Assembly: GCF_036507355.1 (NCBI RefSeq)
Contig: NZ_AP027877.1
Reading direction: 5' to 3' (one strand)
Source of the DNA: Escherichia coli
GTDB taxonomy: Bacteria > Pseudomonadota > Gammaproteobacteria > Enterobacterales > Enterobacteriaceae
Length of the DNA: 64,000 nt
Shown: one piece after another, positions 1 through 64,000 of the stretch
Layout of the letters: every line of letters begins with the position of its first letter
Position numbering within the stretch: position 1 is the first letter of the stretch
The notes under the pieces: model-generated
Seen by the model: only the letters and a program-made list of their open reading frames with translations
Told to the model about the DNA's origin: nothing
Databases searched by the model: none
Program-made: the position numbers and the translations under genes

Positions 1-703
1 GTTCCACGCACTGTTCGTGGAACTCGTTGTGATGACGGAATGAGACCAGGTAACGCAGCAGTTTTTCTCTGTCAATTTGGTGTCCACGATACTGAATTTG
101 GATCGAACCCCAATCTGGTTGATGGGTGATCAGGCAGTTTGATTTCAGCAGGTGGCTGACGAGCGTCTCTTCCACTACTTTTTCACCACTGGTGGCATTC
201 TCCAGATAGTCAGTAGTGAATTCATAGTTATCGATAGTGATATCCTGGTCATCAATGCAAGTGCCATTGAAATGACCTATCGGCTGGCCTTCCAGTTCAT
301 CAAGACGATATAACGCCACGCTAACCTTACCCTGAGCGCAAGTGCTTAAGTCGCGCTCCAGCGTCTGGCGCACCTCATCCCAGTTATTAAAACGCGTCTG
401 GTTAAAACTGTTGAGATAAAGCTTAAAACTCTTCGACTCAATCAGATTTACGCTGGTGTAATCAAGTTCAACATGACCGACAGCGACCTGCGGCAAACCT
501 TTCGCATTCAGCCAGGAAAGTTCATACAGCGTCCAGATATCCGTACCGTGAAAAGGCAGGTTATCCGCTTTCAGACCCAGCGGGTCGCGATTCAGGCTGC
601 GTGGAACGCCTTGCAGTAGGCTGGTGTCATAGGTATCCCGGTAATCGGTTGATTTTCCAAGAGTCAGGCCCGCAAGTGCCTGATGGTTTGCATAAGAAGA
701 CAT
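1..703 (-). CDS. queF: NADPH-dependent 7-cyano-7-deazaguanine reductase QueF, partial (3' end runs off the window start)
   Basis: Reverse-strand ATG at 701-703 opens an uninterrupted frame reading [26 protein letters not shown]... to position 1; not in ORF track because no stop lies in the window. Confidence 0.85.
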
Positions 704-770
704 GTTTCACCGTCATAAACCAGATAAACTAAACGACAAGTGTATCTGGTTTAAGTGAAGAGAGAAATTA

Positions 771-1316
771 GTGGACGATTTGACCGCACAAGCCCTGAAA
801 GATTTTACTGCACGCTACTGCGATGCGTGGCATGAAGAGCATAAAAGCTGGCCGTTAAGTGAGGAACTGTACGGCGTTCCTTCACCGTGCATTATTTCAA
901 CTACTGAAGATGCCGTATACTGGCAACCCCAGCCGTTTACCGGGGAACAAAATGTAAACGCGGTTGAACGCGCTTTTGATATTGTGATACAACCCACAAT
1001 TCATACCTTTTATACGACTCAGTTTGCCGGGGATATGCACGCGCAGTTTGGCGATATCAAACTGACATTGCTGCAAACCTGGAGTGAAGACGACTTCCGT
1101 CGGGTGCAGGAAAATCTGATTGGTCATCTGGTGACTCAGAAAAGGCTAAAACTGCCACCCACGCTATTTATCGCGACGCTGGAAGAAGAGTTAGAGGTCA
1201 TCTCGGTGTGTAATCTCTCCGGTGAAGTGTGTAAAGAGACGCTGGGAACACGTAAACGGACGCATTTAGCCTCAAATCTTGCGGAATTCCTTAATCAACT
1301 TAAGCCTCTTCTGTAA
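771..1316 (+). CDS. syd: SecY-interacting protein Syd
   Basis: 181-aa ORF in track; sequence recognised as Syd. Confidence 0.9.
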
Positions 1317-1335
1317 TCCAAATACCCCATCTGGT

Positions 1336-1353
1336 TGTGAGAGATCTCTTACA
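1336..1353. promoter_or_regulatory. 18-bp inverted repeat TGTGAGAGATCTCTTACA upstream of csrB, matching the UvrY/SirA box
   Basis: Near-perfect palindrome read directly, about 175 bp upstream of the csrB 5' end. Confidence 0.6.
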
Positions 1354-1526
1354 GACTCTGTAGGAGATCGCCAGGAAATAAGCGAATACTTAAAAAGATA
1401 AGAATCGCTATTTTCATTTAAAAACAACATGTTGCTTGTTAATTCCTAACTTTCATATGAAATTTTCCTTAAGGCATTGTCTGTAAGCGCCTTGTAAGAC
1501 TTCGCGAAAAAGACGATTCTATCTTC

Positions 1527-1893
1527 GTCGACAGGGAGTCAGACAACGAAGTGAACATCAGGATGATGACACTTCTGAAGGACACACCAGGATGGTGTTT
1601 CAGGGAAAGGCTTCTGGATGAAGCGAAGAGGATGACGCAGGACGCGTTAAAGGACACCTCCAGGATGGAGAATGAGAACCGGTCAGGATGATTCGGTGGG
1701 TCAGGAAGGCCAGGGACACTTCAGGATGAAGTATCACATCGGGGTGGTGTGAGCAGGAAGCAATAGTTCAGGATGAACGATTGGCCGCAAGGCCAGAGGA
1801 AAAGTTGTCAAGGATGAGCAGGGAGCAACAAATGTAGCTGGAATGCTGCGAAACGAACCGGGAGCACTGTGAATACAGTGCTCCCTTTTTTTA
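1527..1893 (+). ncRNA. csrB: CsrB small RNA (CsrA-sequestering)
   Basis: About 370 nt with more than a dozen CAGGATG/AGGA motifs, no long ORF, ending in a GC hairpin (ggagcactgt...acagtgctcc) plus T-run at 1861-1893. Confidence 0.85.
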
Positions 1894-1937
1894 TTCCTGC
1901 TATCCTTCGCGGCAGTTTTTCTTATTGAGGTTGCTTT

Positions 1938-2267
1938 ATGACCACTCATGACCGCGTTCGTCTCCAGTTGCAGGCGCTTGAAGCGTTACTGCGTGAACAT
2001 CAGCACTGGCGAAACGATGAACCCCAGCCGCATCAATTTAATAGTACCCAACCGTTCTTTATGGACACCATGGAACCACTGGAGTGGTTGCAGTGGGTGC
2101 TGATCCCGCGAATGCACGATTTGTTAAATAACAACCAGCCGTTACCGGGCGCTTTTGCCGTTGCTCCCTATTATGAAATGGCGCTGGCGACGGACCATCC
2201 GCAACGCGCGCTTATTCTGGCTGAGTTGGAAAAACTGGATGCTCTTTTTGCGGATGATGCGAGCTAA
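1938..2267 (+). CDS. yqcC: DUF446 family protein YqcC
   Basis: 109-aa ORF; stop overlaps truC start (TAATG). Confidence 0.85.
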   Translation: MTTHDRVRLQLQALEALLREHQHWRNDEPQPHQFNSTQPFFMDTMEPLEWLQWVLIPRMHDLLNNNQPLPGAFAVAPYYEMALATDHPQRALILAELEKLDALFADDAS

Positions 2268-3049
2268 TGCTGGAAATACTCTATCAGGATGAATGGCTGG
2301 TTGCGGTAAATAAACCCTCCGGCTGGCTGGTTCACCGCAGCTGGCTGGATCGCGACGAGAAAGTAGTGGTCATGCAAACCGTGCGTGACCAGATAGGCCA
2401 GCATGTTTTTACTGCTCATCGTCTGGACCGACCAACTTCTGGTGTGTTGTTGATGGGATTATCCAGCGAGGCCGGACGGCTGCTGGCACAACAGTTTGAA
2501 CAGCACCAAATCCAGAAATGTTACCATGCGATTGTGCGCGGCTGGTTGATGGAAGAAGCGGTGCTGGATTATCCACTGGTGGAAGAACTGGACAAAATCG
2601 CTGATAAATTTGCCCGCGAAGATAAAGGCCCGCAGCCAGCAGTGACGCATTATCGCGGTCTGGCGACCGTAGAAATGCCGGTAGCGACCGGACGTTACCC
2701 GACCACGCGCTACGGCCTGGTGGAACTGGAGCCGAAAACCGGACGCAAACATCAGCTTCGCCGACATCTTGCCCATTTGCGTCATCCGATTATTGGCGAT
2801 AGCAAACATGGCGATTTACGCCAGAATCGCAGCGGTGCTGAGCATTTTGGTCTTCAGCGGTTAATGCTGCATGCCAGTCAGTTGTCATTGACGCATCCTT
2901 TCACTGGCGAGCCGCTGACTATTCACGCGGGCCTGGACGACACCTGGATGCAGGCGTTATCACAATTTGGCTGGCGCGGTCTGCTTCCTGAAAATGAAAG
3001 GGTTGAGTTCAGTGCGCCATCGGGTCAGGATGGAGAGATAAGTTCCTAA
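2267..3049 (+). CDS. truC: tRNA pseudouridine(65) synthase TruC
   Basis: 260-aa ORF with RluA-family motifs (HRLDRPTSG). Confidence 0.9.
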   Translation: MLEILYQDEWLVAVNKPSGWLVHRSWLDRDEKVVVMQTVRDQIGQHVFTAHRLDRPTSGVLLMGLSSEAGRLLAQQFEQHQIQKCYHAIVRGWLMEEAVLDYPLVEELDKIADKFAREDKGPQPAVTHYRGLATVEMPVATGRYPTTRYGLVELEPKTGRKHQLRRHLAHLRHPIIGDSKHGDLRQNRSGAEHFGLQRLMLHASQLSLTHPFTGEPLTIHAGLDDTWMQALSQFGWRGLLPENERVEFSAPSGQDGEISS

Positions 3050-3066
3050 TCTAGGGAGAAAACGGT

Positions 3067-3516
3067 ATGGCGGAAATTGGTATTTTTGTCGGCACCATGT
3101 ACGGAAATTCGCTGTTAGTGGCGGAAGAAGCAGAAGCAATTCTGACCGCACAGGGCCACAAAGCAACGGTATTTGAAGATCCTGAATTAAGCGACTGGCT
3201 GCCCTATCAGGATAAGTATGTTCTGGTGGTTACGTCCACGACCGGGCAGGGCGACCTTCCTGATAGCATTGTGCCGCTCTTTCAGGGAATCAAAGATAGT
3301 CTGGGCTTCCAGCCGAATCTGCGTTATGGCGTGATTGCGCTCGGCGACAGCAGTTATGTAAATTTCTGCAATGGCGGCAAACAGTTCGATGCCTTGTTGC
3401 AGGAACAGAGCGCTCAGCGGGTTGGCGAAATGCTGTTGATTGACGCCAGTGAGAACCCGGAACCGGAAACGGAATCAAATCCGTGGGTCGAACAGTGGGG
3501 CACGCTGTTGTCCTGA
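3067..3516 (+). CDS. yqcA: Flavodoxin YqcA
   Basis: 149-aa ORF, flavodoxin-like ([10 protein letters not shown] motif). Confidence 0.85.
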
Positions 3517-3570
3517 TATGTTCAGCGAGCGGTAAATGTCGTTTTAGCGGTGCTGAATCGAATCTTTTTA

Positions 3571-3624
3571 GGCAAATGCCAGTAAAAACTGCTTCATAGC
3601 GCGGATTTTTACTGGCGTTTGCCT
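3571..3624 (+). terminator. Long inverted repeat (ggcaaatgccagtaaaaa ... tttttactggcgtttgcc) downstream of yqcA
   Basis: Arms are reverse complements with one mismatch. Confidence 0.45.
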
Positions 3625-3950
3625 GGAGTCAAGCGATCCATTTCATACTCTTCTTTATTTCTTCGTTTTAACCCTTCCTTTCTTGTTCTTGTTTTCATTT
3701 CCGTGAAGTGGATTCCACCGTCCAGGGCTAATGCCAAAATCGGGCCTCATTGAACGCATTAATGTTGTGTTGTTGCACGGTGAGCCGCTATGGCGCGCTT
3801 TTTATACTGCTATTGCCAGATATAAACACGCGCCGTATTCGGCGAACGACCTATAAAAACGGCAAAAAACACCCTACGTCACCTCTGATTTCCTGGCGAT
3901 GTCGCAGTCCAGAGTGAGCGTGGCTAACGCGAATTTTCAGGAGTGCAACA

Positions 3951-5303
3951 ATGAGTTCTTTAAGTCAGGCTGCGAGCCGTGTGGAAAAACGCACGAATGC
4001 TCGTTACTGGATAGTGGTGATGTTGTTTATCGTCACATCCTTCAACTACGGCGACCGCGCTACGCTTTCTATTGCCGGTTCGGAAATGGCCAAAGATATC
4101 GGCCTTGATCCCGTGGGAATGGGCTATGTGTTCTCTGCCTTCTCATGGGCTTATGTTATCGGGCAGATCCCTGGTGGTTGGTTGCTGGATCGTTTTGGTT
4201 CAAAACGCGTCTACTTCTGGTCGATCTTTATCTGGTCGATGTTTACCTTGCTGCAAGGCTTCGTCGATATCTTTAGTGGATTCGGCATTATCGTTGCCCT
4301 GTTTACTCTGCGCTTCCTGGTCGGGCTTGCTGAAGCGCCATCTTTCCCCGGCAACAGTCGCATTGTTGCGGCCTGGTTTCCGGCGCAGGAAAGGGGAACG
4401 GCGGTGTCGATTTTTAACTCCGCTCAATACTTCGCAACGGTGATCTTCGCGCCGATTATGGGCTGGCTGACGCATGAAGTGGGCTGGTCACACGTCTTCT
4501 TCTTTATGGGCGGTCTGGGCATTGTCATCAGCTTTATCTGGTTGAAAGTCATCCACGAGCCAAATCAATATCCGGGGGTAAATCAGAAAGAGCTGGAGTA
4601 CATCGCCGCGGGTGGCGCGCTGATCAATATGGATCAGTAAAACACCAAAGTTAAAGTGCCGTTCAGCGTGAAGTGGGGGCAGATCAAACAACTGCTCGGG
4701 TCACGGATGATGATCGGCGTTTATATTGGTCAGTACTGTATCAACGCCCTGACTTACTTTTTCATTACCTGGTTTCCGGTTTATCTGGTGCAGGTGCGTG
4801 GGATGTCGATTCTGAAAGCGGGCTTTGTGGCTTCCGTTCCGGCGGTTTGCGGTTTTATCGGCGGTGTGCTGGGTGGGATTATTTCCGACTGGCTGATGCG
4901 CCGCACGGGATCGCTGAACATTGCGCGTAAAACACCGATCGTAATGGGCATGTTGCTGTCGATGGTGATGGTGTTCTGCAACTACGTCAACGTTGAGTGG
5001 ATGATCATCGGCTTTATGGCGCTGGCCTTCTTCGGTAAGGGCATTGGGGCGCTGGGTTGGGCAGTAATGGCAGATACCGCACCAAAAGAGATCAGCGGTC
5101 TTTCCGGTGGCCTGTTCAACATGTTCGGTAACATTTCTGGCATCGTCACGCCAATCGCAATTGGTTATATCGTTGGCACGACTGGCTCCTTTAATGGGGC
5201 GCTGATTTATGTTGGTGTTCATGCCTTAATCGCGGTACTGAGCTACCTGGTGCTGGTGGGCGATATCAAGCGTATCGAGCTGAAACCTGTCGCGGGGCAA
5301 TAA
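3951..5303 (+). pseudogene. gudP: Glucarate/galactarate MFS transporter GudP, interrupted by one in-frame TAA at 4638-4640
   Basis: Track ORFs 3951-4640 and 4656-5303 are in the same frame and together give a full 12-TM MFS protein; only one stop codon separates them. Confidence 0.75.
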
Positions 5304-5304
5304 G

Positions 5305-6645
5305 ATGACGACACAATCCAGTCCTGTTATTACTGATATGAAAGTCATTCCGGTCGCCGGGCATGACAGCATGTTGCTCAATATTGGTGGTGCGCATAAC
5401 GCATACTTCACCCGCAATATCGTGGTACTCACCGATAACGCCGGGCATACCGGCATTGGTGAAGCACCGGGCGGAGAGGTGATTTATCAAACACTGGTCG
5501 AAGCTATTCCGATGGTGCTGGGCCAGGAAGTTGCGCGCCTGAATAAAGTGGTTCAGCAGGTGCATAAAGGTAATCAGGCCGCCGATTTTGATACCTTCGG
5601 CAAAGGTGCCTGGACTTTTGAATTGCGCGTTAATGCCGTAGCGGCGCTGGAAGCCGCCTTGCTTGACCTGTTAGGTAAGGCGCTGAATGTTCCGGTCTGC
5701 GAACTGTTAGGGCCAGGCAAGCAACGCGAGGCTATTACCGTCCTCGGTTATCTGTTTTATATCGGTGATCGGACCAAAACCGATCTTCCTTATCTGGAAA
5801 ATACGCCGGGCAACCATGAGTGGTATCAGTTGCGGCATCAGAAAGCGATGAACAGCGAAGCCGTTGTGCGTCTGGCGGAAGCCTCACAGGATCGCTACGG
5901 CTTTAAAGATTTTAAACTTAAGGGCGGCGTGTTACCTGGCGAGCAAGAAATCGACACTGTTCGTGCATTGAAGAAACGCTTCCCGGATGCGCGGATTACC
6001 GTTGATCCCAACGGTGCATGGCTGCTTGATGAAGCCATTTCTCTGTGCAAAGGGCTGAATGATGTTCTCACCTATGCCGAAGATCCATGTGGCGCAGAAC
6101 AGGGCTTCTCCGGACGTGAAGTGATGGCGGAGTTTCGGCGGGCGACCGGCTTGCCCGTTGCGACTAACATGATCGCCACCAACTGGCGCGAAATGGGTTA
6201 TGCGGTGATGCTCAATGCGGTAGATATTCCACTTGCCGATCCGCACTTCTGGACGCTTTCCGGTGCAGTCCGCGTGGCGCAGCTTTGCGACGACTGGGGG
6301 CTGACCTGGGGCTGCCATTCTAATAACCATTTCGATATCTCTCTGGCGATGTTTACCCATGTGGGCGCGGCGGCACCGGGTAATCCTACCGCTATCGATA
6401 CCCACTGGATTTGGCAGGAGGGCGATTGTCGCCTGACCCAAAATTCGCTGGAGATTAAAAACGGAAAAATTGCCGTTCCTGATGCGCCCGGTCTGGGCGT
6501 GGAACTGGACTGGGAACAGGTACAAAAGGCACATGAGGCCTATAAACGTCTGCCTGGCGGTGCGCGTAACGACGCAGGCCCGATGCAGTACCTGATCCCC
6601 GGCTGGACCTTTGACCGTAAACGTCCCGTTTTCGGCCGTCATTGA
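5305..6645 (+). CDS. gudX: Glucarate dehydratase-related protein GudX
   Basis: 446-aa enolase-superfamily ORF, paralogous to the next gene. Confidence 0.9.
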
Positions 6646-6665
6646 TTCTGAAAAAGGACATAAAT

Positions 6666-8006
6666 ATGAGCTCTCAATTTACGACGCCTGTTGTTACTGA
6701 AATGCAGGTCATCCCGGTGGCGGGCCATGACAGTATGCTGATGAATCTGAGTGGTGCACACGCACCGTTCTTCACGCGTAATATTGTGATTATCAAAGAT
6801 AATTCTGGTCACACTGGCGTAGGGGAAATTCCCGGCGGCGAGAAAATCCGTAAAACGCTGGAAGATGCGATTCCGCTGGTAGTGGGTAAAACGCTGGGTG
6901 AATACAAAAACGTTCTGACGCTGGTGCGTAATACTTTTGCCGATCGTGATGCTGGTGGGCGCGGTTTGCAGACATTTGATTTGCGTACCACTATTCATGT
7001 AGTTACCGGGATAGAAGCGGCAATGCTGGATCTGCTGGGGCAGCATCTGGGGGTTAACGTGGCATCCCTGCTGGGCGATGGTCAACAGCGTAGCGAAGTC
7101 GAAATGCTCGGTTATCTGTTCTTCGTCGGTAATCGCAAAGCCACACCTCTGCCGTATCAAAGCCAGCCGGATGACTCATGCGACTGGTATCGCCTGCGTC
7201 ATGAAGAAGCGATGACGCCGGATGCGGTGGTGCGCCTGGCGGAAGCGGCGTATGAAAAATATGGCTTCAACGATTTCAAACTGAAAGGCGGTGTACTGGC
7301 CGGGGAAGAAGAGGCCGAGTCTATTGTGGCACTGGCGCAACGCTTCCCGCAGGCGCGTATTACGCTCGATCCTAACGGTGCCTGGTCGCTGAACGAAGCG
7401 ATTAAAATTGGTAAATACCTGAAAGGTTCGCTGGCTTATGCAGAAGATCCGTGTGGTGCGGAGCAAGGTTTCTCCGGGCGTGAAGTGATGGCAGAGTTCC
7501 GTCGCGCGACTGGCCTGCCGACTGCAACCAATATGATCGCCACCGACTGGCGGCAGATGGGCCATACGCTCTCGTTACAATCCGTTGATATCCCGCTGGC
7601 GGATCCGCATTTCTGGACGATGCAAGGTTCGGTACGTGTGGCGCAAATGTGCCATGAATTTGGCCTGACCTGGGGTTCGCACTCTAACAACCACTTCGAT
7701 ATTTCCCTGGCGATGTTTACCCATGTTGCCGCCGCTGCACCGGGTAAAATTACTGCTATTGATACGCACTGGATTTGGCAGGAAGGCAATCAGCGCCTGA
7801 CCAAAGAACCGTTTGAGATCAAAGGCGGGCTGGTACAGGTGCCAGAAAAACCGGGGCTGGGTGTAGAAATCGATATGGATCAAGTGATGAAAGCCCATGA
7901 ACTGTATCAGAAACACGGGCTTGGCGCGCGTGACGATGCGATGGGAATGCAGTATCTGATTCCTGGCTGGACGTTCGATAACAAGCGCCCGTGCATGGTG
8001 CGTTAA
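6666..8006 (+). CDS. gudD: Glucarate dehydratase GudD
   Basis: Start placed at [10 protein letters not shown] (ATG 6666) after an AGGA-type RBS; the track start at 6642 overlaps the gudX stop. Confidence 0.9.
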
Positions 8007-8018
8007 GACAGAAAACCA

Positions 8019-8046
8019 AAACCGGCTCTGTCAGGAGCCGGTTTGA
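8019..8046 (+). terminator. Rho-independent terminator after gudD
   Basis: Hairpin aaccggctc...gagccggtt followed by a T-run. Confidence 0.6.
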
Positions 8047-8068
8047 GACTGATGCCAAACACAAAATT

Positions 8069-8166
8069 GCCTGATGCGCTACGCTTATCAGGCCTAAATG
8101 CTTTTTAATTTATTGAATTTAATTGGTTTTGTAGGCCGGATAAGGCGTTAACGCCGCATCCGGCAT
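8069..8166. repeat. REP/BIME-type palindromic elements between gudD and barA
   Basis: gcctgatgcgctacgcttatcaggcc and gtaggccggataaggcgttaacgccgcatccggc match the REP consensus. Confidence 0.7.
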
Positions 8167-8238
8167 AAACACAGGCACTTTGTCACCAATCTGAAACCAG
8201 CGTCATAAAAAGCCGATTGCTACTCGACAAGACATCCA

Positions 8239-10995
8239 TTACCCGAGAATTTTGCTGGCTTCGCGCGCGACATTATCCATCTCGTCCAACAGTTCCAGCA
8301 GCTCCGGCTCCAAATCTTCTTCTTTAGTACCGCTACGTAACTGTTGTTCGATCAGTTGGCAGAGATTCTTCATACGCGGCACACCGCTATAGCCGCAACT
8401 GCCATGCAGTTTATGAATCAAATCAACCAGGCCTTCCGGGTTTTCTCCAACCAGCTGTTCCTCAACTTTGTTGCGAACTTCAGGCAGGAAATCGAGTAAC
8501 ATTTGCAGCATATCGCGCGCCAGATCGGTTTTTCCTGCTGCCTGGCGTAGTGCCAGTTGCCAGTCGAGGGTCGCATTCGGGTTCACCACAATTTCGTTGA
8601 CTTCGGGCGTCACGACGCGAGAGGAAATACCGCTGCCAGGCTTGTAGCGCAACAGCAAATTATGCAATCGCTCTTCTTCAATCGGTTTCGCCAGATAATC
8701 ACTCATCCCTGCGCCAAGCAGCTTCTCTTTTTGCCCGGCCATTGCATGCGCCGTTACCGCGATAACCGGCGTTTGTTGCTGATGGGGGAGTTGGTGGATG
8801 AGTTCGCAGGCCCGAATGCCATCCATGTCCGGCATTTGAATATCCATTAAGATCAAATCGAACGGCATCTGTTTCGCCCGTTCAACCGCCTGATGCCCGC
8901 TATCGCAAAGCTCCACATGTTGCACCATATCTTCCAGCAATGCGCCGATAAGTTTCAGGTTAGCGGGGTTGTCATCAACCGCCATGACTGTCATTGCCAG
9001 CTTACTTTCATCGGTTACAGGCAAAAGCGTGTTTTGTTTGTGATGACAAAATTCCGTCAGGGCAGGCAACAGGCGCGTAGGTGTTAATGGTTTCAGCAGA
9101 CACGCGCCGATACCATCTTGCTTGAGTTTTTCAGCATTGACTTGTGCATGGCAAGGAAGTGCCAGCATCAGGAAATCGGTCATCGATACCGCTTTCGCTA
9201 ATCGCTCATGTTGCATTGTTAGCGGCTCGCGGAAGGTCACCGCGATGCCTAACAACATCATGTCGTAATGCGCGGGAGGCAGCGCGGAGAACGTTGGGCT
9301 ATAAACCACTTCCAGCGGCGTTTCACTTAAAATATCCAGCGTGCATTGCGCTGCTGCGGAGTTTGGTTCGACATAGGCCAGGCGTTTACCGGCGAGGCAC
9401 TGGGTGGATGGCCCTTCAATAATAATGTTCGGGTTCAGATCGAGATTAATGTGGAACCAGAAAGTTGAACCGCGATTCGGCTGGCTATGGAACGAAATAT
9501 CGCCGCCCATTTCATTAACCAGTTTTTGTGTAATCACCAGCCCCAGCCCGGTGCCACCATGACGGCGGGAAATACTGGCATCAGCCTGTCGGAAGGCCTG
9601 GAATAAGCGCGATTGATCGCGTTCAGGAATACCAATGCCGGTATCCCGAATCTGCACTTCAATCTGCACTTTGGTATTACTCAGCGCACGTTTTTCTACC
9701 AGAATATCAATGTTGCCATTCTCGGTGAATTTAATTGCATTCCCCACCAGGTTAGTGATGATTTGCTGTAATCGCAGTGGGTCGCCGATCACGTTATCAG
9801 GCACGTCGCTTTTAATATTGAGCGTCAGTTCCAACCCTTTATCGTGAGAAGAATGTGCCAGCAGAGTAACGACTTCATCCAGCGTGCTGCGTAGTGGGAA
9901 TGGAATACTTTCCAGAATCAGCTTACCTGCTTCCAGTTTCGAGAAGTCGAGAACATCATTAATAATTGCCAGCAAATTATTTGCCGAACGTTCAATCGTA
10001 TTCAGGTGATCGCGCTGCGTTGGTGTTAATTCTGTTTTCAGCGTCAGGCGGGTAAAGCCAATAACACCATTCAGTGGTGTACGCAGCTCGTGTGACATAT
10101 TTGCCAGAAACTCGGATTTAATACGCGCCGCTTCCTGGGCGCGCTTTTTCGCCAGATCCAACTCAACGTTCTGAATTTCCATCTGCTCCAGCGTTTCACG
10201 CAGATCGGACGTCGCCTGGTCGATATTGTGCTGCATCTCTTCGTGATAAGCAGCCAGCGACATTGCCATCGAGTTGATACCGTTTTTCAGCATATCCAGC
10301 TCGCCGAGCATAAATCCTTCCACCCGGCTGTCGAGTTGCCCGCGACGGATGCGGTCGACGGTATTCACCATGTTGCGAATCGGACCGGTTACATCGCGCA
10401 TTAAGCGCCAGCCAAAAATAAGCGCAATACCGATACAAAACAGCATCATCACGCTGGAAATAAAGATCTCTTTATATTGCTGCAAGCGAACCGATTTAAG
10501 ATCCAGCTCAAGCGCAATATATCCCAACATATTTTGACTATTTTTGGCATCGCTACTGGGCGATTCGTCGGGGGAGTAACTCTCAGAAATAATCGGCGTG
10601 CGGAGGATCATAATATCGCCGTCACGAGTGACAGTGAGCTGGCGAGGAAACGGCACGTTGCTGCCGAGCTGCATTGATGAGGGATCAAGATGAAAATTGG
10701 AGGTGACAAAGAGTCGGTTATTTTCATCATAAACCGAAATCGCGCGAACAATATCGGAATGGCGACGATGCAGTACGCTTATTAACTGACCGATAGATTC
10801 GCGATTTTGCAGGCTCATGCCATATTCAGTAGAAACTGCAAGCGGCTCAATAATGCTGGCACCGGCATCTTCCAGTTGACGCTGCAAGTCGTTATAGCGA
10901 TGCACGACGAAAAAGATACTCAGCAATAAACCAATAAGGACGGTCGGTGCCAGGATCAGAATCATCATGCGTGCGCGCAGGCTGTAGTTGGTCAT
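8239..10995 (-). CDS. barA: Hybrid sensor histidine kinase BarA
   Basis: 918-aa ORF with HAMP, HisKA/HATPase, receiver and HPt regions. Confidence 0.95.
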
Positions 10996-11051
10996 GGAGT
11001 TCCGTTATGGGACAATTAAGGTCACACTGTTAAATTGAGAAAGTCTCGCCA

Positions 11052-12353
11052 ATGGCGCAATTCTACTCTGCAAAACGACGCACGACGACGCGTCAGATCA
11101 TAACCGTTTCAGTCAACGACCTCGACTCTTTTGGTCAGGGCGTGGCGCGACATAACGGCAAAACGCTATTTATCCCCGGATTATTGCCGCAGGAAAACGC
11201 GGAAGTTACTGTTACTGAAGATAAAAAACAGTATGCCCGCGCTAAAGTCGTACGCCGGTTAAGCGATAGCCCGGAACGCGAAACGCCACGCTGTCCTCAT
11301 TTTGGCGTATGCGGCGGCTGTCAGCAACAACACGCCAGCGTGGATTTACAGCAGCGAAGCAAAAGTGCGGCACTCGCCCGATTAATGAAACACGAAGTCT
11401 CTGAAGTGATCGCCGATGTTCCCTGGGGCTATCGCCGTCGCGCGCGTTTAAGTCTGAATTACTTACCGAAAACACAGCAACTTCAGATGGGGTTTCGCAA
11501 AGCGGGCTCCAGTGACATTGTCGACGTTAAACAATGCCCCATTTTAGTGCCCCAACTTGAAGCATTGCTGCCCAAAGTCAGGGCATGCCTGGGCAGCTTA
11601 CAAGCTATGCGCCATCTTGGTCATGTTGAACTGGTACAGGCAACCAGCGGCACGCTGATGATTTTGCGCCATACCGCACCGCTAAGTTCGGCAGATCGCG
11701 AAAAACTGGAACACTTTTCGCATTCTGAAGGCCTGGATCTGTATCTTGCCCCCGATAGTGAGATACTCGAAACCGTCTCTGGTGAGATGCCCTGGTATGA
11801 CTCAAACGGGTTGCGCTTAACTTTTAGCCCGCGCGATTTTATTCAGGTCAATGCGGGTGTGAACCAAAAAATGGTAGCGCGTGCGTTGGAATGGCTGGAT
11901 GTGCAACCTGAAGATCGCGTACTGGATCTGTTCTGTGGTATGGGCAACTTTACACTGCCATTGGCGACACAAGCAGCCAGTGTCGTGGGTGTAGAAGGTG
12001 TTCCGGCGCTGGTGGAAAAAGGCCAGCAGAATGCGCGTCTTAATGGCTTACAGAATGTGACGTTTTATCATGAAAATCTTGAAGAAGATGTCACAAAGCA
12101 GCCGTGGGCGAAAAACGGCTTCGATAAAGTGTTGCTGGACCCCGCGCGAGCAGGTGCCGCAGGTGTTATGCAGCAAATTATAAAACTGGAACCTATTCGT
12201 ATAGTTTATGTATCCTGTAACCCTGCAACGCTGGCTCGGGATAGCGAAGCGTTATTAAAAGCAGGATATACCATTGCGCGACTGGCGATGCTGGATATGT
12301 TCCCACACACGGGACATCTGGAATCGATGGTACTTTTCTCGCGCGTTAAATAG
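11052..12353 (+). CDS. rlmD: 23S rRNA (uracil1939-C5)-methyltransferase RlmD
   Basis: 433-aa ORF with an Fe-S Cys cluster and SAM-MTase fold motifs. Confidence 0.9.
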
Positions 12354-12400
12354 TTGCGATTTGCCGATTTCGGCAGGTCTGGTCCCTAAAGGAGAGGACG

Positions 12401-14635
12401 ATGGTTGCGGTAAGAAGTGCACATATCAATAAGGCTGGTGAATTTGATCCGGAAAAATGGATCGCAAGTCTGGGTATTACCAGCCAGAAGTCGTGTGAGT
12501 GCTTAGCCGAAACCTGGGCGTATTGTCTGCAACAGACGCAGGGGCATCCGGATGCCAGTCTGTTATTGTGGCGTGGTGTTGAGATGGTGGAGATCCTCTC
12601 GACATTAAGTATGGACATTGACACGCTGCGGGCGGCGCTGTTGTTCCCTCTGGCTGATGCCAACGTGGTCAGCGAAGATGTGCTGCGTGAGAGCGTCGGT
12701 AAGTCGGTCGTTAACCTTATTCACGGCGTGCGTGATATGGCGGCGATCCGCCAGCTGAAAGCGACGCACACTGATTCTGTTTCCTCCGAACAGGTCGATA
12801 ACGTTCGCCGGATGTTATTGGCGATGGTCGATGATTTTCGCTGCGTGGTCATCAAACTGGCGGAGCGTATTGCTCATCTGCGTGAAGTAAAAGATGCGCC
12901 GGAAGATGAACGCGTACTGGCGGCAAAAGAGTGCACTAATATCTACGCGCCGCTGGCGAACCGTCTTGGGATTGGGCAACTGAAATGGGAGCTGGAAGAT
13001 TACTGCTTCCGTTATCTCCACCCGACCGAATATAAACGCATCGCAAAACTGTTGCATGAACGCCGTCTCGACCGCGAACACTATATCGAAGAGTTTGTCG
13101 GCCATCTGCGCGCTGAGATGAAAGCTGAAGGCGTTAAAGCTGAAGTGTATGGTCGTCCGAAACACATCTACAGCATCTGGCGCAAAATGCAGAAAAAGAA
13201 TCTCGCCTTCGATGAGCTGTTTGATGTGCGTGCGGTACGTATTGTCGCCGAGCGTTTACAGGATTGTTATGCCGCACTGGGGATAGTGCACACTCACTAT
13301 CGCCACCTGCCGGATGAGTTTGACGATTATGTCGCTAACCCGAAACCAAACGGTTATCAGTCTATTCATACCGTGGTTCTGGGGCCGGGTGGAAAAACCG
13401 TTGAGATCCAAATCCGCACCAAACAGATGCATGAAGATGCAGAGTTGGGTGTTGCTGCGCACTGGAAATATAAAGAGGGCGCGGCTGCTGGCGGCGCACG
13501 TTCGGGACATGAAGACCGGATTGCCTGGCTGCGTAAACTGATTGCGTGGCAGGAAGAGATGGCTGATTCCGGCGAAATGCTCGACGAAGTACGTAGTCAG
13601 GTGTTTGACGACCGGGTGTATGTCTTTACGCCGAAAGGTGATGTCGTTGATTTACCTGCGGGATCAACGCCGCTGGACTTCGCTTACCACATCCACAGTG
13701 ATGTCGGACACCGCTGTATCGGGGCAAAAATTGGCGGGCGCATTGTGCCGTTCACCTACCAGCTGCAAATGGGCGACCAGATTGAAATTATCACCCAGAA
13801 ACAGCCGAACCCCAGCCGTGACTGGTTAAACCCAAACCTCGGTTACGTCACAACCAGCCGTGGGCGTTCGAAAATTCACGCCTGGTTCCGTAAACAGGAC
13901 CGTGACAAAAACATTCTGGCTGGGCGGCAAATCCTTGACGACGAGCTGGAACATCTGGGGATCAGCCTGAAAGAAGCAGAAAAACATCTGCTGCCGCGTT
14001 ACAACTTCAATGATGTCGACGAGTTGCTGGCGGCGATTGGTGGAGGGGATATCCGTCTCAATCAGATGGTGAACTTCCTGCAATCGCAATTTAATAAGCC
14101 GAGTGCCGAAGAGCAGGACGCCGCCGCGCTGAAGCAACTTCAGCAAAAAAGCTACACGCCGCAAAACCGCAGTAAAGATAACGGTCGTGTGGTGGTTGAA
14201 GGTGTCGGTAACCTGATGCACCACATCGCGCGCTGCTGCCAGCCGATTCCTGGAGATGAGATTGTCGGCTTCATTACCCAAGGACGCGGTATTTCAGTAC
14301 ACCGCGCCGATTGCGAACAACTGGCGGAACTGCGCTCCCATGCGCCAGAACGCATTGTTGACGCGGTATGGGGCGAGAGCTACTCCGCCGGATATTCGCT
14401 GGTGGTCCGCGTGGTGGCTAATGATCGTAGTGGGTTGTTACGTGATATCACGACCATTCTCGCCAATGAGAAAGTGAACGTGCTTGGCGTTGCCAGCCGT
14501 AGCGACACCAAACAGCAACTGGCGACCATCGACATGACCATTGAGATTTACAACCTGCAGGTGCTGGGTCGCGTGCTGGGTAAACTCAACCAGGTGCCGG
14601 ATGTTATCGACGCGCGTCGGTTGCACGGCAGTTAG
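12401..14635 (+). CDS. relA: GTP pyrophosphokinase RelA
   Basis: 744-aa ORF. Confidence 0.95.
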   Translation: MVAVRSAHINKAGEFDPEKWIASLGITSQKSCECLAETWAYCLQQTQGHPDASLLLWRGVEMVEILSTLSMDIDTLRAALLFPLADANVVSEDVLRESVGKSVVNLIHGVRDMAAIRQLKATHTDSVSSEQVDNVRRMLLAMVDDFRCVVIKLAERIAHLREVKDAPEDERVLAAKECTNIYAPLANRLGIGQLKWELEDYCFRYLHPTEYKRIAKLLHERRLDREHYIEEFVGHLRAEMKAEGVKAEVYGRPKHIYSIWRKMQKKNLAFDELFDVRAVRIVAERLQDCYAALGIVHTHYRHLPDEFDDYVANPKPNGYQSIHTVVLGPGGKTVEIQIRTKQMHEDAELGVAAHWKYKEGAAAGGARSGHEDRIAWLRKLIAWQEEMADSGEMLDEVRSQVFDDRVYVFTPKGDVVDLPAGSTPLDFAYHIHSDVGHRCIGAKIGGRIVPFTYQLQMGDQIEIITQKQPNPSRDWLNPNLGYVTTSRGRSKIHAWFRKQDRDKNILAGRQILDDELEHLGISLKEAEKHLLPRYNFNDVDELLAAIGGGDIRLNQMVNFLQSQFNKPSAEEQDAAALKQLQQKSYTPQNRSKDNGRVVVEGVGNLMHHIARCCQPIPGDEIVGFITQGRGISVHRADCEQLAELRSHAPERIVDAVWGESYSAGYSLVVRVVANDRSGLLRDITTILANEKVNVLGVASRSDTKQQLATIDMTIEIYNLQVLGRVLGKLNQVPDVIDARRLHGS

Positions 14636-14650
14636 GCAGAAATTTGCTCG

Positions 14651-14695
14651 TATCTACAATGTAGATTGATATATACTGTATCTACATATGATAGC
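14651..14695. promoter_or_regulatory. mazEF promoter-operator with alternating palindrome
   Basis: tatctacaatgtagattgatatatactgtatctacatatgata immediately upstream of mazE. Confidence 0.6.
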
Positions 14696-14712
14696 GGTTT
14701 GAGGAAAGGGTT

Positions 14713-14961
14713 ATGATCCACAGTAGCGTAAAGCGTTGGGGAAATTCACCGGCGGTGCGGATCCCGGCTACGTTAATGCAGGCGCTCAATCTGAATATTG
14801 ATGATGAAGTGAAGATTGACCTGGTGGATGGCAAATTAATTATTGAGCCAGTGCGTAAAGAGCCCGTATTTACGCTTGCTGAACTGGTCAACGACATCAC
14901 GCCGGAAAACCTCCACGAGAATATCGACTGGGGAGAGCCGAAAGATAAGGAAGTCTGGTAA
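14713..14961 (+). CDS. mazE: Antitoxin MazE
   Basis: 82-aa ORF; TAATG overlap with mazF. Confidence 0.95.
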
Positions 14962-15296
14962 TGGTAAGCCGATACGTACCCGATATGGGCGATCTGATTT
15001 GGGTTGATTTTGACCCGACAAAAGGTAGCGAGCAAGCCGGACATCGTCCGGCTGTTGTCCTGAGTCCGTTCATGTACAACAACAAAACAGGTATGTGTCT
15101 GTGTGTTCCTTGTACAACGCAATCAAAAGGATATCCGTTCGAAGTTGTTTTATCCGGTCAGGAACGTGATGGCGTAGCGTTAGCTGATCAGGTAAAAAGT
15201 ATCGCCTGGCGGGCAAGAGGAGCAACGAAGAAAGGAACGGTTGCCCCAGAGGAATTACAACTCATTAAAGCCAAAATTAACGTACTGATTGGGTAG
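14961..15296 (+). CDS. mazF: mRNA interferase toxin MazF
   Basis: 111-aa ORF. Confidence 0.95.
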   Translation: MVSRYVPDMGDLIWVDFDPTKGSEQAGHRPAVVLSPFMYNNKTGMCLCVPCTTQSKGYPFEVVLSGQERDGVALADQVKSIAWRARGATKKGTVAPEELQLIKAKINVLIG

Positions 15297-15367
15297 GTGT
15301 TACTAACTCACTTCTATTCTGGTCACAGGTTTCCACCTGACAGACCCGCAATTTTCAGGACATTCTA

Positions 15368-16159
15368 ATGAATCAAATCGACCGTTTGCTCACTATTATG
15401 CAGCGCCTGCGCGACCCGGAAAACGGCTGCCCGTGGGATAAAGAGCAGACATTTTCTTCTATTGCGCCTTACACCCTTGAAGAAACCTACGAGGTGCTGG
15501 ACGCTATTGCCCGCGAAGACTTTGACGATCTGCGCGGTGAACTCGGCGATCTGCTGTTCCAGGTGGTGTTTTACGCACAAATGGCCCAGGAAGAAGGGCG
15601 CTTTGATTTTAATGATATTTGCGCCGCGATTAGCGATAAATTAGAACGCCGTCATCCACATGTTTTTGCTGACGGTTCTGCCGGAAACAGCCGCGAAGTT
15701 CTCGCCCGTTGGGAGGAGATCAAAACCGAAGAGCGCGCGCAGAAAGCGCAGCATTCGGCGCTGGACGATATTCCTCGTAGTTTACCCGCCTTAATGCGTG
15801 CGCAAAAAATCCAGAAACGTTGCGCCAACGTTGGCTTCGATTGGACGACGCTTGGTCCGGTAGTCGATAAAGTCTACGAAGAGATCGACGAGGTGATGTA
15901 CGAAGCGCGGCAGGCTGTTGTCGACCAGGCTAAACTGGAGGAGGAAATGGGGGACCTGCTGTTTGCCACGGTCAATCTGGCTCGTCATTTAGGGACAAAA
16001 GCGGAAATCGCATTGCAAAAAGCGAACGAAAAATTCGAGCGTCGTTTTCGCGAAGTGGAGCGTATTGTTGCCGCGCGTGGACTGGAAATGACAGGTGTTG
16101 ACCTCGAAACAATGGAAGAAGTCTGGCAACAGGTAAAACGGCAGGAAATTGATCTCTAA
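15368..16159 (+). CDS. mazG: Nucleoside triphosphate pyrophosphohydrolase MazG
   Basis: 263-aa ORF. Confidence 0.9.
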   Translation: MNQIDRLLTIMQRLRDPENGCPWDKEQTFSSIAPYTLEETYEVLDAIAREDFDDLRGELGDLLFQVVFYAQMAQEEGRFDFNDICAAISDKLERRHPHVFADGSAGNSREVLARWEEIKTEERAQKAQHSALDDIPRSLPALMRAQKIQKRCANVGFDWTTLGPVVDKVYEEIDEVMYEARQAVVDQAKLEEEMGDLLFATVNLARHLGTKAEIALQKANEKFERRFREVERIVAARGLEMTGVDLETMEEVWQQVKRQEIDL

Positions 16160-16371
16160 GGGAATTACGCGGTCAAGCGCCATTTGTGTCATTTTTTAAA
16201 TGACAAGCGCTTGATTTGCGTCAAAAACATTTACCCCAAAGGGGCTATTTTCTCACTCCTGATTTCAATAGTGCGCTGGCGAAGAGGAGGGATAATGAAA
16301 GTTTGTGGCACAGGTCATGTTCGGGTATACTGCTTTCCCGTCCTGGTTATTCCATCGTCTTTTCAACCTAA

Positions 16372-18024
<1,653 letters not shown>

Positions 18025-18096
18025 GTAAAAAAGTTAGAACGGCAACGCGTACCCTGGGTACGCGTTGTTTGTCTGGAGTTTCAGTTTAACTAGTGA

Positions 18097-19410
<1,314 letters not shown>

Positions 19411-19430
19411 GACTGACTTAACGTCTTAAT

Positions 19431-19461
19431 AAAAAACCCGCTTCTTGAAGCGGGTTTTTTT
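19431..19461 (+). terminator. Rho-independent terminator after eno
   Basis: aaaaaacccgcttcttgaagcgggttttttt. Confidence 0.8.
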
Positions 19462-19465
19462 ATCT

Positions 19466-19828
19466 TCACATTTTGAGTTCAGTAAGCAGAGCGATAACAT
19501 TAATAAATGTTATTCCCACCAGGATAAGTATCCGAACAATTTTTCTGCTATTCCTTACATTGCTGACAAAATCATTATGAGAAATATTGGATGAATATTT
19601 TCGTTGATGGACTTTATAATCCCAAAGAAGATCATTTGCCTCAGGTATTGGGTTAATCAGACTGTAGATGCAAAAGTATACAAACGTATCTAAAGCAAGC
19701 AGTGATGTTATCAGTTGAAATAATTCATCGCCCTGGAAGGCTTTATTAAGCCAAATCATTCCAGCAGCACCGAATAAGCCAAATACAAATTTACTTAATC
19801 GCGGATGATTCGCTAAAATCTTACTCAT
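19466..19828 (-). CDS. Hypothetical small membrane protein (about 3 hydrophobic segments), AT-rich, no recognisable family
   Basis: 120-aa ORF in track; GC visibly below neighbours; function not inferable. Confidence 0.45.
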   Translation of the reverse strand: MSKILANHPRLSKFVFGLFGAAGMIWLNKAFQGDELFQLITSLLALDTFVYFCIYSLINPIPEANDLLWDYKVHQRKYSSNISHNDFVSNVRNSRKIVRILILVGITFINVIALLTELKM

Positions 19829-19863
19829 ATTTTCTTACCTTCCCTGTAATCTGTTTTTAAGTC

Positions 19864-20766
19864 TTACCATCTTCCTGACGCGCCGCCACCGCCGGATGAA
19901 CCGCCGCCACCGCTGAAATTGTCATTGTCGAAAGAGGATGAAGAGGAAGAAGACGATGACGAATGCCAGGAGGCCGAGTTGCTTCTTTCGTAGCGTGACG
20001 GTCGGTTTGCACTACGCATTGAATCACGCACCTTTCTGCCGAAAGGTGTGAAAGCGATAGCTACGACCAGGAATGGAGTGGCGAAACATAATAATGTGGC
20101 AAGAATTCCCCAGCTCCCGCTATATCCAGCGATGGGAAGTACAAAGGCCAGTATTATGGCAGCAAAGCAAATCACTCCCAGCGTTTTGATATATCCTCTG
20201 GCAGAAATAAACGTCAGTACTATCGCCCAGACTAACAGAGCCCACCAACCGCTAAAGGGTAAAGGATGATCGGGCGATGTATTATTGACTAAATCATTTC
20301 CTGATAGTCGGGTTTCAATATCACCAATACCTTGTTGCAAGCCGACAGCAAGGTCGCCCTTTTTAAACGCTGGAATAATACTGTTGCGTATAATTTGCCC
20401 GGACTGCGCATCCGTCAGAATACCCTCAAGTCCGTAGCCAATTTCAATATGTACTGTATGATCTTGCTAGGCAACTACCAGTAAAATACCGTCATCAAGA
20501 TTCTTATGACCGGGCTGCCAACGCTCGAATACCCGCGTTGCGTACTGCTCGATGGTTTCGTCGCCTGTTGTATCAACCACTAACACGACCAACTGTGCGT
20601 GTTTTTTTTGTGTCAGGGCTTTAATCTGGTTGGTCAGGGTGTTTACTTCGCTGTTTGTTAATGTGCCGGTTAAGTCATTCACATACTTGGGTGATTCAGG
20701 TACTGGAATTTGTGTGGCAAACACAGATGAACAGAAGAAAGCCGTAAGGAAGATAAAATTTCGCAT
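19864..20766 (-). pseudogene. ygcG: TPM-domain protein YgcG homolog, interrupted by one in-frame TAG at 20467-20469
   Basis: Track ORFs 20467-20796 and 19864-20340 share a frame; translation through the stop continues the TPM domain (…LLVVA*QDHTVHIEIGYGLEG…); signal peptide start MRNFIF, Gly/Ser-rich C-tail. Confidence 0.7.
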
Positions 20767-20779
20767 AGAACTTCCCCGC

Positions 20780-21400
20780 TTAATGAGCATTAGCATTCTG
20801 GCTAAAATCTATTGTTGGGGCTTTACTTACTGCGGCGACATCATCCGGCAAATAATTTTTCTTTGGTGTGTAATCCATGACCTTTGCGGTTAATACAGCG
20901 GGGAATTTGCGGATAGTGACATTATATTGTTCAATGGCTTTAATATATCTTCCTCGCGCAACGGCAATTCTATTCTCACTTCCTTCGAGCTGTACCATTA
21001 AGTTTTGATAGAGCTCTTGAGCCTTTAACTCAGGGTAACGCTCACTAATTATCGTTAACTGACCGAGAGTGCGAGTCACCTGCGCCTGGGCCTGTTGCCA
21101 GGCTTGTAATTTTTGTGCATCTCCGGGAGCTTGCTGAAGATCGCTGCTGGCGCGATTAGCCTGGCTACGAGCCAATGTTACGGCTTCCAAAACGTCTTTT
21201 TCATGGTTGGAATAACCTTTAATACTGGCGACAAGATTAGGAATAAGATCGGCGCGACGTTGATATTGATTTAATACCTCAGACCAGGAGGCGTTAACCT
21301 GCTCATCATAGGTTTGAATATCGTTATATCCACAGCCTGATAAATTGAAAATAAATATAATTAAGATGAATATCCTGAGCATGTTTAAATCCTTTTTCAT
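20780..21400 (-). CDS. LemA family protein, probable lipoprotein (alternative start 21382, MLRIF…LSGC lipobox)
   Basis: 206-aa ORF; stop 14 bp upstream of the ygcG start, so the two look co-transcribed; low GC. Confidence 0.7.
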   Translation of the reverse strand: MKKDLNMLRIFILIIFIFNLSGCGYNDIQTYDEQVNASWSEVLNQYQRRADLIPNLVASIKGYSNHEKDVLEAVTLARSQANRASSDLQQAPGDAQKLQAWQQAQAQVTRTLGQLTIISERYPELKAQELYQNLMVQLEGSENRIAVARGRYIKAIEQYNVTIRKFPAVLTAKVMDYTPKKNYLPDDVAAVSKAPTIDFSQNANAH

Positions 21401-21554
21401 TAATTCCTTAAAACATAATACGCCGCTTCATTTTATTCTTTATGATCTAATGCACTTTTTGCCTTAAACCTGCCTGTAACAGAATGTTAATAAGACATGA
21501 TTGTTGCGGCAGGATCTGCAATAATTAACAATTATCCACTTCACAGAGAATGCT

Positions 21555-22226
21555 ATGCAGTACCCGATTAACGAGATGTTCCAGACCCTGCAAGGTGAGG
21601 GTTACTTTACCGGCGTCCCCGCCATTTTTATTCGTTTACAGGGATGCCCGGTTGGCTGTGCCTGGTGCGACACCAAACACACCTGGGAAAAGCTTGAGGA
21701 TCGGGAAGTCTCCCTTTTCAGCATTCTGGCGAAGACCAAAGAGAGTGATAAGTGGGGGGCGGCGAGCAGTGAAGACTTGTTGGCTGTCATTAGTCGCCAG
21801 GGATACACCGCGCGGCATGTGGTGATTACGGGTGGTGAGCCTTGCATTCATGATTTGCTACCACTGACTGATCTGCTCGAAAAGAACGGTTTTAGCTGCC
21901 AGATCGAGACCAGTGGTACTCATGAGGTACGCTGCACACCGAATACCTGGGTTACCGTATCGCCAAAGCTGAACATGCGCGGCGGCTATGAAGTGTTGTC
22001 ACAGGCACTGGAGCGAGCCAACGAAATCAAGCATCCAGTGGGGCGCGTACGCGATATTGAAGCACTGGATGAACTATTGGCAACGCTGACCGATGATAAA
22101 CCGCGAGTCATTGCACTGCAGCCGATTAGCCAAAAGGATGATGCCACACGATTGTGCATTGAAACCTGCATTGCGCGTAATTGGCGTTTGTCGATGCAAA
22201 CACATAAATATCTAAATATTGCCTGA
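21555..22226 (+). CDS. queE: 7-carboxy-7-deazaguanine synthase QueE
   Basis: 223-aa radical-SAM ORF (CxxxCxxC-like cluster). Confidence 0.9.
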   Translation: MQYPINEMFQTLQGEGYFTGVPAIFIRLQGCPVGCAWCDTKHTWEKLEDREVSLFSILAKTKESDKWGAASSEDLLAVISRQGYTARHVVITGGEPCIHDLLPLTDLLEKNGFSCQIETSGTHEVRCTPNTWVTVSPKLNMRGGYEVLSQALERANEIKHPVGRVRDIEALDELLATLTDDKPRVIALQPISQKDDATRLCIETCIARNWRLSMQTHKYLNIA

Positions 22227-22565
22227 TTAAACATTTATAAGCGTTATAAATGGGTGGAACCTGTAAAGACTTCTACTCATTTATATTCTTTGTCGCCTCT
22301 GAAAACTCCTCCATTTTACCCATCCAGGGCTAATCATTAGCATTCTCTACAAATTCTGTGGTGTTAATTTTTTGTTGGAGTGAAAATTATTGCGGTAAAG
22401 TTTGGTAGATTTTAGTTTGTATAGAATTATTTTAAATATTTGCCTTTTTAATCAATGGGTTAAGTGCTCTTTAACATAATGGATGTGTTGTTTGTGTGAT
22501 ACTGTAAAGTTGGTAGATTGTGACTGGCTTAAAAAATCATTAATTAATAATAGGTTATGTTTAGA

Positions 22566-22777
22566 GAGTTCCCCGCGCCAGCGGGGATAAACCGGAGAGA
22601 GTCCAGTATCAATCCCGCGATCCGCAGAGTTCCCCGCGCCAGCGGGGATAAACCGCCGTTGCGGATCTTGAGTAGTGCCACGTCACCGAGTTCCCCGCGC
22701 CAGCGGGGATAAACCGGGTACAAAAGAGGCCCCATTCTGGCAGGGCTCGAGTTCCCCGCGCCAGCGGGGATAAACCA
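22566..22777 (+). CRISPR. Type I-E CRISPR array: 4 repeats of 29 bp (GAGTTCCCCGCGCCAGCGGGGATAAACCG) and 3 spacers of 32 bp, AT-rich leader upstream
   Basis: Repeats at 22566, 22627, 22688 and 22749 (61-bp period); last repeat ends in A; degenerate repeat remnant near 22867-22888. Confidence 0.95.
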
Positions 22778-23244
22778 CCATATAACCCGTTATCTCTTTC
22801 TCAAGTTTTTATATTAGCAGTACTTGTAATAAGCAACATATCCACGTAACACCTCATGTTCAAAATAGTTCCCCATGCCAGATAAGTTCACAATTATCGA
22901 TACAAAAAATTAAATTTAATCAAAGTGTTATTTGTATAATTCTTAAGCCGTTAAGAAATTTTAATCTATTATTTTTTTAATATTAATTAATGCCTGTTAA
23001 TTTTTTCTTTAGTATAACAGTGTATTTTTTAAGCTTGTTATTCATTGATTAAGTAATAAATCTGGAAATTTGTCTTTGTTTTGAGGCTAATGAGTGGTTT
23101 TACATAACCGCCTCTATACGCTGTTGATGAATAGTTCTTATGAATAAAGATATCCAGTTCATACTTTAAGTGAAAATTGATAAAGTGCGATTCGTATTGT
23201 CTTTTATTCTAAAGACATCGAGTGTAGTTAATATTCCTTGTAAA

Positions 23245-23368
23245 AACAGGGATAAACCGAACTAGTTAAAGTTTTTATTATGTTCCCTGCATCAGCGGGG
23301 ATAAACCGGACTTGTTATCATTTTTTAAGTTGTCGAACTTATGTTCCCCGCGCCAGCGGGGATAACCA
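23245..23368 (+). CRISPR. Degenerate, vestigial CRISPR array (2-3 mutated repeats, one 32-bp spacer)
   Basis: Partial repeat ending ggataaaccg at 23259, mutated repeats at 23280-23308 and 23341-23368 flanking a 32-bp spacer. Confidence 0.7.
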
Positions 23369-23414
23369 TTCAGGTATGTTCAGGCCGGGCAGTTTCCCGC
23401 CCGGTTTTCCTCAC

Positions 23415-24893
23415 TTACGCATTCGACCAGCTCTGGATCGAATCCGCATTTCCCAATTCCCCATGCATCACTTCATACGATTTTTTCAGAATCACATCAG
23501 TATGTTTGGTTAGGTCTTTGAAAATGCCTTTATTCATCGCGTCGTAGCGTTTGGCATTGCTCTCAATCGGTATAAAGATATCTTTCACGCGAACCATTTT
23601 ATCGACAGCCGTTGCGTAATCCGGGTATAGCCCCAGACCTACCGCGGTATTAATCGCTGCCCCCAGACTTGCACAACCGTTAATGGCGTTACGTCGTGCC
23701 GGAAGGTTGAACACGTCGGCAAAAATCTGCATAAACAGATCGCTGTTCGAACCGCCGCCAGTAATGATCACATGCTTCGCAAAGTGATTCATTTCATTAC
23801 ACATATTGTCGTAATTGTTCTTCAGCGTCAGCGCCACGCTTTCCAGTATCGAACGATATATCCATGCGTAATCCATGCTGGAATCAAAGCCGATCATAAT
23901 CCCGCGTTTGTACGGTTCCCACGGATTGGTCAGCCAGTCCAGCACCGTCATCAGCCCATTACAGCCAGGTGGCACACTAGAGGCTTTCTTGTTGAGTAAA
24001 TCTTCCGGTGAAAGATCCTGCGCCCTGGCATCCTGAATTAACGACTCGCCCAACATGTCGCGCAGCCAGCTCACCGTCCACATGCCTTTGCGAATACCGT
24101 AACCTTCATACAGCAATGTTTGCGGAATAGAAGACATAATCGGCCAGTACGCCACCGGATCTTTCGGCAAGGCTTTGCCGTTCATCATCAATGCGATGTA
24201 AGTGCCAAGAGAAATTACCGCAGTTTCATCATCCAGTAATCCGGCCCCCAGAGCTTCTACCGGTTTATCACTGGTGGTACAAACAACCGGCAGTCCTGCC
24301 GGGAAATGTGTCGCCAGTGCGGCTTGTGGTGTGATATGTCCGAGGACGGTGCCAGGCATTTGCACATCAAACAGCATATGACGAGGGATATTAAACTTCT
24401 CCATTACCGCAGCATCTTCGCTCCATGCCCAGCTCTTATAATCCACCGGCCACTGACCAAAATAGTTGGCGATATTGTCTTTAAACTCGCCGGTTAAGCG
24501 ATGCGTCAGATAACCCGAAAAAGAGGTGACATATGCCACGTCAGGATTCGTAGGTTCGTAAGGGCGTGTAACGCGTGCATCCTGCCAGCTAATCAATGGC
24601 GCAGCTGGCGTGCCATCGGCTTTCAATAACGCACGGCAGCAACGGATGGATCCCAGACCAATACCGACAATATCTTCTTTATTCCCGGCAAACTGACTCA
24701 TCAAATCGTGACCGGCAAAACATAATGATGCCCATAAATCGTCGTCAGGATGTTCTGCAGTATCGGCATCTGGCGTGTGCATCGGCTGCAATAAACCTTT
24801 GCCTTCGCAAACCACATTACCTTCCAGATCGTACATCACCACTTTTGTGCTCTGACTTCCGCCATCAATCCCTATGATATATTTTTTCGACAT
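23415..24893 (-). CDS. ygcE: FGGY-family carbohydrate kinase YgcE
   Basis: 492-aa ORF. Confidence 0.85.
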   Translation of the reverse strand: MSKKYIIGIDGGSQSTKVVMYDLEGNVVCEGKGLLQPMHTPDADTAEHPDDDLWASLCFAGHDLMSQFAGNKEDIVGIGLGSIRCCRALLKADGTPAAPLISWQDARVTRPYEPTNPDVAYVTSFSGYLTHRLTGEFKDNIANYFGQWPVDYKSWAWSEDAAVMEKFNIPRHMLFDVQMPGTVLGHITPQAALATHFPAGLPVVCTTSDKPVEALGAGLLDDETAVISLGTYIALMMNGKALPKDPVAYWPIMSSIPQTLLYEGYGIRKGMWTVSWLRDMLGESLIQDARAQDLSPEDLLNKKASSVPPGCNGLMTVLDWLTNPWEPYKRGIMIGFDSSMDYAWIYRSILESVALTLKNNYDNMCNEMNHFAKHVIITGGGSNSDLFMQIFADVFNLPARRNAINGCASLGAAINTAVGLGLYPDYATAVDKMVRVKDIFIPIESNAKRYDAMNKGIFKDLTKHTDVILKKSYEVMHGELGNADSIQSWSNA

Positions 24894-24919
24894 GATTTTT
24901 CTCCTGTAATTTTCCTGGC

Positions 24920-26197
24920 TTACTTGCTGCTAGCTATTGCGGGGGCGCTATCAGCAGTACGAATTTTTTGGAACAGCAAAAAGGTAAAGACGATCACCAT
25001 GCCGAGTGCCGCCATGCCCATCAGCCACATGTTGCGGTAGGCTTCTGCTGCGGGCAGGGTGTCCTGCCAGTGGCCGATAATCGGGTAAACGAAGACATCC
25101 GGCAGGAATCCAATCACCGAACAAATACCTACCGTGGTGCCCATAATGTAAGACGGTGTTCTCGCTTCGCCAGGGCAGGCCCAGTACAGCCCGCGTGAGG
25201 CGTAACAGGTGAATCCCAGCAGTAAAATCAGGCCAATCCCCATCGCGACCGATTGCGGGTTAGAGTTCGTGACGAGCAGGGCAGTTAACGCCAGCAGGCC
25301 GAGTACGGAAAGGATTTGGATCACGCGGGTAGGGGATTTCACTTTGCTGTAGGTGGTGATTATGCCGCCAAGTGGGCCGCACAGCGCGCGGAATATTTTG
25401 TTGATCACAATCCCCATGTAGCTCGCCGCCACCAGCGACATGCCGTACATTTCGGTCAGATAGTTGGTGGAGTAACTCAGAATGGCGTAGATGGTGAAGA
25501 CACCAAAAATCACCATGCTGCAATACCAGGTGGTGCTGATGCGCAAAACGGCCAGGATGTCGCTAAGCTGGAATGACTGTTTTTCTTCGTTATTGGCACT
25601 ACGCAGGTTATTGTTATCGCTAACAAAAAACCAGCACAGAAGCCCCAACAAGATGTAAACCACACTGTAGATGATAATGACCGTTTTCAGGCTGGCGCTG
25701 TCATCCGGTGCAAAGCGAGAAAAGACCCACATGGTAAACACCGCCAGCGACATTACACCGACGCCGCGCAGCCCTTCCATCCAGCCCATAATTTTCCCTT
25801 GCTCGCTATGATCGCCAAGCAACGATGCGGCTTTAATCGACACCGACCACAGCATTAAAATCGTTGTTATCGCAAAGGCGACCTGAATACAGAGCATTAC
25901 CCACAGCGGTGGATACGTTGCCATTAACAGACCCAGTAATCCGGTAATGATCATCGCGGAAGTAATCATTTTGCGGTGTGAAAATTTATCGGCAATAACG
26001 CCGCTGGGGGCATAAAGAATAATAGCCGCAATACCAAAGGTACTCATTATTAAACCTATCTCGGTATTGCTGAATCCCATAAATTTCGCCATGGGAATTT
26101 GATAAATATAACGTAAATAAGCCAGGTCGAAACTAACGCCGCCGCTAAAACTAATTATCGCGAGGGTTATCCAACGGCGATATGAGTTGTGTTGCAT
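24920..26197 (-). CDS. yqcE: MFS transporter YqcE
   Basis: 425-aa multi-TM ORF. Confidence 0.85.
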   Translation of the reverse strand: MQHNSYRRWITLAIISFSGGVSFDLAYLRYIYQIPMAKFMGFSNTEIGLIMSTFGIAAIILYAPSGVIADKFSHRKMITSAMIITGLLGLLMATYPPLWVMLCIQVAFAITTILMLWSVSIKAASLLGDHSEQGKIMGWMEGLRGVGVMSLAVFTMWVFSRFAPDDSASLKTVIIIYSVVYILLGLLCWFFVSDNNNLRSANNEEKQSFQLSDILAVLRISTTWYCSMVIFGVFTIYAILSYSTNYLTEMYGMSLVAASYMGIVINKIFRALCGPLGGIITTYSKVKSPTRVIQILSVLGLLALTALLVTNSNPQSVAMGIGLILLLGFTCYASRGLYWACPGEARTPSYIMGTTVGICSVIGFLPDVFVYPIIGHWQDTLPAAEAYRNMWLMGMAALGMVIVFTFLLFQKIRTADSAPAIASSK

Positions 26198-26440
26198 ATC
26201 GTATTCCCATTTGTAATAGACAAAAAAAAGAGAAAAGTAAGCCGCCCTTTCAGGTGGATTACTTTTCTCAGGTCTCTAGTAATTGAAATAATAAATAACA
26301 TGGAAAGCAGAGGTGTTGTGTGAGAGTAATCACGCTTCTGCTTTTTAAAACTATTTGATAATGCGAATATCACACTGTGATTACGATCACATTAGCAGTT
26401 ATGTCCTTATGCTAAAAATTATCTCCAGTTACCAGAGATA

Positions 26441-27571
26441 ATGAGAAAGGTAACTGAGAATATGCAGGCGACGGCGCAATGTGGCGTTCCGCTGGAGGTG
26501 CTGGAAAACGCGTTGCGTGAAAAAGGTTACACCACGGGGCATTCTCCGCAGTCAAAGCCGCTGGCGCAGATGGGCGGCCTGGTAGCAACCCGCAGTATCG
26601 GGCAGTTCTCCACACTCTACGGCGCAATCGAAGATATGGTCGTTGGTCTGGAAGCAGTATTGGCTGATGGCACCGTGACACGTATTAAAAACGTGCCACG
26701 CCGCGCGGCTGGCCCGGACATTCGTCACATCATCATCGGCAACGAAGGTGCATTGTGCTATATCACTGAAGTAACAGTGAAAATCTTTAAATTCACCCCG
26801 GAAAACAACCTCTTCTACGGCTATATCCTGGAAGACATGAAAACCGGCTTCAACATCCTGCGTGAAATCATGGTGGAAGGGTATCGTCCGTCGATCGCTC
26901 GTTTGTATGACGCTGAAGATGGCACCCAACACTTCACGCATTTTGCCGACGGAAAATGCGTGCTGATCTTTATGGCTGAAGGTAACCCTCGCATTGCGAA
27001 GGCGACGGGCGAAGGGATTGCGGAAATCGTTGCCCGCTACCCGCAATGCCAACGCGTGGACAGCAAGCTGATCGAAACCTGGTTTAACAACCTGAACTGG
27101 GGACCGGATAAAGTGGCTGCCGAACGTGTGCAGATCCTCAAAACCGGCAACATGGGCTTTACTACCGAAGTGTCCGGCTGCTGGAGCTGCATCCACGAAA
27201 TCTACGAAAGCGTTATTAACCGTATTCGTACCGAGTTCCCGCACGCCGACGACATCACTATGCTGGGCGGTCACTCCTCTCATAGCTATCAGAACGGCAC
27301 CAACATGTACTTCGTCTACGACTACAACGTTGTCAACTGTAAGCCGGAAGAGGAAATCGACAAGTACCACAATCCGCTCAACAAAATCATTTGCGAAGAA
27401 ACCATTCGCCTCGGTGGTTCGATGGTGCACCACCACGGTATCGGTAAACATCGCGTTCACTGGAGCAAGCTGGAACACGGCAGCGCGTGGGCGTTGCTGG
27501 AAGGGCTGAAAAAGCAATTCGATCCTAACGGCATTATGAATACGGGTACTATCTATCCGATTGAAAAATAA
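26441..27571 (+). CDS. ygcU: FAD-linked oxidase YgcU homolog, apparently lacking about 100 N-terminal residues of the FAD-binding domain
   Basis: 376-aa ORF begins inside the PCMH-type FAD-binding region; the preceding in-frame sequence is closed by stops. Confidence 0.6.
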   Translation: MRKVTENMQATAQCGVPLEVLENALREKGYTTGHSPQSKPLAQMGGLVATRSIGQFSTLYGAIEDMVVGLEAVLADGTVTRIKNVPRRAAGPDIRHIIIGNEGALCYITEVTVKIFKFTPENNLFYGYILEDMKTGFNILREIMVEGYRPSIARLYDAEDGTQHFTHFADGKCVLIFMAEGNPRIAKATGEGIAEIVARYPQCQRVDSKLIETWFNNLNWGPDKVAAERVQILKTGNMGFTTEVSGCWSCIHEIYESVINRIRTEFPHADDITMLGGHSSHSYQNGTNMYFVYDYNVVNCKPEEEIDKYHNPLNKIICEETIRLGGSMVHHHGIGKHRVHWSKLEHGSAWALLEGLKKQFDPNGIMNTGTIYPIEK

Positions 27572-27664
27572 TGTGTCAGGCAGCGTTCCGCGATGATGGG
27601 GCGTTGCCTTTTCGGCTTCTCAGGCGAGAAGCCGTTCTTATTACCGGACAATGAAGGGGTAAAG

Positions 27665-29002
27665 ATGAACACTTCACCGGTGCGAATGGATGATTTACCA
27701 CTTAACCGTTTTCACTGTCGAATTGCTGCGCTCACTTTCGGCGCACACCTGACCGACGGTTATGTTCTCGGCGTCATTGGTTACGCCATTATTCAACTTA
27801 CGCCCGCCATGCAACTGACGCCGTTTATGGCGGGAATGATCGGCGGCTCGGCGCTCCTTGGTTTGTTTCTTGGCAGCCTGGTTCTTGGGTGGATCTCCGA
27901 CCATATTGGTCGGCAAAAAATCTTCACCTTCAGCTTTTTGCTGATTACGCTCGCTTCGTTCCTGCAATTTTTTGCCACCACGCCAGAGCATCTTATTGGA
28001 CTGCGCATTTTGATCGGCATTGGTCTGGGAGGCGATTACTCAGTAGGTCACACCTTGCTGGCTGAATTTTCCCCGCGCCGCCATCGCGGTGTTTTGCTGG
28101 GCGCATTCAGCGTGGTGTGGACCGTAGGCTATGTGCTGGCAAGTATTGCCGGACATCACTTTATTTCCGAAAACCCGGAGGCCTGGCGCTGGCTGCTGGC
28201 ATCGGCAGCTCTGCCCGCGTTGTTGATTACGTTATTACGCTGGGGAACGCCAGAATCGCCACGCTGGCTACTGCGCCAGGGGCGTTTTGCAGAAGCTCAC
28301 GCTATCGTGCATCGCTATTTTGGTCCCCATGTTTTACTGGGCGATGAAGTGGCAACGGCGACCCATAAACACATCAAAACCTTGTTCTCTTCACGCTACT
28401 GGCGGCGCACGGCGTTTAACAGCGTCTTCTTTGTCTGCCTCGTAATCCCATGGTTTGTGATTTATACCTGGCTGCCAACTATCGCCCAGACTATTGGTCT
28501 GGAAGATGCGCTGACTGCCAGCCTGATGCTTAATGCGTTGTTAATTGTGGGCGCGCTGCTGGGATTAGTTCTGACGCACCTGCTGGCACATCGCAAATTT
28601 TTGCTGGGAAGTTTTTTGCTGCTGGCGGCAACGCTGGTAGTAATGGCCTGTTTGCCTTCCGGCAGTTCATTAACGCTGCTGCTTTTTGTTCTCTTCAGCA
28701 CCACCATTTCGGCAGTCAGTAATCTGGTGGGCATTTTGCCTGCGGAAAGTTTTCCTACTGACATTCGCTCGCTGGGCGTCGGTTTTGCCATCGCCATGAG
28801 TCGGTTGGGGGCGGCGGTAAGTACTGGCCTGCTGCCGTGGGTGCTGGCGCAGTGGGGAATGCAAGTCACCTTATTGCTCCTGGCGGCAGTGTTGTTGGTT
28901 GGTTTTGTTGTAACCTGGCTATGGGCACCAGAAACCAAAGCACTCCCGCTGGTGGCGGCGGGAAATGTAGGAGGTGCGAATGAACATTCTGTTAGCGTTT
29001 AA
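27665..29002 (+). CDS. ygcS: MFS sugar transporter YgcS
   Basis: Start placed at MNTSPVRM inside the 469-aa track ORF. Confidence 0.8.
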   Translation: MNTSPVRMDDLPLNRFHCRIAALTFGAHLTDGYVLGVIGYAIIQLTPAMQLTPFMAGMIGGSALLGLFLGSLVLGWISDHIGRQKIFTFSFLLITLASFLQFFATTPEHLIGLRILIGIGLGGDYSVGHTLLAEFSPRRHRGVLLGAFSVVWTVGYVLASIAGHHFISENPEAWRWLLASAALPALLITLLRWGTPESPRWLLRQGRFAEAHAIVHRYFGPHVLLGDEVATATHKHIKTLFSSRYWRRTAFNSVFFVCLVIPWFVIYTWLPTIAQTIGLEDALTASLMLNALLIVGALLGLVLTHLLAHRKFLLGSFLLLAATLVVMACLPSGSSLTLLLFVLFSTTISAVSNLVGILPAESFPTDIRSLGVGFAIAMSRLGAAVSTGLLPWVLAQWGMQVTLLLLAAVLLVGFVVTWLWAPETKALPLVAAGNVGGANEHSVSV

Positions 29003-29759
29003 AGCCGAACCGGATGCCGGAATGCTGGCGGAAAAAGAGTGGCAGGCGGCGGCTCAGGGTAATAGCGGACCGGATATTTCGCTACTGCGAAGTTTACTCG
29101 GTGCTGATGAACAGGCTGCCGCCGCGCTGCTGTTGGCGCAGAGAAAAAACGGTACGTCGATGTCTTTAACCGCGTTGAGCATGGGGGATGAACGGGCGTT
29201 GCACTGGCTGCGCTATCTCATGGCTCTTGGGTTTGAGGAAGCTGTATTGCTGGAGACGGCGGCAGATCTGCGCTTTGCGCCGGAATTTGTCGCTCGCCAT
29301 ATTGCCGAATGGCAGCGTCAGAATCCGCTGGATCTGATAATTACCGGCTGCCAAAGCAGCGAAGGGCAGAATGGGCAAACGCCATTTTTGCTGGCGGAAA
29401 TGCTGGGCTGGCCTTGCTTCACCCAGGTGGAGCGTTTCACTCTCGACGCGCCGTTTATCACCCTCGAACAGCGTACTGAACATGGGCTGCGCTGTTGCCG
29501 GGTTCGCTTGCCTGCGGTGATTGCCGTGCGTCAGTGTGGTGAAGTGGCCTTGCCAGTACCGGGAATGCGCCAGCGAATGGCTGCGGGGAAAGCAGCAATT
29601 ATCCGTAAAACTGTTGCTGTCGAATTGCCAGCGATGCAGTGTCTGCAACTGGCAAGAGCAGAGCAACGACGCGGAGCGACGTTGATTGATGGGCAAACGG
29701 TAGCAGAAAAAGCGCAAAAGCTATGGCAGGACTATTTACGCCAAAGGATGCAGCCATGA
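28974..29759 (+). CDS. ygcR: Electron-transfer-flavoprotein beta-subunit-like protein YgcR (start possibly 28980)
   Basis: 261-aa ORF. Confidence 0.8.
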   Translation: MRMNILLAFKAEPDAGMLAEKEWQAAAQGNSGPDISLLRSLLGADEQAAAALLLAQRKNGTSMSLTALSMGDERALHWLRYLMALGFEEAVLLETAADLRFAPEFVARHIAEWQRQNPLDLIITGCQSSEGQNGQTPFLLAEMLGWPCFTQVERFTLDAPFITLEQRTEHGLRCCRVRLPAVIAVRQCGEVALPVPGMRQRMAAGKAAIIRKTVAVELPAMQCLQLARAEQRRGATLIDGQTVAEKAQKLWQDYLRQRMQP

Positions 29760-30616
29760 ATATCGCAATTGTGACAATAAATCAGGAGAATGCCGCATTA
29801 GCGGGCTGGCTGGCGGCGCAGGATGTCAGCGGTTGTACCCTGGCGCACTGGCAAATAGAACCACAGCCCGTAGTGGTGGAACAGGTGCTGGATGCGCTGG
29901 TGGAACAGTGGCAGCGAACGCCTGCGAACGTTGTTCTCTTTCCGCCGGGAACGTTTGGCGATGAACTGTCGACCCGGCTGGCCTGGCGTTTACATGGTGC
30001 AAGCATCTGCCAGGTGACTTCGTTAGAGATTCCAATCGTAAGCGTGCGCAAATCCCACTGGGGAAATGCGCTAACGGCGACGCTGCAAACAGAAAAACGC
30101 CCGCTATGTCTTTCCCTGGCGCGCCAGGCGGGAGCAGATAAAAATGCCACGTTGCCCTCTGGTATGCAGCAACTGAACATAGTCCCAGGTGCGCTTCCGG
30201 ACTGGCTGGTTAGCATAGAGAACCTGAAAAATGTTACTCGCGACCCATTAGCTGAGGCCAGACGGGTGCTGGTGGTGGGGCAGGGCGGAGAGGCAGATAA
30301 CCAGGAAATTGCTATGCTGGCAGAAAAGCTGGGAGCCGAAGTAGGCTACAGTCGGGCACGAGTGATGAACGGTGGCGTTGATGCCGAAAAAGTGATTGGT
30401 ATTTCCGGACATCTGCTGGCACCTGAGGTGTGTATTGTTGTTGGCGCATCCGGTGCGGCAGCGTTAATGGCGGGCGTAAGCAATAGCAAGTTTGTGGTGG
30501 CGATTAATCATGACGCCAGCGCAGCGGTATTTTCACAGGCAGATGTTGGCGTGGTTGATGACTGGAAAGTGGTGCTGGAGGCACTGGTGACAACCATTCA
30601 CGCAGAATGCCAATAA
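29756..30616 (+). CDS. ygcQ: Electron-transfer-flavoprotein alpha-subunit-like protein YgcQ
   Basis: Start placed at MNIAIVT inside the 297-aa track ORF. Confidence 0.8.
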   Translation: MNIAIVTINQENAALAGWLAAQDVSGCTLAHWQIEPQPVVVEQVLDALVEQWQRTPANVVLFPPGTFGDELSTRLAWRLHGASICQVTSLEIPIVSVRKSHWGNALTATLQTEKRPLCLSLARQAGADKNATLPSGMQQLNIVPGALPDWLVSIENLKNVTRDPLAEARRVLVVGQGGEADNQEIAMLAEKLGAEVGYSRARVMNGGVDAEKVIGISGHLLAPEVCIVVGASGAAALMAGVSNSKFVVAINHDASAAVFSQADVGVVDDWKVVLEALVTTIHAECQ

Positions 30617-30620
30617 CGTG

Positions 30621-30728
30621 CTGCCGGATGATCCTGCCTACGGTTCTGGCCTGGGGACTTGTAGGCCTGATAAGACGCGTCAAGCGTCGCATCAGGCGCT
30701 GAATGTCGGATGTGGCGTGCGGCCTACA
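30621..30728. repeat. REP/BIME palindromic elements
   Basis: gtaggcctgataagacgcgtcaagcgtcgcatcaggc and related copies. Confidence 0.7.
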
Positions 30729-30763
30729 AATCAAACCAAATTCAATTGGTTACGATTATCCCG

Positions 30764-31339
30764 TCAAAGCAATTTTTTCGCTAATGTCCAGACTCCGGTA
30801 TTCGTGGTGGAAAGCGCCACGACACCCGCGTTAATCGCATTACGCGCATCTTCTTCATCGCATACCAGCCCGCCAGCAATCAGCGGTTGGCGGATTTTTT
30901 CCGTCACCCAGCCCAGCACTTTGGGCATGCAGCCTGGCAGGATCTCAATACAATCCGGATTCGATTGCGCAACTTGCTTATCAATGTTGTGAAACGAAAT
31001 CGAATCAACAATAAACAGGCGATGAATACAGAAAAAACCTTCCGCTCTTGCCGCTTTTAGCATCGATGCTTTGGTGCTGATAATTCCATCCGCCTCGGTC
31101 ACCAGTTTCAAAAACTGAATCACGACTTCTTTATTTGACGCGCCTTCCAGCAAATCGACATGAATAAAAGCATATTTCCCGGCGTTCTTAATCTTTTTAA
31201 CGATTTGACTAATGGTGCAGATATTGCCGTACAACACGGAAATAAATTGGCATTCAGAATCGATTGCCAGTTGCAGGCTGGCATTATCTTTAACGGCAGC
31301 AATCACCGGATTCTGGCGGAGCAGGTGTAAGAGGGGCAT
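30764..31339 (-). CDS. ygcP: GlpP-like glycerol-3-phosphate-responsive antiterminator family protein YgcP
   Basis: 191-aa ORF. Confidence 0.8.
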   Translation of the reverse strand: MPLLHLLRQNPVIAAVKDNASLQLAIDSECQFISVLYGNICTISQIVKKIKNAGKYAFIHVDLLEGASNKEVVIQFLKLVTEADGIISTKASMLKAARAEGFFCIHRLFIVDSISFHNIDKQVAQSNPDCIEILPGCMPKVLGWVTEKIRQPLIAGGLVCDEEDARNAINAGVVALSTTNTGVWTLAKKLL

Positions 31340-31355
31340 AAATTATCCTTATTAT

Positions 31356-31616
31356 TTATCCAAAGCGGTAGGTGATGCCGAATCCGGAAGGTGGATAGCG
31401 CCACTGTTGTAGTGTGGATTCGTCGCACAGCAAACGGCAGGTGCCACACTCCAGGCAACTGCGATAGTCAATACGTAAGTCACCTTCTGGTGTGAGCGAA
31501 AAAAGACCTGCCGGACAGGCGTTAATCAACCGTTCTGCCGTCTGGCGCTCAACGGAGTCAGCCGGAACAATGTGCGGCGCATCAGCAACGCGCCAGAGAT
31601 TACGGGCTACAGACAT
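31356..31616 (-). CDS. ygcO: Ferredoxin-like protein YgcO (FixX-like)
   Basis: Start placed at MSVARNLW; Cys cluster CLECGTC. Confidence 0.75.
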   Translation of the reverse strand: MSVARNLWRVADAPHIVPADSVERQTAERLINACPAGLFSLTPEGDLRIDYRSCLECGTCRLLCDESTLQQWRYPPSGFGITYRFG

Positions 31617-32878
31617 CGCAGACTCCTGATAACATCGCCCGCCAGATGCCACAGGCCGTGACGACGTAAATGGCGCCAGAATAACTGGCGCAGCGGTGGA
31701 ACAGGTTTATCACCCTGATCCCATAAATCGCGGGAAATATCCTGCATTAACGCAGGCCACGCCCGATACCAGCCAGGGCGTTGCAAAAGCGCCGGAACAT
31801 GCTGATAACGCTGTAGAACATCCCACAGCAGGCTGCGCTCGACGTTGTGATGATAAAGCGGAAACAGATTTTGCGGCTCACAGTGCTGGCAGGCGCTTAT
31901 CAGCGTTTGTGCCGCCGCCTGTGCGCCAGTCAGCGCCATATCCATGCCGCGCACGGAGATTCCGGTATTGACGCAACTGCGTAACGCATCGCCCACCAGC
32001 AGCCAGCCGTTACCGGCGTATTGTACCGGCATACTGTGCAAGCCACCTTCTGGCACCAGATGCGCACCATACTCCAGTGATTCCGTGTTTTTGATAAGCG
32101 GGCGAACTGCCGGATGCGCTTTAAAGCGAGCCAGCAGCTCGCTTGCCGGAACACGCCTTTGCGTAAGGGAAGAGAGTGGGCAAACAATCCCTAACGAGAG
32201 CGTTTGTTGATTAGTATAAAGAAATGCGCCGCCGGGTAAGTCATCACAGATCCCGCCGCTGAACAGCAACGCTGCGCCTTCGTTATTCTCCAGATGAAAA
32301 CGTTCTTCAATAGCGGATGTTTCCAGCGACAGCACTTCTTTGATCCCCAACGCCATCGCTTCGCCAGCAGGACGAGTCACTAACCCGTGACGTTCAGCCA
32401 GGACGCTGTTGGCACCTTCTGCCAGCACCACATAACGGGCGCGGAGAATATCGTCACCACAAATGACACCACACACCCTGCCGTTTTCTTCATACAGTGC
32501 ATCCACCGTCGCACCAGGGATGCATTCGACACCTTCTTTTTCGGCTTCGGCAACCAGCCACGGATCGAACCGTGCACGTAATACACTCCAGGATTCACCG
32601 CCGGGCTGTAAGCTGGAAAACGTCGTTGCACCATCCGGCGTTAACAGGGAAAGGCTTTCGTGAGTGATGCGTCGTTCAAGAGGCGCGGTCAGATGAAATT
32701 GCGGGAGGAGTTCCGCGAGTGCATGGGTATATAACCGCCCGCCGGAAAGATTTTTGCTGCCGGGGATTTCAGCGCGTTCCAGTAACAAAACGGATAAACC
32801 CGCTCGCGCGCAGCGTAACGCGCAAGCGGTGCCTGCAATACCGGCACCAATAATAATAATGTCGCAGTCGTCTTCCAT
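31607..32878 (-). CDS. ygcN: FAD-dependent oxidoreductase YgcN (FixC-like)
   Basis: Start placed at MEDDCDIIIIGAG (Rossmann GxGxxG). Confidence 0.8.
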   Translation of the reverse strand: MEDDCDIIIIGAGIAGTACALRCARAGLSVLLLERAEIPGSKNLSGGRLYTHALAELLPQFHLTAPLERRITHESLSLLTPDGATTFSSLQPGGESWSVLRARFDPWLVAEAEKEGVECIPGATVDALYEENGRVCGVICGDDILRARYVVLAEGANSVLAERHGLVTRPAGEAMALGIKEVLSLETSAIEERFHLENNEGAALLFSGGICDDLPGGAFLYTNQQTLSLGIVCPLSSLTQRRVPASELLARFKAHPAVRPLIKNTESLEYGAHLVPEGGLHSMPVQYAGNGWLLVGDALRSCVNTGISVRGMDMALTGAQAAAQTLISACQHCEPQNLFPLYHHNVERSLLWDVLQRYQHVPALLQRPGWYRAWPALMQDISRDLWDQGDKPVPPLRQLFWRHLRRHGLWHLAGDVIRSLRCL

Positions 32879-32955
32879 GTCATGCCCCAGATATCCAGAA
32901 CACAACACCCTAACATAGCGTTACTTAAGGGAAATTGACCGCCGACACACTCTTA

Positions 32956-33321
32956 TCATTCGCCGCGATAGATACAACCAGCGGTGCAGGTTTCTTTTAC
33001 CATCACCGCACTTAACAGCGGCACAACGGGTTTAACCTGATCCCAAATCCATTTTGCTAAAACTTCGCTGGTCGGGTTTTCCAGGCCTGGAATATCATTG
33101 AGATAATGGTGATCGAGGCGCTCATAAGTTGGCTTAAACGCTGCTTTCAGTTCAGCGAAATCGATAATCCAGCCCGTATGCGGATCGACTTCCCCGGTAA
33201 TTTCCAGTCGCACCATAAAGGAATGCCCGTGCAGGCGACCACATTTATGCCCTTCCGGGACGTGTGGTAAGCGGTGAGCGGCTTCGAAGGTGAAATCTTT
33301 AAATAACGTGGTGGACATCAT
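32956..33321 (-). CDS. queD: 6-carboxy-5,6,7,8-tetrahydropterin synthase QueD
   Basis: 121-aa product starting [20 protein letters not shown] inside the longer track ORF. Confidence 0.85.
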
Positions 33322-33636
33322 AATTTCTCTACAGGACGATAAAACCGCCGTAGAGTACCGGAAAGGCTGTTTTTTCGCATTATCTAAAACGACTTTGTTG
33401 CGCAAAATCGCTGATTTATCTTAATGATTGGCTAAATTCATTTGTTTTTCATTAGGTTGGTTAATCTATTTTGTTGTTAAAGACTATTGCTAAAACAGGT
33501 TAGTCGATTTGGTTATTAGTTATCGCTATCCCGTCTTTAATCCACACCGTTCACCCCGTTAACCTTACCTTCTCTTCTGTTTTATGGGCGCTGACAGGGC
33601 GCAGAAACAGCTTTGCTTACTGGAACATAACGACGC

Positions 33637-35436
33637 ATGACGACACAGGTCCCACCTTCCGCGTTGCTTCCGTTGAACCCGGAGCAACTGGCACGCCTTC
33701 AGGCGGCCACGACCGATTTAACTCCCACCCAGCTTGCCTGGGTTTCTGGCTATTTCTGGGGCGTGCTCAATCAGCAGCCTGCTGCGCTTGCAGCGACGCC
33801 AGCGCCAGCCGCAGAAATGCCGGGTATAACTATTATCTCTGCTTCGCAAACCGGCAATGCGCGCCGGGTTGCTGAAGCATTACGCGATGATTTATTGACG
33901 GCAAAACTGAACGTTAAGCTGGTGAACGCGGGCGACTATAAATTCAAACAAATCGCCAGCGAAAAACTGCTTATCGTGGTGACGTCAACGCAAGGAGAAG
34001 GGGAACCGCCGGAAGAAGCCGTCGCGCTGCATAAGTTCCTGTTCTCCAAAAAAGCGCCGAAGCTGGAAAACACCGCGTTTGCCGTGTTTAGCCTCGGCGA
34101 TAGTTCTTATGAATTTTTCTGCCAGTCCGGGAAAGATTTTGACAGCAAGCTGGCGGAACTGGGCGGTGAACGCCTGCTCGACCGTGTCGATGCCGACGTT
34201 GAATACCAGACCGCTGCCAGCGAGTGGCGCGCCCGCGTGGTTGATGCGCTTAAATCGCGTGCGCCTGTCGCGGCACCTTCGCAATCCGTCGCTACTGGCG
34301 CGGTAAATGAAATCCACACCAGCCCGTACAGCAAAGACGCGCCGCTGGTGGCTAGCCTCTCTGTTAACCAGAAAATTACCGGGCGTAACTCTGAAAAAGA
34401 CGTTCGCCATATCGAAATTGACTTAGGTGACTCTGGCCTGCGCTATCTGCCGGGCGACGCGCTGGGCGTGTGGTATCAGAACGATCCGGCACTGGTGAAA
34501 GAACTTGTCGAACTGCTGTGGCTGAAAGGTGATGAAACTGTCACCGTTGACGGCAAAACGCTGACCCTGAGCGAAGCGCTACAGTGGCACTTCGAACTGA
34601 CGGTTAACACCACCAATATTGTTGAGAACTATGCCACGCTTACCCGCAGTGAAACGCTGCTGCCGCTGGTGGGCGATAAAGCGAAGTTGCAGCATTACGC
34701 CGCGACCACGCCGATTGTCGATATGGTGCGTTTCTCTCCGGCACAGCTTGATGCTGACGCGCTGATTAACCTGCTGCGCCCGCTGACGCCGCGCCTCTAT
34801 TCCATCGCCTCATCGCAGGCTGAAGTGGAAAGTGAAGTGCACGTCACCGTTGGTGTCGTTCGTTATGACATTGAAGGCCGCGCCCGTGCGGGTGGTGCCT
34901 CCAGCTTCCTCGCGGACCGCGTGGAAGAAGAGGGTGAAGTCCGCGTCTTTATCGAACATAACGACAACTTCCGCCTGCCCGCTAACCCGGAAACCCCGGT
35001 GATTATGATTGGCCCAGGCACCGGCATCGCGCCGTTCCGCGCCTTTATGCAGCAACGCGCCGCCGACGAAGCGCCGGGCAAAAACTGGCTGTTCTTTGGC
35101 AACCCGCACTTTACGGAAGATTTCCTCTACCAGGTGGAATGGCAGCGTTACGTCAAAGAGGGCGTGCTGACACGTATCGATCTCGCCTGGTCGCGCGATC
35201 AAAAAGAAAAAGTTTACGTACAAGACAAACTGCGCGAACAGGGCGCGGAGCTGTGGCGCTGGATCAATGACGGTGCCCACATTTATGTCTGCGGCGACGC
35301 TAATCGCATGGCGAAAGACGTTGAGCAGGCACTTCTGGAAGTGATTGCCGAATTTGGTGGCATGGACACCGAAGCGGCGGATGAATTTTTAAGTGAGCTG
35401 CGCGTAGAGCGCCGTTATCAGCGAGATGTCTACTAA
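33637..35436 (+). CDS. cysJ: Sulfite reductase (NADPH) flavoprotein alpha subunit
   Basis: 599-aa ORF; TAATG overlap with cysI. Confidence 0.95.
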
Positions 35437-37148
35437 TGAGCGAAAAACATCCAGGGCCTTTAGTGGTCGAAGGAAAACTGACAGACGCCGAGCGCATGAA
35501 GCTTGAAAGCAACTACCTGCGCGGCACCATTGCGGAAGATTTAAACGACGGTCTGACCGGCGGCTTTAAGGGCGACAACTTCCTGCTGATCCGCTTCCAC
35601 GGCATGTATCAGCAGGATGACCGCGACATCCGCGCCGAACGTGCTGAACAGAAGCTGGAGCCGCGCCATGCGATGCTGTTGCGCTGCCGTCTGCCGGGTG
35701 GAGTTATCACCACCAAACAGTGGCAGGCGATCGATAAATTTGCCGGTGAAAACACCATCTATGGCAGCATTCGCCTGACCAACCGCCAGACATTCCAGTT
35801 CCACGGCATTCTGAAAAAGAACGTCAAACCGGTGCACCAGATGCTGCACTCGGTCGGTCTTGATGCGCTGGCGACCGCTAACGACATGAACCGTAACGTA
35901 CTCTGCACCTCGAACCCTTACGAGTCGCAGCTGCACGCAGAAGCGTACGAGTGGGCGAAGAAAATATCTGAACATCTGCTGCCTCGTACCCGCGCGTATG
36001 CGGAGATCTGGCTCGATCAGGAAAAAGTCGCCACCACTGATGAAGAACCGATCCTCGGCCAGACCTACCTGCCGCGTAAATTCAAAACCACGGTAGTGAT
36101 CCCGCCACAGAACGATATCGATCTGCACGCCAACGACATGAACTTCGTGGCAATCGCCGAAAACGGCAAGCTGGTGGGCTTTAACCTGCTGGTGGGCGGT
36201 GGGCTTTCCATCGAACACGGCAACAAGAAAACCTACGCCCGCACCGCGAGTGAGTTTGGCTATCTGCCGCTGGAGCATACGCTGGCAGTGGCGGAAGCCG
36301 TCGTGACAACTCAGCGTGACTGGGGTAACCGAACCGATCGTAAAAATGCCAAAACCAAATACACGCTGGAGCGCGTGGGGGTTGAGACGTTTAAAGCGGA
36401 AGTGGAGCGTCGCGCGGGGATCAAATTCGAGCCGATTCGCCCGTATGAGTTTACCGGACGCGGAGATCGTATTGGCTGGGTTAAGGGCATTGATGATAAC
36501 TGGCACCTGACGCTGTTTATCGAAAATGGTCGCATCCTTGATTATCCGGGGCGTCCGCTGAAAACCGGCCTGCTGGAGATCGCGAAGATCCACAAAGGTG
36601 ATTTCCGCATTACGGCGAACCAGAATCTGATCATCGCCGGTGTGCCGGAAAGCGAGAAAGCGAAGATCGAGAAGATCGCCAAAGAGAGCGGGTTAATGAA
36701 TGCCGTCACGCCGCAGCGTGAAAACTCAATGGCCTGCGTCTCGTTCCCGACTTGCCCGCTGGCGATGGCGGAAGCGGAGCGTTTCCTGCCGTCTTTTATC
36801 GACAACATCGATAATTTAATGGCGAAACATGGTGTCAGCGATGAGCATATCGTGATGCGTGTAACAGGCTGCCCGAACGGTTGTGGTCGCGCGATGCTGG
36901 CGGAAGTGGGCCTGGTGGGTAAAGCGCCGGATCGCTACAACCTGCATCTTGGCGGCAACCGCATTGGGACACGTATCCCACGGATGTATAAAGAAAACAT
37001 CACCGAGCCGGAAATCCTGGCGTCGCTTGATGAACTGATAGGGCGCTGGGCGAAAGAGCGCGAAGCGGGTGAAGGCTTCGGCGACTTTACGGTGCGTGCG
37101 GGCATCATTCGCCCGGTGCTCGATCCGGCGCGCGATTTGTGGGATTAA
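35436..37148 (+). CDS. cysI: Sulfite reductase hemoprotein beta subunit
   Basis: 570-aa ORF. Confidence 0.95.
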
Positions 37149-37163
37149 CCATCAGCCCGGTCT

Positions 37164-37200
37164 TGTAGGCCTGATAAGACGTGTGAGCGTCGCATCAGGC
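37164..37200. repeat. REP element between cysI and cysH
   Basis: tgtaggcctgataagacgtgtgagcgtcgcatcaggc. Confidence 0.7.
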
Positions 37201-37221
37201 AAGGCAAACAGTGAGGAATCT

Positions 37222-37956
37222 ATGTCCAAACTCGATCTAAACGCCCTGAACGAACTGCCGAAGGTAGATCGCATTCTGGCGCTGGCGGAAACTAACGCCC
37301 AACTGGAAAAATTGGACGCTGAAGGCCGCGTAGCCTGGGCGCTGGATAATCTGCCCGGTGAATATGTGCTTTCTTCCAGCTTCGGCATTCAGGCGGCGGT
37401 GAGCCTGCATCTGGTGAATCAGATTCGCCCGGATATTCCAGTGATCCTCACCGATACCGGTTACTTGTTCCCGGAAACCTACCGCTTTATTGACGAGTTA
37501 ACGGACAAACTCAAGCTCAACCTGAAAGTGTACCGTGCTACCGAAAGCGCAGCCTGGCAGGAAGCACGCTACGGCAAACTGTGGGAGCAGGGCGTTGAAG
37601 GCATTGAAAAGTACAATGACATCAACAAAGTCGAACCGATGAACCGGGCGCTGAGAGATCTGAATGCGCAAACGTGGTTTGCTGGCCTGCGCCGCGAACA
37701 ATCCGGCAGCCGCGCCAATTTACCGGTGCTGGCAATTCAGCGTGGCGTATTTAAAGTGCTGCCGATTATCGACTGGGATAACCGAACGATATATCAGTAT
37801 CTGCAAAAACATGGCCTGAAATATCACCCATTATGGGACGAAGGATATTTATCGGTGGGCGATACCCATACAACCCGTAAATGGGAACCCGGCATGGCGG
37901 AAGAAGAAACGCGTTTCTTTGGCTTAAAAAGGGAATGTGGGTTACACGAAGGGTAA
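37222..37956 (+). CDS. cysH: Phosphoadenosine phosphosulfate reductase
   Basis: 244-aa product starting [14 protein letters not shown] inside the longer track ORF. Confidence 0.9.
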
Positions 37957-38219
37957 ATATTGCCGGATAAATTAAACGCCTCTGTCAGAAATGATGGGGG
38001 CGTTTTTATTTTGCGAGCAGCATTCCTGATTTTAAACGTGAACGCCGCTGGAAGAATTATCAGGTATAGAATGGCGTCGGGTGCTTGAGGCTGTCTGGCG
38101 TTAAGCATTCGCGAGGTTCCAGATGGACAAAAGCCCCAGGCGATATTTCTATCAACCTGAGGCTCGCGTTCGAACGTAGCAATTCGGATGTTAGTCTCTT
38201 CTTTGCAGGGAGGCAAGAC

Positions 38220-38372
38220 ATGCTAACAAAATATGCCCTTGTGGCAATCATAGTACTGTGTTGTACAGTACTGGGATTCACGCTCATGGTAGGCGACTCG
38301 TTATGTGAGTTGAATATCAGAGAGCGTGGTATGGAGTTTAAGGCAGTTCTCGCTTACGAATCGAAGAAGTAG
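38220..38372 (+). CDS. Hok/Gef-family type I toxin (50 aa)
   Basis: [50 protein letters not shown]: single TM segment then the SLCE..IR…AYES.K signature; AGGGAGG RBS 7 nt upstream. Confidence 0.75.
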
Positions 38373-38761
38373 CCACCACGTGGGGGTAAAACCCCGCGTA
38401 TTGAATTGTGATGGTTTGGTCTCCTGCACCCTTTTTTAAATTTATATTTTTTATGTGAATATATTGTCTCTATTTATTATTATGAATTTCAAATGAAAAT
38501 CATAAATTTATTCACAATATAAATGTTTTATTGGCTGATATATATCACAGATAATTTTTAAAATATGCGTAAATATCCTTTAAGTTTACTGAAGGATAAA
38601 AATATTGTGACTTTCTTTGATTTCTGGGGAAAAACCCGACGCGACGAGAAAGAAGGGGGTGACGACTATCACCTTCTTTGCTGGCATTCGCTGGATGTGG
38701 CCGCGATGGGCTATTTAATGGTTAAAAGAAATTGCTTCGGGCTGGCGGTAATGACTCCAAC

Positions 38762-39265
38762 TTATTGATAGTGTTTTATGTTCAGATAATGCCCGATGAC
38801 TTTGTCATGCAGCTCCACCGATTTTGAGAACGACAGCGACTTCCGTCCCAGCCGTGCCAGGTGCTGCCTCAGATTCAGGTTATGCCGCTCAATTCGCTGC
38901 GTATATCGCTTGCTGATTACGTGCAGCTTTCCCTTCAGGCGGGATTCATACAGCGGCCAGCCATCCGTCATCCATATCACCACGTCAAAGGGTGACAGCA
39001 GGCTCATAAGACGCCCCAGCGTCGCCATCGTGCGTTCACCGAATACGTGCGCAACAACCGTCTTCCGGAGCCTGTCATACGCGTAAAACAGCCAGCGCTG
39101 GCGCGATTTAGCCCCGACATAGCCCCACTGTTCGTCCATTTCCGCGCAGACGATGACGTCACTGCCCGGCTGTATGCGCGAGGTTACCGACTGCGGCCTG
39201 AGTTTTTTAAGTGACGTAAAATCGTGTTGAGGCCAACGCCCATAATGCGGGCTGTTGCCCGGCAT
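38762..39265 (-). CDS. insB: IS1 InsB (expressed as InsAB' by a -1 frameshift)
   Basis: 167-aa ORF overlapping insA in the -1 frame. Confidence 0.9.
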
Positions 39266-39459
39266 CCAACGCCATTCATGGCCATATCAATGATTTTCTG
39301 GTGCGTACCGGGTTGAGAAGCGGTGTAAGTGAACTGCAGTTGCCATGTTTTACGGCAGTGAGAGCAGAGATAGCGCTGATGTCCGGCGGTGCTTTTGCCG
39401 TTACGCACCACCCCGTCAGTAGCTGAACAGGAGGGACAGCTGATAGAAACAGAAGCCAC
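39184..39459 (-). CDS. insA: IS1 InsA
   Basis: 91-aa [26 protein letters not shown]…. Confidence 0.9.
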
Positions 39460-41451
39460 TGGAGCACCTCAAAAACACCATCATACACTAAATCAGTAAG
39501 TTGGCAGCATCACCCGGGCTGGCTGATTATTTTCGTCAATTAGGGATTTCTGACAAGGAACAGGCGGCTCAATTTTTCGCCTGGTTGTTGTGCTGGCACG
39601 ATATTGGAAAATTTGCCCGCTCATTTCAGCAACTTTACCTGCACCCACAACTCAAGGTTCCGGAAGGCGCAAGAAAGAATTACGAAAAGATCTCTCATTC
39701 AACGCTGGGCTACTGGTTGTGGCATCATTATTTAAGTGAATGCGAAGAATTGCTTCCTGCCTCTTCACTCTCTACTCGCAAACTTAAACGTGTAATAGCG
39801 ATGTGGATGCCCATGACTACCGGGCATCATGGTCGGCCCCCTGACCGTATTGATGAACTGGATAATTTTCTGCCTGAAGACAAAGTTGCCGCGCGAGATT
39901 TTCTCCTTGAAATCAAGGCACTGTGTCCGCTCATAGAGATTCCCACATTCTGGGATAATGACGAGGGAGTTGAACTTTTAAAACAACTTTCCTGGTATAT
40001 CTCTGCAACAGTCGTACTTGCAGACTGGACGGGTTCGTCAACGCGATTTTTTCCACGCGTCGCACACCCAATGGATATTAAAGATTACTGGCAGAAAACT
40101 TTAGTTCAGGCTCAAAACGCCTTAACCGTCTTTCCTCCAAAAGCAGAAACCGCACCTTTCACCGGAATTAATACGCTGTTTCCTTTTATTGAGCACCCGA
40201 CACCATTACAGCAAAAGGTGCTGGATCTGGATATCAGCCAGCCAGGGCCACAGTTATTTATTCTGGAAGACGTGACTGGCGCAGGTAAAACAGAAGCGGC
40301 GCTTATCCTGGCGCACAGGTTGATGGCTGCGAGGAAAGCACAGGGTTTGTTTTTTGGCCTGCCAACAATGGCAACGGCCAATGCCATGTACGATCGGCTG
40401 GTCAAAACCTGGCTTGCTTTCTATTCGCCAGAGTCCCGCCCCAGCCTGGTGCTGGCACACAGTGCCCGCACATTAATGGACCGCTTTAATGAATCACTCT
40501 GGTCCGGTGATTTAGTCGGGTCAGAAGAACCGGATGAACAAGCGTTCAGTCAAGGATGTGCAGCCTGGTTTGCCGACAGTAACAAGAAGGCTTTACTGGC
40601 TGAAATTGGCGTCGGCACGCTGGATCAGGCGATGATGGCGGTGATGCCGTTCAAACATAATAATCTGCGGCTTCTGGGGCTGAGTAACAAAATCCTGCTG
40701 GCTGATGAGATCCACGCCTGTGACGCTTACATGTCATGCATTCTTGAAGGGCTGATCGAGCGGCAGGCGCGTGGTGGAAACAGCGTCATTTTGCTTTCTG
40801 CTACGTTATCCCAACAGCAGCGCGACAAACTCGTCGCCGCCTTTGCGCGTGGCACAGAGGGCCAGCAAGAAGCTCCGTTCCTTGAAAAGGATGATTACCC
40901 CTGGCTGACGCATGTCACGAAATCCGATGTGAACTCACACCGGGTAGCGACGCGCAAAGACGTTGAGCGTAGCGTCAGCGTGGGTTGGCTTCATAGTGAA
41001 CAAGAGAGTATTGCGCGTATCGAATCGGCGGTAAGTCAGGGAAAATGCATCGCCTGGATCCGCAATTCTGTCGATGACGCTATTAAGGTTCATCGTCAGC
41101 TGCTTGCCCGCGGCGTCATTCCCGCTTCCAGCCTTTCACTCTTTCATAGCCGCTTTGCTTTTAGCGATCGCCAGCGAATCGAAACGGAAACGCTGGCACG
41201 CTTTGGTAAAAATTGTAATTTAAAAAGATCATCGCAAGTCATTGTTTGTACACAAGTAATTGAGCAAAGTGTGGATATTGACCTGGACGAAATGATCTCC
41301 GACCTTGCCCCCATTGATTTGCTGATCCAGCGAGCGGGGCGATTACAGCGACATATCCGCGATATTAATGGTCAGTTAAAGCGTGACGGAAAAGACGAGC
41401 GTTCCCCTCCTGAATTGCTGATTCTGGCCCCCGTCTGGGACGACGCTCCTG

Positions 41452-41781
41452 GTGACGAATGGTTCGGCAGTGCCATGCGTACGCGCCTTTACAGAGGCCG
41501 CGCTTAAAGTCTCACCAACCGGAAAACAAAACAGCTTTGCCAGCCGTGCCTACGCCTCCTGGGCGCTGGCGGAAAAAGGCACTGTTCAACCGCGTTCTCT
41601 GGCGGCGGCTTTCTATGAACCCATTAATGGTACCCGTCAGTTAGATGTGGCGGTGCAGCGTATTACAACGCTTCGCGAAAACATGAATACGGTCTACGAA
41701 CAGAAGACTGAATGCGCAAGTTTTGACGTGATGAACAAACAGGGAAGCATGAAGGACGTACTGGACTTTATCTGCGCGTAA
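41452..41781 (+). pseudogene. 3' remnant of a cas gene, most plausibly the end of cas7/casC fused out of frame to cas3
   Basis: 109-aa frame ending 10 bp before the cas5 ATG, the position casC occupies in an intact I-E operon; the alternative reading is a frameshifted cas3 tail. Confidence 0.4.
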
Positions 41782-41791
41782 GGGGCGGCTT

Positions 41792-42973
<1,182 letters not shown>

Positions 42974-43069
42974 GTTATGTGTTCTTTAAAAATAAGGAAA
43001 TGTTTGAATTTAGTTGGTAGATTGTTGATGTGGAATAAATTTGTTTAAAAACAGATATGTATGCTTAGT

Positions 43070-43281
43070 GTGTTCCCGGCGCCAGCGGGGATAAACCGAC
43101 GAGGGGCTCGTTATTCGGGAAATTACAAAAGTGTTCCCCGCGCCAGCGGGGATAAACCGGCCCAGGGATTTGTTCAATCCAGCGTGCCGCTGTGTTCCCC
43201 GCATCAGCGGGGATAAACCGGGCGCACTGGATGCGATGATGGATATCACTTAGAATTCCCCGCCCCTGCGGTAGAACTCCC
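43070..43281 (+). CRISPR. Type I-E CRISPR array next to cas2: 3 repeats GTGTTCCC(C/G)GCGCCAGCGGGGATAAACCG plus a degenerate terminal repeat, 3 spacers of 32 bp
   Basis: Repeats at 43070, 43131 and 43192, degenerate repeat at 43253; 61-bp period; AT-rich leader at 42974-43069. Confidence 0.95.
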
Positions 43282-43301
43282 AGCTCCCATTTTCAAACCC
43301 A

Positions 43302-44339
43302 TCAAGACGCCTTCGCCAACTCTTTCACCAGAGGTAGCATTATCCGCATAACGTCACGGCAGCGACGTTCTATTCTTCCAGGAAGTGCCTTATCAATATG
43401 CTGTTGATTATCCAGTCTTACGTCATGCCAGCTATTTCCCGCAGGGAATGCGGCTGTTTTTGCGCGTTGCTGATAACCATCCTTATTCCCAAGATTCCAG
43501 TTAGTCGCTTCCACCGAAAGTACAGCAATGCCCGCTTTGTCGAATATTTCTGCGTCATTACAACACCCAGTGCCTTTCGGATAATTTTTATTCAAACCCG
43601 GATTGGTCGTTGCGGCAATTCCATGACTACGCGCAATTGCCAGCGCCCTGTCGCGCGTTAATTTCCTTACTGCTTCAGGTGTTTTTACGCCACTGTTGAA
43701 ATACAGCTTATCGCCAACGATCAGATTATCGAGATTAATCACCAATAAAGTATTTTTCTTTTCGGTATCACTCATGCGCTTGAGGAAATTCTCAGCGCCT
43801 AATTTCCCTTCTTCTTCGCCACTGGTTGCTACAAAACGAATGCCATATTCGGTTGGCGTATTTTTCAGGCGTTCTGCCAGCTCCAGCATGACACCTAAAC
43901 CTGCGGCATTATCATCCATTCCTTGTAACGTCAGCCCGCCGAGATTGGCATCTGCATCTGCGTCGCTCTGCGGGGCATAGGTATCCAGATGCGCCATAAT
44001 AATGATCTGCTGCGGCGCTTTGCCTTCATGAGCGGCAATCACCGTACTTCCCGTCACGTTGTGCCAGTTTTTGCGGTTATCGCGGGCGGTATAAATATAT
44101 CGGCTATTAAACGTACGAATATCACTGCGGTAACCCATTTGCTGAAACTGTTGCCGAATATAATCGGCAGATAACATTTCTGCAGGAGTTCCGGTCATGC
44201 GTCCCGGAAAGAAAGTGGCAATATGTCGCGCCTGTGTATTGGCAAAATCGCCAGGTTTAGGTGACGAGGCGTGTACGGGGAGAATAAAGCATACGCCGAG
44301 CGCCAGGGCAGCGGTACGGTGGCGCAATGCGGAAAACAT
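43302..44339 (-). CDS. iap: Alkaline phosphatase isozyme conversion aminopeptidase
   Basis: 345-aa ORF with signal peptide. Confidence 0.85.
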   Translation of the reverse strand: MFSALRHRTAALALGVCFILPVHASSPKPGDFANTQARHIATFFPGRMTGTPAEMLSADYIRQQFQQMGYRSDIRTFNSRYIYTARDNRKNWHNVTGSTVIAAHEGKAPQQIIIMAHLDTYAPQSDADADANLGGLTLQGMDDNAAGLGVMLELAERLKNTPTEYGIRFVATSGEEEGKLGAENFLKRMSDTEKKNTLLVINLDNLIVGDKLYFNSGVKTPEAVRKLTRDRALAIARSHGIAATTNPGLNKNYPKGTGCCNDAEIFDKAGIAVLSVEATNWNLGNKDGYQQRAKTAAFPAGNSWHDVRLDNQQHIDKALPGRIERRCRDVMRIMLPLVKELAKAS

Positions 44340-44590
44340 AGTGAGTCCTTAAATACCATGCAAATTTTTTTACCGCCATAGTATGAAACTGCCGCTGCGC
44401 TAAAACAATTTCAAATCTTCCTAAACGCCCGAAATCCGGTGCCTTAAGCACTTTTTGATATTAGCTTTGCCAAATCGTTATTCCGTTAAGGAACTACTCA
44501 TTCTAATTGGTAATTTCATTCGTTCTCTTACGCTCCCTATAGTCGAAACATCTGATGGCAAGAAAATAGCGGTATTGCAAAGGAACGGTT

Positions 44591-45499
44591 ATGGATCAAA
44601 TACGACTTACTCACCTGCGGCAACTGGAGGCGGAAAGCATCCACATTATTCGCGAGGTGGCGGCAGAATTCTCAAATCCGGTGATGCTCTACTCTATCGG
44701 TAAAGATTCCAGCGTCATGCTGCATCTGGCGCGCAAGGCGTTTTATCCAGGTACGCTGCCTTTCCCGTTGCTGCATGTCGATACCGGCTGGAAATTCCGC
44801 GAGATGTATGAGTTCCGCGATCGTACGGCGAAAGCCTACGGCTGCGAGCTGCTGGTGCATAAAAACCCGGAAGGCGTGGCGATGGGGATTAATCCATTCG
44901 TGCACGGCAGCGCGAAACATACCGATATTATGAAGACCGAAGGCCTGAAGCAGGCGCTGAATAAATACGGTTTTGATGCCGCCTTCGGTGGTGCGCGCCG
45001 CGACGAAGAGAAATCCCGTGCTAAAGAGCGTATCTACTCTTTCCGTGATCGCTTCCATCGCTGGGACCCGAAAAATCAGCGCCCGGAGCTGTGGCACAAC
45101 TATAACGGGCAGATTAACAAAGGCGAAAGCATCCGCGTTTTCCCGCTCTCTAACTGGACCGAGCAGGATATCTGGCAATACATCTGGCTGGAAAATATCG
45201 ACATTGTTCCGTTGTATCTCGCTGCGGAACGTCCGGTTCTGGAACGCGACGGTATGTTGATGATGATTGATGACAACCGTATCGACCTGCAACCGGGCGA
45301 AGTGATTAAAAAACGGATGGTGCGTTTCCGTACGCTGGGCTGCTGGCCGCTGACCGGTGCGGTGGAGTCAAATGCACAAACGCTGCCGGAGATCATCGAA
45401 GAGATGCTGGTTTCCACCACCAGTGAACGTCAGGGGCGCGTGATTGACCGCGACCAGGCTGGTTCTATGGAGCTGAAAAAACGTCAGGGGTATTTTTAA
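44591..45499 (+). CDS. cysD: Sulfate adenylyltransferase subunit 2
   Basis: 302-aa ORF. Confidence 0.95.
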
Positions 45500-45500
45500 G

Positions 45501-46928
45501 ATGAACACCGCACTTGCACAACAAATCGCCAATGAAGGCGGCGTCGAAGCCTGGATGATTGCGCAACAACATAAAAGCCTGCTGCGTTTTCTGACCTGTG
45601 GTAGCGTCGATGACGGCAAAAGTACCCTGATTGGTCGTCTGCTGCACGATACCCGCCAAATCTATGAAGATCAGCTCTCATCGCTGCATAACGACAGCAA
45701 ACGACACGGTACCCAGGGCGAGAAACTGGATTTGGCGTTGCTGGTGGATGGCCTGCAAGCTGAACGCGAACAGGGTATTACTATCGACGTGGCTTACCGT
45801 TATTTCTCTACCGAGAAGCGTAAATTTATTATCGCCGACACCCCCGGGCACGAGCAGTATACCCGCAATATGGCGACCGGCGCCTCAACGTGTGAGCTGG
45901 CGATCTTATTGATCGACGCCCGTAAAGGCGTGCTCGATCAAACCCGTCGTCACAGTTTTATCTCCACGCTGCTGGGGATCAAACATCTGGTCGTAGCGAT
46001 CAACAAAATGGATCTGGTGGATTACAGTGAAGAGACATTCACCCGCATTCGTGAAGACTACCTGACTTTCGCCGAACAGTTACCTGGCAATCTGGATATT
46101 CGCTTTGTGCCGCTCTCTGCGCTGGAAGGCGACAACGTGGCTTCGCAAAGTGAAAGTATGCCGTGGTACAGCGGTCCGACACTGCTCGAAGTGCTGGAAA
46201 CCGTGGAGATCCAGCGAGTGGTGGATGTCCAGCCAATGCGCTTCCCGGTGCAGTACGTTAACCGCCCAAATCTCGATTTTCGTGGCTACGCCGGAACGCT
46301 GGCATCCGGTCGCGTGGAAGTCGGGCAACGTGTAAAAGTGCTGCCCTCTGGTGTGGAATCAAACGTCGCGCGGATCGTGACTTTTGATGGCGATCGCGAA
46401 GAAGCCTTTGCCGGAGAAGCGATCACCTTGGTGCTGACGGATGAGATCGATATCAGCCGTGGTGATCTGCTGCTGGCGGCAGACGAAGCGTTACCAGCTG
46501 TGCAGAGCGCGTCGGTGGATGTGGTATGGATGGCGGAACAGCCGCTTTCCCCGGGCCAGAGTTATGACATCAAAATTGCCGGTAAGAAGACGCGTGCTCG
46601 TGTTGATGGCATTCGTTATCAGGTTGATATTAATAACCTTACCCAACGCGAAGTTGAAAACCTGCCGCTGAACGGCATCGGCTTGGTGGATCTCACTTTT
46701 GACGAGCCACTGGTGTTAGATCGTTATCAGCAAAACCCGGTTACCGGTGGGCTGATTTTTATCGATCGCCTGAGCAATGTGACCGTAGGTGCCGGTATGG
46801 TGCATGAGCCAGTTAGCCAGGCAACTGCTGCGCCATCTGAATTTAGTGCATTCGAACTGGAATTGAATGCCCTGGTTCGCCGCCACTTTCCACACTGGGG
46901 CGCGCGCGATTTGCTGGGGGATAAATAA
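45501..46928 (+). CDS. cysN: Sulfate adenylyltransferase subunit 1 (GTPase)
   Basis: 475-aa ORF with GTP-binding motifs. Confidence 0.95.
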
Positions 46929-47533
46929 TGGCGCTGCATGACGAAAACGTCGTCTGGCATAGCCATCCGGTCACTGTGCAACAACGCGAGCTACACCACG
47001 GTCATCGTGGTGTAGTGCTGTGGTTTACCGGCCTCTCCGGGTCCGGTAAATCAACGGTCGCCGGGGCGCTGGAGGAGGCGTTACATAAACTCGGCGTCAG
47101 TACGTATCTGCTGGATGGCGATAATGTTCGCCACGGATTATGCAGCGATCTCGGTTTTAGCGATGCCGATCGTAAAGAGAATATCCGTCGCGTCGGTGAA
47201 GTGGCGAATTTGATGGTTGAAGCCGGACTGGTGGTGCTGACCGCATTTATCTCGCCACACCGCGCCGAACGCCAGATGGTTCGCGAACGCGTAGGAGAAG
47301 GGCGCTTTATCGAAGTGTTTGTCGATACGCCGCTGGCGATTTGCGAAGCCCGCGATCCAAAAGGCTTATATAAGAAAGCGCGTGCCGGTGAACTGCGCAA
47401 CTTTACGGGAATAGATTCCGTTTACGAAGCGCCTGAATCGGCAGAAATTCATCTCAATGGTGAACAATTAGTAACAAATTTGGTACAGCAATTATTAGAT
47501 CTGTTGAGACAGAACGATATTATCAGATCCTGA
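46928..47533 (+). CDS. cysC: Adenylyl-sulfate kinase
   Basis: 201-aa ORF with P-loop GLSGSGKST. Confidence 0.95.
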
Positions 47534-47582
47534 GACACCACCGGGTTTCCATGCCCGGTTCGTCAAAGTAACAGGATCAAAT

Positions 47583-47906
47583 ATGCGTAATAGCCATAAC
47601 ATTACACTAACAAATAACGACAGCCTTACTGAGGATGAAGAAACCACATGGTCACTGCCTGGTGCCGTGGTCGGTTTTATCTCCTGGTTATTTGCGCTGG
47701 CGATGCCGATGTTGATTTATGGCTCTAACACGCTGTTCTTCTTTATCTACACCTGGCCTTTCTTTCTTGCGCTGATGCCCGTCGCGGTAGTGGTGGGGAT
47801 TGCGCTGCATTCATTGATGGACGGAAAGCTACGCTACAGTATTGTTTTCACCCTGATGACAGTAGGCATTATGTTTGGCGCACTGTTTATGTGGCTACTG
47901 GGCTAA
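47583..47906 (+). CDS. ygbE: Inner membrane protein YgbE
   Basis: 107-aa hydrophobic ORF. Confidence 0.8.
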   Translation: MRNSHNITLTNNDSLTEDEETTWSLPGAVVGFISWLFALAMPMLIYGSNTLFFFIYTWPFFLALMPVAVVVGIALHSLMDGKLRYSIVFTLMTVGIMFGALFMWLLG

Positions 47907-48099
47907 TTTGTACTTTCCCGTCTCCTCTGTTCATAATTCAAACCGTAACTAATAATGAGATTATGTTCTGCACGCCCTGGGTATACGTAACAATGGACAA
48001 ATGTGGTACATTTGCCCGCGTTGTCGCGGTATCCCCAACAGAGGATGTAGAGTCGTCTTCGGATGCATGGGATGATGATGCCGTTTTTCAGGGGGCAGG

Positions 48100-48411
48100 A
48101 TGGGTAAACTAACGCTGCTGTTGCTGGCTATTCTGGTCTGGCTACAGTATTCGCTGTGGTTCGGTAAGAACGGTATACATGACTATACCCGCGTCAATGA
48201 TGATGTGGCGGCACAGCAAGCTACAAACGCGAAACTTAAAGCGCGAAACGATCAACTTTTTGCCGAAATTGACGATCTCAATGGCGGCCAGGAGGCGCTC
48301 GAAGAGCGTGCGCGTAATGAACTCAGCATGACCAGGCCGGGCGAAACGTTTTATCGTCTGGTGCCTGACGCGTCGAAGCGCGCACAGTCTGCGGGGCAAA
48401 ACAATCGATAA
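48100..48411 (+). CDS. ftsB: Cell division protein FtsB
   Basis: 103-aa ORF with TM segment and coiled coil. Confidence 0.9.
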
Positions 48412-48429
48412 ATCAGCCCGGGAATTAAC

Positions 48430-49140
48430 ATGGCAACCACTCATTTGGATGTTTGCGCCGTGGTTCCGGCGGCCGGATTTGGCCGTCGAATGCAAACGGA
48501 ATGTCCTAAGCAATATCTCTCAATCGGTAATCAAACCATTCTTGAACACTCGGTGCATGCGCTGCTGGCGCATCCCCGGGTGAAACGTGTCGTCATTGCC
48601 ATAAGTCCTGGCGATAGCCGTTTTGCACAACTTCCTCTGGCGAATCATCCGCAAATCACCGTTGTAGATGGCGGTGATGAGCGTGCCGATTCCGTGCTGG
48701 CAGGTTTGAAAGCCGCTGGCGACGCGCAGTGGGTATTGGTGCATGACGCCGCTCGTCCTTGTCTGCATCAGGATGACCTCGCGCGATTGTTGGCGTTGAG
48801 CGAAACCAGCCGCACGGGAGGGATCCTAGCCGCACCAGTGCGCGATACTATGAAACGTGCCGAACCGGGCAAAAATGCCATTGCTCATACCGTTGATCGC
48901 AACGGCTTATGGCACGCGCTGACGCCGCAATTTTTCCCTCGTGAGCTGTTACATGACTGTCTGACGCGCGCTCTAAATGAAGGCGCGACTATTACCGACG
49001 AAGCCTCGGCGCTGGAATATTGCGGATTCCATCCTCAGTTGGTCGAAGGCCGTGCGGATAACATTAAAGTCACGCGCCCGGAGGATTTGGCACTGGCCGA
49101 GTTTTACCTCACCCGAACCATCCATCAGGAGAATACATAA
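48430..49140 (+). CDS. ispD: 2-C-methyl-D-erythritol 4-phosphate cytidylyltransferase
   Basis: 236-aa ORF. Confidence 0.95.
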
Positions 49141-49619
49141 TGCGAATTGGACACGGTTTTGACGTACACGCCTTTGGCGGTGAAGGCCCAATTATCATTG
49201 GTGGCGTACGCATTCCTTACGAAAAAGGATTGCTGGCGCATTCTGATGGCGACGTGGCGCTCCATGCGTTGACCGATGCATTGCTTGGCGCGGCGGCGCT
49301 GGGGGATATCGGCAAGCTGTTCCCGGATACCGATCCGGCATTTAAAGGTGCCGATAGCCGCGAGCTGCTACGCGAAGCCTGGCGTCGTATTCAGGCGAAG
49401 GGTTATACCCTTGGCAACGTCGATGTCACTATCATCGCTCAGGCACCGAAGATGTTGCCGCACATTCCACAAATGCGCGTGTTTATTGCCGAAGATCTCG
49501 GCTGCCATATGGATGATGTTAACGTGAAAGCCACTACTACGGAAAAACTTGGATTTACCGGACGTGGGGAAGGGATTGCCTGTGAAGCGGTGGCGCTACT
49601 CATTAAGGCAACAAAATGA
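49140..49619 (+). CDS. ispF: 2-C-methyl-D-erythritol 2,4-cyclodiphosphate synthase
   Basis: 159-aa ORF; TAATG overlap with ispD. Confidence 0.95.
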
Positions 49620-50645
49620 TTGAGTTTGATAATCTCACTTACCTCCACGGTAAACCGCAAGGCACCGGGCTGCTGAAAGCCAATCCGGAAGACTTTGTGG
49701 TGGTGGAAGATTTGGGCTTTGAGCCTGATGGTGAAGGTGAGCATATTCTGGTTAGAATCCTCAAAAACGGCTGCAATACCCGTTTTGTGGCGGATGCACT
49801 GGCGAAATTCCTGAAAATTCATGCCCGTGAAGTCAGCTTTGCTGGGCAAAAAGACAAACATGCTGTTACAGAACAGTGGTTATGCGCTCGCGTGCCGGGC
49901 AAGGAAATGCCCGATCTGAGCGCCTTTCAACTGGAAGGCTGCCAGGTGCTGGAGTATGCGCGGCACAAGCGCAAGCTGCGTTTAGGGGCGCTGAAAGGTA
50001 ACGCCTTTACCCTGGTTCTGCGCGAAGTGAGCAATCGCGATGACGTTGAACAACGTCTGATCGATATTTGCGTAAAAGGTGTACCGAACTACTTCGGTGC
50101 CCAACGTTTTGGGATTGGCGGTAGCAACTTGCAGGGCGCGCTGCGCTGGGCGCAAACCAATACTCCGGTGCGCGATCGCAATAAACGGAGTTTTTGGTTG
50201 TCGGCAGCCCGCAGTGCGTTGTTTAATCAGATTGTTGCTGAGCGCCTCAAAAAAGCAGACGTTAATCAAGTTGTTGACGGCGATGCGCTACAATTAGCCG
50301 GACGTGGTAGCTGGTTTGTCGCAACCACCGAAGAACTGGCGGAATTACAGCGTCGCGTCAACGATAAAGAGCTGATGATAACCGCCGCATTGCCGGGCAG
50401 TGGCGAATGGGGAACTCAGCGTGAAGCGCTGGCATTCGAACAAGCAGCTGTCGCCGCAGAAACTGAATTACAAGCTTTACTGGTGCGCGAAAAAGTTGAA
50501 GCCGCGCGCAGAGCGATGCTGCTGTATCCGCAACAATTAAGCTGGAACTGGTGGGATGACGTCACCGTAGAGATCCGTTTCTGGCTTCCGGCGGGTAGTT
50601 TTGCAACCAGCGTTGTCAGGGAACTTATCAACACAACAGGTGATT

Positions 50646-50665
<20 letters not shown>
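49616..50665 (+). CDS. truD: tRNA pseudouridine(13) synthase TruD
   Basis: 349-aa ORF. Confidence 0.9.
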
Positions 50666-52027
<1,362 letters not shown>

Positions 52028-52166
52028 AACGTGAGGAAATACCTGGATTTTTCCTGGTTATTTTGCCGCAGGTCAGCGTATCGTGAACATCTTTTCCAGT
52101 GTTCAGTATGGTGCCCTGCACGGTAATTATGTCACTGGTTATTAACCAATTTTTCCTGGGGGATAA

Positions 52167-53306
52167 ATGAGCGCGGGAAGCCCAAAATTCACCGTTCGCC
52201 GCATTGCGGCTTTGTCACTGGTTTCGCTATGGCTGGCAGGCTGTTCTGACACTTCAAATCCACCGGCACCGGTCAGTTCCGTCAATGGCAATGCGCCTGC
52301 AAATACCAATTCTGGTATGTTGATTACGCCGCCGCCGAAAATGGGGACGACGTCTACAGCGCAGCAACCGCAAATTCAGCCGGTACAGCAGCCACAAATT
52401 CAGGCTACTCAACAACCGCAAATCCAGCCAGTGCAGCCAGTAGCTCAGCAGCCGGTACAGATGGAAAACGGACGCATCGTCTATAACCGTCAGTATGGGA
52501 ACATTCCGAAAGGCAGTTATAGCGGCAGTACATACACCGTGAAAAAAGGCGACACACTTTTCTATATCGCCTGGATTACTGGCAACGATTTCCGTGACCT
52601 TGCTCAGCGCAACAATATTCAGGCACCATACGCGCTGAACGTTGGTCAGACCTTACAGGTGGGGAATGCTTCCGGTACGCCAATCACTGGCGGAAATGCC
52701 ATTACCCAGGCCGACGCAGCAGAGCAAGGAGTTGTGATCAAGCCTGCACAAAATTCCACCGTTGCTGTTGCGTCGCAACCGACAATTACGTATTCTGAGT
52801 CTTCGGGTGAACAGAGTGCTAACAAAATGTTGCCGAACAACAAGCCAACTGCGACCACGGTCACAGCGCCTGTAACGGTACCAACAGCAAGCACAACCGA
52901 GCCGACTGTCAGCAGTACATCAACCAGTACGCCTATCTCCACCTGGCGCTGGCCGACTGAGGGCAAAGTGATCGAAACCTTTGGCGCTTCTGAGGGGGGC
53001 AACAAGGGGATTGATATCGCAGGCAGCAAAGGACAGGCAATTATCGCGACCGCAGATGGCCGCGTTGTTTATGCTGGTAACGCGCTGCGCGGCTACGGTA
53101 ATCTGATTATCATCAAACATAATGATGATTACCTGAGTGCCTACGCCCATAACGACACAATGCTGGTCCGGGAACAACAAGAAGTGAAGGCGGGGCAAAA
53201 AATAGCAACCATGGGTAGCACCGGAACCAGTTCAACACGCTTGCATTTTGAAATTCGTTACAAGGGGAAATCCGTAAACCCGCTGCGTTATTTGCCGCAG
53301 CGATAA
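52167..53306 (+). CDS. nlpD: Murein hydrolase activator lipoprotein NlpD (LysM and M23 domains); rpoS promoters are known to lie within it
   Basis: 379-aa ORF with lipobox LAGC and Q/P-rich tandem repeats. Confidence 0.9.
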
Positions 53307-53368
53307 ATCGGCGGAACCAGGCTTTTGCTTGAATGTTCCGTCAAGGGATCACGGGTAGGAGCCACCTT

Positions 53369-54361
53369 ATGAGTCAGAATACGCTGAAAGTTCATGATTT
53401 AAATGAAGATGCGGAATTTGATGAGAACGGAGTTGAGGTTTTTGACGAAAAGGCCTTAGTAGAAGAGGAACCCAGTGATAACGATTTGGCCGAAGAGGAA
53501 CTGTTATCGCAGGGAGCCACACAGCGTGTGTTGGACGCGACTCAGCTTTACCTTGGTGAGATTGGTTATTCACCACTGTTAACGGCCGAAGAAGAAGTTT
53601 ATTTTGCGCGTCGCGCACTGCGTGGAGATGTCGCCTCTCGCCGCCGGATGATCGAGAGTAACTTGCGTCTGGTGGTAAAAATTGCCCGCCGTTATGGCAA
53701 TCGTGGTCTGGCGTTGCTGGACCTTATCGAAGAGGGCAACCTGGGGCTGATCCGCGCGGTAGAGAAGTTTGACCCGGAACGTGGTTTCCGCTTCTCAACA
53801 TACGCAACCTGGTGGATTCGCCAGACGATTGAACGGGCGATTATGAACCAAACCCGTACTATTCGTTTGCCGATTCACATCGTAAAGGAGCTGAACGTTT
53901 ACCTGCGAACCGCACGTGAGTTGTCCCATAAGCTGGACCATGAACCAAGTGCGGAAGAGATCGCAGAGCAACTGGATAAGCCAGTTGATGACGTCAGCCG
54001 TATGCTTCGTCTTAACGAGCGCATTACCTCGGTAGACACCCCGCTGGGTGGTGATTCCGAAAAAGCGTTGCTGGACATCCTGGCCGATGAAAAAGAGAAC
54101 GGTCCGGAAGATACCACGCAAGATGACGATATGAAGCAGAGCATCGTCAAATGGCTGTTCGAGCTGAACGCCAAACAGCGTGAAGTACTGGCACGTCGAT
54201 TCGGTTTGCTGGGGTACGAAGCGGCAACACTGGAAGATGTAGGTCGTGAAATTGGCCTCACCCGTGAACGTGTTCGCCAGATTCAGGTTGAAGGCCTGCG
54301 CCGTTTGCGCGAAATCCTGCAAACGCAGGGGCTGAATATCGAAGCGCTGTTCCGCGAATAA
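53369..54361 (+). CDS. rpoS: RNA polymerase sigma factor RpoS (codon 33 is GAG, intact)
   Basis: 330-aa product starting [14 protein letters not shown] inside the longer track ORF. Confidence 0.95.
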
Positions 54362-54378
54362 GTAAGCATCTGTCAGAA

Positions 54379-54412
54379 AGGCCAGTCTCAAGCGAGGCTG
54401 GCCTTTTTCTTT
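54379..54412 (+). terminator. Rho-independent terminator after rpoS
   Basis: aaggccagtctcaagcgaggctggcctttttcttttg. Confidence 0.8.
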
Positions 54413-54480
54413 TGTTTGGGAAGCTTGTGTTTTTGTCGCCTGGATAAGACACGTCAGCGTCCTACCCGGCAATTTGCATC

Positions 54481-54888
54481 CTATGTGTTCATCATCTTGC
54501 GCACCAGCTGCACAAACAGCTCCTGCTCTTCTGCACTCAAACGCCCCAAAAATTCCTCATCCACGCTGTCACCAATCGGTATCGCCGCAGCAAGTATCTT
54601 TTCTCCTTCGGCAGTCAGCCAGACAAAGCGACGCCGCTTGTCAGCGGCATCATGTTCACGTCTGACTAAGCCACGATTCTCCATTCTTGCCAACATTTCT
54701 GCCAACGTTGCTTTGGTGCTGACTGCTGCTTCTATCAGTGCCACCTGTTCGATACCAGGCTTATCAGCAATGGCGCGCATCACCGCATACTGTGGTTTGG
54801 TCAGGTCAGGTAACTCGTGCTGCCAGCGAGCCGTGTGCTGCTGAAAAAGCTGTCGTAACTGATGGAACGCTTTATTTCGTAACGCCAT
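54481..54888 (-). CDS. MarR/SlyA-family transcriptional regulator, divergent from the decarboxylase operon
   Basis: 135-aa ORF with winged-helix region. Confidence 0.8.
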   Translation of the reverse strand: MALRNKAFHQLRQLFQQHTARWQHELPDLTKPQYAVMRAIADKPGIEQVALIEAAVSTKATLAEMLARMENRGLVRREHDAADKRRRFVWLTAEGEKILAAAIPIGDSVDEEFLGRLSAEEQELFVQLVRKMMNT

Positions 54889-55003
54889 GTAAACTCCGGG
54901 CTAATTCTCTGTCGCTATCATAGCGGTTTTTTAGTGACGAAGAAGATGTTGTTACTTTTCAATCCTTGCCGCTGTGGAAATGAAGGAGTATGTTAATAAT
55001 AAC

Positions 55004-55017
55004 GTTCGTATACGAAC
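55004..55017. promoter_or_regulatory. Perfect 14-bp palindrome GTTCGTATACGAAC, candidate MarR operator
   Basis: Read directly; 18 bp upstream of the ecdB ATG in the divergent intergenic region. Confidence 0.4.
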
Positions 55018-55034
55018 AATTAAGAGAATAAGCA

Positions 55035-55628
55035 ATGAAACTGATCGTCGGGATGACAGGGGCTACCGGTGCGCCTCTTGGTGTGGCATTACTGCAAGCG
55101 CTGCGGGAGATGCCGAATGTCGAGACTCATCTGGTGATGTCGAAGTGGGCGAAAACCACCATTGAACTGGAAACGCCTTACAGCGCCCGCGATGTTGCTG
55201 CCCTCGCTGACTTCAGCCATAACCCGGCGGATCAGGCGGCGACCATCTCCTCAGGTTCCTTTCGTACCGACGGCATGATCGTTATTCCGTGCAGTATGAA
55301 AACGCTCGCCGGTATCCGCGCTGGTTACGCCGATGGCCTGGTAGGGCGCGCGGCGGACGTCGTGCTCAAAGAAGGCCGCAAACTGGTGCTGGTGCCGCGT
55401 GAAATGCCGCTTAGCACCATCCATCTCGAAAATATGCTCGCACTTTCACGCATGGGCGTGGCGATGGTGCCGCCGATGCCTGCCTTTTATAACCATCCCG
55501 AAACGGTAGATGACATTGTCCACCATGTAGTAGCCCGCGTGCTGGATCAATTTGGCCTCGAACATCCCCACGCCAGGCGCTGGCAAGGATTGCCGCAGGC
55601 CCGGAATTTTTCTCAGGAGAATGAATAA
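55035..55628 (+). CDS. ecdB: UbiX-like flavin prenyltransferase (Pad1/EcdB)
   Basis: 197-aa ORF MKLIVGMTGATGAPLG…. Confidence 0.85.
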   Translation: MKLIVGMTGATGAPLGVALLQALREMPNVETHLVMSKWAKTTIELETPYSARDVAALADFSHNPADQAATISSGSFRTDGMIVIPCSMKTLAGIRAGYADGLVGRAADVVLKEGRKLVLVPREMPLSTIHLENMLALSRMGVAMVPPMPAFYNHPETVDDIVHHVVARVLDQFGLEHPHARRWQGLPQARNFSQENE

Positions 55629-57055
55629 TGGCATTTGATGATTTACGCAGCTTTTTACAGGCGCTTGATGACCACGGCCAGTTACTGAAAATCAGCGAAG
55701 AGGTGAACGCGGAACCGGATCTGGCAGCAGCAGCTAACGCCACCGGGCGTATCGGTGACGGCGCGCCCGCGCTGTGGTTTGATAATATTCGCGGCTTTAC
55801 CGATGCCCGCGTGGCAATGAACACCATCGGTTCCTGGCAGAACCACGCGATTTCCCTCGGCCTGTCGCCAAACACCCCGGTCAAAAAGCAGATTGATGAG
55901 TTTATCCGCCGCTGGGATAACTTCCCGATTGCCCCGGAGCGCCGCGCCAATCCAGCCTGGGCGCAGAACACCGTCGATGGCGACGAGATCAACCTGTTCG
56001 ATATCCTGCCGCTGTTTCGTTTAAACGATGGCGATGGCGGTTTCTATCTCGACAAAGCGTGCGTGGTTTCCCGCGATCCGCTCGACCCGGATAACTTCGG
56101 CAAGCAGAACGTCGGCATCTACCGCATGGAAGTGAAGGGCAAGCGTAAGCTCGGCCTGCAACCGGTGCCGATGCACGATATCGCCCTGCATCTGCATAAA
56201 GCGGAAGAGCGCGGTGAAGATCTGCCGATTGCGATCACGCTCGGTAACGATCCGATCATCACGCTGATGGGGGCCACGCCGCTGAAATACGAACAGTCTG
56301 AGTATGAAATGGCAGGTGCGCTGCGTGAAAGCCCGTACCCGATCGCCACCGCCCCGCTGACCGGTTTTGATGTGCCGTGGGGTTCAGAAGTGATCCTCGA
56401 AGGGGTCATCGAAAGCCGTAAACGCGAAATCGAAGGGCCGTTCGGTGAGTTTACCGGACACTACTCCGGCGGGCGTAACATGACCGTGGTGCGCATCGAT
56501 AAAGTCTCTTACCGCACCAGGCCGATTTTCGAATCGCTGTACCTCGGCATGCCGTGGACCGAAATCGACTACCTGATGGGGCCAGCCACCTGTGTGCCGC
56601 TGTATCAGCAACTTAAAGCCGAGTTCCCGGAAGTACAGGCGGTGAACGCCATGTACAACCACGGCCTGCTGGCGATTATCTCCACCAAAAAACGCTACGG
56701 CGGCTTTGCCCGCGCGGTGGGCCTGCGTGCGATGACCACGCCGCACGGTCTGGGCTACGTAAAGATGGTGATTATGGTCGATGAAGACGTTGACCCGTTC
56801 AACCTGCCGCAGGTGATGTGGGCGCTCTCCTCGAAAGTAAATCCGGCAGGGGATTTGGTGCAGTTGCCGAATATGTCCGTGCTGGAACTCGACCCTGGCT
56901 CAAGCCCGGCGGGGATCACCGACAAGCTGATTATCGACGCCACCACGCCTGTCGCCCCGGACAACCGTGGTCACTACAGCCAGCCGGTGGTGGATTTGCC
57001 GGAAACCAAAGCCTGGGCTGAAAAACTGACCGCTATGCTGGCCGCACGTAAATAA
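55628..57055 (+). CDS. ecdC: UbiD-family (prFMN-dependent) decarboxylase (YclC/EcdC)
   Basis: 475-aa ORF; TAATG overlap with ecdB. Confidence 0.85.
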   Translation: MAFDDLRSFLQALDDHGQLLKISEEVNAEPDLAAAANATGRIGDGAPALWFDNIRGFTDARVAMNTIGSWQNHAISLGLSPNTPVKKQIDEFIRRWDNFPIAPERRANPAWAQNTVDGDEINLFDILPLFRLNDGDGGFYLDKACVVSRDPLDPDNFGKQNVGIYRMEVKGKRKLGLQPVPMHDIALHLHKAEERGEDLPIAITLGNDPIITLMGATPLKYEQSEYEMAGALRESPYPIATAPLTGFDVPWGSEVILEGVIESRKREIEGPFGEFTGHYSGGRNMTVVRIDKVSYRTRPIFESLYLGMPWTEIDYLMGPATCVPLYQQLKAEFPEVQAVNAMYNHGLLAIISTKKRYGGFARAVGLRAMTTPHGLGYVKMVIMVDEDVDPFNLPQVMWALSSKVNPAGDLVQLPNMSVLELDPGSSPAGITDKLIIDATTPVAPDNRGHYSQPVVDLPETKAWAEKLTAMLAARK

Positions 57056-57065
57056 GGAGAACAAG

Positions 57066-57302
57066 ATGATTTGTCCACGTTGTGCCGATGAACAGATTGA
57101 AGTGATGGCGAAATCGCCGGTGAAAGATGTCTGGACGGTATATCAGTGCCAGCATTGCCTTTATACCTGGCGCGATACCGAACCGCTACGTCGCATCAGC
57201 CGCGAACATTATCCCGAAGCGTTCCGCATGACGCAGAAAGATATTGATGACGCGCCAATGGTGCCGAGCATTCCGCCGCTGCTGGCGGCAGATAAGCGCT
57301 AA
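57066..57302 (+). CDS. ecdD: Small zinc-ribbon subunit of the decarboxylase (BsdD/VdcD-like, EcdD)
   Basis: 78-aa ORF with CPRC…CQHC. Confidence 0.75.
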   Translation: MICPRCADEQIEVMAKSPVKDVWTVYQCQHCLYTWRDTEPLRRISREHYPEAFRMTQKDIDDAPMVPSIPPLLAADKR

Positions 57303-57310
57303 TAAAAAGT

Positions 57311-57338
57311 GCCGGGTAGTGGCTTTGCTTTACCCGGC
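57311..57338. terminator. Hairpin between the convergent ecdD and pphB
   Basis: gccgggta…tacccggc stem. Confidence 0.5.
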
Positions 57339-57342
57339 CTCA

Positions 57343-57999
57343 TTACTTTATTTTATAAAATGACAGCCGCCCGCTTTTCGGCGATCCGGTATCAATATAA
57401 ATCTGGTTAGCGAACGTCTGAATGTTATCAAGCATCATATGTCCAAATATAAAATAATCAGCGCCGTTTATTTGTTGTAACTCGCCATTAAGAGATTTCT
57501 GCACACGATCAACAGGCCAAAGTAATTCGCTCTCCGCTATTTGTTTGCCAAAGAGATATTCATTGCCCGGATAATCCGCATGTGCGATGACATATTTTAT
57601 AATGTCGTTGGTAATTTCAATAATATGTGGAAGTTGATGAAATTTCAGCAATAGACCTATAGCTTCTTTTTGTTCCATATCATTTAACTCAAAGAACCAG
57701 TCACCACCGCTGGCAAGCCACATATTGCCATCGCCGGTCGCGAACGCATCCAGCGCCATTGCTTCGTGGTTGCCTTTAACGGAGATAAACCAGGGCTGGT
57801 TTAGCAGGCGCAGGACGTCAAGACTCTCCGGCCCACGATCAATATTATCGCCGACAGAAATAAGTAAGTCGGTTTCGGGGAAAAAAGAGAGTTGATGTAA
57901 GCGGGATTGTAATAACTGATATTCACCATGAATATCACCAACGACCCATATATGGCGATAGTGATGGGCATTGATTTTTTGATAGCGTGTAGATGGCAT
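57343..57999 (-). CDS. pphB: Serine/threonine protein phosphatase 2 (PphB/PrpB)
   Basis: 218-aa ORF with metallophosphatase motifs GDIHG and GNHE. Confidence 0.9.
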   Translation of the reverse strand: MPSTRYQKINAHHYRHIWVVGDIHGEYQLLQSRLHQLSFFPETDLLISVGDNIDRGPESLDVLRLLNQPWFISVKGNHEAMALDAFATGDGNMWLASGGDWFFELNDMEQKEAIGLLLKFHQLPHIIEITNDIIKYVIAHADYPGNEYLFGKQIAESELLWPVDRVQKSLNGELQQINGADYFIFGHMMLDNIQTFANQIYIDTGSPKSGRLSFYKIK

Positions 58000-58104
58000 G
58001 GTTTTACCCTGTAAAATAAGCTTTCCTATTATACAGGGTATTTTTATTTGATTCGTCAGCTGTAGATAATATTCCCGATAGTATTTTTCTACCGGGAATT
58101 ATAA

Positions 58105-60666
58105 TTACACCAGACTCTTCAAGCGATAAATCCACTCCAGCGCCTGACGCGGGGTGAGTGAATCCGGATCGAGGTTTTCCAGTGCCTCGACCGCAGGCGA
58201 GGTTTCTTCTGGCACTGACAGCAAAGACATTTGCGTACCATCCACTTGCGTAGCGGCGGCGTTCGGCGAAATGCTTTCCAGCTCACGCAGTTTTTGCCGT
58301 GCGCGCTTAATAACCTCTTTTGGCACGCCGGCCAGAGCTGCAACCGCCAGGCCGTAGCTTTTGCTCGCCGCGCCATCCTGCACGCTATGCATAAAGGCAA
58401 TGGTGTCGCCGTGCTCCAGTGCATCGAGATGCACGTTGGCGACGCCTTCCATTTTCTCCGGTAACTGGGTCAGCTCGAAATAGTGGGTAGCAAACAGCGT
58501 CAATGCCTTAATCTTATTCGCCAGATTTTCCGCGCACGCCCATGCCAGTGACAGACCATCGTAAGTGGACGTTCCACGCCCGATCTCATCCATTAACACC
58601 AGACTGTATTCGGTGGCGTTATGTAAAATATTGGCGGTTTCAGTCATCTCCACCATAAAGGTTGAGCGCCCGGAAGCCAGGTCATCTGCCGCGCCTACGC
58701 GGGTAAAGATGCGATCGATAGGTCCAATCTCGACTTTTTGTGCCGGTACATAGCTGCCGATGTAGGCCATCAGCGCAATCAGTGCGGTCTGGCGCATATA
58801 GGTACTTTTACCGCCCATGTTCGGGCCGGTAATAATCAACATCCGGCGCTGCGGTGACAGATTCAGCGGGTTGGCGATAAATGGCTCGTTCAGCACCTGT
58901 TCAACCACCGGATGGCGGCCTTCGGTAATGCGAATGCCCGGTTTATCAATAAAGGTCGGGCAGGTGTAGTTCAGGGTATAGGCCCGTTCCGCCAGGTTCA
59001 CCAGCACGTCGAGTTCCGCCAGCGCGCTCGCGCTCTGTTGCAACGCTTCCAGATGCGGCAACAGCAGGTCGAACAGCTCTTCATAAAGCTGTTTTTCCAG
59101 AGCCAGTGCTTTGCCTTTTGAAGTGAGGACTTTATCTTCGTACTCTTTTAGCTCTGGAATGATGTAGCGCTCGGCGTTTTTCAGCGTCTGGCGACGCATA
59201 TAGTTGATAGGTGCCAGATGGCTTTGCCCACGGCTGATTTGAATGTAGTAGCCGTGCACCGCATTAAAGCCAACTTTTAGCGTGTCCAGGCCGGTACGTT
59301 CACGCTCGCGGACTTCCAGACGCTCCAGATAATCGGTCGCGCCGTCAGCCAGCGCGCGCCACTCATCCAGCTCTTCGTTATAGCCCGATGCGATAACACC
59401 ACCGTCGCGTACCAGCACCGGCGGTGTGTCGATGATTGCTCGCTCCAGCAGATCGCGCAGCTCGGCAAACTCGCCCATCTTCTCACGCAGCGCCTGTACC
59501 GGTGCACTATCGACAGTTTCTAACTGCGCACGCAGCTCCGGCAGTTGCTGGAAAGCGTGGCGCATACGGGCCAGATCGCGTGGGCGAGCGGTACGCAACG
59601 CCAGACGCGCCAGAATACGTTCCAGGTCGCCGACCTGACGCAGTACCGGCTGTAGCTCGGCGGTGAAATCCTGCAATGCGCCAATAGTTTGCTGGCGCTC
59701 AAGCAACACGCGGGTATCGCGCACTGGCATATGCAGCCAGCGTTTCAGCATACGGCTGCCCATCGGCGTGACGGTGCAGTCGAGCACAGAAGCCAGCGTA
59801 TTTTCCGCACCACCCGCCAGGTTCTGGGTGATTTCCAGATTACGACGCGTCGCGGCATCCATAATGATGCTGTCCTGCTCACGTTCCATGGTGATGGAAC
59901 GAATATGCGGCAGAGTCGTACGTTGGGTATCTTTCGCATACTGCAACAGACAACCGGCAGCACAAAGTCCGCGCGGCGCGTTCTCGACGCCAAAACCGAC
60001 CAGATCGCGAGTGCCAAATTGCAGATTCAACTGCTGGCGCGCGGTGTCGATTTCAAACTCCCACAGCGGGCGACGGCGCAGGCCGCGACGGCCTTCAATT
60101 AACGACATTTCAGCAAAATCTTCTGCATACAGCAATTCCGCAGGATTAGTGCGTTGCAGTTCTGCCGCCATCGTTTCCCGGTCAGCCGGTTCGCTCAGGC
60201 GAAAACGCCCGGAGCTGATATCCAGCGTCGCGTAGCCGAAACCTTTGCTGTCCTGCCAGATAGCCGCCAGCAGGTTGTCCTGACGCTCCTGCAACAGGGC
60301 TTCATCGCTGATGGTGCCTGGCGTAACGATACGCACAACTTTGCGCTCAACCGGACCTTTGCTGGTCGCCGGATCGCCAATTTGTTCGCAGATGGCAACG
60401 GACTCGCCCTGATTCACCAGTTTGGCGAGGTAGTTTTCCACCGCATGGTAGGGAATCCCCGCCATCGGGATCGGCTCTCCCGCCGAAGCACCGCGTTTGG
60501 TCAGTGAAATATCCAGCAGTTGCGACGCGCGTTTTGCGTCGTCATAAAACAGTTCATAAAAATCACCCATCCGGTAAAACAGCAGGATCTCGGGATGCTG
60601 GGCTTTCAGCTTGAGATACTGCTGCATCATGGGCGTATGGGCGTCGAAATTTTCTATTGCACTCAT
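58105..60666 (-). CDS. mutS: DNA mismatch repair protein MutS
   Basis: 853-aa ORF. Confidence 0.97.
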
Positions 60667-60952
60667 GGGGTTATGTCCGGTTCCCTGATATTAAATGGGG
60701 TGTGATGGTTTTTATTTTCGTTGTAATCACATAAGGCGCACATGATACCGGAGTTAATCATTTCAGGGGAAGAAGCGAACGGCGAGTTCTTGATGCTGGT
60801 TCCGGGAAAGATGCTGTTTTGCAGCTTTTGCGTGATGCTTATGAAGCAAGTACGCAAAATTGCGTCGGTTGAATAAACCTCCTCCTTCAGAGCCATAGTC
60901 CCCTTTCAAATTAAGTTGTAGTATAAATACACCTTAAGAGTATGGAGGCAGC

Positions 60953-61297
60953 ATGTCCGGCAAGCGTATCTCTCGTGAAAAACTGACGATTAAAAAAATG
61001 ATCGATCTTTATCAAGCGAAATGCCCGCAGGCGTCAGCGGAGCCGGAGCATTACGAGGCGTTGTTTGTTTACGCGCAAAAGCGGCTGGATAAATGTGTGT
61101 TCGGCGAAGAGAAGCCAGCCTGTAAGCAGTGTCCGGTGCACTGTTACCAGCCTGCAAAGCGTGAGGAGATGAAACAGATTATGCGTTGGGCCGGGCCGAG
61201 AATGCTGTGGCGTCATCCGATCTTAACCGTGCGTCATCTCATCGATGACAAGCGTCCGGTGCCAGAGTTGCCAGAAAAATATCGTCCAAAGAAATAA
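60953..61297 (+). CDS. ygbA: Nitrous-oxide-stimulated promoter family protein YgbA
   Basis: 114-aa Cys-rich ORF. Confidence 0.8.
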   Translation: MSGKRISREKLTIKKMIDLYQAKCPQASAEPEHYEALFVYAQKRLDKCVFGEEKPACKQCPVHCYQPAKREEMKQIMRWAGPRMLWRHPILTVRHLIDDKRPVPELPEKYRPKK

Positions 61298-61335
61298 ATC
61301 TGCCGGAGAGCCATACTCTCCGGCAAATAAGGCGC

Positions 61336-61764
61336 TTACGTTTTGGTAGCAATCAGGATTGCTGATGCTTTGATCAACGCAATAACGCGTGAGCCAGTGG
61401 TAAGTTTCATTTCATCCTGACTTTCATTTGTTACCACTGCCACAATTTCAAAACCCGCATCCGTTTTGATATGGACAGTGGCGTTCACTGCGCCTTCGGT
61501 GATTGTCGACACGCTGCCAGCAAACTGGTTGCGAGCAGAGAATTTCAGTCCACAGTCTTCCGTGGCCAGCGTTACCCACGGGGCTTTAATCAGGGCAATC
61601 GCTTCTTTCCCTTTTGCCAGCCCCAGAGCCTGTTGGCTGCTGTGTGTAACAATCGCCACCAGTTTTGCACCACCTGCCAGCGTCAGTTCTACTTCGTCAT
61701 TCACCGCGCCCATTGCTACTGCGCTAACTGTTCCGGTTAATTGATTTCTTGCTGAAACTGCCAT
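61336..61764 (-). CDS. Tandem TOBE (Mop-like molbindin) domain protein
   Basis: Start placed at MAVSARNQ (ATG 61764) after an AAGGAGG RBS; two repeated halves (ARNQLTGTVS / ARNQFAGSVS); 45 bp downstream of the fhlA stop on the same strand. Confidence 0.7.
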   Translation of the reverse strand: MAVSARNQLTGTVSAVAMGAVNDEVELTLAGGAKLVAIVTHSSQQALGLAKGKEAIALIKAPWVTLATEDCGLKFSARNQFAGSVSTITEGAVNATVHIKTDAGFEIVAVVTNESQDEMKLTTGSRVIALIKASAILIATKT

Positions 61765-61808
61765 ACTGCCTCCTTTCATTGAATGTTGATCGAGTATAAC
61801 CACATCTG

Positions 61809-63923
61809 TTAAATCAATGCCGATTTATCAATTCCCAGTCGCTTCATCCGTGACAGCAGGGTCGTGCGTTTCAGCCCCAGACGTTGCGCAGCGCCTTTAG
61901 GCCCGGCAACCACGCCGTTAGTTTCTTTCAGCACGCGAACAATCAACTGATATTCATCTTCGCCCTCCTGAGCGACAACCGTTGCGGCAGGCGGCGTTTC
62001 AGGCTCCGGTAAAGCAATATCTGGCAATGACAGCTGCAGCACGTTGCCGCGTGTTAGCAATACCGCGCGCTCAATGACGTTTTCCAGTTCGCGTACGTTA
62101 CCCGGCCACTCCATATTGCTCAAGGTGCGCAACGTCTCGGCAGGAATGCTGTCGATATTGCGCCCCAGACGACGGGCAATTTTGAAGGTAAAGGCTTTCG
62201 CCAGCAGCGGAATATCTTCCGGACGCTCGCGTAGTGGCGGAAGGTGAATCGGGAATACGTTCAGGCGGTAATAGAGATCGCTACGGAACTCACGGTCGGC
62301 GACCATTTTTTTCAGATCGCGGTTAGTCGCGGCGATTAGACGCACGTCCGTCTGAATGATTTTGTTGCTGCCGAGGCGTTCAAACTCCTGTTCCTGCAAT
62401 ACACGCAGCAACTTCGGCTGTAACTCCAGTGGCATATCGCCCACTTCGTCGAGGAACAGGGAGCTTTTATCCGCCAGTTCAAAACGACCGATACGCTGGG
62501 CGCTGGCACCGGTAAAAGCCCCACGCTCATGACCAAACAGATCGCTCTCCAGCAATCCGGCAGGCATCGCCGCGCAGTTCATTTTGACCATGCGGCGATT
62601 ATTACGCCCACTGAGATTATGGATAGCACGGGCAATCAGCTCTTTACCCGTGCCAGTTTCACCGAGGATCAGCACGGTACTGTCACTTTGCGCCACCATT
62701 TCAACTTGTTTAAGCACGCTGTACATGGCTTCGCTGCGGCCAATAATCTCGCCAAATTCACTATCAACATTGTTGAGCTGCTCGGTCAGGGCGAGGTTTT
62801 CATCAACCAGCCGTTCTTTCAGACGATGGATTTCCTGATAGGCGAGGGCGTTATCGACAGCGATTGCCACACGTTCGGCAATCTGGCGCAGTAAATTCAG
62901 ATTGGTAGTGGTAAACACTTTCTCTTCACATTGCGCCAGTTTCAGCACGCCCAGCATGGTGTCGCCAGACATCAGCGGTAACAGGCACAAGGTTTGAATC
63001 TGGTTGCCCCAGGTGTCGAACAACATGCGTTCATAGGGGGCTAAATCATCCCGCTCGTGGAGATTAATCAGCAGCATCTCTTTACTTTTGAACACGCGTT
63101 CGGTGAGGGTTCCGGCTTCATCGACTTCGCTCTGTTCGTGGGCGGGATGCTGTTTATCAAGATAGTGAGTGGAGTAGATGTTGAGTTTGTTTTTACGGTG
63201 GCTGCGTAAGACGATACTGATATCGTCAATATCGAAATAGTAATGGATTTCTTTGGCGACTTCGCTGACCAGTTCGTCCATATCCAGGCGGGAAAGCACC
63301 GCGTTGGTGATGGCGACCAGGATGCGGAAGTTATCGCGTTCCCGGCATAACAACTCATAGTCGACATTGTTAACGACGCGACTCTGGATTTGTTCGGTGA
63401 CGACAGAAACGATCTGCGTAAATGTTTGCAGACGATTGAACTCTTTTTCGCTCCAGGGGCGATCGTCATAACGAATAAATTCACAGCCACCAAAAATATG
63501 CCCTTCCGCCGCCAGTGGCATCAGGCAATAGTGAGCAAATTTTGGGTATAGCCCACCTGCGGCCAGCTGCGGCCAGGTTTCACAAAATTCTTCGTAACTG
63601 CAATGCAGCGTATCAGGGCGCGACAAAATGCTGCGTACCGGACCGTGTGCCAGAACAGTTTCGTCTTCATATTTAATGGGGGTGTCTTTTTCACGCGATG
63701 CGTAATAAGACGCACGTTGAGTCTGCGCTTGCCACAACACAATAGCCGCGTTGTCGGCGAGCGCAGAACGCTTTACCAGTTGCGAAAGAGCCTCACACAG
63801 CGAGGCCAGATCGGGCTGCTGCAATAGTGTCCGAGTGATGTCGAACAACCCTTGCTGTCCGAGATCACTCATCGGTGTATATGACATTTTGTTCTTCCAG
63901 GAAAGCACCGCAAAGCGGTGCAA
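61809..63923 (-). CDS. fhlA: Formate hydrogenlyase transcriptional activator FhlA (sigma-54-dependent)
   Basis: 704-aa ORF with GAF, AAA+ (GETGTGKE, GAFTGA) and HTH regions. Confidence 0.95.
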   Translation of the reverse strand: MHRFAVLSWKNKMSYTPMSDLGQQGLFDITRTLLQQPDLASLCEALSQLVKRSALADNAAIVLWQAQTQRASYYASREKDTPIKYEDETVLAHGPVRSILSRPDTLHCSYEEFCETWPQLAAGGLYPKFAHYCLMPLAAEGHIFGGCEFIRYDDRPWSEKEFNRLQTFTQIVSVVTEQIQSRVVNNVDYELLCRERDNFRILVAITNAVLSRLDMDELVSEVAKEIHYYFDIDDISIVLRSHRKNKLNIYSTHYLDKQHPAHEQSEVDEAGTLTERVFKSKEMLLINLHERDDLAPYERMLFDTWGNQIQTLCLLPLMSGDTMLGVLKLAQCEEKVFTTTNLNLLRQIAERVAIAVDNALAYQEIHRLKERLVDENLALTEQLNNVDSEFGEIIGRSEAMYSVLKQVEMVAQSDSTVLILGETGTGKELIARAIHNLSGRNNRRMVKMNCAAMPAGLLESDLFGHERGAFTGASAQRIGRFELADKSSLFLDEVGDMPLELQPKLLRVLQEQEFERLGSNKIIQTDVRLIAATNRDLKKMVADREFRSDLYYRLNVFPIHLPPLRERPEDIPLLAKAFTFKIARRLGRNIDSIPAETLRTLSNMEWPGNVRELENVIERAVLLTRGNVLQLSLPDIALPEPETPPAATVVAQEGEDEYQLIVRVLKETNGVVAGPKGAAQRLGLKRTTLLSRMKRLGIDKSALI

Positions 63924-64000
63924 AAGGTCATTGACTAACTATAGGAGATTTAGAATTTTATTAGCATATACGCGGAAGCGGTTCGGCGTGTGGTAAATCG

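Follow-up and report, generated by a model that had tools for sequence, protein, structure and literature searches.

An ordinary Escherichia coli csrB gene, with its upstream UvrY site, in the syd-yqcC interval of a 64-kb stretch of DNA

In Escherichia coli K-12, the small RNA CsrB binds and sequesters multiple CsrA dimers (PMC4682653). ChIP-exo and DNase I footprinting were used to map the binding of UvrY (Zere et al., 2015; PMC4682653). According to this source, UvrY binds an inverted repeat, and its binding in vivo needs phosphorylation by BarA. UvrY is also described there as cross-linking in vivo at -56 to +25 of csrB, a region that gave no footprint in vitro. Expression of csrB requires IHF, for which a putative site was placed between the two UvrY cross-link sites (PMC4682653). 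A roughly 10-fold higher level of CsrB was reported to depend on IHF, which probably repositions UvrY towards the promoter (PMC4682653). The dependence of K-12 csrB on phosphorylated UvrY and on IHF was established in that work by ChIP-exo, footprinting and mutants. The K-12 gene (b4408) is a 369-nt ncRNA located on the minus strand of NC_000913.3 (2,924,156-2,924,524), between syd and yqcC.

The window considered here is the whole stretch of 64,000 nucleotides of E. coli DNA, and positions are counted from its first nucleotide. Positions 1527-1895 on the + strand are an ordinary E. coli csrB gene with a UvrY site upstream. The original prediction, made from the raw sequence, was correct in this identification; the gene was already known and no new biology is involved. 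The features of the locus and of its neighbourhood are as follows.

771-1316, + strand: syd, 181 aa (NF003439, 287 bits).
1336-1353, no strand assigned: UvrY (BarA-UvrY) upstream activating site TGTGAGAGATCTCTTACA, an 18-bp near-perfect inverted repeat.
1359-1367, + strand: an additional partial half-site, TGTAGGAGA, 5 bp past the downstream end of the inverted repeat.
1422-1437, no strand assigned: putative IHF core, at about -105 to -90, between the UvrY site and the promoter.
1492-1497, + strand: -35-like TTGTAA, in the conserved block TTGTAAGAC (1492-1500); it can be read as a TGTAAG UvrY half-site as well.
1515-1520, + strand: -10-like GATTCT, separated from TTGTAA by a 17-bp spacer and within the invariant ATTCTAT block (1516-1522).
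1527-1895, + strand: csrB gene, 369 nt, CsrA-sequestering small RNA, placed by Rfam RF00018 and by alignment with K-12 b4408.
1860-1892, + strand: csrB intrinsic terminator with an 11-bp stem, a 4-nt loop and T7; last helix of the Rfam consensus.
1938-2267, + strand: yqcC, 109 aa; its position matches the annotated yqcC, and no NCBIfam match was obtained.
2267-3049: truC.
8239-10995, - strand: barA, 918 aa, sensor kinase phosphorylating UvrY (NCBIfam NF008318, BarA equivalog).

The RNA gene was compared with the CsrB/RsmB covariance model (Rfam RF00018, gathering score 71). The match lay at 1536-1895 (+), scored 384 bits (E = 1e-111) and covered model positions 1-356 of 356, i.e. the full length of the model without truncation. 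This comparison had been proposed as a check of the original prediction, and its outcome was decisively positive. The sequence was then aligned end to end with csrB of K-12 MG1655 (b4408). The two were identical at 366 of 369 nucleotides (99.2%), and none of the three substitutions removes a GGA. At position 1578, the window has A and K-12 has C, which changes CAGGA to AAGGA in agreement with the Rfam consensus and keeps the GGA. At position 1833, in the 3' region of csrB, T is found in the window and A in K-12. At position 1866, the window has A and K-12 has G, so that a terminator pair is A-U in the window and G-U in K-12. The range originally proposed, 1336-1893, takes in the promoter and the upstream site in addition to the gene; the RNA gene alone occupies 1527-1895.

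The original prediction had recognized csrB by its array of CAGGATG/AGGA motifs, a reading borne out by the covariance match and by the motif counts. Between 1527 and 1895, there are 22 GGA, 14 AGGA and 6 CAGGATG. The background of the 64 kb, per 369 nt of the + strand, is 5.0 GGA (s.d. 2.6), 0.90 AGGA and 0.09 CAGGATG. The GGA density of the gene is the maximum of the window on either strand, and the runner-up stretch has 13 GGA. A count of GGA in hairpin loops, the other check that had been suggested, was also positive: 11 of the 12 Rfam consensus hairpins carry a GGA in the loop, and the twelfth hairpin is the terminator. As a control, the csrB RNA itself was subjected to 300 dinucleotide-preserving shuffles and an independent MFE fold was used. 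Nine GGA lay wholly within MFE hairpin loops (shuffles 1.8 ± 1.4, maximum 6) and 17 of the 22 were fully unpaired in the MFE structure (shuffles 4.7 ± 1.9, maximum 10). The MFE was -119.9 kcal/mol (z = -4.1 vs shuffles), and the mean unpaired probability was 0.81 for GGA triplets vs 0.43 for all bases. The raw count was less extreme against these shuffles (22 vs 15.1 ± 2.4, with a shuffle maximum of 22 that equals the observed value); the placement of GGA in loops is therefore a stronger signal than their number. The terminal hairpin that had also been called is formed by GGGAGCACTGT and ACAGTGCTCCC at 1860-1885, which make 11 perfect, GC-rich pairs followed by TTTTTTT.

Of 5426 complete E. 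coli genomes, 5425 contain the 711-bp syd-csrB-yqcC region, the median being one place per genome.

Some genomes were odd with respect to this segment. One of the 5426 gave no match, and 22 genomes have no place that by itself covers 80% of the segment. Two places were seen in some genomes, and one of the places is plasmid-borne. These cases may result from IS insertions or deletions at csrB, or from assembly quirks there. In PGAP-annotated RefSeq E. coli genomes, no csrB feature is present between syd and yqcC (H1-H12, L002); the ncRNA is annotated only in the K-12 record. This is an annotation gap, not biology. Since the PGAP genomes list no csrB feature, small RNA calls add information beyond routine annotation, and the recognition of a structured small RNA and its activator site from raw sequence was confirmed here.

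The gene order of the window is syd, csrB, yqcC, truC, yqcA, gudP, gudX, gudD, barA, rlmD and relA, the reverse of K-12. The K-12 segment 2,912,000-2,926,050 aligns to window positions 14052-1 on the minus strand, in a single block with 98.4% identity. The window had been described as inverted relative to the K-12 map. This holds, csrB being on the + strand here and on the minus strand in NC_000913.3 within one reverse block of about 14 kb, and it concerns the writing strand only. Because complete genomes in the collection match the csrB segment on either strand, the orientation tells which strand was written and is no evidence of a biological inversion. The BarA ORF matched NF008318 over residues 1-917 with 1624 bits (cut-off 890), and barA is annotated at the corresponding position in both K-12 and strain PapRG-04-4. 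The claim that barA lies 7 kb away in the same window was right as to its presence and approximate as to the distance, which from the 3' end of csrB is 6.3 kb to the near end of barA and 9.1 kb to its start codon. This proximity is correct synteny, not mechanistic evidence. The response regulator that binds the box, UvrY, has its gene at another place in the K-12 chromosome. The csrB locus serves as an annotation anchor only, by which the window is identified as the E. coli syd-csrB-yqcC-truC-yqcA-gudPXD-barA-rlmD-relA region.

Far from csrB, a match to the Rfam sok antitoxin (RF01794) was found at 38079-38235 (+) with 105 bits. It overlaps an ORF at 38085-38372, the C-terminal 50 aa of which presumably resemble a Hok-type toxin. 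The ORF at 37069-37956, just upstream of the sok match locus, is one that we take to resemble CysH. Positions 38079-38372 are probably a chromosomal hok/sok locus.

In the UvrY site at 1336-1353, eight of the nine symmetric pairs of TGTGAGAGATCTCTTACA are complementary. The pattern TGTRAGN6CTYACA has its sole match in the 64 kb at this place, for 0.02 matches expected by chance. When the K-12 5' end is counted as 1527, the centre of the repeat (bases 1344/1345) is at -183/-182. The original prediction had equated this 18-bp palindrome with the BarA/UvrY response element; it is letter for letter the footprinted site, at the published position (PMC4682653). The accessory half-site pattern TGT..GA.AT is conserved across nine genera. 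Two direct TGTAAG half-sites (cTGTAAGcgccTTGTAAGac) were also observed at 1482-1498, at the -35 region and shortly before it, within -56 to +25. The second of them, TTGTAAGAC, is nearly invariant across nine genera.

The exact 18-mer was searched for in one genome per species and occurred at no fewer than 120 loci, in Enterobacterales, Vibrio, Photobacterium, Shewanella and others. A sample of 18 loci carrying it, from 17 species belonging to Enterobacterales, Vibrio, Photobacterium and Shewanella, was scanned with Rfam. An RF00018 match adjoins the box (within about 300 nt) in 17 of these 18 loci. Distances were measured from the upstream edge of the box to RF00018 model position 1. This distance is 200 nt in the window and 198-202 nt in nine Enterobacteriaceae-type loci. 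The values obtained were as follows.

Citrobacter, Kluyvera, Klebsiella oxytoca and Enterobacter cloacae: 200 nt.
E. albertii: 199 nt.
Pluralibacter: 201 nt.
Kosakonia: 202 nt.
Pseudescherichia: 198 nt.
Serratia: 197 nt.
More distant genera: 158-301 nt.

As the loci were retrieved by exact match to the 18-mer, its invariance in the box-to-start alignment is circular and is not evidence. What was counted as evidence across species is the linkage of the box to CsrB, the spacing and the other conserved blocks.

Particular arrangements were seen at a few loci. In Shewanella gelidimarina (locus L029, box at 5491-5508), the exact 18-mer is present and the 6.9-kb locus gave no RF00018 match at the gathering threshold; there is either a divergent decoy RNA beyond the model or a box serving another target. 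In Photobacterium piscicola (L069, 4601-6071), a single box stands ahead of two CsrB-family genes in tandem (4902-5227 and 5745-6071). Three separate boxes occur in Vibrio breoganii (L005, L006 and L007), and both of the scanned ones adjoin a CsrB-family match.

The box-to-start regions of 11 sequences from nine genera were aligned. The TTGTAAGAC block (columns T163-C171) is invariant or nearly so, the ATTCTAT block (columns A187-T193) is invariant, and GTCGACA at 1527-1533 is invariant or nearly so across the nine genera. The position of TTGTAAGAC falls inside the -56 to +25 region of UvrY cross-linking (PMC4682653). These blocks suggest a weak promoter, TTGTAA-17 bp-GATTCT, with a start at G1527. 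A generic sigma-70 scan of 1250-2000 found no promoter, because at least four matches out of six were required in each hexamer and GATTCT has three. This miss is consistent with a weak activator-dependent promoter and is no argument against csrB.

Over the 210 bp upstream of csrB, the window differs from K-12 only by five substitutions in the AT-rich spacer, at 1408, 1424, 1428, 1435 and 1446. The changes at 1424, 1428 and 1435 affect the putative IHF core. In K-12 this core is AATCAAAATGTTGATT, a perfect WATCAANNNNTTR on both strands; in the window it is AAACAACATGTTGCTT, with one mismatch to WATCAANNNNTTR on each strand. A one-mismatch match has no statistical weight by itself, since the consensus is degenerate and matches at chance frequency (WATCAANNNNTTR with at most one mismatch: 64 matches in the window vs 56 expected). 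In the same spacer, a TCAA-N4-TT motif reappears from genus to genus at one place in the alignment, and it is this positional conservation, together with the literature, that points to a putative IHF site. Promoters at least 99% identical to that of the window occur in 378 of 5425 complete E. coli genomes (about 7%); most, like K-12, are at 97.5%. Even the nearest genome lacks the substitution at 1408. Pluralibacter and Kosakonia have A instead of T in the same IHF column as the window. Given the degenerate consensus and the A in two other genera, the spacer allele was considered as a natural polymorphism of uncertain effect.

The spacer allele could also be read as a lesion of the IHF core, in which case the gene would still be csrB, with an activation weakened or rewired in this lineage. 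The clustering of the five substitutions within 1408-1446, three of which turn AATCAAAATGTTGATT into AAACAACATGTTGCTT, would fit such an effect, as would the small share of genomes with a window-like promoter. This reading is nevertheless unlikely: matches to the consensus are about as numerous as expected, the A for T is shared with Pluralibacter and Kosakonia, and the UvrY site, the -35 and -10 blocks and the RNA are all intact. Moreover, the allele is common to hundreds of genomes and so is not a private lesion. Were IHF binding weakened, CsrB could be lower or differently timed, and the set-point of the Csr global circuit could be shifted in this lineage.

Two other readings replace csrB itself and were given very little credence. 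In one of them, the region codes for at least one small protein, and its GGA richness is a by-product of codon content. ORFs can indeed be drawn mechanically at 1469-1657 (-, 62 aa), 1551-1691 (+, 46 aa), 1600-1737 (-, 45 aa) and 1734-1949 (-, 71 aa). The coding reading was rejected as highly improbable: a Pfam search with a cut-off as loose as E <= 1 returned nothing for the five small ORFs over csrB and its upstream region, the annotations of K-12 and of the nearest RefSeq genome show no CDS between syd and yqcC, and the full-length structured-RNA match explains the whole interval. The original prediction had named the lack of an Rfam match, combined with a conserved coding ORF, as the outcome that would speak against csrB; the reverse was found on both counts. 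The other reading takes the RNA for a different Csr/Rsm decoy, csrC or a horizontally acquired paralogue, and RF00018 does belong to a clan of related decoy RNAs (CL00106). It is scarcely tenable in view of the 99.2% identity to K-12 csrB over 369 nt, the csrB-specific syd/yqcC context and the single place per genome in nearly all E. coli. In addition, the repeat upstream of the gene has the csrB sequence, TGTGAGAGATCTCTTACA, and not that of csrC, TGTGAGACATTGCCGATA. Nothing that contradicts the csrB identification was found in this analysis.

Taken as a whole, the csrB reading is almost certain: a csrB decoy RNA ending at an intrinsic terminator, a weak promoter dependent on UvrY and IHF, and a phosphoryl supply by BarA. 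The RNA would fold into many short hairpins presenting GGA, typically as CAGGAUG, in their loops and would act as a decoy for CsrA. Its near identity to K-12 CsrB suggests that it sequesters multiple CsrA dimers. Transcription would start at 1527 from the weak promoter and would depend on phosphorylated UvrY bound at 1336-1353, about 183 bp upstream. IHF would bend the AT-rich spacer, bringing UvrY towards the promoter, and BarA, encoded 6-9 kb away, would supply the phosphoryl group. The decoy architecture and the activator site are both intact in the window, as are the spacing of that site and the blocks of the core promoter. For CsrA binding and for the dependence on UvrY and IHF, the source strain is presumed to follow the mechanism described in the literature; IHF dependence is assumed, given the spacer substitutions.

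Compared with the described systems, csrB of the window is like that of K-12 in its 369-nt length, its flanking genes (syd upstream and yqcC downstream), its hairpin and GGA architecture and its terminator. The UvrY site itself shows no difference from the published K-12 site. Both the 18-nt repeat and its -183/-182 centre are identical to those of the footprinted site of E. coli csrB, and the accessory TGTAGGAGA at 5-bp spacing is identical to the one described (PMC4682653). The csrC gene of E. coli, as presented in the same source, is like csrB a GGA-rich decoy for CsrA, and UvrY activates it from a site far upstream. Unlike csrB, it is described there with a weaker inverted repeat, TGTGAGACATTGCCGATA, with no IHF requirement and at a different chromosomal locus (PMC4682653).

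Follow-up and report, generated by a model that had tools for sequence, protein, structure and literature searches.

The gudP gene of this Escherichia coli genome is very probably a null allele, created by a single C-to-T transition that turns Gln230 into a stop codon and fixed in a rare clone. We analysed it within a stretch of 64,000 nucleotides, referred to below as the window. It is an ordinary nonsense pseudogene of a well-known gene. The broken gene and its parts are the following:

3951..4640, + strand: gudP N-terminal fragment, consisting of 229 codons and the premature TAA, with the N-terminal six-helix bundle (TIGR00893 positions 1-196, E = 5.9e-81)
4638..4640, + strand: premature ochre codon Q230* (CAA to TAA), seen in the sequence, in the alignment with strain A30 and throughout the clone
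4641..5303, + strand: gudP C-terminal remnant, in frame and without further lesion, with the C-terminal six-helix bundle (TIGR00893 positions 201-399, E = 5.5e-75)

The frame opens with ATG at 3951 and closes with TAA at 5301-5303, and translation reveals one internal stop among the 451 codons, the TAA at 4638-4640, which is codon 230. The original prediction, read from the letters alone, of a single in-frame ochre codon is thereby borne out; the list of open reading frames likewise gives the two predicted pieces in one frame, 3951-4640 (229 aa) and 4656-5303 (215 aa, GTG start). The frame continues without interruption from 4641, GTG 4656 being merely the first start-type codon past the stop. 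The orthologue alignment that had been proposed as a check agrees: gudP of E. coli A30 aligns without gaps, with ten differences over 1353 nt, one of them the C-to-T change at nucleotide 688 that converts CAA (Gln) to TAA. DNA identity to gudP of A30, IAI1 and D8 (NZ_CP195962.1) is 99.2-99.4%, with equal length and no indels. CAA also occupies this position in all 13 non-lineage E. coli loci that we retrieved, and TAA in all members of the lineage. A premature stop where intact orthologues carry a sense codon is the mark of a nonsense pseudogene, and gudP is the only gene with an internal stop among the 33 window genes mapped against D8. Gene callers and GenBank enter it as two fragments or as a pseudogene; in GenBank, the 215-aa C-terminal fragment is BED21149.1, 'hypothetical protein VEE46_09170'.

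Both neighbourhood and similarity identify the gene as the orthologue of E. coli GudP (b2789, UniProt Q46916, WP_000097082.1), the galactarate/glucarate/glycerate transporter of the ACS family of MFS proteins. The gene order syd, yqcC, truC, yqcA, gudP, gudX, gudD, barA, rlmD is the same as in A30, IAI1 and D8, so that the yqcA-gudP-gudX-gudD-barA neighbourhood is preserved, and similarity extends over the full length of GudP and of its family profile. With TIGR00893 bit scores of 272 (N-terminal) and 253 (C-terminal), each half alone stays under the curated cut-off of 395. What is missing is an uninterrupted frame for all 12 helices. Compared with E. coli GudP, the window gene has the stop at codon 230, A282V on an S10R background, and H207Y.

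The stop falls between positions 196 and 201 of the TIGR00893 profile. The closest solved structure is that of the D-galactonate:H+ symporter DgoT (PDB 6E9N, 6E9O), which supplies the 6+6 helix architecture; unlike window GudP, it is an intact paralogue with another substrate. The protein with its stop repaired aligns with DgoT 6E9N over residues 14-443 (E = 8e-110), and codon 230, inside a hydrophilic stretch of about residues 204-250, is placed in the central cytoplasmic loop. Taken together, the profile positions and the DgoT alignment mean that the transporter is severed between its two six-helix halves, and that, as predicted, the stop interrupts the central loop of an MFS transporter with 12 TM helices.

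One-base differences are the commonest type of sequencing error, and an erroneous read or assembly could in principle hide a true CAA codon. This explanation is effectively refuted, its probability being negligible: the same TAA stands in six other independent assemblies, three of them NCBI or ENA records and three of them Logan assemblies, which come from different submitters and runs. The carriers include GCA_016660925.1, GCA_905398585.1, SRR31122001, ERR3330519 and SRR17480487. Since identical TAA codons recur in independent assemblies, the stop is real and fixed in the clone, an inherited lesion rather than an artefact; the reservation attached to the original prediction, that raw reads might show a sense codon at 4638-4640, is effectively answered as well.

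The clone was found by an exact-protein look-up with the window GudX, which returned nine contigs; the 215-aa fragment and RlmD gave the same small set. An exact look-up with the 229-aa N-terminal product had no match, because H207Y is private to this genome. BarA proved to be a common allele and did not isolate the relatives, while yielding ten more intact gudP loci. Clone members differ from the window by just 5 SNPs and 1 indel over 6.8 kb.

Outside the clone, 5,402 complete E. coli genomes contain the site of the 61-mer at 4609-4669; all lie in the 95-99% identity band, and not one matches it exactly. Exact-pattern scans of GTDB species representatives and of JGI metagenomes did not find the stop-containing sequence either. 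The nearest complete E. coli genomes show about 98.0% identity over window positions 1-25000 and 99.0% over 44400-64000. As far as these sequence searches reach, the clone is rare and isolated, and Q230* could be used as a stable marker SNP for it. Literature searches on gudP as a Shigella pseudogene and on the sample accessions of the clone members found nothing.

From the native start, translation would end past the N-terminal six-helix bundle. As MFS proteins form the substrate path between their N and C bundles, the 229-aa half alone is not expected to transport. Restart behind the stop should be weak. Anti-Shine-Dalgarno pairing reaches -6.9 kcal/mol at the native gudP start, compared with a mean of -3.0 for the background over the whole gene; the candidate restart codons score -0.4 (GTG 4656 and 4668), -3.2 (ATG 4707) and -3.3 kcal/mol (ATG 4710). 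As they are no better than background, no more than traces of the C-terminal half would be produced. Glucarate and galactarate would then no longer be taken up through GudP.

The same restart codons are central to a different reading, in which translation resumes at GTG 4656 or 4668 or at ATG 4707 or 4710 and separate N6 and C6 halves assemble into active GudP. The chain is broken between helices 6 and 7, in the central loop, where split MFS proteins tolerate cutting; an in-frame GTG follows 15 nt past the stop, and none of the seven genomes has damage in the C-terminal frame. There is also a laboratory parallel: LacY, likewise an MFS protein, reportedly works when expressed in two segments, N6 + C6, cut in its central loop into two six-helix halves. 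The halves of split LacY, however, are said to have each had engineered expression signals, whereas the C-terminal half of the window gudP is without a ribosome-binding site, and at none of the four candidate starts did we find a translation initiation signal of its own, given the pairing energies above. Clone diversity is too small for the intact frame to be meaningful, and two of the five clone SNPs are missense changes in gudP. We therefore hold a split but working transporter to be highly improbable. Its most specific form, in which the clone keeps a two-piece GudP through the stop at 4638, reinitiation at GTG 4656 and joining of the halves in the membrane, is slightly less probable again; if true, it would be the natural counterpart of the laboratory split LacY.

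Harder still to credit is that readthrough, or an ochre suppressor tRNA, yields enough full-length GudP. Among the stop codons of E. coli, UAA gives the most efficient termination, and natural isolates seldom carry ochre suppressors, which come at a cost. The window contains no tRNA gene (suppressor genes would sit elsewhere in the genome) and nothing in it speaks for suppression.

We return to the null allele and to the other changes that it carries. Relative to the common GudP WP_000097082.1, the window protein has S10R, H207Y, Q230* and A282V. S10R by itself is a common allele, with at least 1,000 contigs; A282V (18 contigs) and H207Y (4 contigs) are each rare on their own, and the protein look-up has no intact protein on record that combines S10R with A282V. 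Within the clone, H207Y is private to this genome, and two other members have R14C instead. The positions of A282V, H207Y and R14C are unconserved with respect to DgoT, so these substitutions are no proof of relaxed selection. Of the SNPs within the clone, gudP holds two out of five, both missense, while it makes up 20% of the region (binomial estimate p ~0.26); relaxed selection is compatible with this distribution, yet the excess is not significant. Beyond the stop, no disabling lesion is present in gudP in any of the seven genomes, a state that fits a young pseudogene and also fits continued constraint on two halves. Other truncated forms also occur in the GudP protein cluster; one of them, in E. 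coli 2726800, is 266 aa long.

The rest of the operon is undamaged:

3517..3950, + strand: yqcA-gudP intergenic region with the gudPXD promoter and regulatory sequences, intact, 434 nt, as long as its counterparts in A30 and IAI1
5305..6645, + strand: gudX (glucarate dehydratase-related protein), intact, 446 aa, no gaps or stops
6666..8006, + strand: gudD (glucarate dehydratase), intact, TIGR03247 score 898.7 bits against a cut-off of 828.7

The intergenic region differs by one window-specific SNP, at 3569. GudX has two changes unique among the four strains compared, H299Y and P381S. The GudD protein is identical to that of strain D8, all window-unique changes in gudD being synonymous. The prediction that gudX and gudD are intact downstream of the broken gene thus stands, both being full length without gaps or stops.

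Whether the enzymes are also retained as products is a separate matter. The gudX start lies one base past the gudP stop codon, so translational coupling would be lost: about 660 nt of untranslated mRNA would precede a start that is normally coupled to gudP translation, and expression of gudX and gudD may fall. A consensus promoter scan gave no internal promoter candidate on the + strand within 3500-8300. The untranslated 660-nt stretch is rich in G and not in C (C/G is mostly below 1), and strong Rho-dependent polarity is accordingly not expected. Retention of the catabolic enzymes, as originally claimed, therefore holds at the level of sequence, and their expression may still be lower.

Several observations concern the surroundings of the operon. 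Three Logan short-read assemblies of the clone end contigs at about window position 8085, in the gudD-barA intergenic region just past gudD; the shared ends suggest a repeated element there, and a 25-kb query also matched a median of 17 places per genome. In SRR31122001, truC has an extra A (equivalent to about window position 2916) that leaves the called product with 241 aa instead of 260, which could be a genuine frameshift or an error of Logan contig assembly. In GCA_012810915.1, an unrelated E. coli with intact gudP, gudX (12351-13691) is called as two pieces of 361 and 73 aa, from which it appears that gud operon lesions arise sporadically in other lineages.

Two studies of K-12 gudP deletions find a glucarate phenotype, of differing severity. 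In the Keio collection, the gudP mutant is impaired on D-glucarate and normal on D-galactarate, and the garP mutant does not grow on D-glucarate; GarP was proposed as the primary transporter, with GudP partly redundant (bioRxiv 10.64898/2026.05.20.726482). In the other study, glucarate fermentation was abolished in a gudP deletion mutant and restored by complementation (PMC11775122). The original prediction spoke of a loss of dedicated glucarate uptake. An impairment agrees with these data, and outright loss overstates them, as GarP, which may be the chief importer of glucarate and galactarate, overlaps with GudP in K-12. Because of this overlap, growth of the present strain on glucarate should be reduced, not necessarily abolished, provided that the GarP paralogue, whose gene lies outside the window, is intact in this genome. 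A natural gudP null that keeps gudD and gudX would be a small data point on the dispensability of GudP in the presence of GarP, and the allele could act as a natural knockout for testing the GarP/GudP division of labour proposed in 2026.

Glucarate and galactarate are oxidised sugars used by Enterobacteriaceae in the inflamed or antibiotic-treated gut (PMC11775122), and mutations recur in gudP, as in cdaR, garK and garL, during the evolution of E. coli in the inflamed gut of mice (bioRxiv 10.64898/2026.05.27.728231). Loss of gudP might thus have been adaptive in the niche of the clone rather than the outcome of neutral decay, a proposal that accepts the null allele and overlaps with our preferred explanation. 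The allele is fixed throughout the clone, but fixation follows from common descent alone, and the clone has unrelated private lesions in ygcG, ygcW-ygcU and cas that fit relaxed selection or drift. On balance we consider adaptive loss unlikely. The other lesions are these:

~19864-20766, - strand: ygcG-like TPM-domain gene with W100* (TGG to TAG at 20467-20469), otherwise full length, 300 aa
Junction 26455, between yqcE and ygcU: ygcW-ygcU deletion of 1,254 bp relative to D8; ygcW is lost entirely, and ygcU has lost its promoter and first 338 nt
38747-39514: IS1 in cas3, about 180 nt into the gene, with a target duplication of 9 bp
Junction 41481/41482: cas3-cas7 deletion of 3.5 kb; casA and casB are gone, along with the 3' end of cas3 and most of cas7
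Junction ~41877: cas5-cas1 deletion of 1.4 kb; cas6e is gone entirely, along with most of cas5 and the 5' end of cas1

The ygcG stop W100* is common to ERR3330519, GCA_047852605.1 and ERR11525759, and the relatives GCA_902845195.1 and GCA_054270355.1 have TGG at codon 100 and an intact gene of 300 aa. In IAI1 and D8, another cause leaves ygcG annotated as incomplete at its C-terminus. The lesions have destroyed the type I-E cas operon over window positions 38565-42683, with a 5'-truncated cas1 left over. Neither the ygcW-ygcU junction nor the cas3-cas7 junction was found in any of 5,426 complete E. coli genomes.

In the same region, the CRISPR arrays are very short. The first, with four repeats (three spacers) and a degenerate remnant, lies between ygcE and queE; the second, with three repeats (two spacers), lies beside iap. 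The arrays were found by a repeat search and missed by Tandem Repeats Finder; such short arrays would fit an inactive CRISPR-Cas system. Their positions are:

22565-22777: CRISPR repeats
23230-23369: CRISPR repeats
43070-43220: CRISPR repeats

The amount of private damage is above what is usual for 64 kb, and is suggestive of a decaying lineage, with the cas lesions counting as one functional unit. The claim in the original prediction of a lineage undergoing gene decay is upheld locally, by ygcG W100*, the ygcW-ygcU deletion, IS1 and the two cas deletions; as a genome-wide statement it reaches beyond the 64 kb. The pattern resembles the lineage-specific metabolic pseudogenes of E. coli, EIEC and Shigella, with a private nonsense mutation in a carbon-source uptake gene and IS plus deletions in nearby dispensable loci. 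Unlike decay on the scale of Shigella, the window has one IS copy in 64 kb, and its 30 other mapped genes are intact.

Identity to a single reference (IAI1 or D8) swings between 91% and 100% from one gene to its neighbour; for example, it is 100% for mazE, 95% for mazG, 95% for cysJ and 100% for queD. To judge by these values, recombination mosaicism is strong, and it misled our search for a close outgroup. Genomes chosen through the intact YgcG allele turned out to be just 98.4-99.1% identical over 12 kb. Their near-identity around ygcG is local mosaicism, so they place no bound on the age of the gudP stop.

Finally, the variable region between rpoS and mutS (55035-57055) carries genes for a hydroxyarylic acid decarboxylase, one ORF of 475 aa and, as a putative member, one of 197 aa; a subunit C annotation lies within the match. 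K-12 presumably carries a different gene set (ygb) between rpoS and mutS.

Follow-up and report, generated by a model that had tools for sequence, protein, structure and literature searches.

A Sequence-Intact mazEF Toxin–Antitoxin Cassette in the relA–mazG Interval of an Escherichia coli Chromosome

Introduction

The closest described relative of the locus treated here is the mazE–mazF pair of Escherichia coli K-12 MG1655 (chpAI–chpAK; b2783–b2782), which stands in the relA–mazEFG cluster and encodes proteins of 82 and 111 amino acids. MazF cleaves RNA at ACA and is held in a sandwich complex with MazE, which is in turn subject to turnover by ClpAP and Lon; the toxin also cuts its own mazEF mRNA at ACA, with two sites counted in mazE and nine in mazF, and the MazF variant E24A is inactive (PMC5888573). 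The operator is made up of three MazE sites (c, a and b), and MazF enhances the DNA binding (PMC4333400). A further layer of control comes from the antisense RNA aMEF, which raises the output of both MazE and MazF and has its promoter inside mazF (PMC8749433). The physiological role of mazEF is disputed in the literature, where it has been described as a device for stress bacteriostasis, programmed death or phage defence, or as a selfish cassette.

Other modules share the fold family of the toxin (PF02452), the DNA-binding fold of the antitoxin (PF04014) and the same two-gene layout, among them chpBIK (chpS–chpB) and the plasmid systems pemIK and kis–kid (parD). These are only distantly related to the mazEF genes described below, and their genomic locations differ.

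The present analysis concerns a stretch of 64,000 nucleotides of E. coli DNA, referred to throughout as the window, in which the initial annotation had recognised an undamaged, canonical type II toxin–antitoxin module between relA and mazG. The feature is almost certainly the native chromosomal mazEF (chpA) type II toxin–antitoxin cassette of a chromosome of the E. coli/Shigella lineage, at its customary relA–mazG site and intact as far as the sequence can tell, and nothing counts against the mazEF identification. It is an ordinary, well-studied module, already known and correctly annotated, and no discovery is claimed for it.

The mazEF Genes and Their Neighbours

The coordinates of the features discussed here are collected in Table 1. 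The reference for comparison was the corresponding region of E. coli K-12 MG1655, which was aligned to the window at the nucleotide level and also searched by tblastn with all the K-12 proteins of the region.

Table 1. Features of the mazEF locus, with positions in the window.
Feature	Position	Strand	Basis or remark
relA (GTP diphosphokinase, 744 aa), upstream neighbour, intact	12401–14635	+	ORF list
Region corresponding to antisense RNA aMEF (K-12 ameF, b4844)	14602–15001	−	projected from MG1655 annotation 2911051–2911450
mazEF operator "cab" with alternating palindrome	14647–14696	+	exact match to published operator oligonucleotide
Palindrome arms	14650–14658, 14659–14666, 14678–14687	+	repeat search
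ATATAT palindrome, "a" site	14669–14674	+	between outer arms
Shine–Dalgarno-like GAGGA	14701–14705	+	ends 7 nt 5' of mazE ATG; read from sequence
mazE, antitoxin gene (82 aa)	14713–14961	+	ATG start; ORF list
TAATG stop/start overlap of mazE and mazF	14959–14963	+	shared A at 14961
mazF, endoribonuclease toxin gene (111 aa)	14961–15296	+	ATG start; ORF list
mazF–mazG spacer	15297–15367	+	
mazG (nucleoside triphosphate pyrophosphohydrolase, 263 aa), downstream neighbour, intact	15368–16159	+	ORF list

Two short genes lie in the same orientation, the antitoxin gene leading, and the stop codon of the first overlaps the start codon of the second. The TAA of mazE occupies 14959–14961 and the ATG of mazF 14961–14963, a one-base overlap that bears out the TAATG junction first noticed, and on which the sequence and the list of open reading frames agree. 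Re-translation turned up no internal stops and no frameshifts in either gene. The span originally marked out, 14651–15296, opens in the left palindrome arm and closes with the final base of the mazF stop codon.

The matches of both products are well beyond what chance would give. In phmmer searches, MazE matched the solved E. coli chains 1MVF_D and 1UB4_C of the PDB at 100% identity over its full length (E = 4.8e-52), and MazF matched 3NFC_A, likewise at 100% identity (E = 1.9e-73), with the remaining E. coli MazF entries matching at E values of about 1e-73. The domain models agree, with Pfam PF04014 (MazE_antitoxin) scoring 52.9 bits over MazE residues 6–51 and PF02452 (PemK/MazF toxin) 84.8 bits on MazF, for which the cutoff is 23.1. 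More specific still are the NCBIfam equivalogs: MazE passes NF007312 at 196.2 bits (cutoff 113; aligned 1–82 of 82) and MazF passes NF007386 at 227.4 bits (cutoff 120; aligned 1–111 of 111). In MazF, residues E24, R29 and T52 are reported to be of functional importance, and positions 24, 29 and 52 of the window protein are E, R and T, all present; K7, R8 and R16 are likewise present in MazE.

The alignment to K-12 mazEF that had been proposed as a check gave no differences over the 249 nucleotides of mazE and four over the 336 nucleotides of mazF (15038, 15050, 15068 and 15239). All four fall at third codon positions and are synonymous, leaving both proteins 100% identical to those of K-12; with both reading frames complete, the description of the module as canonical and undamaged holds. 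The window shares with MG1655 the TAATG overlap, the 50-bp operator, both protein sequences, the mazE DNA and the RelA protein, together with the order, orientation and lengths of the genes in the cluster. It differs in the four synonymous mazF changes, an extra G and three substitutions ahead of mazG, and six substitutions in MazG.

The arrangement around the cassette is also that of K-12, in keeping with the initial annotation, which had called it intact. The gene order is rlmD, relA, mazE, mazF, mazG, pyrG and eno, with mazEF between relA and mazG in the K-12 order and orientation, and both flanking genes are complete. RelA is covered over residues 1–744 at 100% identity to K-12 (tblastn), scores 1678 bits against NCBIfam NF008124 and carries the Pfam domains HD_4, RelA_SpoT, TGS and ACT; relA has 56 nucleotide differences from K-12 that leave the protein unaltered. 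MazG is 97.7% identical to its K-12 counterpart over residues 1–263 (tblastn), with six substitutions (A30S, T31S, S103G, E106G, S109R and Q117E) and scores of 417 bits against TIGR00444 and 368 bits against NF007113. The extra G in the spacer between mazF and mazG lies right after the mazF stop codon, and the three substitutions lie at 15363–15366, adjoining the mazG start, where the bases found in the window are common to the aligned genomes that have no mazEF. Thousands of E. coli genomes in RefSeq carry the same annotation of relA, mazE, mazF and mazG at this locus, and of the 4748 matches located in E. coli records every one is chromosomal and none is on a plasmid.

A scan of the plus strand from relA to mazG, including the spacer after mazF, found no site resembling an intrinsic terminator. 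This absence is compatible with the published co-transcription of relA–mazEFG and is no evidence for it. Rfam and tRNA scans returned no family or tRNA within the mazEF locus, and Tandem Repeats Finder returned no tandem repeats at a score of at least 80. An open reading frame of 146 codons with a TTG start is present on the minus strand at 14682–15122, opposite mazE and the 5' portion of mazF, where it overlaps the projected aMEF; it is probably a by-product of coding constraint on the sense strand.

The Operator and the Antisense RNA

The initial annotation had placed an alternating-palindrome operator ahead of mazE, and both the geometry of the repeats and an exact match to the published operator support this. 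The central arm, ATGTAGAT (14659–14666), is fully complementary to ATCTACA upstream (14652–14658) and also to ATCTACAT downstream (14680–14687), while the outer arms form a perfect 9-nt direct repeat, GTATCTACA, with starts 28 nt apart at 14650 and 14678. The sequence of the "cab" operator oligonucleotide was taken from Zorzini et al. 2015 (PMC4333400), with its last base left off, and the resulting 50 nucleotides matched 14647–14696 with no mismatches, as against none of 100 shuffles that did so. The operator is identical to that of K-12, and the sole difference from K-12 in the spacer between relA and mazE, at 14638, lies upstream of it. Somewhere in or next to this same 50-nt interval lie, we take it, the published mazEF promoters. 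A scan with consensus promoter elements yielded weak candidates only, each matching 9 of 12 positions, and their frequency (3 sites, against 1.3 ± 1.3 expected) was about that of chance; they were set aside as positions for P2 or P3.

The region corresponding to aMEF was located by homology only, through a gap-free alignment of the window to MG1655. Read from 15001 to 14602, the region has only two differences from K-12, at 14629 and 14638. Upstream of the annotated 5' end we infer a putative aMEF promoter with the hexamers TTGCTC and CAAAAT and a 17-nt spacer. The synonymous substitution at 15038 falls about 3 nt upstream of, and thus outside, the TTGCTC that would form its −35 hexamer.

Divergence from K-12 and Decay Elsewhere in the Window

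Divergence from K-12 along the 11 kb around the locus is patchy, with most 200-nt bins at 0–1.5%, and this pattern, as read from the alignment, is that of the usual E. coli recombination mosaic. Two patches reach about 8%, one in relA (12839–13238), where the differences are almost entirely synonymous, and one in mazG (15439–15838), and both look like imported recombination tracts. The interval 14639–15296 has 4 differences in 658 nucleotides, or 0.6%. The idea that mazEF is unusually conserved relative to its flanks was rejected; the genes sit in the ordinary background of this patchy 11-kb divergence.

E. coli isolate 23S01245-7 (NZ_OZ197100.1) is 100.0% identical to the window over 14236–15767, including the divergent mazG allele, yet elsewhere it differs: its I-E cas operon is full, an IS4 adjoins eno, and ygcN–ygcE are lacking. 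Because the identity over 14236–15767 is complete and the surrounding gene content is different, the common stretch points to a shared recombination tract only. Among complete RefSeq E. coli genomes, none exceeded 98.0% identity to the window over 1–25000 and none exceeded 99.5% over 44000–54400, and the lineage of the window is thus not represented in that collection; an origin of the Shigella type is a plausible guess.

The contrast that had been drawn between mazEF and decayed loci elsewhere in the window proved well founded, as a nonsense codon in gudP, a deletion in ygcW/ygcU and a cas locus gutted and interrupted by an IS1 were all found. In gudP (glucarate/galactarate transporter; 3951–5303, plus strand), codon 230 is CAA in K-12 and TAA here (4638–4640), which splits the gene into open reading frames of 229 and 215 amino acids, whereas its neighbours gudX and gudD are undamaged. 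An exact-protein look-up with the truncated GudP fragment returned no match. A deletion of 1253 bp relative to K-12 (2899081–2900333), at about 26197–26455 of the window with its junction at 26455, takes out ygcW together with, going by the coordinates, about the first 113 codons of ygcU, leaving a ygcU remnant of 376 amino acids at 26441–27571. Compared with GCA_905398585.1, a sister assembly reached through the truncated Cas1 and 99.98% identical to the window over the cas region, the IS1 (768 bp, 38747–39514; insB at 38762–39265 on the minus strand) shows a 9-bp target duplication. The element lies inside and disrupts a variant type I-E cas3 whose product is only 31.6% identical to K-12 Cas3. 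Remnants of the cas genes extend over 39515–42961, where casA–E are missing, a Cas7 fragment is left, cas2 is retained and cas1 (41820–42683) lacks its N-terminus.

Several other features of the window were recorded in passing. The CRISPR arrays are short only, with three 29-nt repeats by iap (43070–43220), four repeats between queE and ygcE (22565–22777) and a degenerate trio further on (23230–23369). A second toxin–antitoxin locus, of another type, is marked by an Rfam sok match (RF01794, 105 bits) at 38079–38235 on the plus strand, between cysH and the IS1, and a 50-amino-acid Hok/Gef gene has been called at the corresponding place in GCA_905398585.1. The small RNA CsrB has a full-length Rfam match (384 bits) at 1536–1895 on the plus strand, in its K-12 position between syd and yqcC. 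On the minus strand at 19864–21400, a divergent set stands in for the yqcG/ygcG of K-12 and includes a LemA-family open reading frame (20780–21400), a TPM-like stretch (20257–20766) that is 45% identical to YgcG, and an open reading frame (19864–20340) with a weak, sub-cutoff YxzE-like bacteriocin match. In the variable region between rpoS and pphB/mutS (54400–57343), ygbI–ygbN are absent, a UbiX-like flavoprotein (55035–55628) and a UbiD-family decarboxylase (55628–57055) are carried, and identity to K-12 falls to 92.7% in pphB.

Presence and Absence of the Cassette across E. coli

The distribution of the cassette was followed with a query made of 400 nt of relA, the cassette itself and 400 nt of mazG, searched against 5426 complete E. 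coli genomes. The query was matched in 5425 of these and covered to at least 80% in 4415, and some 1010 genomes, about a fifth, do not cover the mazEF cassette. The cassette is therefore dispensable in nature. Eight of the low-coverage genomes were sampled; their coverage was 54–55%, in two pieces spanning 894–895 bp as compared with 1532, and relA and mazG only were annotated.

The structure of the empty site was taken from three aligned genomes (FDAARGOS_1289, 21F61 and WL297), and the fraction of the roughly 1010 that have exactly such a site is an extrapolation from those sampled. In these three, relA and mazG lie about 95 nt apart. After the relA stop codon come about 40 unrelated nucleotides with a hairpin of 12-bp stem and then about 20 nt of diverged sequence, and homology to the window returns about 35 nt before the mazG start. 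Thus the 3' end of relA and the last ~35 nt before mazG are homologous to the window, whereas in place of the ~680 bp between them (roughly 14636 to 15313/15335, from the operator through mazE and mazF into the 3' spacer) these genomes have about 40–58 nt that contain the hairpin. Since all three genomes have the hairpin sequence in place of the whole ~680 bp, the operator, mazE, mazF and the proximal part of the 3' spacer act as a single insertion/deletion unit. In line with this, Fraikin et al. 2020 state that in the many strains without mazEF the relA–mazG pair is an undisturbed bicistronic operon (PMC7167474). No flanking direct repeats, which would be a sign of transposition, were seen by eye at the borders of the cassette in the empty-site alignment.

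The hairpin of the empty site has the form GCUGGAUAUGGC-GUCA-GCCGUAUCCAGC followed by a U-rich stretch, and the 111 nt containing it fold at −37.7 kcal/mol (z = −4.7). This hairpin may be a terminator or attenuator of relA that the mazEF cassette replaces. Both the presence/absence polymorphism and aMEF are already in the literature.

Inferred Mechanism and the Question of Role

The way in which the module would operate in this strain can be outlined from the assayed system. The two genes would be transcribed together, from promoters within the operator or beside it, and their translation would probably be coupled through the TAATG. A MazE dimer would bridge two MazF dimers (MazF2–MazE2–MazF2) and so block the RNase, while the N-terminal domain of MazE would bind operator sites c, a and b with an affinity raised by MazF, the complex of the two thereby repressing its own transcription. 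MazE would be degraded by ClpAP and Lon, and when synthesis stops, free MazF would be expected to cut single-stranded RNA at ACA, with lower translation and growth arrest as the outcome. The mazEF mRNA would itself be cleaved at its ACA sites, and aMEF would positively tune the output of both proteins. The expectation of ACA cleavage, neutralisation by MazE, ClpAP/Lon proteolysis and autorepression in this strain comes from the 100% identity to the proteins and operator that have been assayed (PMC5888573, PMC4333400).

What such a module does for the cell is another matter. One reading of its role takes the cassette for a selfish or dispensable element inserted into the relA–mazG operon, kept because its loss is costly (addiction) or because it contributes modestly to phage defence, and not for a stringent-response or programmed-death device. 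The clean polymorphism, with 4415 carriers among 5426 genomes, and the three aligned empty sites with relA and mazG about 95 nt apart and the hairpin in place both speak for it. So does the undisturbed relA–mazG operon of strains without mazEF, along with the finding that deletion of mazEF has no reported fitness defect and that multiple toxin–antitoxin deletions bring no fitness defect under stress (PMC7167474), and native mazEF gives moderate protection against RNA phages (PMC12151602). On the other side, the sequence of the window cannot discriminate between roles, and the absence of amino-acid changes together with the 0.6% divergence over 14639–15296 fits purifying selection. Because the divergence along the region is patchy, however, the low divergence of mazEF would fit recent recombination equally well. 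We put the chances of this account of the role slightly short of even.

A more elaborate proposal, in which mazEF has been kept free of amino-acid change amid gene loss by active selection, whether for phage defence or through addiction, and in which the loss of the ACA at codon 93 and the change at 15038 measurably retune autoregulation relative to K-12, is improbable. The loss itself is real. The synonymous change at 15239 turns the ACA of Thr93 into ACG and removes one of the ACA self-cleavage sites of K-12, so that the K-12 count of 2 in mazE and 9 in mazF becomes 2 and 8 in the window. With eight mazF sites left, no qualitative effect is expected.

The same differences could be turned to another use, namely the suggestion that the module is sequence-intact and yet silent or mis-regulated in this strain, through the lost ACA site, the 15038 change, or trans factors (Lon, ClpAP, Fis) encoded outside the window. 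Such a reading can draw on the four synonymous mazF differences, one of which removes an ACA and one of which sits beside the putative −35 hexamer of aMEF, and on the decay of other loci in the window. It has to contend with an operator, ribosome-binding site, gene overlap and pair of proteins that are all those of K-12, with the eight ACA sites left in mazF, and with an aMEF promoter whose function tolerates poor sequence conservation (PMC8749433), and we consider it very unlikely.

That the genes belong instead to another MazF-family module, the chpBIK paralogue or an integrated plasmid copy of pemIK or kis–kid, has next to no chance of being right: the shared PemK/MazF fold does give weak matches to ChpB (55 bits), ChpS (34.6 bits) and Kid (1M1F, E = 7.6e-9), but neither the ChpB model NF007320 (55.2 bits against a cutoff of 129) nor the ChpS model NF008463 (34.6 against 101) is passed, and such an identity is refuted by the MazE and MazF equivalogs passed at full length, the identity to the PDB chains, the 100% identity to K-12 in tblastn, the relA–mazG synteny and the chromosomal location of every one of the 4748 matches in E. 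coli.

Conclusions

The native mazEF cassette that we recognise here is a textbook locus, and its confirmation shows that such a locus can be recognised from raw sequence with correct coordinates, which is of small value for discovery. Within this genome, mazEF is pristine while neighbouring non-essential loci decay. As no fitness defect has been reported upon its deletion (PMC7167474), "intact" should therefore not be equated with "important". For the window as a whole, mazEF serves as a firm annotation anchor in the series rlmD–relA–mazEFG–pyrG–eno.

Follow-up and report, generated by a model that had tools for sequence, protein, structure and literature searches.

Three co-oriented reading frames on the minus strand lie between eno and queE in the E. 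coli window studied here, a contiguous stretch of 64,000 nucleotides (Table 1). They encode, in the order of transcription, a LemA-family protein, a YgcG-type TPM-domain protein and a small membrane protein (ORF120), and eno and queE flank the interval directly. The initial annotation had placed the three genes correctly, but the intergenic gaps that it gave as 14 and 36 nt are 13 nt (lemA/TPM gene) and 35 nt (TPM gene/orf120), and the middle gene, which it had taken to be intact, carries an in-frame amber codon. The AT-richness that it had noted is borne out: the GC content is 34.7% for orf120, 41.9% for lemA and 47.2% for the TPM gene, as compared with 50.8% for eno and 51.6% for queE. The interval as a whole (19411-21554) has a GC content of 42.1% vs. 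a window mean of 51.2%, a value reached by only 0.6% of equal-sized windows. CRISPR arrays adjoin the queE|eno locus.

Table 1. Features of the eno-queE interval (positions in the window).
Feature	Position	Strand	Basis
lemA	20780-21400	-	ORF, full PF04011 match, lipobox LSGC
TPM gene, YgcG-type, paralogue group T1, pseudogene here	19864-20766	-	translation, one internal stop
orf120, 120-aa three-helix membrane ORF	19466-19828	-	ORF, homologues
In-frame amber codon, Trp100 TGG>TAG	20467-20469	-	translation, haplotype comparison
Bidirectional intrinsic terminator, putative	19431-19460	.	perfect palindrome, RNA fold
Divergent lemA/queE control region, 154 nt	21401-21554	.	conserved across E. coli haplotypes
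Recombinant patch, O157-type	20533-20918	-	informative sites, sliding identity

The putative terminator consists of a 14-bp palindrome with 100% complementarity that is flanked by A6 and T6 and folds as RNA with -17.9 kcal/mol (z = -4.7); it is best read as a bidirectional intrinsic terminator common to eno and to the lemA-TPM-orf120 unit. Searches against Rfam yielded only sub-threshold matches driven by this hairpin, and a scan for consensus promoters returned fewer sites than shuffled sequences and nothing convincing. The terminator-like sites reported by the same scan missed the hairpin because its loop is short.

The control region shared by lemA and queE is conserved at 84-99% in all E. 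coli haplotypes, K-12 included. Work on K-12 found phosphorylated PhoP bound to each of the two 300-bp segments that lie upstream of queE, within yqcG and beyond it, and higher queE expression once yqcG was deleted (PMC4974570). A PhoP-box-like repeat with two mismatches is present at 21465-21481 of our window, where 21 such repeats occur in total, a count not clearly above that in shuffled sequences (13.3 ± 3.4). The locus adjoins the queE promoter, which is under PhoP control and governs a block of cell division, and differences between the haplotypes of the locus could therefore alter queE regulation from strain to strain.

Products of the three reading frames

The lemA product comprises 206 amino acids, or 200 when read from the second Met, the start used by RefSeq. 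Residues 38-199 match the complete PF04011 model (positions 1-149 of 149; E 1.2e-48) in a family HMM search, and residues 28-184 match PDB entry 2ETD, the LemA protein TM0961 (E 4.2e-32), so that the N-terminal anchor is followed by a helical domain that is homologous by sequence to the solved LemA four-helix bundle. Because the signal peptide, as read from the sequence, ends with the lipobox L-S-G-C (Cys24), LemA is a predicted lipoprotein, in contrast to the plain N-terminal transmembrane anchor of the known bacterial LemA/TPM pair. LemA is well conserved at 81-98% identity, and its identities to the proteins of E. albertii (96%), E. marmotae (92%) and Klebsiella (81-84%) track relatedness. 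Its score against the MamQ equivalog (NF040966) is 86.8 bits, below the cut-off of 250.

When the amber codon of the TPM gene is repaired to Trp, the translation opens with a signal peptide, continues with a TPM domain (aa 29-151) and three hydrophobic helices, and closes with a Ser/Gly-rich tail ending in ...GGGGSSGGGGASGRW; all TPM relatives compared share the signal peptide at the N-terminus, membrane helices towards the C-terminus and a Gly-rich tail. The repaired protein covers positions 1-123 of the 125 in PF04536 (E 3.6e-38) and matches the TPM-domain structures 7TBR (E 4.6e-21), 2KW7 and 5ANP (BA41), while it scores 40.3 bits against the Psb32 equivalog (NF047379), below the cut-off of 160. 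Both domain assignments of the initial annotation thus stand. In the window itself, an uninterrupted frame for the entire TPM domain, the helices and the Gly-rich C-terminus is absent, since codon 100 reads TAG. The amber stems from one G>A substitution, at 20468, which is private to the window vs. both comparison haplotypes. Intact 301-aa T1 orthologues exist in E. coli 600468 and ECOR29, and Trp occupies this column in all TPM-domain paralogues compared (12 of 13 sequences). The amber lies ahead of every membrane helix and of the conserved motif G110-Y-G-L-E114; the longest open frames left are a 99/109-aa N-terminal fragment and a start-less remainder of 158 aa, and the exact 99-aa truncated product was found on only four contigs. 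By translation and haplotype comparison, the TPM gene is a pseudogene through a strain-private amber at Trp100, and it deserves a pseudogene flag in the annotation of this strain; where RefSeq marks intact T1 genes as 'pseudo', this seems to be an error.

ORF120 has three conserved hydrophobic helices in a hydropathy scan, and AlphaFold2 gives a confident helical model (pLDDT 83.5). As the initial annotation had stated, the protein belongs to no recognisable family: no family was found in Pfam (best E 0.33), NCBIfam, PADLOC or PHROGs, a PDB profile search gave nothing below E 0.37, and a Foldseek search of AFDB50 with the model returned only its own family. Missing conservation of this ORF, together with missing expression, had been named there as an outcome that would speak against the proposal. 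Instead, full-length homologues of conserved length exist in four genera at 30-48% identity (44-46% on Klebsiella-like contigs, 48% in Citrobacter, 30-32% in Salmonella), with their hydrophobic segments in the same places. Compared with the Klebsiella-like homologue, identity is 73% at the second, 52% at the first and 33% at the third codon position, the pattern that purifying selection on a protein typically leaves, as judged from the aligned codons. The spacing of 29-35 nt behind the TPM stop codon is kept for the orf120 family in two genera. An exhaustive HMMER search of 1.84 billion representatives recovered near-identical E. coli proteins and two diverged enterobacterial relatives only, and a word-indexed search had the same outcome; scanning the ORF120 alignment against one genome per species found zero relatives, so that species-representative genomes lack the family. 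A 1444-aa match (P0013) is repetitive and eukaryote-like and was treated as spurious. The idea that ORF120 might be a split-off membrane half of a TPM protein was likewise discarded (hhalign probability against TPM proteins 0.2%). We regard orf120 as a real gene, the member of an orphan family confined to the Enterobacteriaceae.

Haplotypes of the queE|eno locus

Among 5426 complete E. coli genomes, the arrangement lemA-T1-orf120 is found in 339 (6%), in line with the initial view that it is not universal in the species. The same TPM type follows lemA without orf120 in 1098 genomes, and T1-type TPM genes occur in 1437. The K-12 arrangement (ygcG plus yqcG) accounts for 3933 genomes. The initial annotation had K-12 carrying only ygcG here; that gene is present, in the same site and orientation, but it is accompanied by yqcG. 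K-12 YgcG (b2778) is 38% identical to the window's TPM protein, with a DNA match at the 3' tail only, and is a different TPM paralogue and not the orthologue. The queE-side control region of K-12 is homologous to that of the window (84% over 206 nt), whereas orf120 is absent and yqcG, which encodes the 'cell envelope stress response protein' YqcG, is a 46-codon relic of the lemA 5' end and should be recognised as such in annotation.

In E. coli O157:H7, for which the layout with three TPM genes rests on one inspected locus, and in E. albertii, the site holds lemA-T1-T2-T3. Within this cluster lemA is 95% identical to the window's at the DNA level and T1 is orthologous (87% protein identity); however, T2 and T3 (2.1 kb) take the place of orf120, homology to the window stops exactly at the T1 stop codon, and O157 T1 carries its own premature stop, after codon 224. 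A segment of O157-type sequence of about 400 bp is also embedded in the window's own allele: 59 of 61 informative sites in the patch are O157-type, runs of the other type flank it, and sliding identity is 96-100% vs. 73-82%. The patch covers the 3' end of lemA and the first 235 nt of the TPM gene, and the site pattern shows it to have recombined in from the O157-type allele into an otherwise 600468/ECOR29-type haplotype. Across E. coli, the TPM genes at queE|eno fall into no fewer than four paralogue groups that have diverged deeply (28-49% identity), alleles differ by up to ~60% in protein sequence, and three genomes carry IS insertions at the locus.

The same site is occupied by related genes outside E. 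coli: lemA-T1-T3 in E. marmotae, lemA-TPM in K. quasipneumoniae, and on a Klebsiella-like contig a five-gene cluster lemA-TPM-X-TPM-orf129 in which the ORF120 homologue comes last. No gene is called at the position of E. marmotae T1, and we considered a pseudogene there; its translation is an intact 296-aa ORF. Rare Salmonella strains carry an ORF120 homologue alone at this site, and a search of the Salmonella interval for remnants of lemA or TPM found none; ORF120 therefore cannot strictly depend on them. That lemA and the small ORF are lineage-specific, as proposed initially, holds for the non-universal arrangement and fails for the genes, both of which occur in other genera. LemA and TPM genes commonly sit together, as the initial annotation had noted: they are adjacent in nine of nine inspected loci (E. 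coli O157:H7, E. albertii, E. marmotae, two Klebsiella-type, Brenneria, Burkholderia, Pseudomonas and a Leptospiraceae MAG).

Collectively, these comparisons show that the window carries one haplotype of an old, chromosomally fixed and highly polymorphic queE|eno locus of the Enterobacteriaceae. In this locus the gene for a LemA-family lipoprotein precedes one to three genes for TPM membrane proteins of the YgcG type, and in some lineages a gene for a small three-helix membrane protein of the ORF120 family comes last.

Proposed function and competing explanations

The lemA-TPM part of the locus, with full-length matches to both families and lemA immediately upstream of TPM, resembles the widespread LemA/TPM (YgcG, COG1512-type) pair, from which it differs by the amber codon and by the additional orphan membrane gene downstream. 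TPM domains have been proposed to help assemble membrane-linked complexes, and they have further been credited with phosphatase or ATPase activity (PMC11237479; PMC12419801); LemA-like four-helix bundles have been implicated in membrane remodelling or scaffolding (bioRxiv 10.64898/2026.07.15.738315). In a Burkholderia locus, TPM-LemA sits within a T6SS cluster, with tssG on one side and a SciN/TssJ-family gene on the other. Experimental data exist for the TPM proteins Psb32/TLP18.3, which help to repair and assemble photosystem II, and for YdjH of B. subtilis, a partner of PspA, while MamQ is a magnetosome membrane protein of the LemA family. The domain folds are shared with these proteins by sequence homology, and by analogy a membrane-sited role in the assembly or maintenance of complexes may be shared as well; yet the scores lie far under the Psb32 and MamQ equivalog cut-offs, and the window has no photosystem, PspA or magnetosome context.

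From these distant relatives we infer a scaffold or chaperone role. Intact LemA would be a helical-bundle protein lipid-anchored on the periplasmic side, and the intact TPM protein would expose its TPM domain to the periplasm, span the membrane with three helices and place the Gly/Ser tail in the cytoplasm, as predicted by the positive-inside rule. The two may act as a scaffold or chaperone-like pair in the assembly or maintenance of membrane-linked complexes under envelope stress, transcribed divergently from queE out of a control region that is PhoP-bound in K-12. ORF120, whose role may lie in the maintenance of the envelope or of a membrane complex, could be an optional inner-membrane accessory subunit. 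In this strain the TPM partner would be lost and orf120 may be under-expressed through polarity, and the module is therefore probably decaying. We consider it likely that this combination, an old variable locus with a private TPM amber that encodes a decaying LemA-TPM envelope module with optional ORF120, explains the data. The locus is an ordinary strain-variable one and no new kind of system.

A bolder combination, which we consider unlikely, holds that the ORF120 family is an undescribed inner-membrane subunit of LemA-TPM and that queE|eno maintains a long-lived balanced polymorphism of TPM cassettes. If so, these cassettes would have in common an invariant cytoplasmic ...GGGGSSGGGGASGRW tail attached to deeply divergent periplasmic and membrane parts, conflict with phages, bacteriocins or host factors would account for this divergence, and the stress-induced small protein YqcG of K-12 would be a by-product of lemA decay.

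It is unlikely, in our judgment, that the TPM cassettes form a conflict locus under diversifying or balancing selection in place of a housekeeping stress module, be it as envelope targets of phages or bacteriocins or as an exclusion/immunity system with ORF120 as an immunity-like small membrane protein. The number of TPM paralogue groups at one locus of one species, the intragenic mosaicism and the neighbouring CRISPR arrays would fit this explanation, as would the embedding of TPM-LemA in the Burkholderia T6SS cluster. Inactivation also recurs (the amber, the O157 T1 stop, the IS insertions), but such losses fit relaxed selection equally well. The C-terminal region of the TPM protein weakly matches a YxzE-like putative bacteriocin family (E 2e-5), but this match sits in low-complexity Gly/Ser sequence; LemA is well conserved, none of the three proteins contains a toxin-like domain, and none has a match in PADLOC-DB at E <= 0.1.

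Horizontal acquisition, as suggested initially, would make the three genes an island recently transferred as a unit into one E. coli lineage. Base composition deviates as expected for an island, the arrangement is rare and TPM alleles diverge strongly within the species, a divergence that requires the exchange of old alleles. However, neither mobility genes, integrase, IS or tRNA nor bounding direct repeats were detected at the interval in the ORF list and a repeat search, and lemA-TPM occurs in sister taxa (E. albertii, E. marmotae, Klebsiella) at the identical site, which argues for an old recombining locus. LemA identities follow relatedness, relatives of ORF120 occupy the same site in Salmonella and on the Klebsiella-like contig, and the window's own allele is a mosaic of homologous recombination. 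K-12 retains the lemA relic yqcG, so that lemA was ancestral there too. A recent island is accordingly improbable.

That this strain retains a working module, with the amber read by a suppressor tRNA or with two halves acting separately (one a secreted N-terminal fragment, the other a membrane part made by re-initiation), is in our judgment very unlikely. The frame behind the TAG is open to the normal stop codon without further defects, so the mutation is recent, and a TTG-initiated 158-aa ORF spans the membrane part; but the amber falls inside the TPM domain ahead of the invariant G-Y-G-L-E motif, and the downstream part would be made without a signal peptide and without a recognisable ribosome-binding site. 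It is scarcely credible that orf120 is no gene but a fortuitous reading frame in AT-rich spacer, as its very low GC content, narrow distribution and want of a family or fold match might suggest, given the full-length homologues with three helices in register, the codon-position bias, the conserved spacing and the confident helical model.

Few bacterial gene pairs without an assigned function are as widespread as LemA and TPM/YgcG. At this single locus E. coli supplies natural haplotypes that are intact, partly decayed or replaced, and swapping them in isogenic backgrounds offers a cheap route to a phenotype.

Organization and protein products of the queE-eno interval

Three minus-strand frames of one orientation fill the interval between eno and queE: lemA, a TPM-domain gene and orf120, which encodes a small membrane protein. 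Gaps of 13 and 35 nt separate them, and a purine-rich ribosome-binding motif stands ahead of the gene following each gap. The initial annotation had placed these frames correctly and had described the block as AT-rich; indeed, GC averages 42.1% over the whole interval and 51.2% over the window, a value as low as the former occurs in only 0.6% of windows of that size, and orf120 (34.7%), lemA (41.9%) and the TPM gene (47.2%) all fall below eno (50.8%) and queE (51.6%). An in-frame TAG in the TPM gene had, however, been overlooked. The palindrome between eno and orf120 folds with -17.9 kcal/mol (z = -4.7) and can serve as a terminator for both convergent units, eno and lemA-TPM-orf120.

Features of the queE-eno interval
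Feature	Position	Strand or location	Basis
eno	18112-19410	+	flanking gene
palindrome, perfect 14-bp, A6/T6 flanks	19431-19460	between eno and orf120	inverted repeat and RNA fold
orf120 (120 codons)	19466-19828	-	ORF call
TPM-domain gene	19864-20766	-	ORF call; in-frame TAG inside
in-frame TAG, residue 100	20467-20469	-	translation of TPM gene
lemA	20780-21400	-	ORF call
queE	21555-22226	+	flanking gene

RefSeq already annotates all three genes, as 'LemA family protein', 'TPM domain-containing protein' and, for orf120, 'hypothetical protein' (WP_000034929.1). New are a small membrane-protein family that is specific to Enterobacteriaceae and linked with this locus (ORF120), the sorting of the locus into three haplotypes, an amber mutation in the TPM gene private to this strain, and the proposed derivation of yqcG from lemA.

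The LemA and TPM assignments held up. LemA matches PF04011 over the full length of the model (E 1.2e-48) and the solved Thermotoga maritima LemA (PDB 2ETD; E 4e-32); since its signal peptide ends in the lipobox L-S-G-C, it is a predicted lipoprotein. Its identity as a MamQ equivalog was ruled out by a score of 87 bits, far short of the 250-bit cut-off. With Trp restored at the amber codon, the TPM protein hits PF04536 (E 3.6e-38) as well as three TPM structures, 7TBR, 2KW7 and 5ANP. It consists of a cleavable signal peptide, the TPM domain and three hydrophobic helices joined by one basic and one neutral loop; the chain then runs through a basic, serine-rich segment to its end, ...FSGGGGSSGGGGASGRW. 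The positive-inside rule would place the TPM domain in the periplasm and the tail in the cytoplasm.

Judged by their sequences, the TPM proteins of this locus fall into deeply divergent groups (T1, to which the window's gene belongs, T2 and T3), which are 31-45% identical to each other; K-12 YgcG shares 38% identity with T1 of the window and 43% with T3. The C-terminal GGGGSSGGGGASGRW is common to all groups. The final ~17 residues FSGGGGSSGGGGASGRW (window 19864-19915) are nearly invariant across aligned paralogues that are only 28-50% identical elsewhere, persist even in a T2-like protein whose TPM domain has been lost (L015 3264-4061), and give a weak Pfam match to 'YxzE-like putative bacteriocin'. 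In strains 600468 (L001 3219-3890) and ECOR29 (L019 2833-3504), RefSeq/PGAP calls T1 a pseudogene 'missing C-terminus', while the frame is open for 301 aa to the usual ...ASGRW stop; this flag probably arose in annotation, through the low-complexity tail or a truncated reference protein.

Haplotypes, age and erosion of the locus

Among 5426 complete E. coli genomes, orf120 is present in 339, always as a single chromosomal copy together with lemA and T1, so that the three-gene set is, as had been supposed, not common to all E. coli. A T1-type gene occurs in 1437 genomes, these 339 and 1098 more; one of the latter, O157:H7, was inspected in full and carries lemA-T1-T2-T3. K-12 ygcG was found in 3933 genomes at a coverage of at least 80%. 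The window's haplotype is 97-100% identical to the 600468/ECOR29 type outside a patch (~20533-20918) that is O157-type at 59 of 61 informative sites.

The earlier statement that K-12 carries only ygcG here was right about ygcG and missed yqcG. K-12 retains the 206 nt next to queE, including the first ~50 nt of lemA, with 84% identity, and its 46-codon yqcG reads as a leftover of a lemA that changed frame and decayed. In a K-12-type locus (L003 3477-3617), yqcG (46 aa, 'cell envelope stress response protein'), compared with window 21245-21420, aligns with the lemA upstream region and with ~100 nt at the start of lemA; the yqcG ATG lines up with a short upstream ATG-TTT-TAA in the window, and a 1-nt deletion gives the new frame. 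It has the look of a vestige of the part of lemA that encodes the signal peptide.

Deep allelic divergence, mosaicism and recurrent loss would also fit a locus under conflict or diversifying selection, an unlikely reading; no defence or toxin signature was found. Horizontal acquisition had been suggested, but a recently imported island is similarly improbable and is contradicted by cross-genus synteny. At this site E. albertii has lemA-T1-T2-T3, E. marmotae lemA-T1-T3 and K. quasipneumoniae lemA-TPM, and LemA identity drops with phylogenetic distance (96% in E. albertii, 92% in E. marmotae, 81-84% in Klebsiella). Mobility genes, tRNA genes and bounding repeats are all absent from the interval. 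Together with the mosaic haplotype, these observations speak for an ancient locus at which homologous recombination shuffles the alleles and erosion recurs.

The amber codon is one example of such erosion. It lies within the TPM domain (residues 29-151), and the invariant G-Y-G-L-E motif and all membrane helices are downstream of it. The column is Trp (TGG) in 600468, ECOR29 and O157:H7 and Trp in all TPM-domain paralogues aligned; the G-to-A change at 20468 is private to the window. The exact 99-aa product ('hypothetical protein VEE46_09290') occurs on only four contigs in a 15-billion-protein collection. Since a Trp codon has become a window-private stop inside the domain, with so rare a product, the TPM gene is a recent pseudogene in this strain; that it works by read-through or split function is very unlikely. 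A second, independent inactivation of T1 is seen in O157:H7 strain M1300706002 (L002 2486-3394), where an in-frame stop follows codon 224, within the third membrane helix, and the 72 codons beyond stay open. In three complete genomes with the three-gene haplotype (PK8566, PK-F-10132 and ECO2947), IS1 or IS3 elements interrupt lemA or the TPM gene, which adds to the evidence for erosion.

ORF120 and its relatives

As the initial annotation had noted, ORF120 belongs to no recognisable family: searches of Pfam, NCBIfam, PADLOC and PHROG gave none, no relative was found among solved structures, and a fold search returned no neighbour beyond its own family. Kinship to the TPM proteins was not detectable on comparison. 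An exhaustive sequence search yielded two diverged relatives, and a structure search one from Citrobacter portucalensis (48% identity); all are 120-137 aa long, with three hydrophobic helices at matching positions. Identity at codon positions 2/1/3 is 73/52/33% against a Klebsiella-like homologue and 59/46/30% against a Salmonella homologue, a pattern that bears the signature of protein-level constraint. The AlphaFold2 model is confident and helical (pLDDT 83.5). Because length and helices are kept, codon positions are constrained and the model is confident, orf120 is a real gene; a spurious frame is highly improbable.

On a Klebsiella-like 9-kb contig, whose QueE shares 98% identity with that of K. 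quasipneumoniae, the order is ygcE-queE | lemA-TPM(298)-X(265)-TPM(292)-orf129, the homologue orf129 coming last, 29 nt past a TPM stop codon. A lone 136-aa homologue, oriented the same way, separates queE from eno in a few genomes of Salmonella enterica (serovar Florian among them), and that interval has no lemA or TPM remnants. ORF120 is thus a recurrent resident of the locus, whose link to lemA-TPM is usual, not obligatory.

A type I-E CRISPR array follows orf129 on Klebsiella-like contigs (L004, L015), the 9-kb contig included, and a single repeat-like remnant lies between the Salmonella homologue and eno (L005, about 6423-6458); homologue and array may have travelled together. In the window, type I-E repeats lie downstream of queE: four at 22565-22777 (61-nt period, three spacers) and, ~480 nt beyond, a short degenerate array at 23230-23369 (repeats 63-80% identical to consensus), with a leader-like 27%-GC stretch between the two.

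A possible role in envelope maintenance

The expectation that LemA and TPM genes are commonly neighbours was borne out in 9/9 loci sampled from other taxa, among them one from Burkholderia, with a 4-nt overlap in Pseudomonas and a lemA-TPM-TPM order in a Leptospiraceae MAG. Comparative genomics argues that TPM domains are not phosphatases and proposes them as helpers in assembling membrane-linked complexes (PMC11237479; PMC12419801), and LemA-like four-helix bundles have been tied to membrane remodelling or scaffolding (bioRxiv 10.64898/2026.07.15.738315). We propose that lipid-anchored, periplasmic LemA and the inner-membrane-spanning TPM protein would form an envelope-maintenance pair, transcribed divergently from queE, which ORF120, a small inner-membrane protein, would join as an optional partner. 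This strain would have lost the TPM member of the pair, and premature termination may lower orf120 expression. We consider the structural and evolutionary account of the locus likely; any specific biochemical role of the LemA-TPM module is far more tentative, at well under half that probability.

Phosphorylated PhoP of K-12 binds the two 300-bp segments ahead of queE, and queE expression rises on yqcG deletion (PMC4974570). The PhoP-box direct repeat is matched, with two mismatches each, at 21465-21481 (-) and 21382-21398 (+), inside or next to the lemA-queE spacer; the window-wide frequency of such matches is not significant (21 versus 13.3 expected). In Burkholderia (L020 2882-4615), TPM-LemA sits in a T6SS cluster between tssG and a SciN/TssJ-family lipoprotein gene, a placement which hints that the pair can aid membrane-complex assembly.

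Follow-up and report, generated by a model that had tools for sequence, protein, structure and literature searches.

An amber codon at an ancestral Dcm site very probably inactivates a ygcG-family TPM-domain gene in one Escherichia coli lineage

The stretch of DNA analysed here, which we call the window, comprises 64,000 nucleotides of E. coli contig NZ_AP027877.1, and all positions below refer to it unless another sequence is named. Between eno (18112-19410, plus strand) and queE (21555-22226, plus strand), an arrangement that defines the syntenic slot of ygcG, we found a minus-strand gene at 20766..19864 that is preceded by lemA and followed by an ORF of 120 amino acids (Table 1). Since the gap between the lemA stop and the ygcG start measures only 13 nt, the two genes probably belong to the same operon, of which the uncharacterised 120-aa ORF is possibly a third member. 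This ORF is called in every lemA-ygcG locus and is missing from K-12, and a search of the 19466-19828 minus-strand frame against Pfam and NCBIfam gave no match. Scanning of the interval 19300-21700 yielded three promoter-like sites where 5.2 were expected from shuffled sequences, and in the same interval all terminator-like hits inside the operon were antisense, on the plus strand, while two minus-strand hits at 19371-19417 lay past the 3' end of the operon. In K-12, the queE/ygcG intergenic region has been listed among the promoter regions bound by sigma-S (PMC4447067).

Table 1. Coordinates of the ygcG-family gene, its lesion and its neighbours in the window
Feature	Position	Strand	Basis
Premature amber TAG (ancestral TGG, Trp100)	20467..20469	-	sequence and near-identical alleles
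Mutated base: ancestral C to T on the plus strand; G to A on the coding strand	20468..20468		allele comparison
CTAGG from the ancestral Dcm site CCAGG (coding strand CCTGG to CCTAG)	20467..20471	+	sequence context, site rule PMC2715241
Whole YgcG-family TPM-domain gene, 300 codons and stop, now very probably a pseudogene	19864..20766	-	translation, alleles, Pfam
Translatable remnant (99 aa) with predicted signal peptide and TPM profile 1-71 of 125; identical to BED21161.1	20467..20766	-	
Untranslated 3' remnant, frame still open: TPM profile 74-123, hydrophobic membrane segments, Ser/Gly-rich tail	19864..20466	-	
lemA, 200 aa, PF04011; 13 nt between its stop and the start of ygcG	20780..21382	-	
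Conserved 120-aa ORF without a family match; starts 35 nt past the ygcG stop	19466..19828	-	

Further along the window, the interval from queE to the FGGY-kinase gene (ygcE) contains two CRISPR arrays (22560-22776 and 23240-23365), the first of them holding one repeat-spacer unit (61 nt) more than a near-identical draft genome, GCA_905398585.1. A type I-E CRISPR-Cas locus at 38762-43222 looks decayed. There an IS1 transposase ORF, 38762..39265(-), adjoins a cas3 ORF that is only 668 aa long and in which the HD domain begins at profile position 47; past it come a 287-aa ORF matching only positions 146-246 of the Cas1 profile and then CRISPR repeats at about 43065-43222, and the Cascade genes appear to be missing.

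On the plus strand the window reads CTA at 20467-20469, that is TAG on the minus strand, and it is here that the ORF 20467..20796(-) terminates. A stretch of 42 codons (20466-20340, 126 nt) separates this TAG from a second ORF in the same frame, 19864..20340(-), and when 19864-20796(-) was translated in a single frame, one internal stop was encountered and after it the terminal TAA only. This bears out the first-pass annotation, which had described a TPM-domain gene split by a single in-frame amber codon. The ATG at 20766, from which a signal-peptide-like leader beginning MRNFIFLTAFFCSSVFA... is read, is likely the true start of the gene, and it is the start picked by gene callers in all related public contigs; counted from this MRNF start, the amber is codon 100 of 300.

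We compared the read-through protein with profile PF04536 (TPM_phosphatase), and residues 29-151 matched profile positions 1-123 of 125 with 131.2 bits against a gathering cut-off of 22.1; the domain is followed by hydrophobic segments and then by a Ser/Gly-rich tail. The 99-aa product that can be translated from the window matched only profile positions 1-71 and the piece downstream of the stop matched 74-123, showing that the domain, as had been claimed, continues past the TAG, which interrupts it at profile position 71 of 125. Solved TPM domains (7tbr_A, 2kw7_A and BA41, 5anp_A) were also homologous to the read-through protein, over residues 18-183 with E values from 5e-18 to 5e-21, and they are intact soluble domains, unlike the window product. 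The intact form of the protein is named 'YgcG family protein' by NCBI; our NCBIfam search returned no match to a YgcG model and only sub-threshold matches to Psb32 (TPM) and MamQ (LemA). The function of the YgcG family is stated to be unknown (PMC10091555), and no gene-focused paper on ygcG was among the literature matches listed.

The first-pass annotation had seen no further lesion in the gene and had proposed comparison with orthologs as the way to identify the ancestral codon, and both points were settled by near-identical alleles. Replacing the stop by Trp gave a 300-aa protein that matches deposited intact proteins end to end, and exact look-up returned three of these from E. coli, HBN7513642.1, HCO5162771.1 and HDW3965380.1, which agree with the window at 299 of 300 positions and differ from it at codon 100, TGG (Trp) as against TAG. 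The loci encoding this intact protein share the lemA-ygcG-orf120 context with the window. In all four that were fetched (L006-L009) codon 100 is TGG, and this change is the sole non-synonymous difference between the window gene and theirs. One of them, from GCA_902845195.1 (L008), departs from the window by 3 nt across 2,901 bp; two of these differences fall in the gene, in codon 52 (ACA/ACG, synonymous) and in codon 100 (TAG/TGG). TGG is likewise present at codon 100 in the allele of strain TK3889, which is 92% identical to the window gene, and Trp100 was invariant in nine aligned YgcG proteins, including that of K-12 at 40% identity. The equivalent residue of the solved TPM domains is Arg (7tbr) or Leu (2kw7), so that conservation of the Trp, as far as these comparisons go, is confined to YgcG proteins. 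The agreement of the near-identical alleles, TK3889 and the YgcG alignment indicates that the ancestral codon is TGG and that the mutation is G to A on the coding strand, equivalent to C to T at position 20468 of the plus strand.

Whether the TAG is carried by living bacteria or arose during sequencing had been left undecided in the first-pass annotation, which offered two readings, a nonsense mutation of recent date and an error of sequencing. Under the latter reading the true codon would be TGG and the gene intact, and a single base substitution is indeed a change that an error could produce. Moreover, a 50-mer centred on the TAG occurred in 0 of 5,426 RefSeq complete E. coli genomes, in 340 of which the exact TGG 50-mer was present; the variant being central, any 28-nt megablast seed must span it. 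On this absence alone the change looked either private or erroneous, until exact-protein look-ups found the allele in other public data. The exact 99-aa truncated product is deposited from E. coli as BED21161.1, the longest contig carrying it measuring 4.64 Mb, and its neighbour BED21162.1 is the window's 206-aa LemA ORF, so that this record probably stems from the window's own genome. In addition, four other datasets supplied at least six contigs that encode the 99-aa product; they comprise an isolate draft (NCBI GCA_905398585.1), two read-set assemblies (Logan ERR3330519 and ERR11525759, Logan contigs being assemblies of reads) and a metagenome (ENA ERZ926208), and in all of these TAG contigs the DNA of the gene is 100% identical to the window, with the proviso that one of the four datasets could share the window's isolate. 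Importantly for the error reading, the draft GCA_905398585.1 carries the TAG while differing from the window elsewhere, by a SNP in lemA (plus strand 21258) and by one 61-nt CRISPR repeat-spacer unit fewer; the missing unit could reflect short-read collapse, and the lemA SNP stands regardless. The site lies outside any homopolymer, the large neighbouring genes are full-length ORFs, and the window gives no sign of error-prone assembly. We therefore regard an error of sequencing or assembly as extremely improbable. Of the two options first offered it is the nonsense mutation that stood, and its occurrence in separately sequenced datasets, one of which differs at other positions, argues strongly that the TAG is a genuine, inherited allele of one E. 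coli lineage, in which this single-base change inactivates YgcG; we hold this joint explanation to be very probable.

The sequence surrounding the mutated base, on which the first-pass annotation did not remark, points to how the allele may have arisen. The ancestral coding strand, GCC TGG CAA, contains CCTGG, corresponding to CCAGG on the plus strand at 20467-20471, where the window has CTAGG; the changed base is thus the inner C of a CCWGG Dcm site, and the change is C to T. At such sites deamination of 5-methylcytosine produces a T:G mismatch in the context CTWGG/CCWGG, which is normally repaired by Vsr (PMC2715241). We counted the single-base changes by which the intact allele could acquire a stop codon and found 116, including 30 G:C to A:T transitions. 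A Dcm-methylated C underlies only two of the 116, both among the 30 transitions, and the observed change is one of these two, although a proportion of 2/30 is only moderately improbable by chance. Since the mutated base is a Dcm-methylated C of a kind so rare among the possible nonsense changes, deamination of 5-methylcytosine at the Dcm site appears to be the most likely origin. The inner C of CCAGG would have been methylated and would have deaminated spontaneously to give CTAGG, escaping very-short-patch repair by Vsr. No dcm gene is contained in the 64-kb window. The classical amber hotspots of lacI, reportedly traced by Coulondre and co-workers in 1978 to deamination of 5-methylcytosine at Dcm sites, involve the same C to T change at the inner C of CCAGG, giving CTAGG and a TAG codon. 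Unlike those hotspots, the window case comes from a natural isolate, and its mechanism is read from sequence context.

Termination at codon 100 would leave as translatable product the 99 residues made up of the predicted signal peptide and the N-terminal ~57% of the TPM domain. Missing from such a product would be the conserved segment IEIGYGLEG, the rest of the helices, the segments that span the membrane and the tail rich in Ser and Gly. We searched the frame beyond the stop for codons at which translation could restart, and found TTG at codon 143, GTG at 198, GTG at 246 and ATG at 250. None of these has a well-spaced Shine-Dalgarno sequence, the TTG having an SD-like AGGG 16 nt upstream, and all lie near the end of the TPM domain, where codon 143 is close to the last matching residue (151), or beyond it, so that reinitiation could not restore a TPM protein. 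Because the conserved segment, the membrane segments and the tail would be lost, and because a credible restart codon is lacking, the change of TGG (Trp100) to TAG by C to T at position 20468 of the plus strand is expected to inactivate the gene, and we consider the truncated ygcG-family gene very likely to be a recent, lineage-specific null allele.

A loss of function would be avoided if the amber were decoded, through a suppressor tRNA, programmed read-through or recoding, or if the two halves worked as a split gene. UAG is read through naturally at a low level in E. coli, and past the TAG the frame has stayed open without change, although a very recent mutation would leave it just as intact. 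A scan of the 64-kb window for tRNA genes, made with a suppressor in mind and covering the window only, found none. Before codon 143 no in-frame start has a usable Shine-Dalgarno spacing, and whatever protein a restart gave would be devoid of the signal peptide and of nearly all of the TPM domain. Moreover, the stop shows no sign of having been selected, its place being taken by TGG/Trp in all relatives, and programmed recoding was rejected on this count (TAG in 0 of 5,426 genomes, the TGG 50-mer in 340, Trp in all aligned relatives). Decoding of the amber or a working split gene is thus very improbable, and inactivation remains our preferred reading. It might extend to the rest of the operon, where the ~600 nt of untranslated mRNA 3' of the stop may lower expression of the 120-aa ORF through polarity. 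Over most of this untranslated part the C/G ratio stays near 1, gene positions 751-850 being its one C-rich stretch, and since this composition gives no clear Rho-utilisation signal, polarity on the 120-aa ORF, probable as it may seem, stays a guess.

We also compared the window with other E. coli sequences at the eno-queE slot (window 19466-21400), where at least three allele types occur, represented by the window, TK3889 and K-12. In K-12 MG1655 the slot is occupied by YgcG (b2778), a TPM domain-containing protein of 290 aa, in the order queE-yqcG-ygcG-eno. Its architecture is that of the window protein, with an N-terminal hydrophobic leader, the TPM domain, hydrophobic segments and a Ser/Gly-rich tail; Trp100 is conserved, and the C-terminal 17 residues, FSGGGGSSGGGGASGRW, are identical. 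Over its whole length, however, the K-12 protein has only 40% amino-acid identity to the window protein, its gene is intact whereas that of the window is truncated, and the K-12 locus has the 46-aa yqcG in place of a full lemA and is without the 120-aa ORF. The name ygcG given in the first-pass annotation is acceptable for the family and the locus, in agreement with the eno-queE slot and with the NCBI name, and does not hold if it is taken to mean the K-12 gene itself. The differences between the window and TK3889 ygcG genes fall mostly in the first ~270 nt, the remainder being nearly identical, and this clustering suggests a recombination breakpoint inside the gene. Among RefSeq complete genomes none was more than about 92% identical to the window ygcG allele over its full length, and the flanking 19.4 kb reached 99.3% identity to E. 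coli chromosomes. The TK3889 gene (NZ_AP045036.1) is recorded by PGAP as a pseudogene 'missing C-terminus' (positions 3035-3706 of the fetched locus, L001), yet it has a stop-free frame of 301 aa (3035-3940), and this call is probably an annotation artefact stemming from truncated reference proteins.

The 3' two-thirds of the window gene is open and shows no amino-acid change relative to intact alleles, and this preservation of the remaining reading frame indicates that the nonsense event is recent. Carriers of the TAG show few or no differences over stretches of up to 5.4 kb, one carrier (L002) being 100% identical over 5.4 kb. Other truncations of ygcG are found in E. coli, with lengths of 208, 209, 218, 234 and 247 aa, and contigs of more than 4.8 Mb carry three of these forms. 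Two truncations of this set (P0006, P0007, P0008, P0010 and P0014) have frameshifted tails that begin just after ...GYSGSW, and a lesion site in the region of the membrane segments may be recurrent. Such a pattern agrees with weak constraint on a dispensable gene.

These truncations could also be taken to mean that loss of YgcG is adaptive and favoured by selection instead of a neutral decay, the more so as the TAG allele persists in several samples and the K-12 locus has been replaced by a divergent allele without lemA. Recurrent truncation is equally well explained by relaxed selection on a dispensable gene, the near-identity of the TAG carriers over the locus would suit a single young clone in which the allele hitch-hiked, and the YgcG family is without a known phenotype (PMC10091555); we consider an adaptive loss unlikely. 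A broader proposal, that ygcG-family genes are recurrent targets of inactivation and that certain niches favour loss of the TPM membrane protein associated with LemA, is a long shot; if it were true, the amber allele would join the independent C-terminal truncations and the whole-allele replacement at the eno-queE slot. Neutral decay is the reading that we retain, and the window gene is an ordinary young pseudogene.

The finding matters little outside correct annotation, where a single entry, a ygcG-family pseudogene interrupted by an internal stop, should take the place of a 99-aa 'hypothetical protein' and an orphan ORF. Amber mutations at Dcm sites nevertheless gain a clean example from nature here, and the choice between TAG and TGG, set by position 20468 of the plus strand, could be used to mark the lineage. 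With this allele, the cases in which ygcG appears dispensable in E. coli grow by one.

What the first reader, a model, noticed from the sequence alone, without database searches (positions are those of the whole stretch)
22566..23368. Second CRISPR locus between queE and ygcE: a 3-spacer array plus a degenerate array
Array A has canonical repeats and an AT-rich leader upstream; array B has mutated repeats. Array A spacers are gagagagtccagtatcaatcccgcgatccgca, ccgttgcggatcttgagtagtgccacgtcacc and ggtacaaaagaggccccattctggcagggctc. Because the cas genes are decayed, these spacers are a frozen record of past encounters and can be used for strain typing. The leaders of arrays A and the cas2-proximal array share the motif gttggtagattgt.
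Basis: seen in the sequence. Interest (0 to 1): 0.45.

Follow-up and report, generated by a model that had tools for sequence, protein, structure and literature searches.

The report
Known E. coli CRISPR-II locus, orphaned
This is the well-described second type I-E CRISPR locus of Escherichia coli/Shigella (a short CRISPR2.3 array plus the species-wide invariant CRISPR2.2 relic), stranded next to a wrecked cas operon; it is ordinary, though its three spacers do trace to a lambdoid prophage, a P2-like prophage and F-plasmid traD.

Summary
Array A (22566-22777) has four 29-nt type I-E repeats and the three 32-nt spacers as quoted. Array B (23231-23369) has three degenerate repeats.

Both are already described: they are CRISPR2.3 and CRISPR2.2 of the ygcE-queE "CRISPR-II" locus. 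Array B, spacers included, is near-identical in K-12 and present in 4,039 of 5,426 complete E. coli genomes, so it carries no strain information.

The cas decay is real: IS1 sits in cas3, two deletions remove cse1, cse2, most of cas7 and cas5, and all of cas6e, and Cas1 lacks residues 1-39. No crRNA maturation, interference or normal adaptation is expected.

All three spacers have foreign protospacers with a type I-E PAM:
- sp1: 32/32 in a lambdoid prophage, PAM ATG.
- sp2: 32/33 in a P2-like portal gene, PAM AAG.
- sp3: 29/32 in traD of more than 1,500 F-like plasmids, PAM ATG.

sp3 is the trailer-end anchor spacer in about 80 E. coli genomes; sp1 and sp2 are lineage-specific.

The shared leader motif lies at -57 to -45 in both leaders. 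That is the published Cas1-Cas2 anchoring region.

One caveat for "frozen": a near-clonal genome with the same cas deletions lacks exactly the repeat+sp1 unit. Loss there is more likely than gain here.

The parts
22227..22565 (+). Leader of CRISPR2.3: an AT-rich stretch (30% G+C) between the queE stop and the first repeat.
   Evidence: About 98% identical to the K-12 leader. Composition. PMC3903273 states that leader 2.3 is similar in all E. coli.
22509..22521 (+). Leader motif GTTGGTAGATTGT at -57 to -45 from the leader-repeat junction. It coincides with the published Cas1-Cas2 binding block CBS2 (-46 to -57), which contains the integrase anchoring site (-50 to -53).
   Evidence: Searches show the same register in leader 2.1 of the window, K-12 and B4103-1. 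Positions of CBS2 and the anchoring site are from PMC5224486. The mapping assumes that paper uses the same 29-nt repeat start.
22566..22777 (+). Array A, which is CRISPR2.3: four 29-nt type I-E repeats and three 32-nt spacers (sp1 22595-22626, sp2 22656-22687, sp3 22717-22748). The terminal repeat ends in A instead of G.
   Evidence: The repeat RNA folds into a 7-bp stem with a 4-nt loop, -15.1 kcal/mol, z = -3.6. The terminal repeat is identical to that of K-12.
22778..23230 (.). AT-rich interval (28% G+C) separating CRISPR2.3 from CRISPR2.2, conserved in K-12.
   Evidence: PMC3903273 describes the two arrays as 'separated by 0.5 kb'. It has no significant similarity to the leader and no credible ORF.
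23231..23369 (+). Array B, which is CRISPR2.2: three degenerate repeats (23231, 23280, 23341) and two invariant spacers (20 nt at 23260-23279, 32 nt at 23309-23340).
   Evidence: One difference from K-12 across the array, in the third repeat; both spacers are identical to K-12. At least 95% identical in 4,039 of 5,426 complete E. coli genomes. [quoted passage not shown] All three repeats still fold into the hairpin.
38565..41481 (+). cas3 remnant, split by an IS1 element (38747-39514, 768 bp, 9-bp target duplication) and missing its 3' ~560 bp.
41480..41877 (+). A fragment made of the 3' ~300 bp of cas7/casC and the first ~86 bp of cas5e. It is all that is left of the Cascade genes: cse1, cse2 and cas6e are absent.
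41820..42973 (+). Truncated cas1 and intact cas2. The cas1 ORF encodes 19 unrelated residues followed by Cas1 residues 40-306. cas2 encodes 97 aa.
43070..43281 (+). cas2-proximal array CRISPR2.1: three repeats plus a degenerate terminal repeat, and three spacers. Its leader (42974-43069) carries the same motif at 43013.
   Evidence: The last spacer is shared with K-12 and B4103-1.

Best explanation
The region is the CRISPR-II locus of the E. coli/Shigella type I-E system. It consists of a leader, a short CRISPR2.3 array (array A), a conserved 0.45-kb AT-rich interval, and the species-wide invariant CRISPR2.2 relic (array B).

In an intact strain the locus works as follows. The leader carries the promoter and the IHF and Cas1-Cas2 docking sites. 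Cas1-Cas2 inserts new 33-bp prespacers at the leader-repeat junction. The pre-crRNA is cut by Cas6e at the base of each repeat hairpin. Cascade plus Cas3 then destroy DNA that carries the protospacer next to an AWG PAM.

In this genome that machinery is gone. cas3 is split by IS1 and truncated. cse1, cse2 and cas6e are deleted. cas7 and cas5e are stubs. Cas1 has lost its first 39 residues. Array A is therefore an orphan memory that can at most be transcribed, but not matured or used (inferred).

Its content records three past invaders in leader-distal to leader-proximal order:
- sp3: an F-like plasmid, in traD. This is an old spacer, 3 mismatches from known traD, and is the anchor spacer of a widespread CRISPR2.3 spacer group.
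- sp2: a P2-like phage, in the portal gene, 1 mismatch.
- sp1: a lambdoid phage, perfect match.

Since the cas decay the array can only shrink by repeat-repeat deletion. That is the likeliest reason why a near-clonal relative lacks the repeat+sp1 unit.
For: Shown by the sequence and tools:
- Repeats, spacers and register are as described.
- The leader, terminal repeat, interval and array B align colinearly with K-12, with array B near-identical.
- Array B is present in 4,039 of 5,426 E. coli genomes.
- The cas lesions are mapped against an I-E1 reference.
- The repeat hairpin folds as expected.

Protospacers with PAMs:
- sp1: 32/32 in a ttcA-integrated lambdoid prophage of STEC384 and STEC379, preceded by ATG.
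- sp2: 32/33 in the portal gene of a P2-like prophage of strain N1420, preceded by AAG.
- sp3: 29/32 in traD of 1,507 conjugative plasmids, preceded by ATG. Two of the three differences are synonymous in the traD reading frame, and two fall at positions 18 and 30.
- Three of three AWG PAMs has a chance probability of about (1/32)^3.

Spacer distribution:
- sp3 is the trailer-end spacer in the three other arrays read in full (L020, L031, L036) and occurs in about 80 E. coli CRISPR arrays, including O145:H28, O157:H7, O55:H7 and O169:H41.

Literature:
- Locus nomenclature and leader conservation: PMC3903273.
- Arrays shorten after cas decay and lose spacers in cas-inactive periods: PMC2886076.
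- The leader anchoring site is at -50 to -53: PMC5224486.

The roles of Cas6e, Cascade, Cas3 and Cas1-Cas2 are established knowledge of type I-E, not tested here.
Against: - Transcription of the array and absence of crRNA were not measured. The consensus promoter scan found no promoter on the + strand inside the leader, so promoter placement rests on the literature.
- Only 64 kb of the genome is visible. A second I-E cas set or a Cas6e gene elsewhere, for example on a plasmid, cannot be excluded.
- The relative that lacks sp1 could equally mean that sp1 was added after the shared cas deletions, which would contradict 'cannot gain'.
- No protospacer was found in the two phage collections. The phage assignment rests on prophages annotated in a few E. 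coli chromosomes.
Confidence: 0.9

Rival explanations
1. The array is not frozen. sp1 was inserted at the leader-repeat junction after the cas locus had already suffered the two deletions. The insertion would have been made either by the N-terminally truncated Cas1 together with intact Cas2, or by Cas1-Cas2 supplied in trans by a mobile element.
For: - GCA_905398585.1 has the identical deletion junctions and the same hybrid Cas1 ORF, with only 4 SNPs in 21 kb and 3 SNPs in 7.5 kb.
- It differs by exactly one 61-bp unit at the leader-proximal position, which is where Cas1-Cas2 inserts.
- sp1 is the only spacer with a perfect protospacer, consistent with it being recent.
- cas2 and Cas1 residues 40-306 are intact and 99% identical to a full-length Cas1.
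- The leader anchoring motif is intact.
Against: - Cas1 lacks 39 N-terminal residues, replaced by 19 unrelated ones.
- In the window an IS1 lies between the cas3 start and cas1-cas2.
- Deletion of one unit between two identical 29-bp repeats needs no Cas protein. It is the pattern the literature reports for cas-inactive periods (PMC2886076).
- Collapse of one unit in a short-read assembly of the relative is also possible.
- No other genome with sp1 was found that could polarise the change.
Confidence: 0.15
2. Array B (CRISPR2.2) is not a dead relic but a maintained functional element. For example, in cas-proficient strains it could be a fixed mini-array whose invariant 32-nt spacer gives a crRNA with a housekeeping or regulatory target.
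For: - All three degenerate repeats keep the 7-bp stem and 4-nt loop that Cas6e recognises.
- The most diverged repeat (18/29 identical) keeps it through two double C-G to U-A changes and one G-U pair.
- The array and both spacers are near-identical in K-12 and are present in 4,039 of 5,426 genomes.
- A hairpin followed by a U-run lies directly after it on the array strand.
Against: - The surrounding non-repeat interval is almost as conserved (about 97-98% to K-12), so the invariance is simply the low species-level divergence.
- The first spacer is only 20 nt.
- The 32-nt spacer has no match outside the locus in the phage or plasmid collections.
- E. whittamii has none of it except the terminal repeat.
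- It persists here without any Cascade.
- No leader-like sequence precedes it.
Confidence: 0.05
3. The spacer matches are chance or self matches, so the array records nothing about foreign DNA.
For: - There are no hits in INPHARED or IMG/VR.
- The sp3-traD match has E = 0.02 on its own.
Against: - The 32/32 and 32/33 matches have E of about 1e-6 to 1e-5 in 28 Gb.
- All three are flanked by AAG or ATG in the correct orientation.
- The hits lie in prophage and conjugation genes.
- Two of the three sp3 differences are synonymous in traD, and the sp3 match recurs in more than 1,500 plasmids.
Confidence: 0.01

Closest known systems
E. coli CRISPR-II locus (ygcE-ygcF/queE), arrays CRISPR2.3 and CRISPR2.2 (Diez-Villasenor/Almendros/Mojica nomenclature). 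It is called 'CRISPR2' by Touchon & Rocha and 'CRISPR II' in K-12.
   Same: - Same flanking genes and same orientation.
- Same leader (about 98% to K-12).
- Same 29-nt repeat and the same aberrant terminal repeat (..ACCA).
- Same 0.45-0.5 kb interval.
- Near-identical CRISPR2.2: one difference from K-12, in its third repeat, with both invariable spacers identical (PMC3903273, PMC4489801).
   Different: Only the CRISPR2.3 spacer content and number differ: 3 spacers here against 6 in K-12. sp1 and sp2 were not found in the CRISPR array of any of the 5,426 complete E. coli genomes.
Degraded type I-E (cas-E1 variant) loci of Shigella and some E. coli, with IS insertions, truncations and short arrays.
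   Same: - An IS1 in cas3, internal deletions of the Cascade genes, and arrays shortened to about three spacers each.
- This matches the description of decayed loci in PMC2886076 and the IS-promoted deletions in PMC3903273.
- cas1-cas2 is only about 71% identical to K-12 (the E2 variant) and about 94% identical to E1-type operons.
   Different: - The exact pair of deletion junctions was found in only 5 public contigs and in none of the 5,426 complete E. coli genomes.
- Only one IS is seen in the cas region, and the species label of the source is unknown.
CRISPR2.3 spacer group anchored by GGTACAAAAGAGGCCCCATTCTGGCAGGGCTC, found in O157:H7, O55:H7, O145:H28, O169:H41 and other strains.
   Same: sp3 is the identical trailer-end spacer next to the terminal repeat.
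   Different: The spacer next to the anchor differs in the two other arrays read in full (L031, L036): CGATCTTTTCC... there, sp2 here.

Membership tests
CRISPR array, type I-E (E. coli repeat cluster 2) | At least 3 direct repeats of about 29 nt at a constant period of about 61 nt, separated by unique spacers of 32-33 nt. | tested here: met
   Array A has 4 repeats with a period of exactly 61 nt and 3 unique 32-nt spacers.
CRISPR array, type I-E (E. coli repeat cluster 2) | The repeat sequence and its palindromic core form the Cas6e hairpin. | tested here: met
   The repeat is identical to the K-12 repeat except at its second position. It folds into a 7-bp stem with a 4-nt loop, -15.1 kcal/mol, z = -3.6.
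CRISPR array, type I-E (E. coli repeat cluster 2) | An AT-rich leader with a conserved Cas1-Cas2/IHF docking region on one side, and a degenerate terminal repeat on the other. | tested here: met
   The leader is 30% G+C. The motif sits at -57 to -45, matching the anchoring-site region. The terminal repeat ends in A. The IHF site is only loosely recognisable.
CRISPR array, type I-E (E. coli repeat cluster 2) | Spacers derive from mobile DNA, with protospacers flanked by the AWG PAM. | tested here: met
   ATG, AAG and ATG lie upstream of the protospacers in a lambdoid prophage, a P2-like prophage and F traD.
CRISPR array, type I-E (E. coli repeat cluster 2) | The array is transcribed and processed into crRNA. 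| not testable with these tools
   There are no expression data. cas6e is absent from the window.
E. coli CRISPR-II locus (CRISPR2.3 + CRISPR2.2) | Located between ygcE and ygcF/queE, with the leader on the queE side. | tested here: met
E. coli CRISPR-II locus (CRISPR2.3 + CRISPR2.2) | CRISPR2.2 consists of 3 repeats and 2 invariable spacers, about 0.5 kb from CRISPR2.3. | tested here: met
   One difference from K-12, in the third repeat; both spacers are identical. The gap between arrays is 453 bp. Present in 4,039 of 5,426 genomes. Definition from PMC4489801.
Functional type I-E CRISPR-Cas system | A complete cas3-cse1-cse2-cas7-cas5-cas6e-cas1-cas2 operon. | tested here: not met
   IS1 lies in cas3. 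Two deletions remove cse1, cse2 and cas6e and most of cas7 and cas5e. Cas1 lacks residues 1-39. Only this 64-kb window was examined.

The most novel reading that the evidence does not exclude
The leader-proximal spacer sp1 was acquired after the cas operon had already decayed. Adaptation at an orphan CRISPR2.3 leader would then have been carried out by a Cas1 lacking its first 39 residues together with Cas2, or by Cas1-Cas2 borrowed in trans. The only evidence is that a near-clonal genome with the identical cas deletions lacks exactly the repeat+sp1 unit.
Probability: 0.12. Interest if true: 0.5.

Novelty: already known. Interest (0 to 1): 0.12.

Why it matters
It matters little beyond annotation and typing.

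The locus is a standard, published feature of E. coli and Shigella genomes, and the decay of its cas partner is a known pattern.

Practical value:
1. Array A gives a short lineage signature (sp1-sp2 on the common sp3 anchor). It distinguishes even near-clonal isolates, as shown by a relative that differs by one unit.
2. Array B should be ignored for typing because it is fixed in the species.
3. The spacer targets (F-type traD, a P2-like portal gene, a lambdoid early gene) add three PAM-validated protospacers to the sparse catalogue for E. coli I-E arrays.

Tried and rejected
- Phage databases. blastn of the three array-A spacers against INPHARED found nothing, and the same was true for the array-B and CRISPR2.1 spacers. 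IMG/VR scans for sp1 and sp2, with N at every sixth position, also found nothing. The protospacers turned up only as prophages inside E. coli chromosomes.
- Self-targeting. None of the three spacers has a second copy in the window within 3 mismatches. The rest of the genome is not available.
- Literature search for the three spacer strings: no paper.
- Rfam scan of 21500-24000: only a sub-threshold chance hit (Chlorobi-1, 19 bits against a gathering score of 50). It was rejected.
- The idea that the 453-bp interval is a second leader was rejected. Local alignment to leader 2.3 scores no better than shuffles.
- A possible fifth repeat relic at 22866-22894 (16/29) is at chance level and does not fold. 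It is not counted as part of the array.
- Identifying the source organism failed. The exact Cas2 and QueE proteins are too widespread to be informative. No complete E. coli genome carries the same cas deletions. Only 5 public contigs do, and their species label is not given by the tools. I initially misread the 94% identity as a divergent species. The pairwise alignment shows about 98% identity to K-12 outside the spacers.
- An apparent cluster of 15 mismatches left of the array in the relative was an artefact of the repeat overlap. A global alignment gives 3 SNPs plus the 61-bp indel.

Full report

Yes. Reading 22000-24000, the repeat finder and a pattern search all show the array.

- Four copies of GAGTTCCCCGCGCCAGCGGGGATAAACCG start at 22566, 22627, 22688 and 22749, with a period of exactly 61 nt. 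The last copy ends in A instead of G.
- The repeat, within 3 mismatches, occurs 9 times in the window and never in 100 shuffles. The other copies are array B and a three-repeat array at 43070-43220 just after cas2.
- Array B has repeat-like copies at 23231 (18/29), 23280 (24/29) and 23341 (24/29, with a 1-nt deletion). They are separated by 20 nt and 32 nt.
- The leader (22227-22565) is 30% G+C, against 51% for the window.
- queE (21555-22226, +) and ygcE (23415-24893, -) flank the locus.

**2. What is it?**

A pairwise alignment with the K-12 MG1655 ygcE-queE intergenic region is colinear and about 98% identical everywhere except in the array-A spacers. The conserved parts are the leader, the aberrant terminal repeat, the 453-bp AT-rich interval and array B. 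Array B shows one difference from K-12, in its third repeat, and both of its spacers are identical.

The literature names these elements. The I-E system of E. coli is split between CRISPR-I (iap-cysH, holding array CRISPR2.1 and the cas genes) and CRISPR-II (ygcE-ygcF). CRISPR-II holds CRISPR2.3 with its leader, and CRISPR2.2 lies 0.5 kb away (PMC3903273). [quoted passage not shown]

Array B at 95% identity or better is present in 4,039 of 5,426 complete E. coli genomes, always as a single copy. Array A is therefore CRISPR2.3 and array B is CRISPR2.2. The locus as a kind is already known.

**3. Are the cas genes decayed?**

Yes. The family scan and a comparison with an E1-type operon from E. 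coli B4103-1 show the following.

- cas3 starts at about 38565.
- A 768-bp IS1 with a 9-bp target duplication sits at 38747-39514.
- cas3 continues to 41481, where a deletion joins it to the last ~300 bp of cas7.
- A second deletion at 41876/41877 joins the first ~86 bp of cas5e to nucleotide 117 of cas1.
- cse1, cse2 and cas6e are absent.
- The cas1 ORF (41820-42683) encodes 19 unrelated residues plus Cas1 residues 40-306, which are 99% identical to a full-length Cas1.
- cas2 is intact.
- The operon is the E1 variant: about 71% nucleotide identity to K-12 cas1-cas2 and about 94% to E1 operons.

From established knowledge of type I-E, pre-crRNA is not matured without Cas6e. Without Cascade and Cas3 there is no interference. 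An N-terminally truncated Cas1 is unlikely to support adaptation. These functional consequences are inferred, not measured.

**4. What do the spacers record?**

blastn of the three concatenated spacers gave the following results.

- sp1 matches 32/32 in a ttcA-integrated lambdoid prophage of E. coli STEC384 and STEC379. The match lies in an early-region gene annotated as a type I restriction endonuclease.
- sp2 matches 32/33 in the portal gene of a P2-like prophage of strain N1420.
- sp3 matches 29/32 in traD of 1,507 plasmids, 1,500 of them typed as conjugative, including the F plasmid itself.

The three bases upstream of each protospacer, on the spacer-identical strand, are ATG, AAG and ATG. 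These are the type I-E AWG PAM, whose G is the last base of the repeat. The chance of three out of three is about (1/32)^3.

For sp3, the mismatches are at spacer positions 14, 18 and 30. Two of the three are synonymous in the traD reading frame, which fits a diverged traD allele as the source. Positions 18 and 30 are sixth positions, which are not read by Cascade (established knowledge).

Match quality falls from the leader-proximal spacer to the leader-distal one (0, 1 and 3 mismatches). This is as expected for chronological insertion.

There was no hit in INPHARED or IMG/VR, and no second copy in the window.

**5. Typing value**

- sp3 is found, as a perfect copy, in about 80 E. coli CRISPR arrays, including O145:H28, O157:H7, O55:H7 and O169:H41.
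- In the three other arrays read in full, it is the trailer-end spacer next to the terminal repeat. It is the anchor of a widespread spacer group.
- sp1 and sp2 were found in no CRISPR array of the 5,426 complete genomes.
- Array B is invariant and useless for typing.

**6. The leader motif**

GTTGGTAGATTGT starts 57 nt upstream of the first repeat in both leaders. It aligns with GTTGGTGGGTTGT in K-12 leader 2.1.

Yoganand et al. defined the leader block CBS2 at -46 to -57 and, within it, the integrase anchoring site at -50 to -53. This site is needed together with IHF for Cas1-Cas2 integration (PMC5224486). The motif spans -57 to -45, so it is that element. The mapping is by coordinates and assumes the same repeat start.

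**7. A caveat to 'frozen'**

The hybrid Cas1 ORF is a rare marker: only 5 public contigs encode it. One of them, GCA_905398585.1, compares with the window as follows.

- It is 99.96-99.99% identical over 21 kb of the cas side and has the same two deletion junctions, but no IS1 in cas3.
- On the CRISPR-II side it differs by 3 SNPs in 7.5 kb and by the absence of exactly one 61-bp unit, window 22565-22625. That unit is a repeat plus sp1.
- CRISPR2.1 is identical in both.

Two readings are possible. The unit may have been lost in the relative by repeat-repeat deletion or by assembly collapse. Alternatively, sp1 may have been gained here after the shared cas deletions.

Loss needs no Cas protein. 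It also matches the published picture that cas-inactive periods are associated with loss of spacers and that arrays shrink as cas decays (PMC2886076). I put loss at about 85% and gain at about 12-15%. A clone phylogeny would settle the question.

**8. Side observations**

- All three degenerate CRISPR2.2 repeats still fold into the canonical 7-bp stem. The most diverged one does so through two double C-G to U-A changes.
- The surrounding non-repeat DNA is almost as conserved, and E. whittamii has only the leader fused to a single repeat with the CRISPR2.2-type 3' end. I therefore regard CRISPR2.2 as a fixed relic rather than a maintained element.
- Part of leader 2.3 aligns with the cas2 stop region plus leader 2.1. 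This suggests that CRISPR-II arose as a duplicate of the cas2-end, leader and array segment.

**9. Verdict**

The feature is the already known, ordinary CRISPR-II locus in a cas-decayed lineage. Interest is low.

Noticed in passing
window 22565-22625, compared with L020 (GCA_905398585.1): A near-clonal public genome has identical cas deletion junctions. It lacks exactly the leader-proximal repeat+sp1 unit and also lacks the IS1 in cas3. The direction of the change (loss or gain) is unresolved.
   Followed up: partly
window 23231-23369: The three 'degenerate' CRISPR2.2 repeats all keep the 7-bp stem and 4-nt loop hairpin. The most diverged one (18/29) keeps it through two compensatory C-G to U-A changes and one G-U pair.
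   Followed up: partly
L037 2940-3130 (Escherichia whittamii Sa2BVA5): The CRISPR-II locus is reduced to leader 2.3 fused to a single repeat with the CRISPR2.2-type end (GGGGATAACCATTCAGG). It has no interval and no spacers. Its leader also lacks the ~108 bp that lie between the two GGTAGATT motif copies in E. coli.
   Followed up: no
window 22401-22413 and 22509-22521: The leader-anchoring motif is present twice in leader 2.3 (TTTGGTAGATTTT and GTTGGTAGATTGT), 108 bp apart. Only the proximal copy is in register with leader 2.1.
   Followed up: no
window 22450-22490, compared with 42962-43000: Leader 2.3 aligns with the last bases of cas2, including its stop codon position, plus the start of leader 2.1. 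This suggests CRISPR-II originated as a duplication of the cas2-end, leader and array segment.
   Followed up: no
window 38747-39514: A complete IS1 (768 bp, 9-bp target duplication) is inserted about 180 bp into cas3. It is absent from the near-clonal relatives L017 and L018.
   Followed up: yes
window 38220-38372: A Hok/Gef-family toxin ORF (50 aa core) lies between cysH and cas3. This is the position of hokX/sokX in K-12.
   Followed up: no
window 23382-23410: A 9-bp G+C-rich hairpin followed by a U-run on the + strand lies immediately after array B and is convergent with the ygcE stop. It is plausibly a bidirectional terminator. The simple terminator scan did not list it.
   Followed up: partly
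window 43221-43252: The last spacer of the cas2-proximal array, GGCGCACTGGATGCGATGATGGATATCACTTA, is shared with K-12 (1 mismatch) and with B4103-1. This holds even though K-12 carries the other cas variant (E2).
   Followed up: partly
window 22866-22894: A repeat-like stretch, TAGTTCCCCATGCCAG..., matches the repeat at 16/29 and lies 117 nt after the terminal repeat. It is conserved in K-12 but is at chance level and does not form the hairpin.
   Followed up: yes

Follow-up and report, generated by a model that had tools for sequence, protein, structure and literature searches.

The 64-kb stretch of Escherichia coli DNA analysed here (the window) poses a question about the cluster of ygc genes, since the open reading frame (ORF) of the FAD oxidase ygcU was reported by the initial annotation to start 243 bp from the start of the divergent gene yqcE, at a position where K-12 carries ygcW, a gene for an SDR dehydrogenase, followed by a longer ygcU. 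Is this arrangement ancestral or derived, by what event did it come about, and which functions and control elements went with the missing DNA? The explanation that best accommodates the available evidence, at a probability of roughly 85%, is a strain-specific, derived deletion formed by illegitimate joining, in which YgcW was lost, YgcU was reduced to a pseudogene-like remnant, and the terminator of the operon was destroyed. Coordinates of the relevant features are collected in Table 1.

Table 1. Features of the yqcE to ygcP region, in window coordinates (a dot denotes a feature without strand).
Feature	Position	Strand	Remarks
yqcE, MFS transporter, 425 aa, intact	24920..26197	-	98.8% identity to K-12, full length
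Intact second leader copy, upstream of yqcE-ygcE	26220..26287	-	R1 79.6 bits, E = 1.3e-14, full length
Second CRP-like site TGTGAGAGTAATCACG, predicted only	26319..26334	.	centre ~41.5 bp upstream of first base of yqcE leader motif
CRP site TGTGATTACGATCACA, retained	26376..26391	.	centre ~41.5 bp upstream of first base of ygcW leader motif
ygcW leader RNA motif remnant	26424..26455	+	segment A (CAGTTACCAGAG), linker and segment B up to GGTAACT kept
Inverted repeat CAGTTACC / GGTAACTG	26426..26456	+	candidate antiterminator helix A:B
5'-truncated ygcU remnant	26441..27571	+	376-aa ORF (ORF list)
Deletion junction	26455..26456	.	absent: NC_000913.3 2,899,081-2,900,334, 1-bp 'T' ambiguity
ygcS (MFS transporter), ygcR and ygcQ (ETF beta and alpha)	27665..30616	+	intact; full-length tblastn 95-99%
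ygcP, GlpP-family RNA-binding antiterminator (PF04309), intact	30764..31339	-	Pfam G3P_antiterm E = 1.4e-62

The deletion, its polarity and its origin

A BLAST comparison of the window with K-12 resolves the region into two collinear blocks that join at window position 26455 and skip K-12 positions 2,899,081-2,900,333/4, leaving 1,254 bp absent from the window between 26455 and 26456. Nucleotide identity is about 97% on either side of this junction, and gene order and orientation are alike. The skipped segment consists of the final 60 bp between yqcE and ygcW, the whole of ygcW (b2774, 786 bp), a spacer of 69 bp and the first 113 codons of ygcU, a gene whose product has 484 aa in K-12. Neither was ygcW found elsewhere, as a tblastn search with YgcW returned no homologue in the 64-kb window. 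The K-12 layout stated at the outset and the absence of ygcW are borne out, as is the proposal that a deletion removed ygcW together with the start of ygcU, except that the loss had been put at about 1 kb. K-12 does not share the 376-aa ygcU or the lack of ygcW, and the deletion reading stands. Otherwise the cluster follows K-12 MG1655 (yqcE divergent from ygcW-ygcU-ygcS-ygcR-ygcQ; b2775 and b2774, b4463, b2771-b2769), which has the same CRP site, yqcE leader and ygcP, and differs by the additional 1,254 bp and by a YgcU of 484 aa, versus 376 or 369 aa in the window depending on the start codon.

As to polarity, the comparison supports the window as the derived, deleted state, because the arrangement of yqcE divergent from ygcW-ygcU is carried by K-12, by 5,047 of 5,426 complete E. 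coli genomes (93% retaining the deleted segment) and by outgroups. The opposite course, in which the window arrangement is ancestral and an insertion brought ygcW and the longer form of ygcU into K-12-like strains, draws on nothing beyond the bare difference in presence and absence. It is effectively refuted by the prevalence of the segment in E. coli and by full-length YgcU in ygcW-ygcU pairs of E. albertii, Citrobacter, Klebsiella, Serratia and others, even including Firmicutes, while the window ORF begins partway through a Pfam domain and the window retains only part of a leader element found complete in other genomes.

The junction is a genuine but rare allele, since it recurs in two other assemblies. 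One is the NCBI draft GCA_905398585.1 (L005), 100% identical to the window across 7.1 kb, and the other a Logan assembly of a separate run, SRR31122001 (L006), which has the identical junction and an additional IS1 at window-equivalent position 26307; a look-up of the 369-aa form of the remnant's product places the allele in eight contigs of the gene-position collection. The junction was found in none of the 5,426 RefSeq complete E. coli genomes, and the junction 45-mer CCAGAGATAATGAGAAAGGTAACTGAGAATATGCAGGCGACGGCG had no match in a contig collection holding one genome per species. While its absence from every complete genome would fit a collapsed or chimeric contig, such an assembly artefact is exceedingly improbable in light of the two recurrences, one of them distinguished by its extra IS1, of the annotation of the 369-aa product on a 4.64-Mb chromosome as well, and of flanks that contain no collapse-prone repeat and share a microhomology of 1 bp.

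How the deletion formed can be approached through its ends. The left breakpoint lies within the 5' arm of the intrinsic terminator of the ygcW leader, which has a 19-bp stem, and the right breakpoint at ygcU codon 113/114, with the junction reading GGTAACT/GAGAAT. Sequence comparison with K-12 gives a breakpoint microhomology of 1 bp, and inspection of the junction found no IS sequence, terminal repeat or target-site duplication. Microhomology-driven slippage was rejected as an origin, since the breakpoints share 1 bp only; illegitimate end joining at the level of microhomology would have fused the 5' arm of the leader terminator to ygcU codon 113/114. A deletion adjacent to an IS1 copy that was subsequently lost has some circumstantial appeal, as IS1 is active in the lineage (the cas3 copy at 38746-39515 and the copy in L006), genome H31 has an IS1 inside ygcU, the contigs of two unrelated assemblies (L007, L008) stop 5-7 bp from the junction, and strain 720632 (NZ_CP025842.1) carries an independent, IS1-flanked deletion of ygcW. 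Nevertheless this route is quite unlikely, because the junction bears no IS end, terminal repeat or target-site duplication, IS1 adjacent deletions keep the element and its later clean loss is rare, and the breakpoints of strain 720632 differ from those of the window. That strain, too, has lost ygcW and the beginning of ygcU and kept ygcS-ygcR-ygcQ intact, but IS1 is present at the junction, the left breakpoint falls inside yqcE with loss of both leaders, and the right one lies 69 bp further upstream than in the window; its deletion is an independent event of a different mechanism.

As a separate observation, the IS1 in cas3 is the nearest to the junction in the window, and the CRISPR-Cas locus of this lineage displays IS1-driven decay. 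The CRISPR arrays, undetected by Tandem Repeats Finder, were detected by repeat search.

The ygcU remnant

The distance of 243 bp holds, as the yqcE start codon ends at 26197 and the remnant ORF starts at 26441. Five new codons (MRKVT), formerly leader DNA and in frame, precede YgcU residues 114-484, and the GenBank annotation starts at the next ATG, 26462, to give a product of 369 aa (BED21166.1/HCP3730035.1). The gene-position collection has no record of the exact 376-aa product, the 369-aa form being the one present there. This shorter form is free of frameshifts and identical to K-12 YgcU 116-484 at 367 of its 369 residues, and this near-identity, together with the synteny of ygcS-ygcR-ygcQ next to it, identifies the remnant as a truncated orthologue of ygcU.

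That the ORF begins inside the FAD-binding domain, as previously claimed, is evident from its Pfam matches. Its first matched residue corresponds to position 60 of the 139-position FAD_binding_4 profile, and the match covers positions 60-138, compared with 1-138 in the 484-aa K-12 protein, so that the 376-aa ORF does not possess a complete N-terminal FAD_binding_4 domain; PF02913 FAD-oxidase_C, on the other hand, is complete (positions 2-247 of 248, E = 9.8e-20). The lost residues 1-113 include the VPRTGASATEGG loop and the initial 59 FAD_binding_4 positions. In flavoenzymes of the VAO/PCMH family the loop equivalent to VPRTGASATEGG holds the FAD pyrophosphate, and the N-terminal half of the FAD-binding domain contacts the ADP part of FAD. 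Since this FAD-pyrophosphate-type loop has been removed along with positions 1-59, and the ORF begins only at position 60, its product is almost certainly inactive, and the remnant may be regarded as pseudogene-like though it is open and in frame. It is very unlikely that the truncated protein still works as an enzyme behind its replaced N-terminus (MRKVT-E114...): the open, in-frame ORF, the complete FAD-oxidase_C domain and the near-identity to K-12 speak for this, but 59 of 139 FAD-binding positions are absent, the VPRTGASATEGG loop among them, neither ATG (26441 or 26462) is preceded by a strong Shine-Dalgarno sequence, and the pathway partner YgcW is lost. Annotation pipelines nonetheless report the remnant as an intact 369-aa 'YgcU', and a truncation flag is warranted.

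The remnant is undecayed and the neighbouring ygc genes are all intact, and therefore either the deletion is recent or the remainder of the cluster is still useful. The ygc pathway as such is very probably dead, since ygcW, ygcU, ygcE and ygcP form a core conserved across phyla, although the undecayed remnant and intact neighbours count against a full loss of function.

A leader motif in two copies

Considered on its own, the deletion is an ordinary gene loss, a private allele affecting an accessory catabolic cluster. A more interesting by-product is the leader motif that it disrupts, in which an intrinsic terminator is preceded by a competing helix, the candidate antiterminator. The covariance model of this motif (R1) recognises two copies in K-12, upstream of ygcW and upstream of yqcE, and one full copy in the window. 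The latter, belonging to yqcE, keeps the antiterminator, the terminator hairpin and the T-run, whereas the ygcW copy has been deprived of its apical hairpin, terminator 3' arm and T9 run, and scores 13 bits versus 80.6 bits for the intact K-12 copy. Accordingly, a 5'-UTR intrinsic terminator is present in both K-12 leaders and in the yqcE copy of the window and absent from its ygcW copy. The K-12 ygcW terminator (locus L001 10347..10306) combines a 19-bp stem with a T9 run at -30.6 kcal/mol, and the deletion cuts it after base 13 of the 5' arm.

What survives of the ygcW copy includes the inverted repeat noticed at the outset around the new start codon. The repeat is exact, its arms CAGTTACC (26426-26433) and GGTAACTG (26449-26456) being complementary at 8/8 positions with a spacing of 15 nt and the ATG at 26441 in the loop, while the span of 26425-26458 first attributed to it was off by 1-2 nt. 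It was rejected as a by-product of the junction, because K-12 already has seven of the eight pairs, which are evolutionarily conserved; the eighth uses position 1 of ygcU codon 114, and the energy of the A:B hairpin is -10.2 kcal/mol in the window versus -6.7 in K-12. Two further candidate elements were discarded. The ATG in the antiterminator loop does not qualify as the start of a leader peptide, since, though in frame with ygcW in K-12, it is unconserved across 86 leaders, nor does a second 8-bp inverted repeat, ATTATCTC/GAGATAAT, qualify as a conserved anti-antiterminator, as its 5' arm is unconserved in Citrobacter and other genera.

Both helices are conserved in an alignment of 86 distinct leaders, which are related sequences, orthologues of two paralogous types, so that independent compensatory events lie far below the cell counts given here: the terminator helix is 90.8% paired with double changes at 12 of 17 pairs, and in the antiterminator helix A:B 94.2% of cells are paired with double changes at 3 of 7 pairs, against 15-54% in slid controls. 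The covarying A:B pairs are 5-31 (GC 51 / AU 34), 10-26 (UA 60 / CG 23) and 8-28. Covariation, through few independent events, therefore backs an antiterminator pairing in which bases of the terminator 5' arm take part. In energetic terms the competition is uneven, with antiterminator hairpins at -1.4 to -6.7 kcal/mol and terminators at -20 to -31 kcal/mol, and a stabilising protein would consequently be needed for the weak antiterminator to hold against the strong terminator.

This motif seems to be a conserved leader RNA switch hitherto undescribed. At the gathering threshold Rfam yielded no intergenic match in the window, in K-12 or in nine other loci, and in E-value mode it yielded sub-threshold chance matches only, the best being SurA sRNA at 25.9 bits versus a threshold of 100. 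Literature searches with the motif strings TTACTAGAG and GAGAAAAGTAA retrieved unrelated papers only, and one on ygcP antitermination found no paper.

Putative control by CRP and YgcP

A protein suited to the stabilising role is encoded in the same cluster as the leaders, namely the PF04309 protein YgcP. The motif is present in 54/54 ygcP-positive loci and lacking in 22 of 26 ygcP-negative ones, and motif and ygcP co-occur from Enterobacterales to Firmicutes. On these grounds YgcP is presumed to be the trans-acting factor for both leaders. A close parallel is the GlpP regulon of Bacillus subtilis, where each regulated operon has a promoter and a short 5' UTR bearing an 'inherent' intrinsic terminator, with a site that overlaps this terminator or precedes it (PMC9604022). 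The glpD, glpFK and glpTQ genes of that organism and the ygc genes have in common a PF04309 protein in the cluster and several leaders per regulon, with catabolite control layered on top, by CcpA in Bacillus and by CRP in the ygc cluster. They differ in that the regulated ygc genes are not glp genes, encoding instead an SDR, an FAD oxidase, an FGGY kinase, ETF and MFS transporters, and in that the host is Gram-negative. R1 gave no match at E <= 1 on the canonical glpP-glpFKD locus of Staphylococcus aureus, with which the motif has, by eye, the UAGAGAC...GAGA core alone in common, and nothing significant on a GlpP-homologue locus of Bacillus sp. The RAT-terminator switches of BglG, SacY and LicT follow the same logic, a weak antiterminator sharing bases with the 5' arm of a strong terminator, but their proteins are of the CAT/PRD type rather than PF04309, and the ygc leader, which has no Rfam match, is without sequence similarity to RAT.

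The second layer of control is CRP. Its retained site, TGTGATTACGATCACA, is bound in vivo in ETEC H10407 (PMC4287617) and in vitro with a Kd of about 1.7 nM (PMC12871828), and the spacing listed in Table 1 is consistent with class II geometry, the promoter and transcription start positions being predicted ones. It is an even bet that the two leader copies represent an undescribed, phylum-spanning class of cis-acting RNA located at the starts of class II CRP promoters, in which a weak antiterminator helix (with a conserved AGAG...GAGAAA loop) would compete with a strong terminator as the target of the YgcP subfamily, and that the window deletion is a terminator-less allele uncoupling ygcS-ygcRQ from this control. 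CRP together with antitermination by YgcP would provide a regulatory model for the uncharacterised ygc cluster and, if true, a rare instance of GlpP-type, protein-dependent antitermination in a Gram-negative model organism, with the deletion strain as a natural mutant of leader control.

Through the deletion, what immediately precedes ygcS-ygcR-ygcQ is a leader deprived of its terminator, followed by the ygcU remnant. The terminator separating the predicted CRP-dependent promoter from the operon was thereby destroyed while the upstream antiterminator arm stays in place, and, judging from sequence, transcription into the remnant and ygcS-ygcR-ygcQ would become constitutive, subject to CRP alone, such YgcP-independent read-through being predicted because the terminator 3' arm and T-run have been deleted. 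This outcome invites an adaptive interpretation, by which loss of the terminator was selected because it unlocks constitutive, CRP-driven expression of YgcS and YgcR/YgcQ, or because a costly or toxic step was removed. Exactly the terminator 3' arm and T-run were removed, with promoter and CRP site spared and all downstream genes intact, and the allele has persisted into at least two distinguishable isolates. Adaptive rewiring is nonetheless unlikely, as the allele is very rare (eight contigs in the gene-position collection, 0/5,426 complete genomes), and the cas locus of the same strain has likewise decayed through IS and deletion events, which fits neutral erosion.

The deletion and its junction

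The window is a piece of E. coli chromosome that runs collinear, in reverse orientation, with positions 2,926,050 to 2,855,000 of K-12 MG1655. As the initial annotation stated, K-12 carries ygcW between yqcE and a longer ygcU (484 aa), in the order yqcE, ygcW (786 bp), ygcU, ygcS, ygcR, ygcQ. The next plus-strand ORF beyond yqcE in the window lies 243 bp from the yqcE start and begins within the FAD-binding domain, as had been described; its Pfam match runs from position 60 of the 139-position FAD_binding_4 profile, which K-12 YgcU covers in full, and its FAD-oxidase_C domain is complete. A BLAST comparison with K-12 returned two blocks meeting at window 26455 with 1,254 bp of K-12 skipped, confirming a loss of ygcW and the 5' end of ygcU previously put at about 1 kb. 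The junction reads ...GAGAAAGGTAACT followed directly by GAGAATATGCAGG..., the two K-12 breakpoints sharing a single T as microhomology, and it joins five codons of former leader DNA (MRKVT) in frame to YgcU from E114. GenBank starts the gene at the next ATG (26462), giving the 369-aa BED21166.1, which is annotated on an E. coli contig of 4,643,937 bp as 'putative FAD-linked oxidoreductase YgcU'. A tblastn search with YgcW found no homologue anywhere in the 64-kb window, and by the same method ygcE, yqcE, ygcS, ygcR, ygcQ, ygcP, ygcO and ygcN are all full length at 95–99% identity. The deletion first proposed is real, and its interpretation was right.

Features of the yqcE–ygcU region (window positions, except L001, the K-12 region)
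Feature	Position	Strand	Details
yqcE start codon	26197	minus	
Truncated ygcU ORF	26441-27571	plus	376 aa
Inverted repeat, left arm	26426-26433		CAGTTACC
Inverted repeat, right arm	26449-26456		GGTAACTG
Perfect CRP site	26376-26391		TGTGATTACGATCACA; from sequence, binding published
Second CRP-like site (predicted)	26319-26334		TGTGAGAGTAATCACG; 57 bp from perfect CRP site
Intact yqcE leader	26287..26220	minus	R1, 79.6 bits
ygcW leader stub	26424-26451		R1, 13 bits
K-12 leader copies	L001 10503-10570; L001 10296-10366	plus; minus	yqcE-ygcW intergenic region
Leader segment A			(A/G)TTAC(T/C)AGAG
Leader A-B linker			5-6 nt
Leader segment B			GAGAAA(A/G)GTAA(C/T)
Leader apical hairpin	between B and C		variable
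Leader segment C			TTAC(T/C)TTTCTC
Leader 3' end			run of ~8 T
Lost DNA, part 1			ygcW-proximal 60 bp of yqcE-ygcW intergenic region
Lost DNA, part 2			ygcW entire, 786 bp
Lost DNA, part 3			ygcW-ygcU spacer, 69 bp
Lost DNA, part 4			ygcU first 339 bp, codons 1-113

An assembly artefact is ruled out as the source of the junction by its recurrence in two further assemblies. The NCBI draft GCA_905398585.1 shows 100% identity to the window across 7,110 bp, junction included. The Logan assembly of SRR31122001 (L006) does not differ from the window either, apart from an IS1 end (L006 1-28) adjoining window-equivalent 26307, so that it represents a distinguishable isolate of the same lineage. The intergenic stretch that this IS1 end adjoins has the yqcE leader on one side and the CRP sites on the other; the insertion probably separates yqcE from its CRP site, and it shows IS1 to be still mobile in the deletion lineage. 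None of 5,426 RefSeq complete E. coli genomes gave a junction-spanning match, and in 5,047 of them at least 80% of the deleted 1,254 bp is present; the best complete genomes, 98.4–98.6% identical over a 7.2-kb neighbourhood, all carry the extra 1,254 bp. The exact 369-aa product occurs in only 8 contigs of a 153-billion-gene collection, two of which (L007 and L008, 98.8–99.4% identical) stop within a few bases of the ATG and do not display the junction. These two contigs, from other lineages (98.8% and 99.4%, respectively), end inside ygcU 5–7 bp from the junction (window-equivalent 26460-26462), a possible sign that other strains have a repeat or an inserted IS at almost this position. Other events occasionally strike the yqcE–ygcU region. 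In strain 720632, a deletion flanked by IS1 begins within yqcE and ends 69 bp upstream of the right breakpoint seen in the window, and genome H31 has an IS1 between its ygcW and ygcU sequences.

Full-length ygcW-ygcU pairs are kept in the outgroups E. albertii, E. whittamii, Citrobacter, Klebsiella, Raoultella, Serratia and Rahnella (and, in rearranged form, in Firmicutes, Deltaproteobacteria and Actinobacteria), so the window shows the derived state. The deletion is recent, since the remnant matches K-12 at 367 of 369 residues without a frameshift. The allele is a rare, recent, strain-specific 1,254-bp deletion, ordinary as gene loss. As the breakpoints share a single base pair and no trace of an IS is left, the simplest route would be illegitimate end joining or template switching during replication. 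An almost perfect palindrome of 42 bp surrounds the left end (each arm has 19 complementary positions, two of them G·T, and the loop is 4 nt), and near-perfect palindromes stall replication and are cleaved as hairpins, so that breakage stimulated by the palindrome, followed by joining at the microhomology level, most likely produced the deletion. An IS1-mediated route is less likely, as there is no IS at the junction.

A conserved putative terminator/antiterminator leader

The inverted repeat reported near the new start codon is indeed present, with 8/8 complementary positions and a 15-nt loop that holds the ATG. K-12 already has seven of the eight pairs (AGTTACC...GGTAACT), and the junction adds one C-G pair. 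The K-12 left breakpoint falls inside a hairpin with a 19-bp stem followed by T9, which points the same way as ygcW and precedes its ATG by 31 nt. This is a textbook intrinsic terminator (-30.6 kcal/mol), and the first 13 nt of its 5' arm survive. The leader is found upstream of ygcW in essentially all Enterobacterales and several Firmicutes among 80 retrieved loci encoding YgcW relatives, and a second copy lies upstream of yqcE on the opposite strand. The repeat is thus the surviving candidate antiterminator helix (A:B), and the left breakpoint bisects a conserved, putative terminator/antiterminator leader. The deletion alone is of low interest; the leader motif is the added value, and it is testable in K-12.

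In an alignment of 86 distinct leader instances, orthologues of two paralogous leader types that represent few independent events, the terminator helix B:C is 90.8% paired with both-side changes at 12 of 17 pairs, and the alternative helix A:B reaches 94.2% pairing, three of its seven pairs showing double changes (GC 51/AU 34; UA 60/CG 23; AU 85/GC 1), against only 15–54% pairing in slid controls. Column 26 covaries both with column 10 in A and with column 62 in C, the three-way signature expected of mutually exclusive helices. The antiterminator hairpins come to only -6.7 and -1.4 kcal/mol and the stronger terminators to -30.6 and -20.5 kcal/mol, as in switches whose weak antiterminator has to be stabilised by a protein. 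The covariance model of the motif (R1) has two full-length matches and no others across 85 kb of K-12, at the ygcW leader (80.6 bits) and at the yqcE leader (79.6 bits).

The presumed trans-acting antiterminator is YgcP, a member of PF04309, 'glycerol-3-phosphate responsive antiterminator' (Pfam, E = 1.4e-62). Among the 80 loci, the motif occurs one to three times in every one of the 54 with YgcP encoded in range, which span Enterobacterales to Firmicutes, and is absent from 22 of the 26 without YgcP in range, two of the four exceptions being short contigs; R1 also detects it in a ygc-like cluster of Enterococcus gilvus (45 bits). No Rfam family matches the motif, and no link between ygcP and antitermination was found in the literature searched, to both of which this conserved leader is new. 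Its closest mechanistic relative is B. subtilis GlpP, which activates glpD, glpFK and glpTQ by getting transcription past the 'inherent terminator' that lies beside a GlpP site in each 5' UTR (PMC9604022). The two systems share protein family, leader architecture, several targets and a catabolite-control overlay, but differ in regulated genes, inducer and host. Canonical S. aureus glp leaders escaped detection by R1 and share by eye only a UAGAGAC...GAGA core with the ygc motif, which may be a recognition element common to the GlpP family. In the S. aureus glpF 5' UTR (L090 7900-8003), AAUAGAGACGGGAGAUUUCUAC...GUAGGAAUCUCUUUGUCUUUUU forms the terminator, whose 5' arm opens with this core, resembling the ygc motif loop.

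Predicted consequences for transcription and protein function

The perfect CRP site is occupied in vivo in ETEC (PMC4287617) and bound in vitro with a Kd of about 1.7 nM (PMC12871828). About 41.5 bp separate its centre from the start of the ygcW leader motif, and a TAAAAAT -10-like element is correctly placed; the CRP-like site is likewise ~41.5 bp from the yqcE motif start, with a TATTAT -10-like element. From this shared spacing we propose that two class II CRP promoters stand back to back and that their transcripts would start at segment A. The window keeps the CRP site, presumed promoter, segment A, loop and segment B, and has lost the apical hairpin, segment C and T-run. Transcripts from an intact leader would terminate unless YgcP intervenes, and those from the deleted leader should proceed straight to the ygcU remnant and from there into ygcS-ygcR-ygcQ. 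The divergent yqcE-ygcE operon retains an intact switch.

YgcW is a classical SDR (adh_short, E = 1e-52). VAO/PCMH flavoproteins contact the FAD pyrophosphate through a glycine-rich loop that belongs to the N-terminal half of their FAD-binding domain. Residues 1–113, lost from YgcU, include VPRTGASATEGG at positions 78–89, and with this loop gone the remnant is predicted to be unable to bind FAD. The core conserved across phyla comprises ygcW, ygcU, the FGGY kinase gene ygcE and ygcP, and loss of two of these four very probably inactivates the ygc pathway. Neutral erosion is favoured over selection for the deletion, since the allele is rare and the same strain's cas locus has decayed by IS1 and deletion. 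YgcW shows 70–79% amino acid identity between E. coli and Sporomusa, Clostridia, Cohnella, Desulfobacterales and Actinomycetota MAGs (L009-L088), an unusual conservation across phyla, always with YgcU alongside, usually with YgcE beside the pair and in most of those loci with ETF genes (YgcR/YgcQ). The grouping resembles a catabolic module that is either mobile or very ancient.

Other features of the window

An IS1 (InsA and InsB ORFs, 38746-39515) is inserted in cas3, whose HD domain is 5'-truncated. In the cas region (39501-42973) cas1 and cas2 come next, the Cascade genes casA-E are missing, and the allele is too divergent from K-12 for a megablast match. A CRISPR array of three repeats adjoins cas2 (43070-43220), and short type I-E arrays between queE and ygcE (22565-22777, 23230-23369) hold four repeats plus three degenerate ones; Tandem Repeats Finder did not detect the window's arrays. 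The ygcG region (19419-21348) is unlike K-12, with ~1.9 kb in place of ~1 kb, annotated in the closest genomes with LemA-family and TPM-domain genes, and over 19400-23420 the best complete E. coli genomes are only ~95% identical. Between rpoS and mutS (54407-57344), a 2.9-kb segment, which we take to match the one described in O157:H7 and in Shigella dysenteriae type 1, replaces the 6-kb ygbI-ygbN block of K-12. Rfam identifies the CsrB sRNA (1536-1895, 384 bits) and a sok antitoxin RNA (38079-38235, 105 bits), sokX in K-12.
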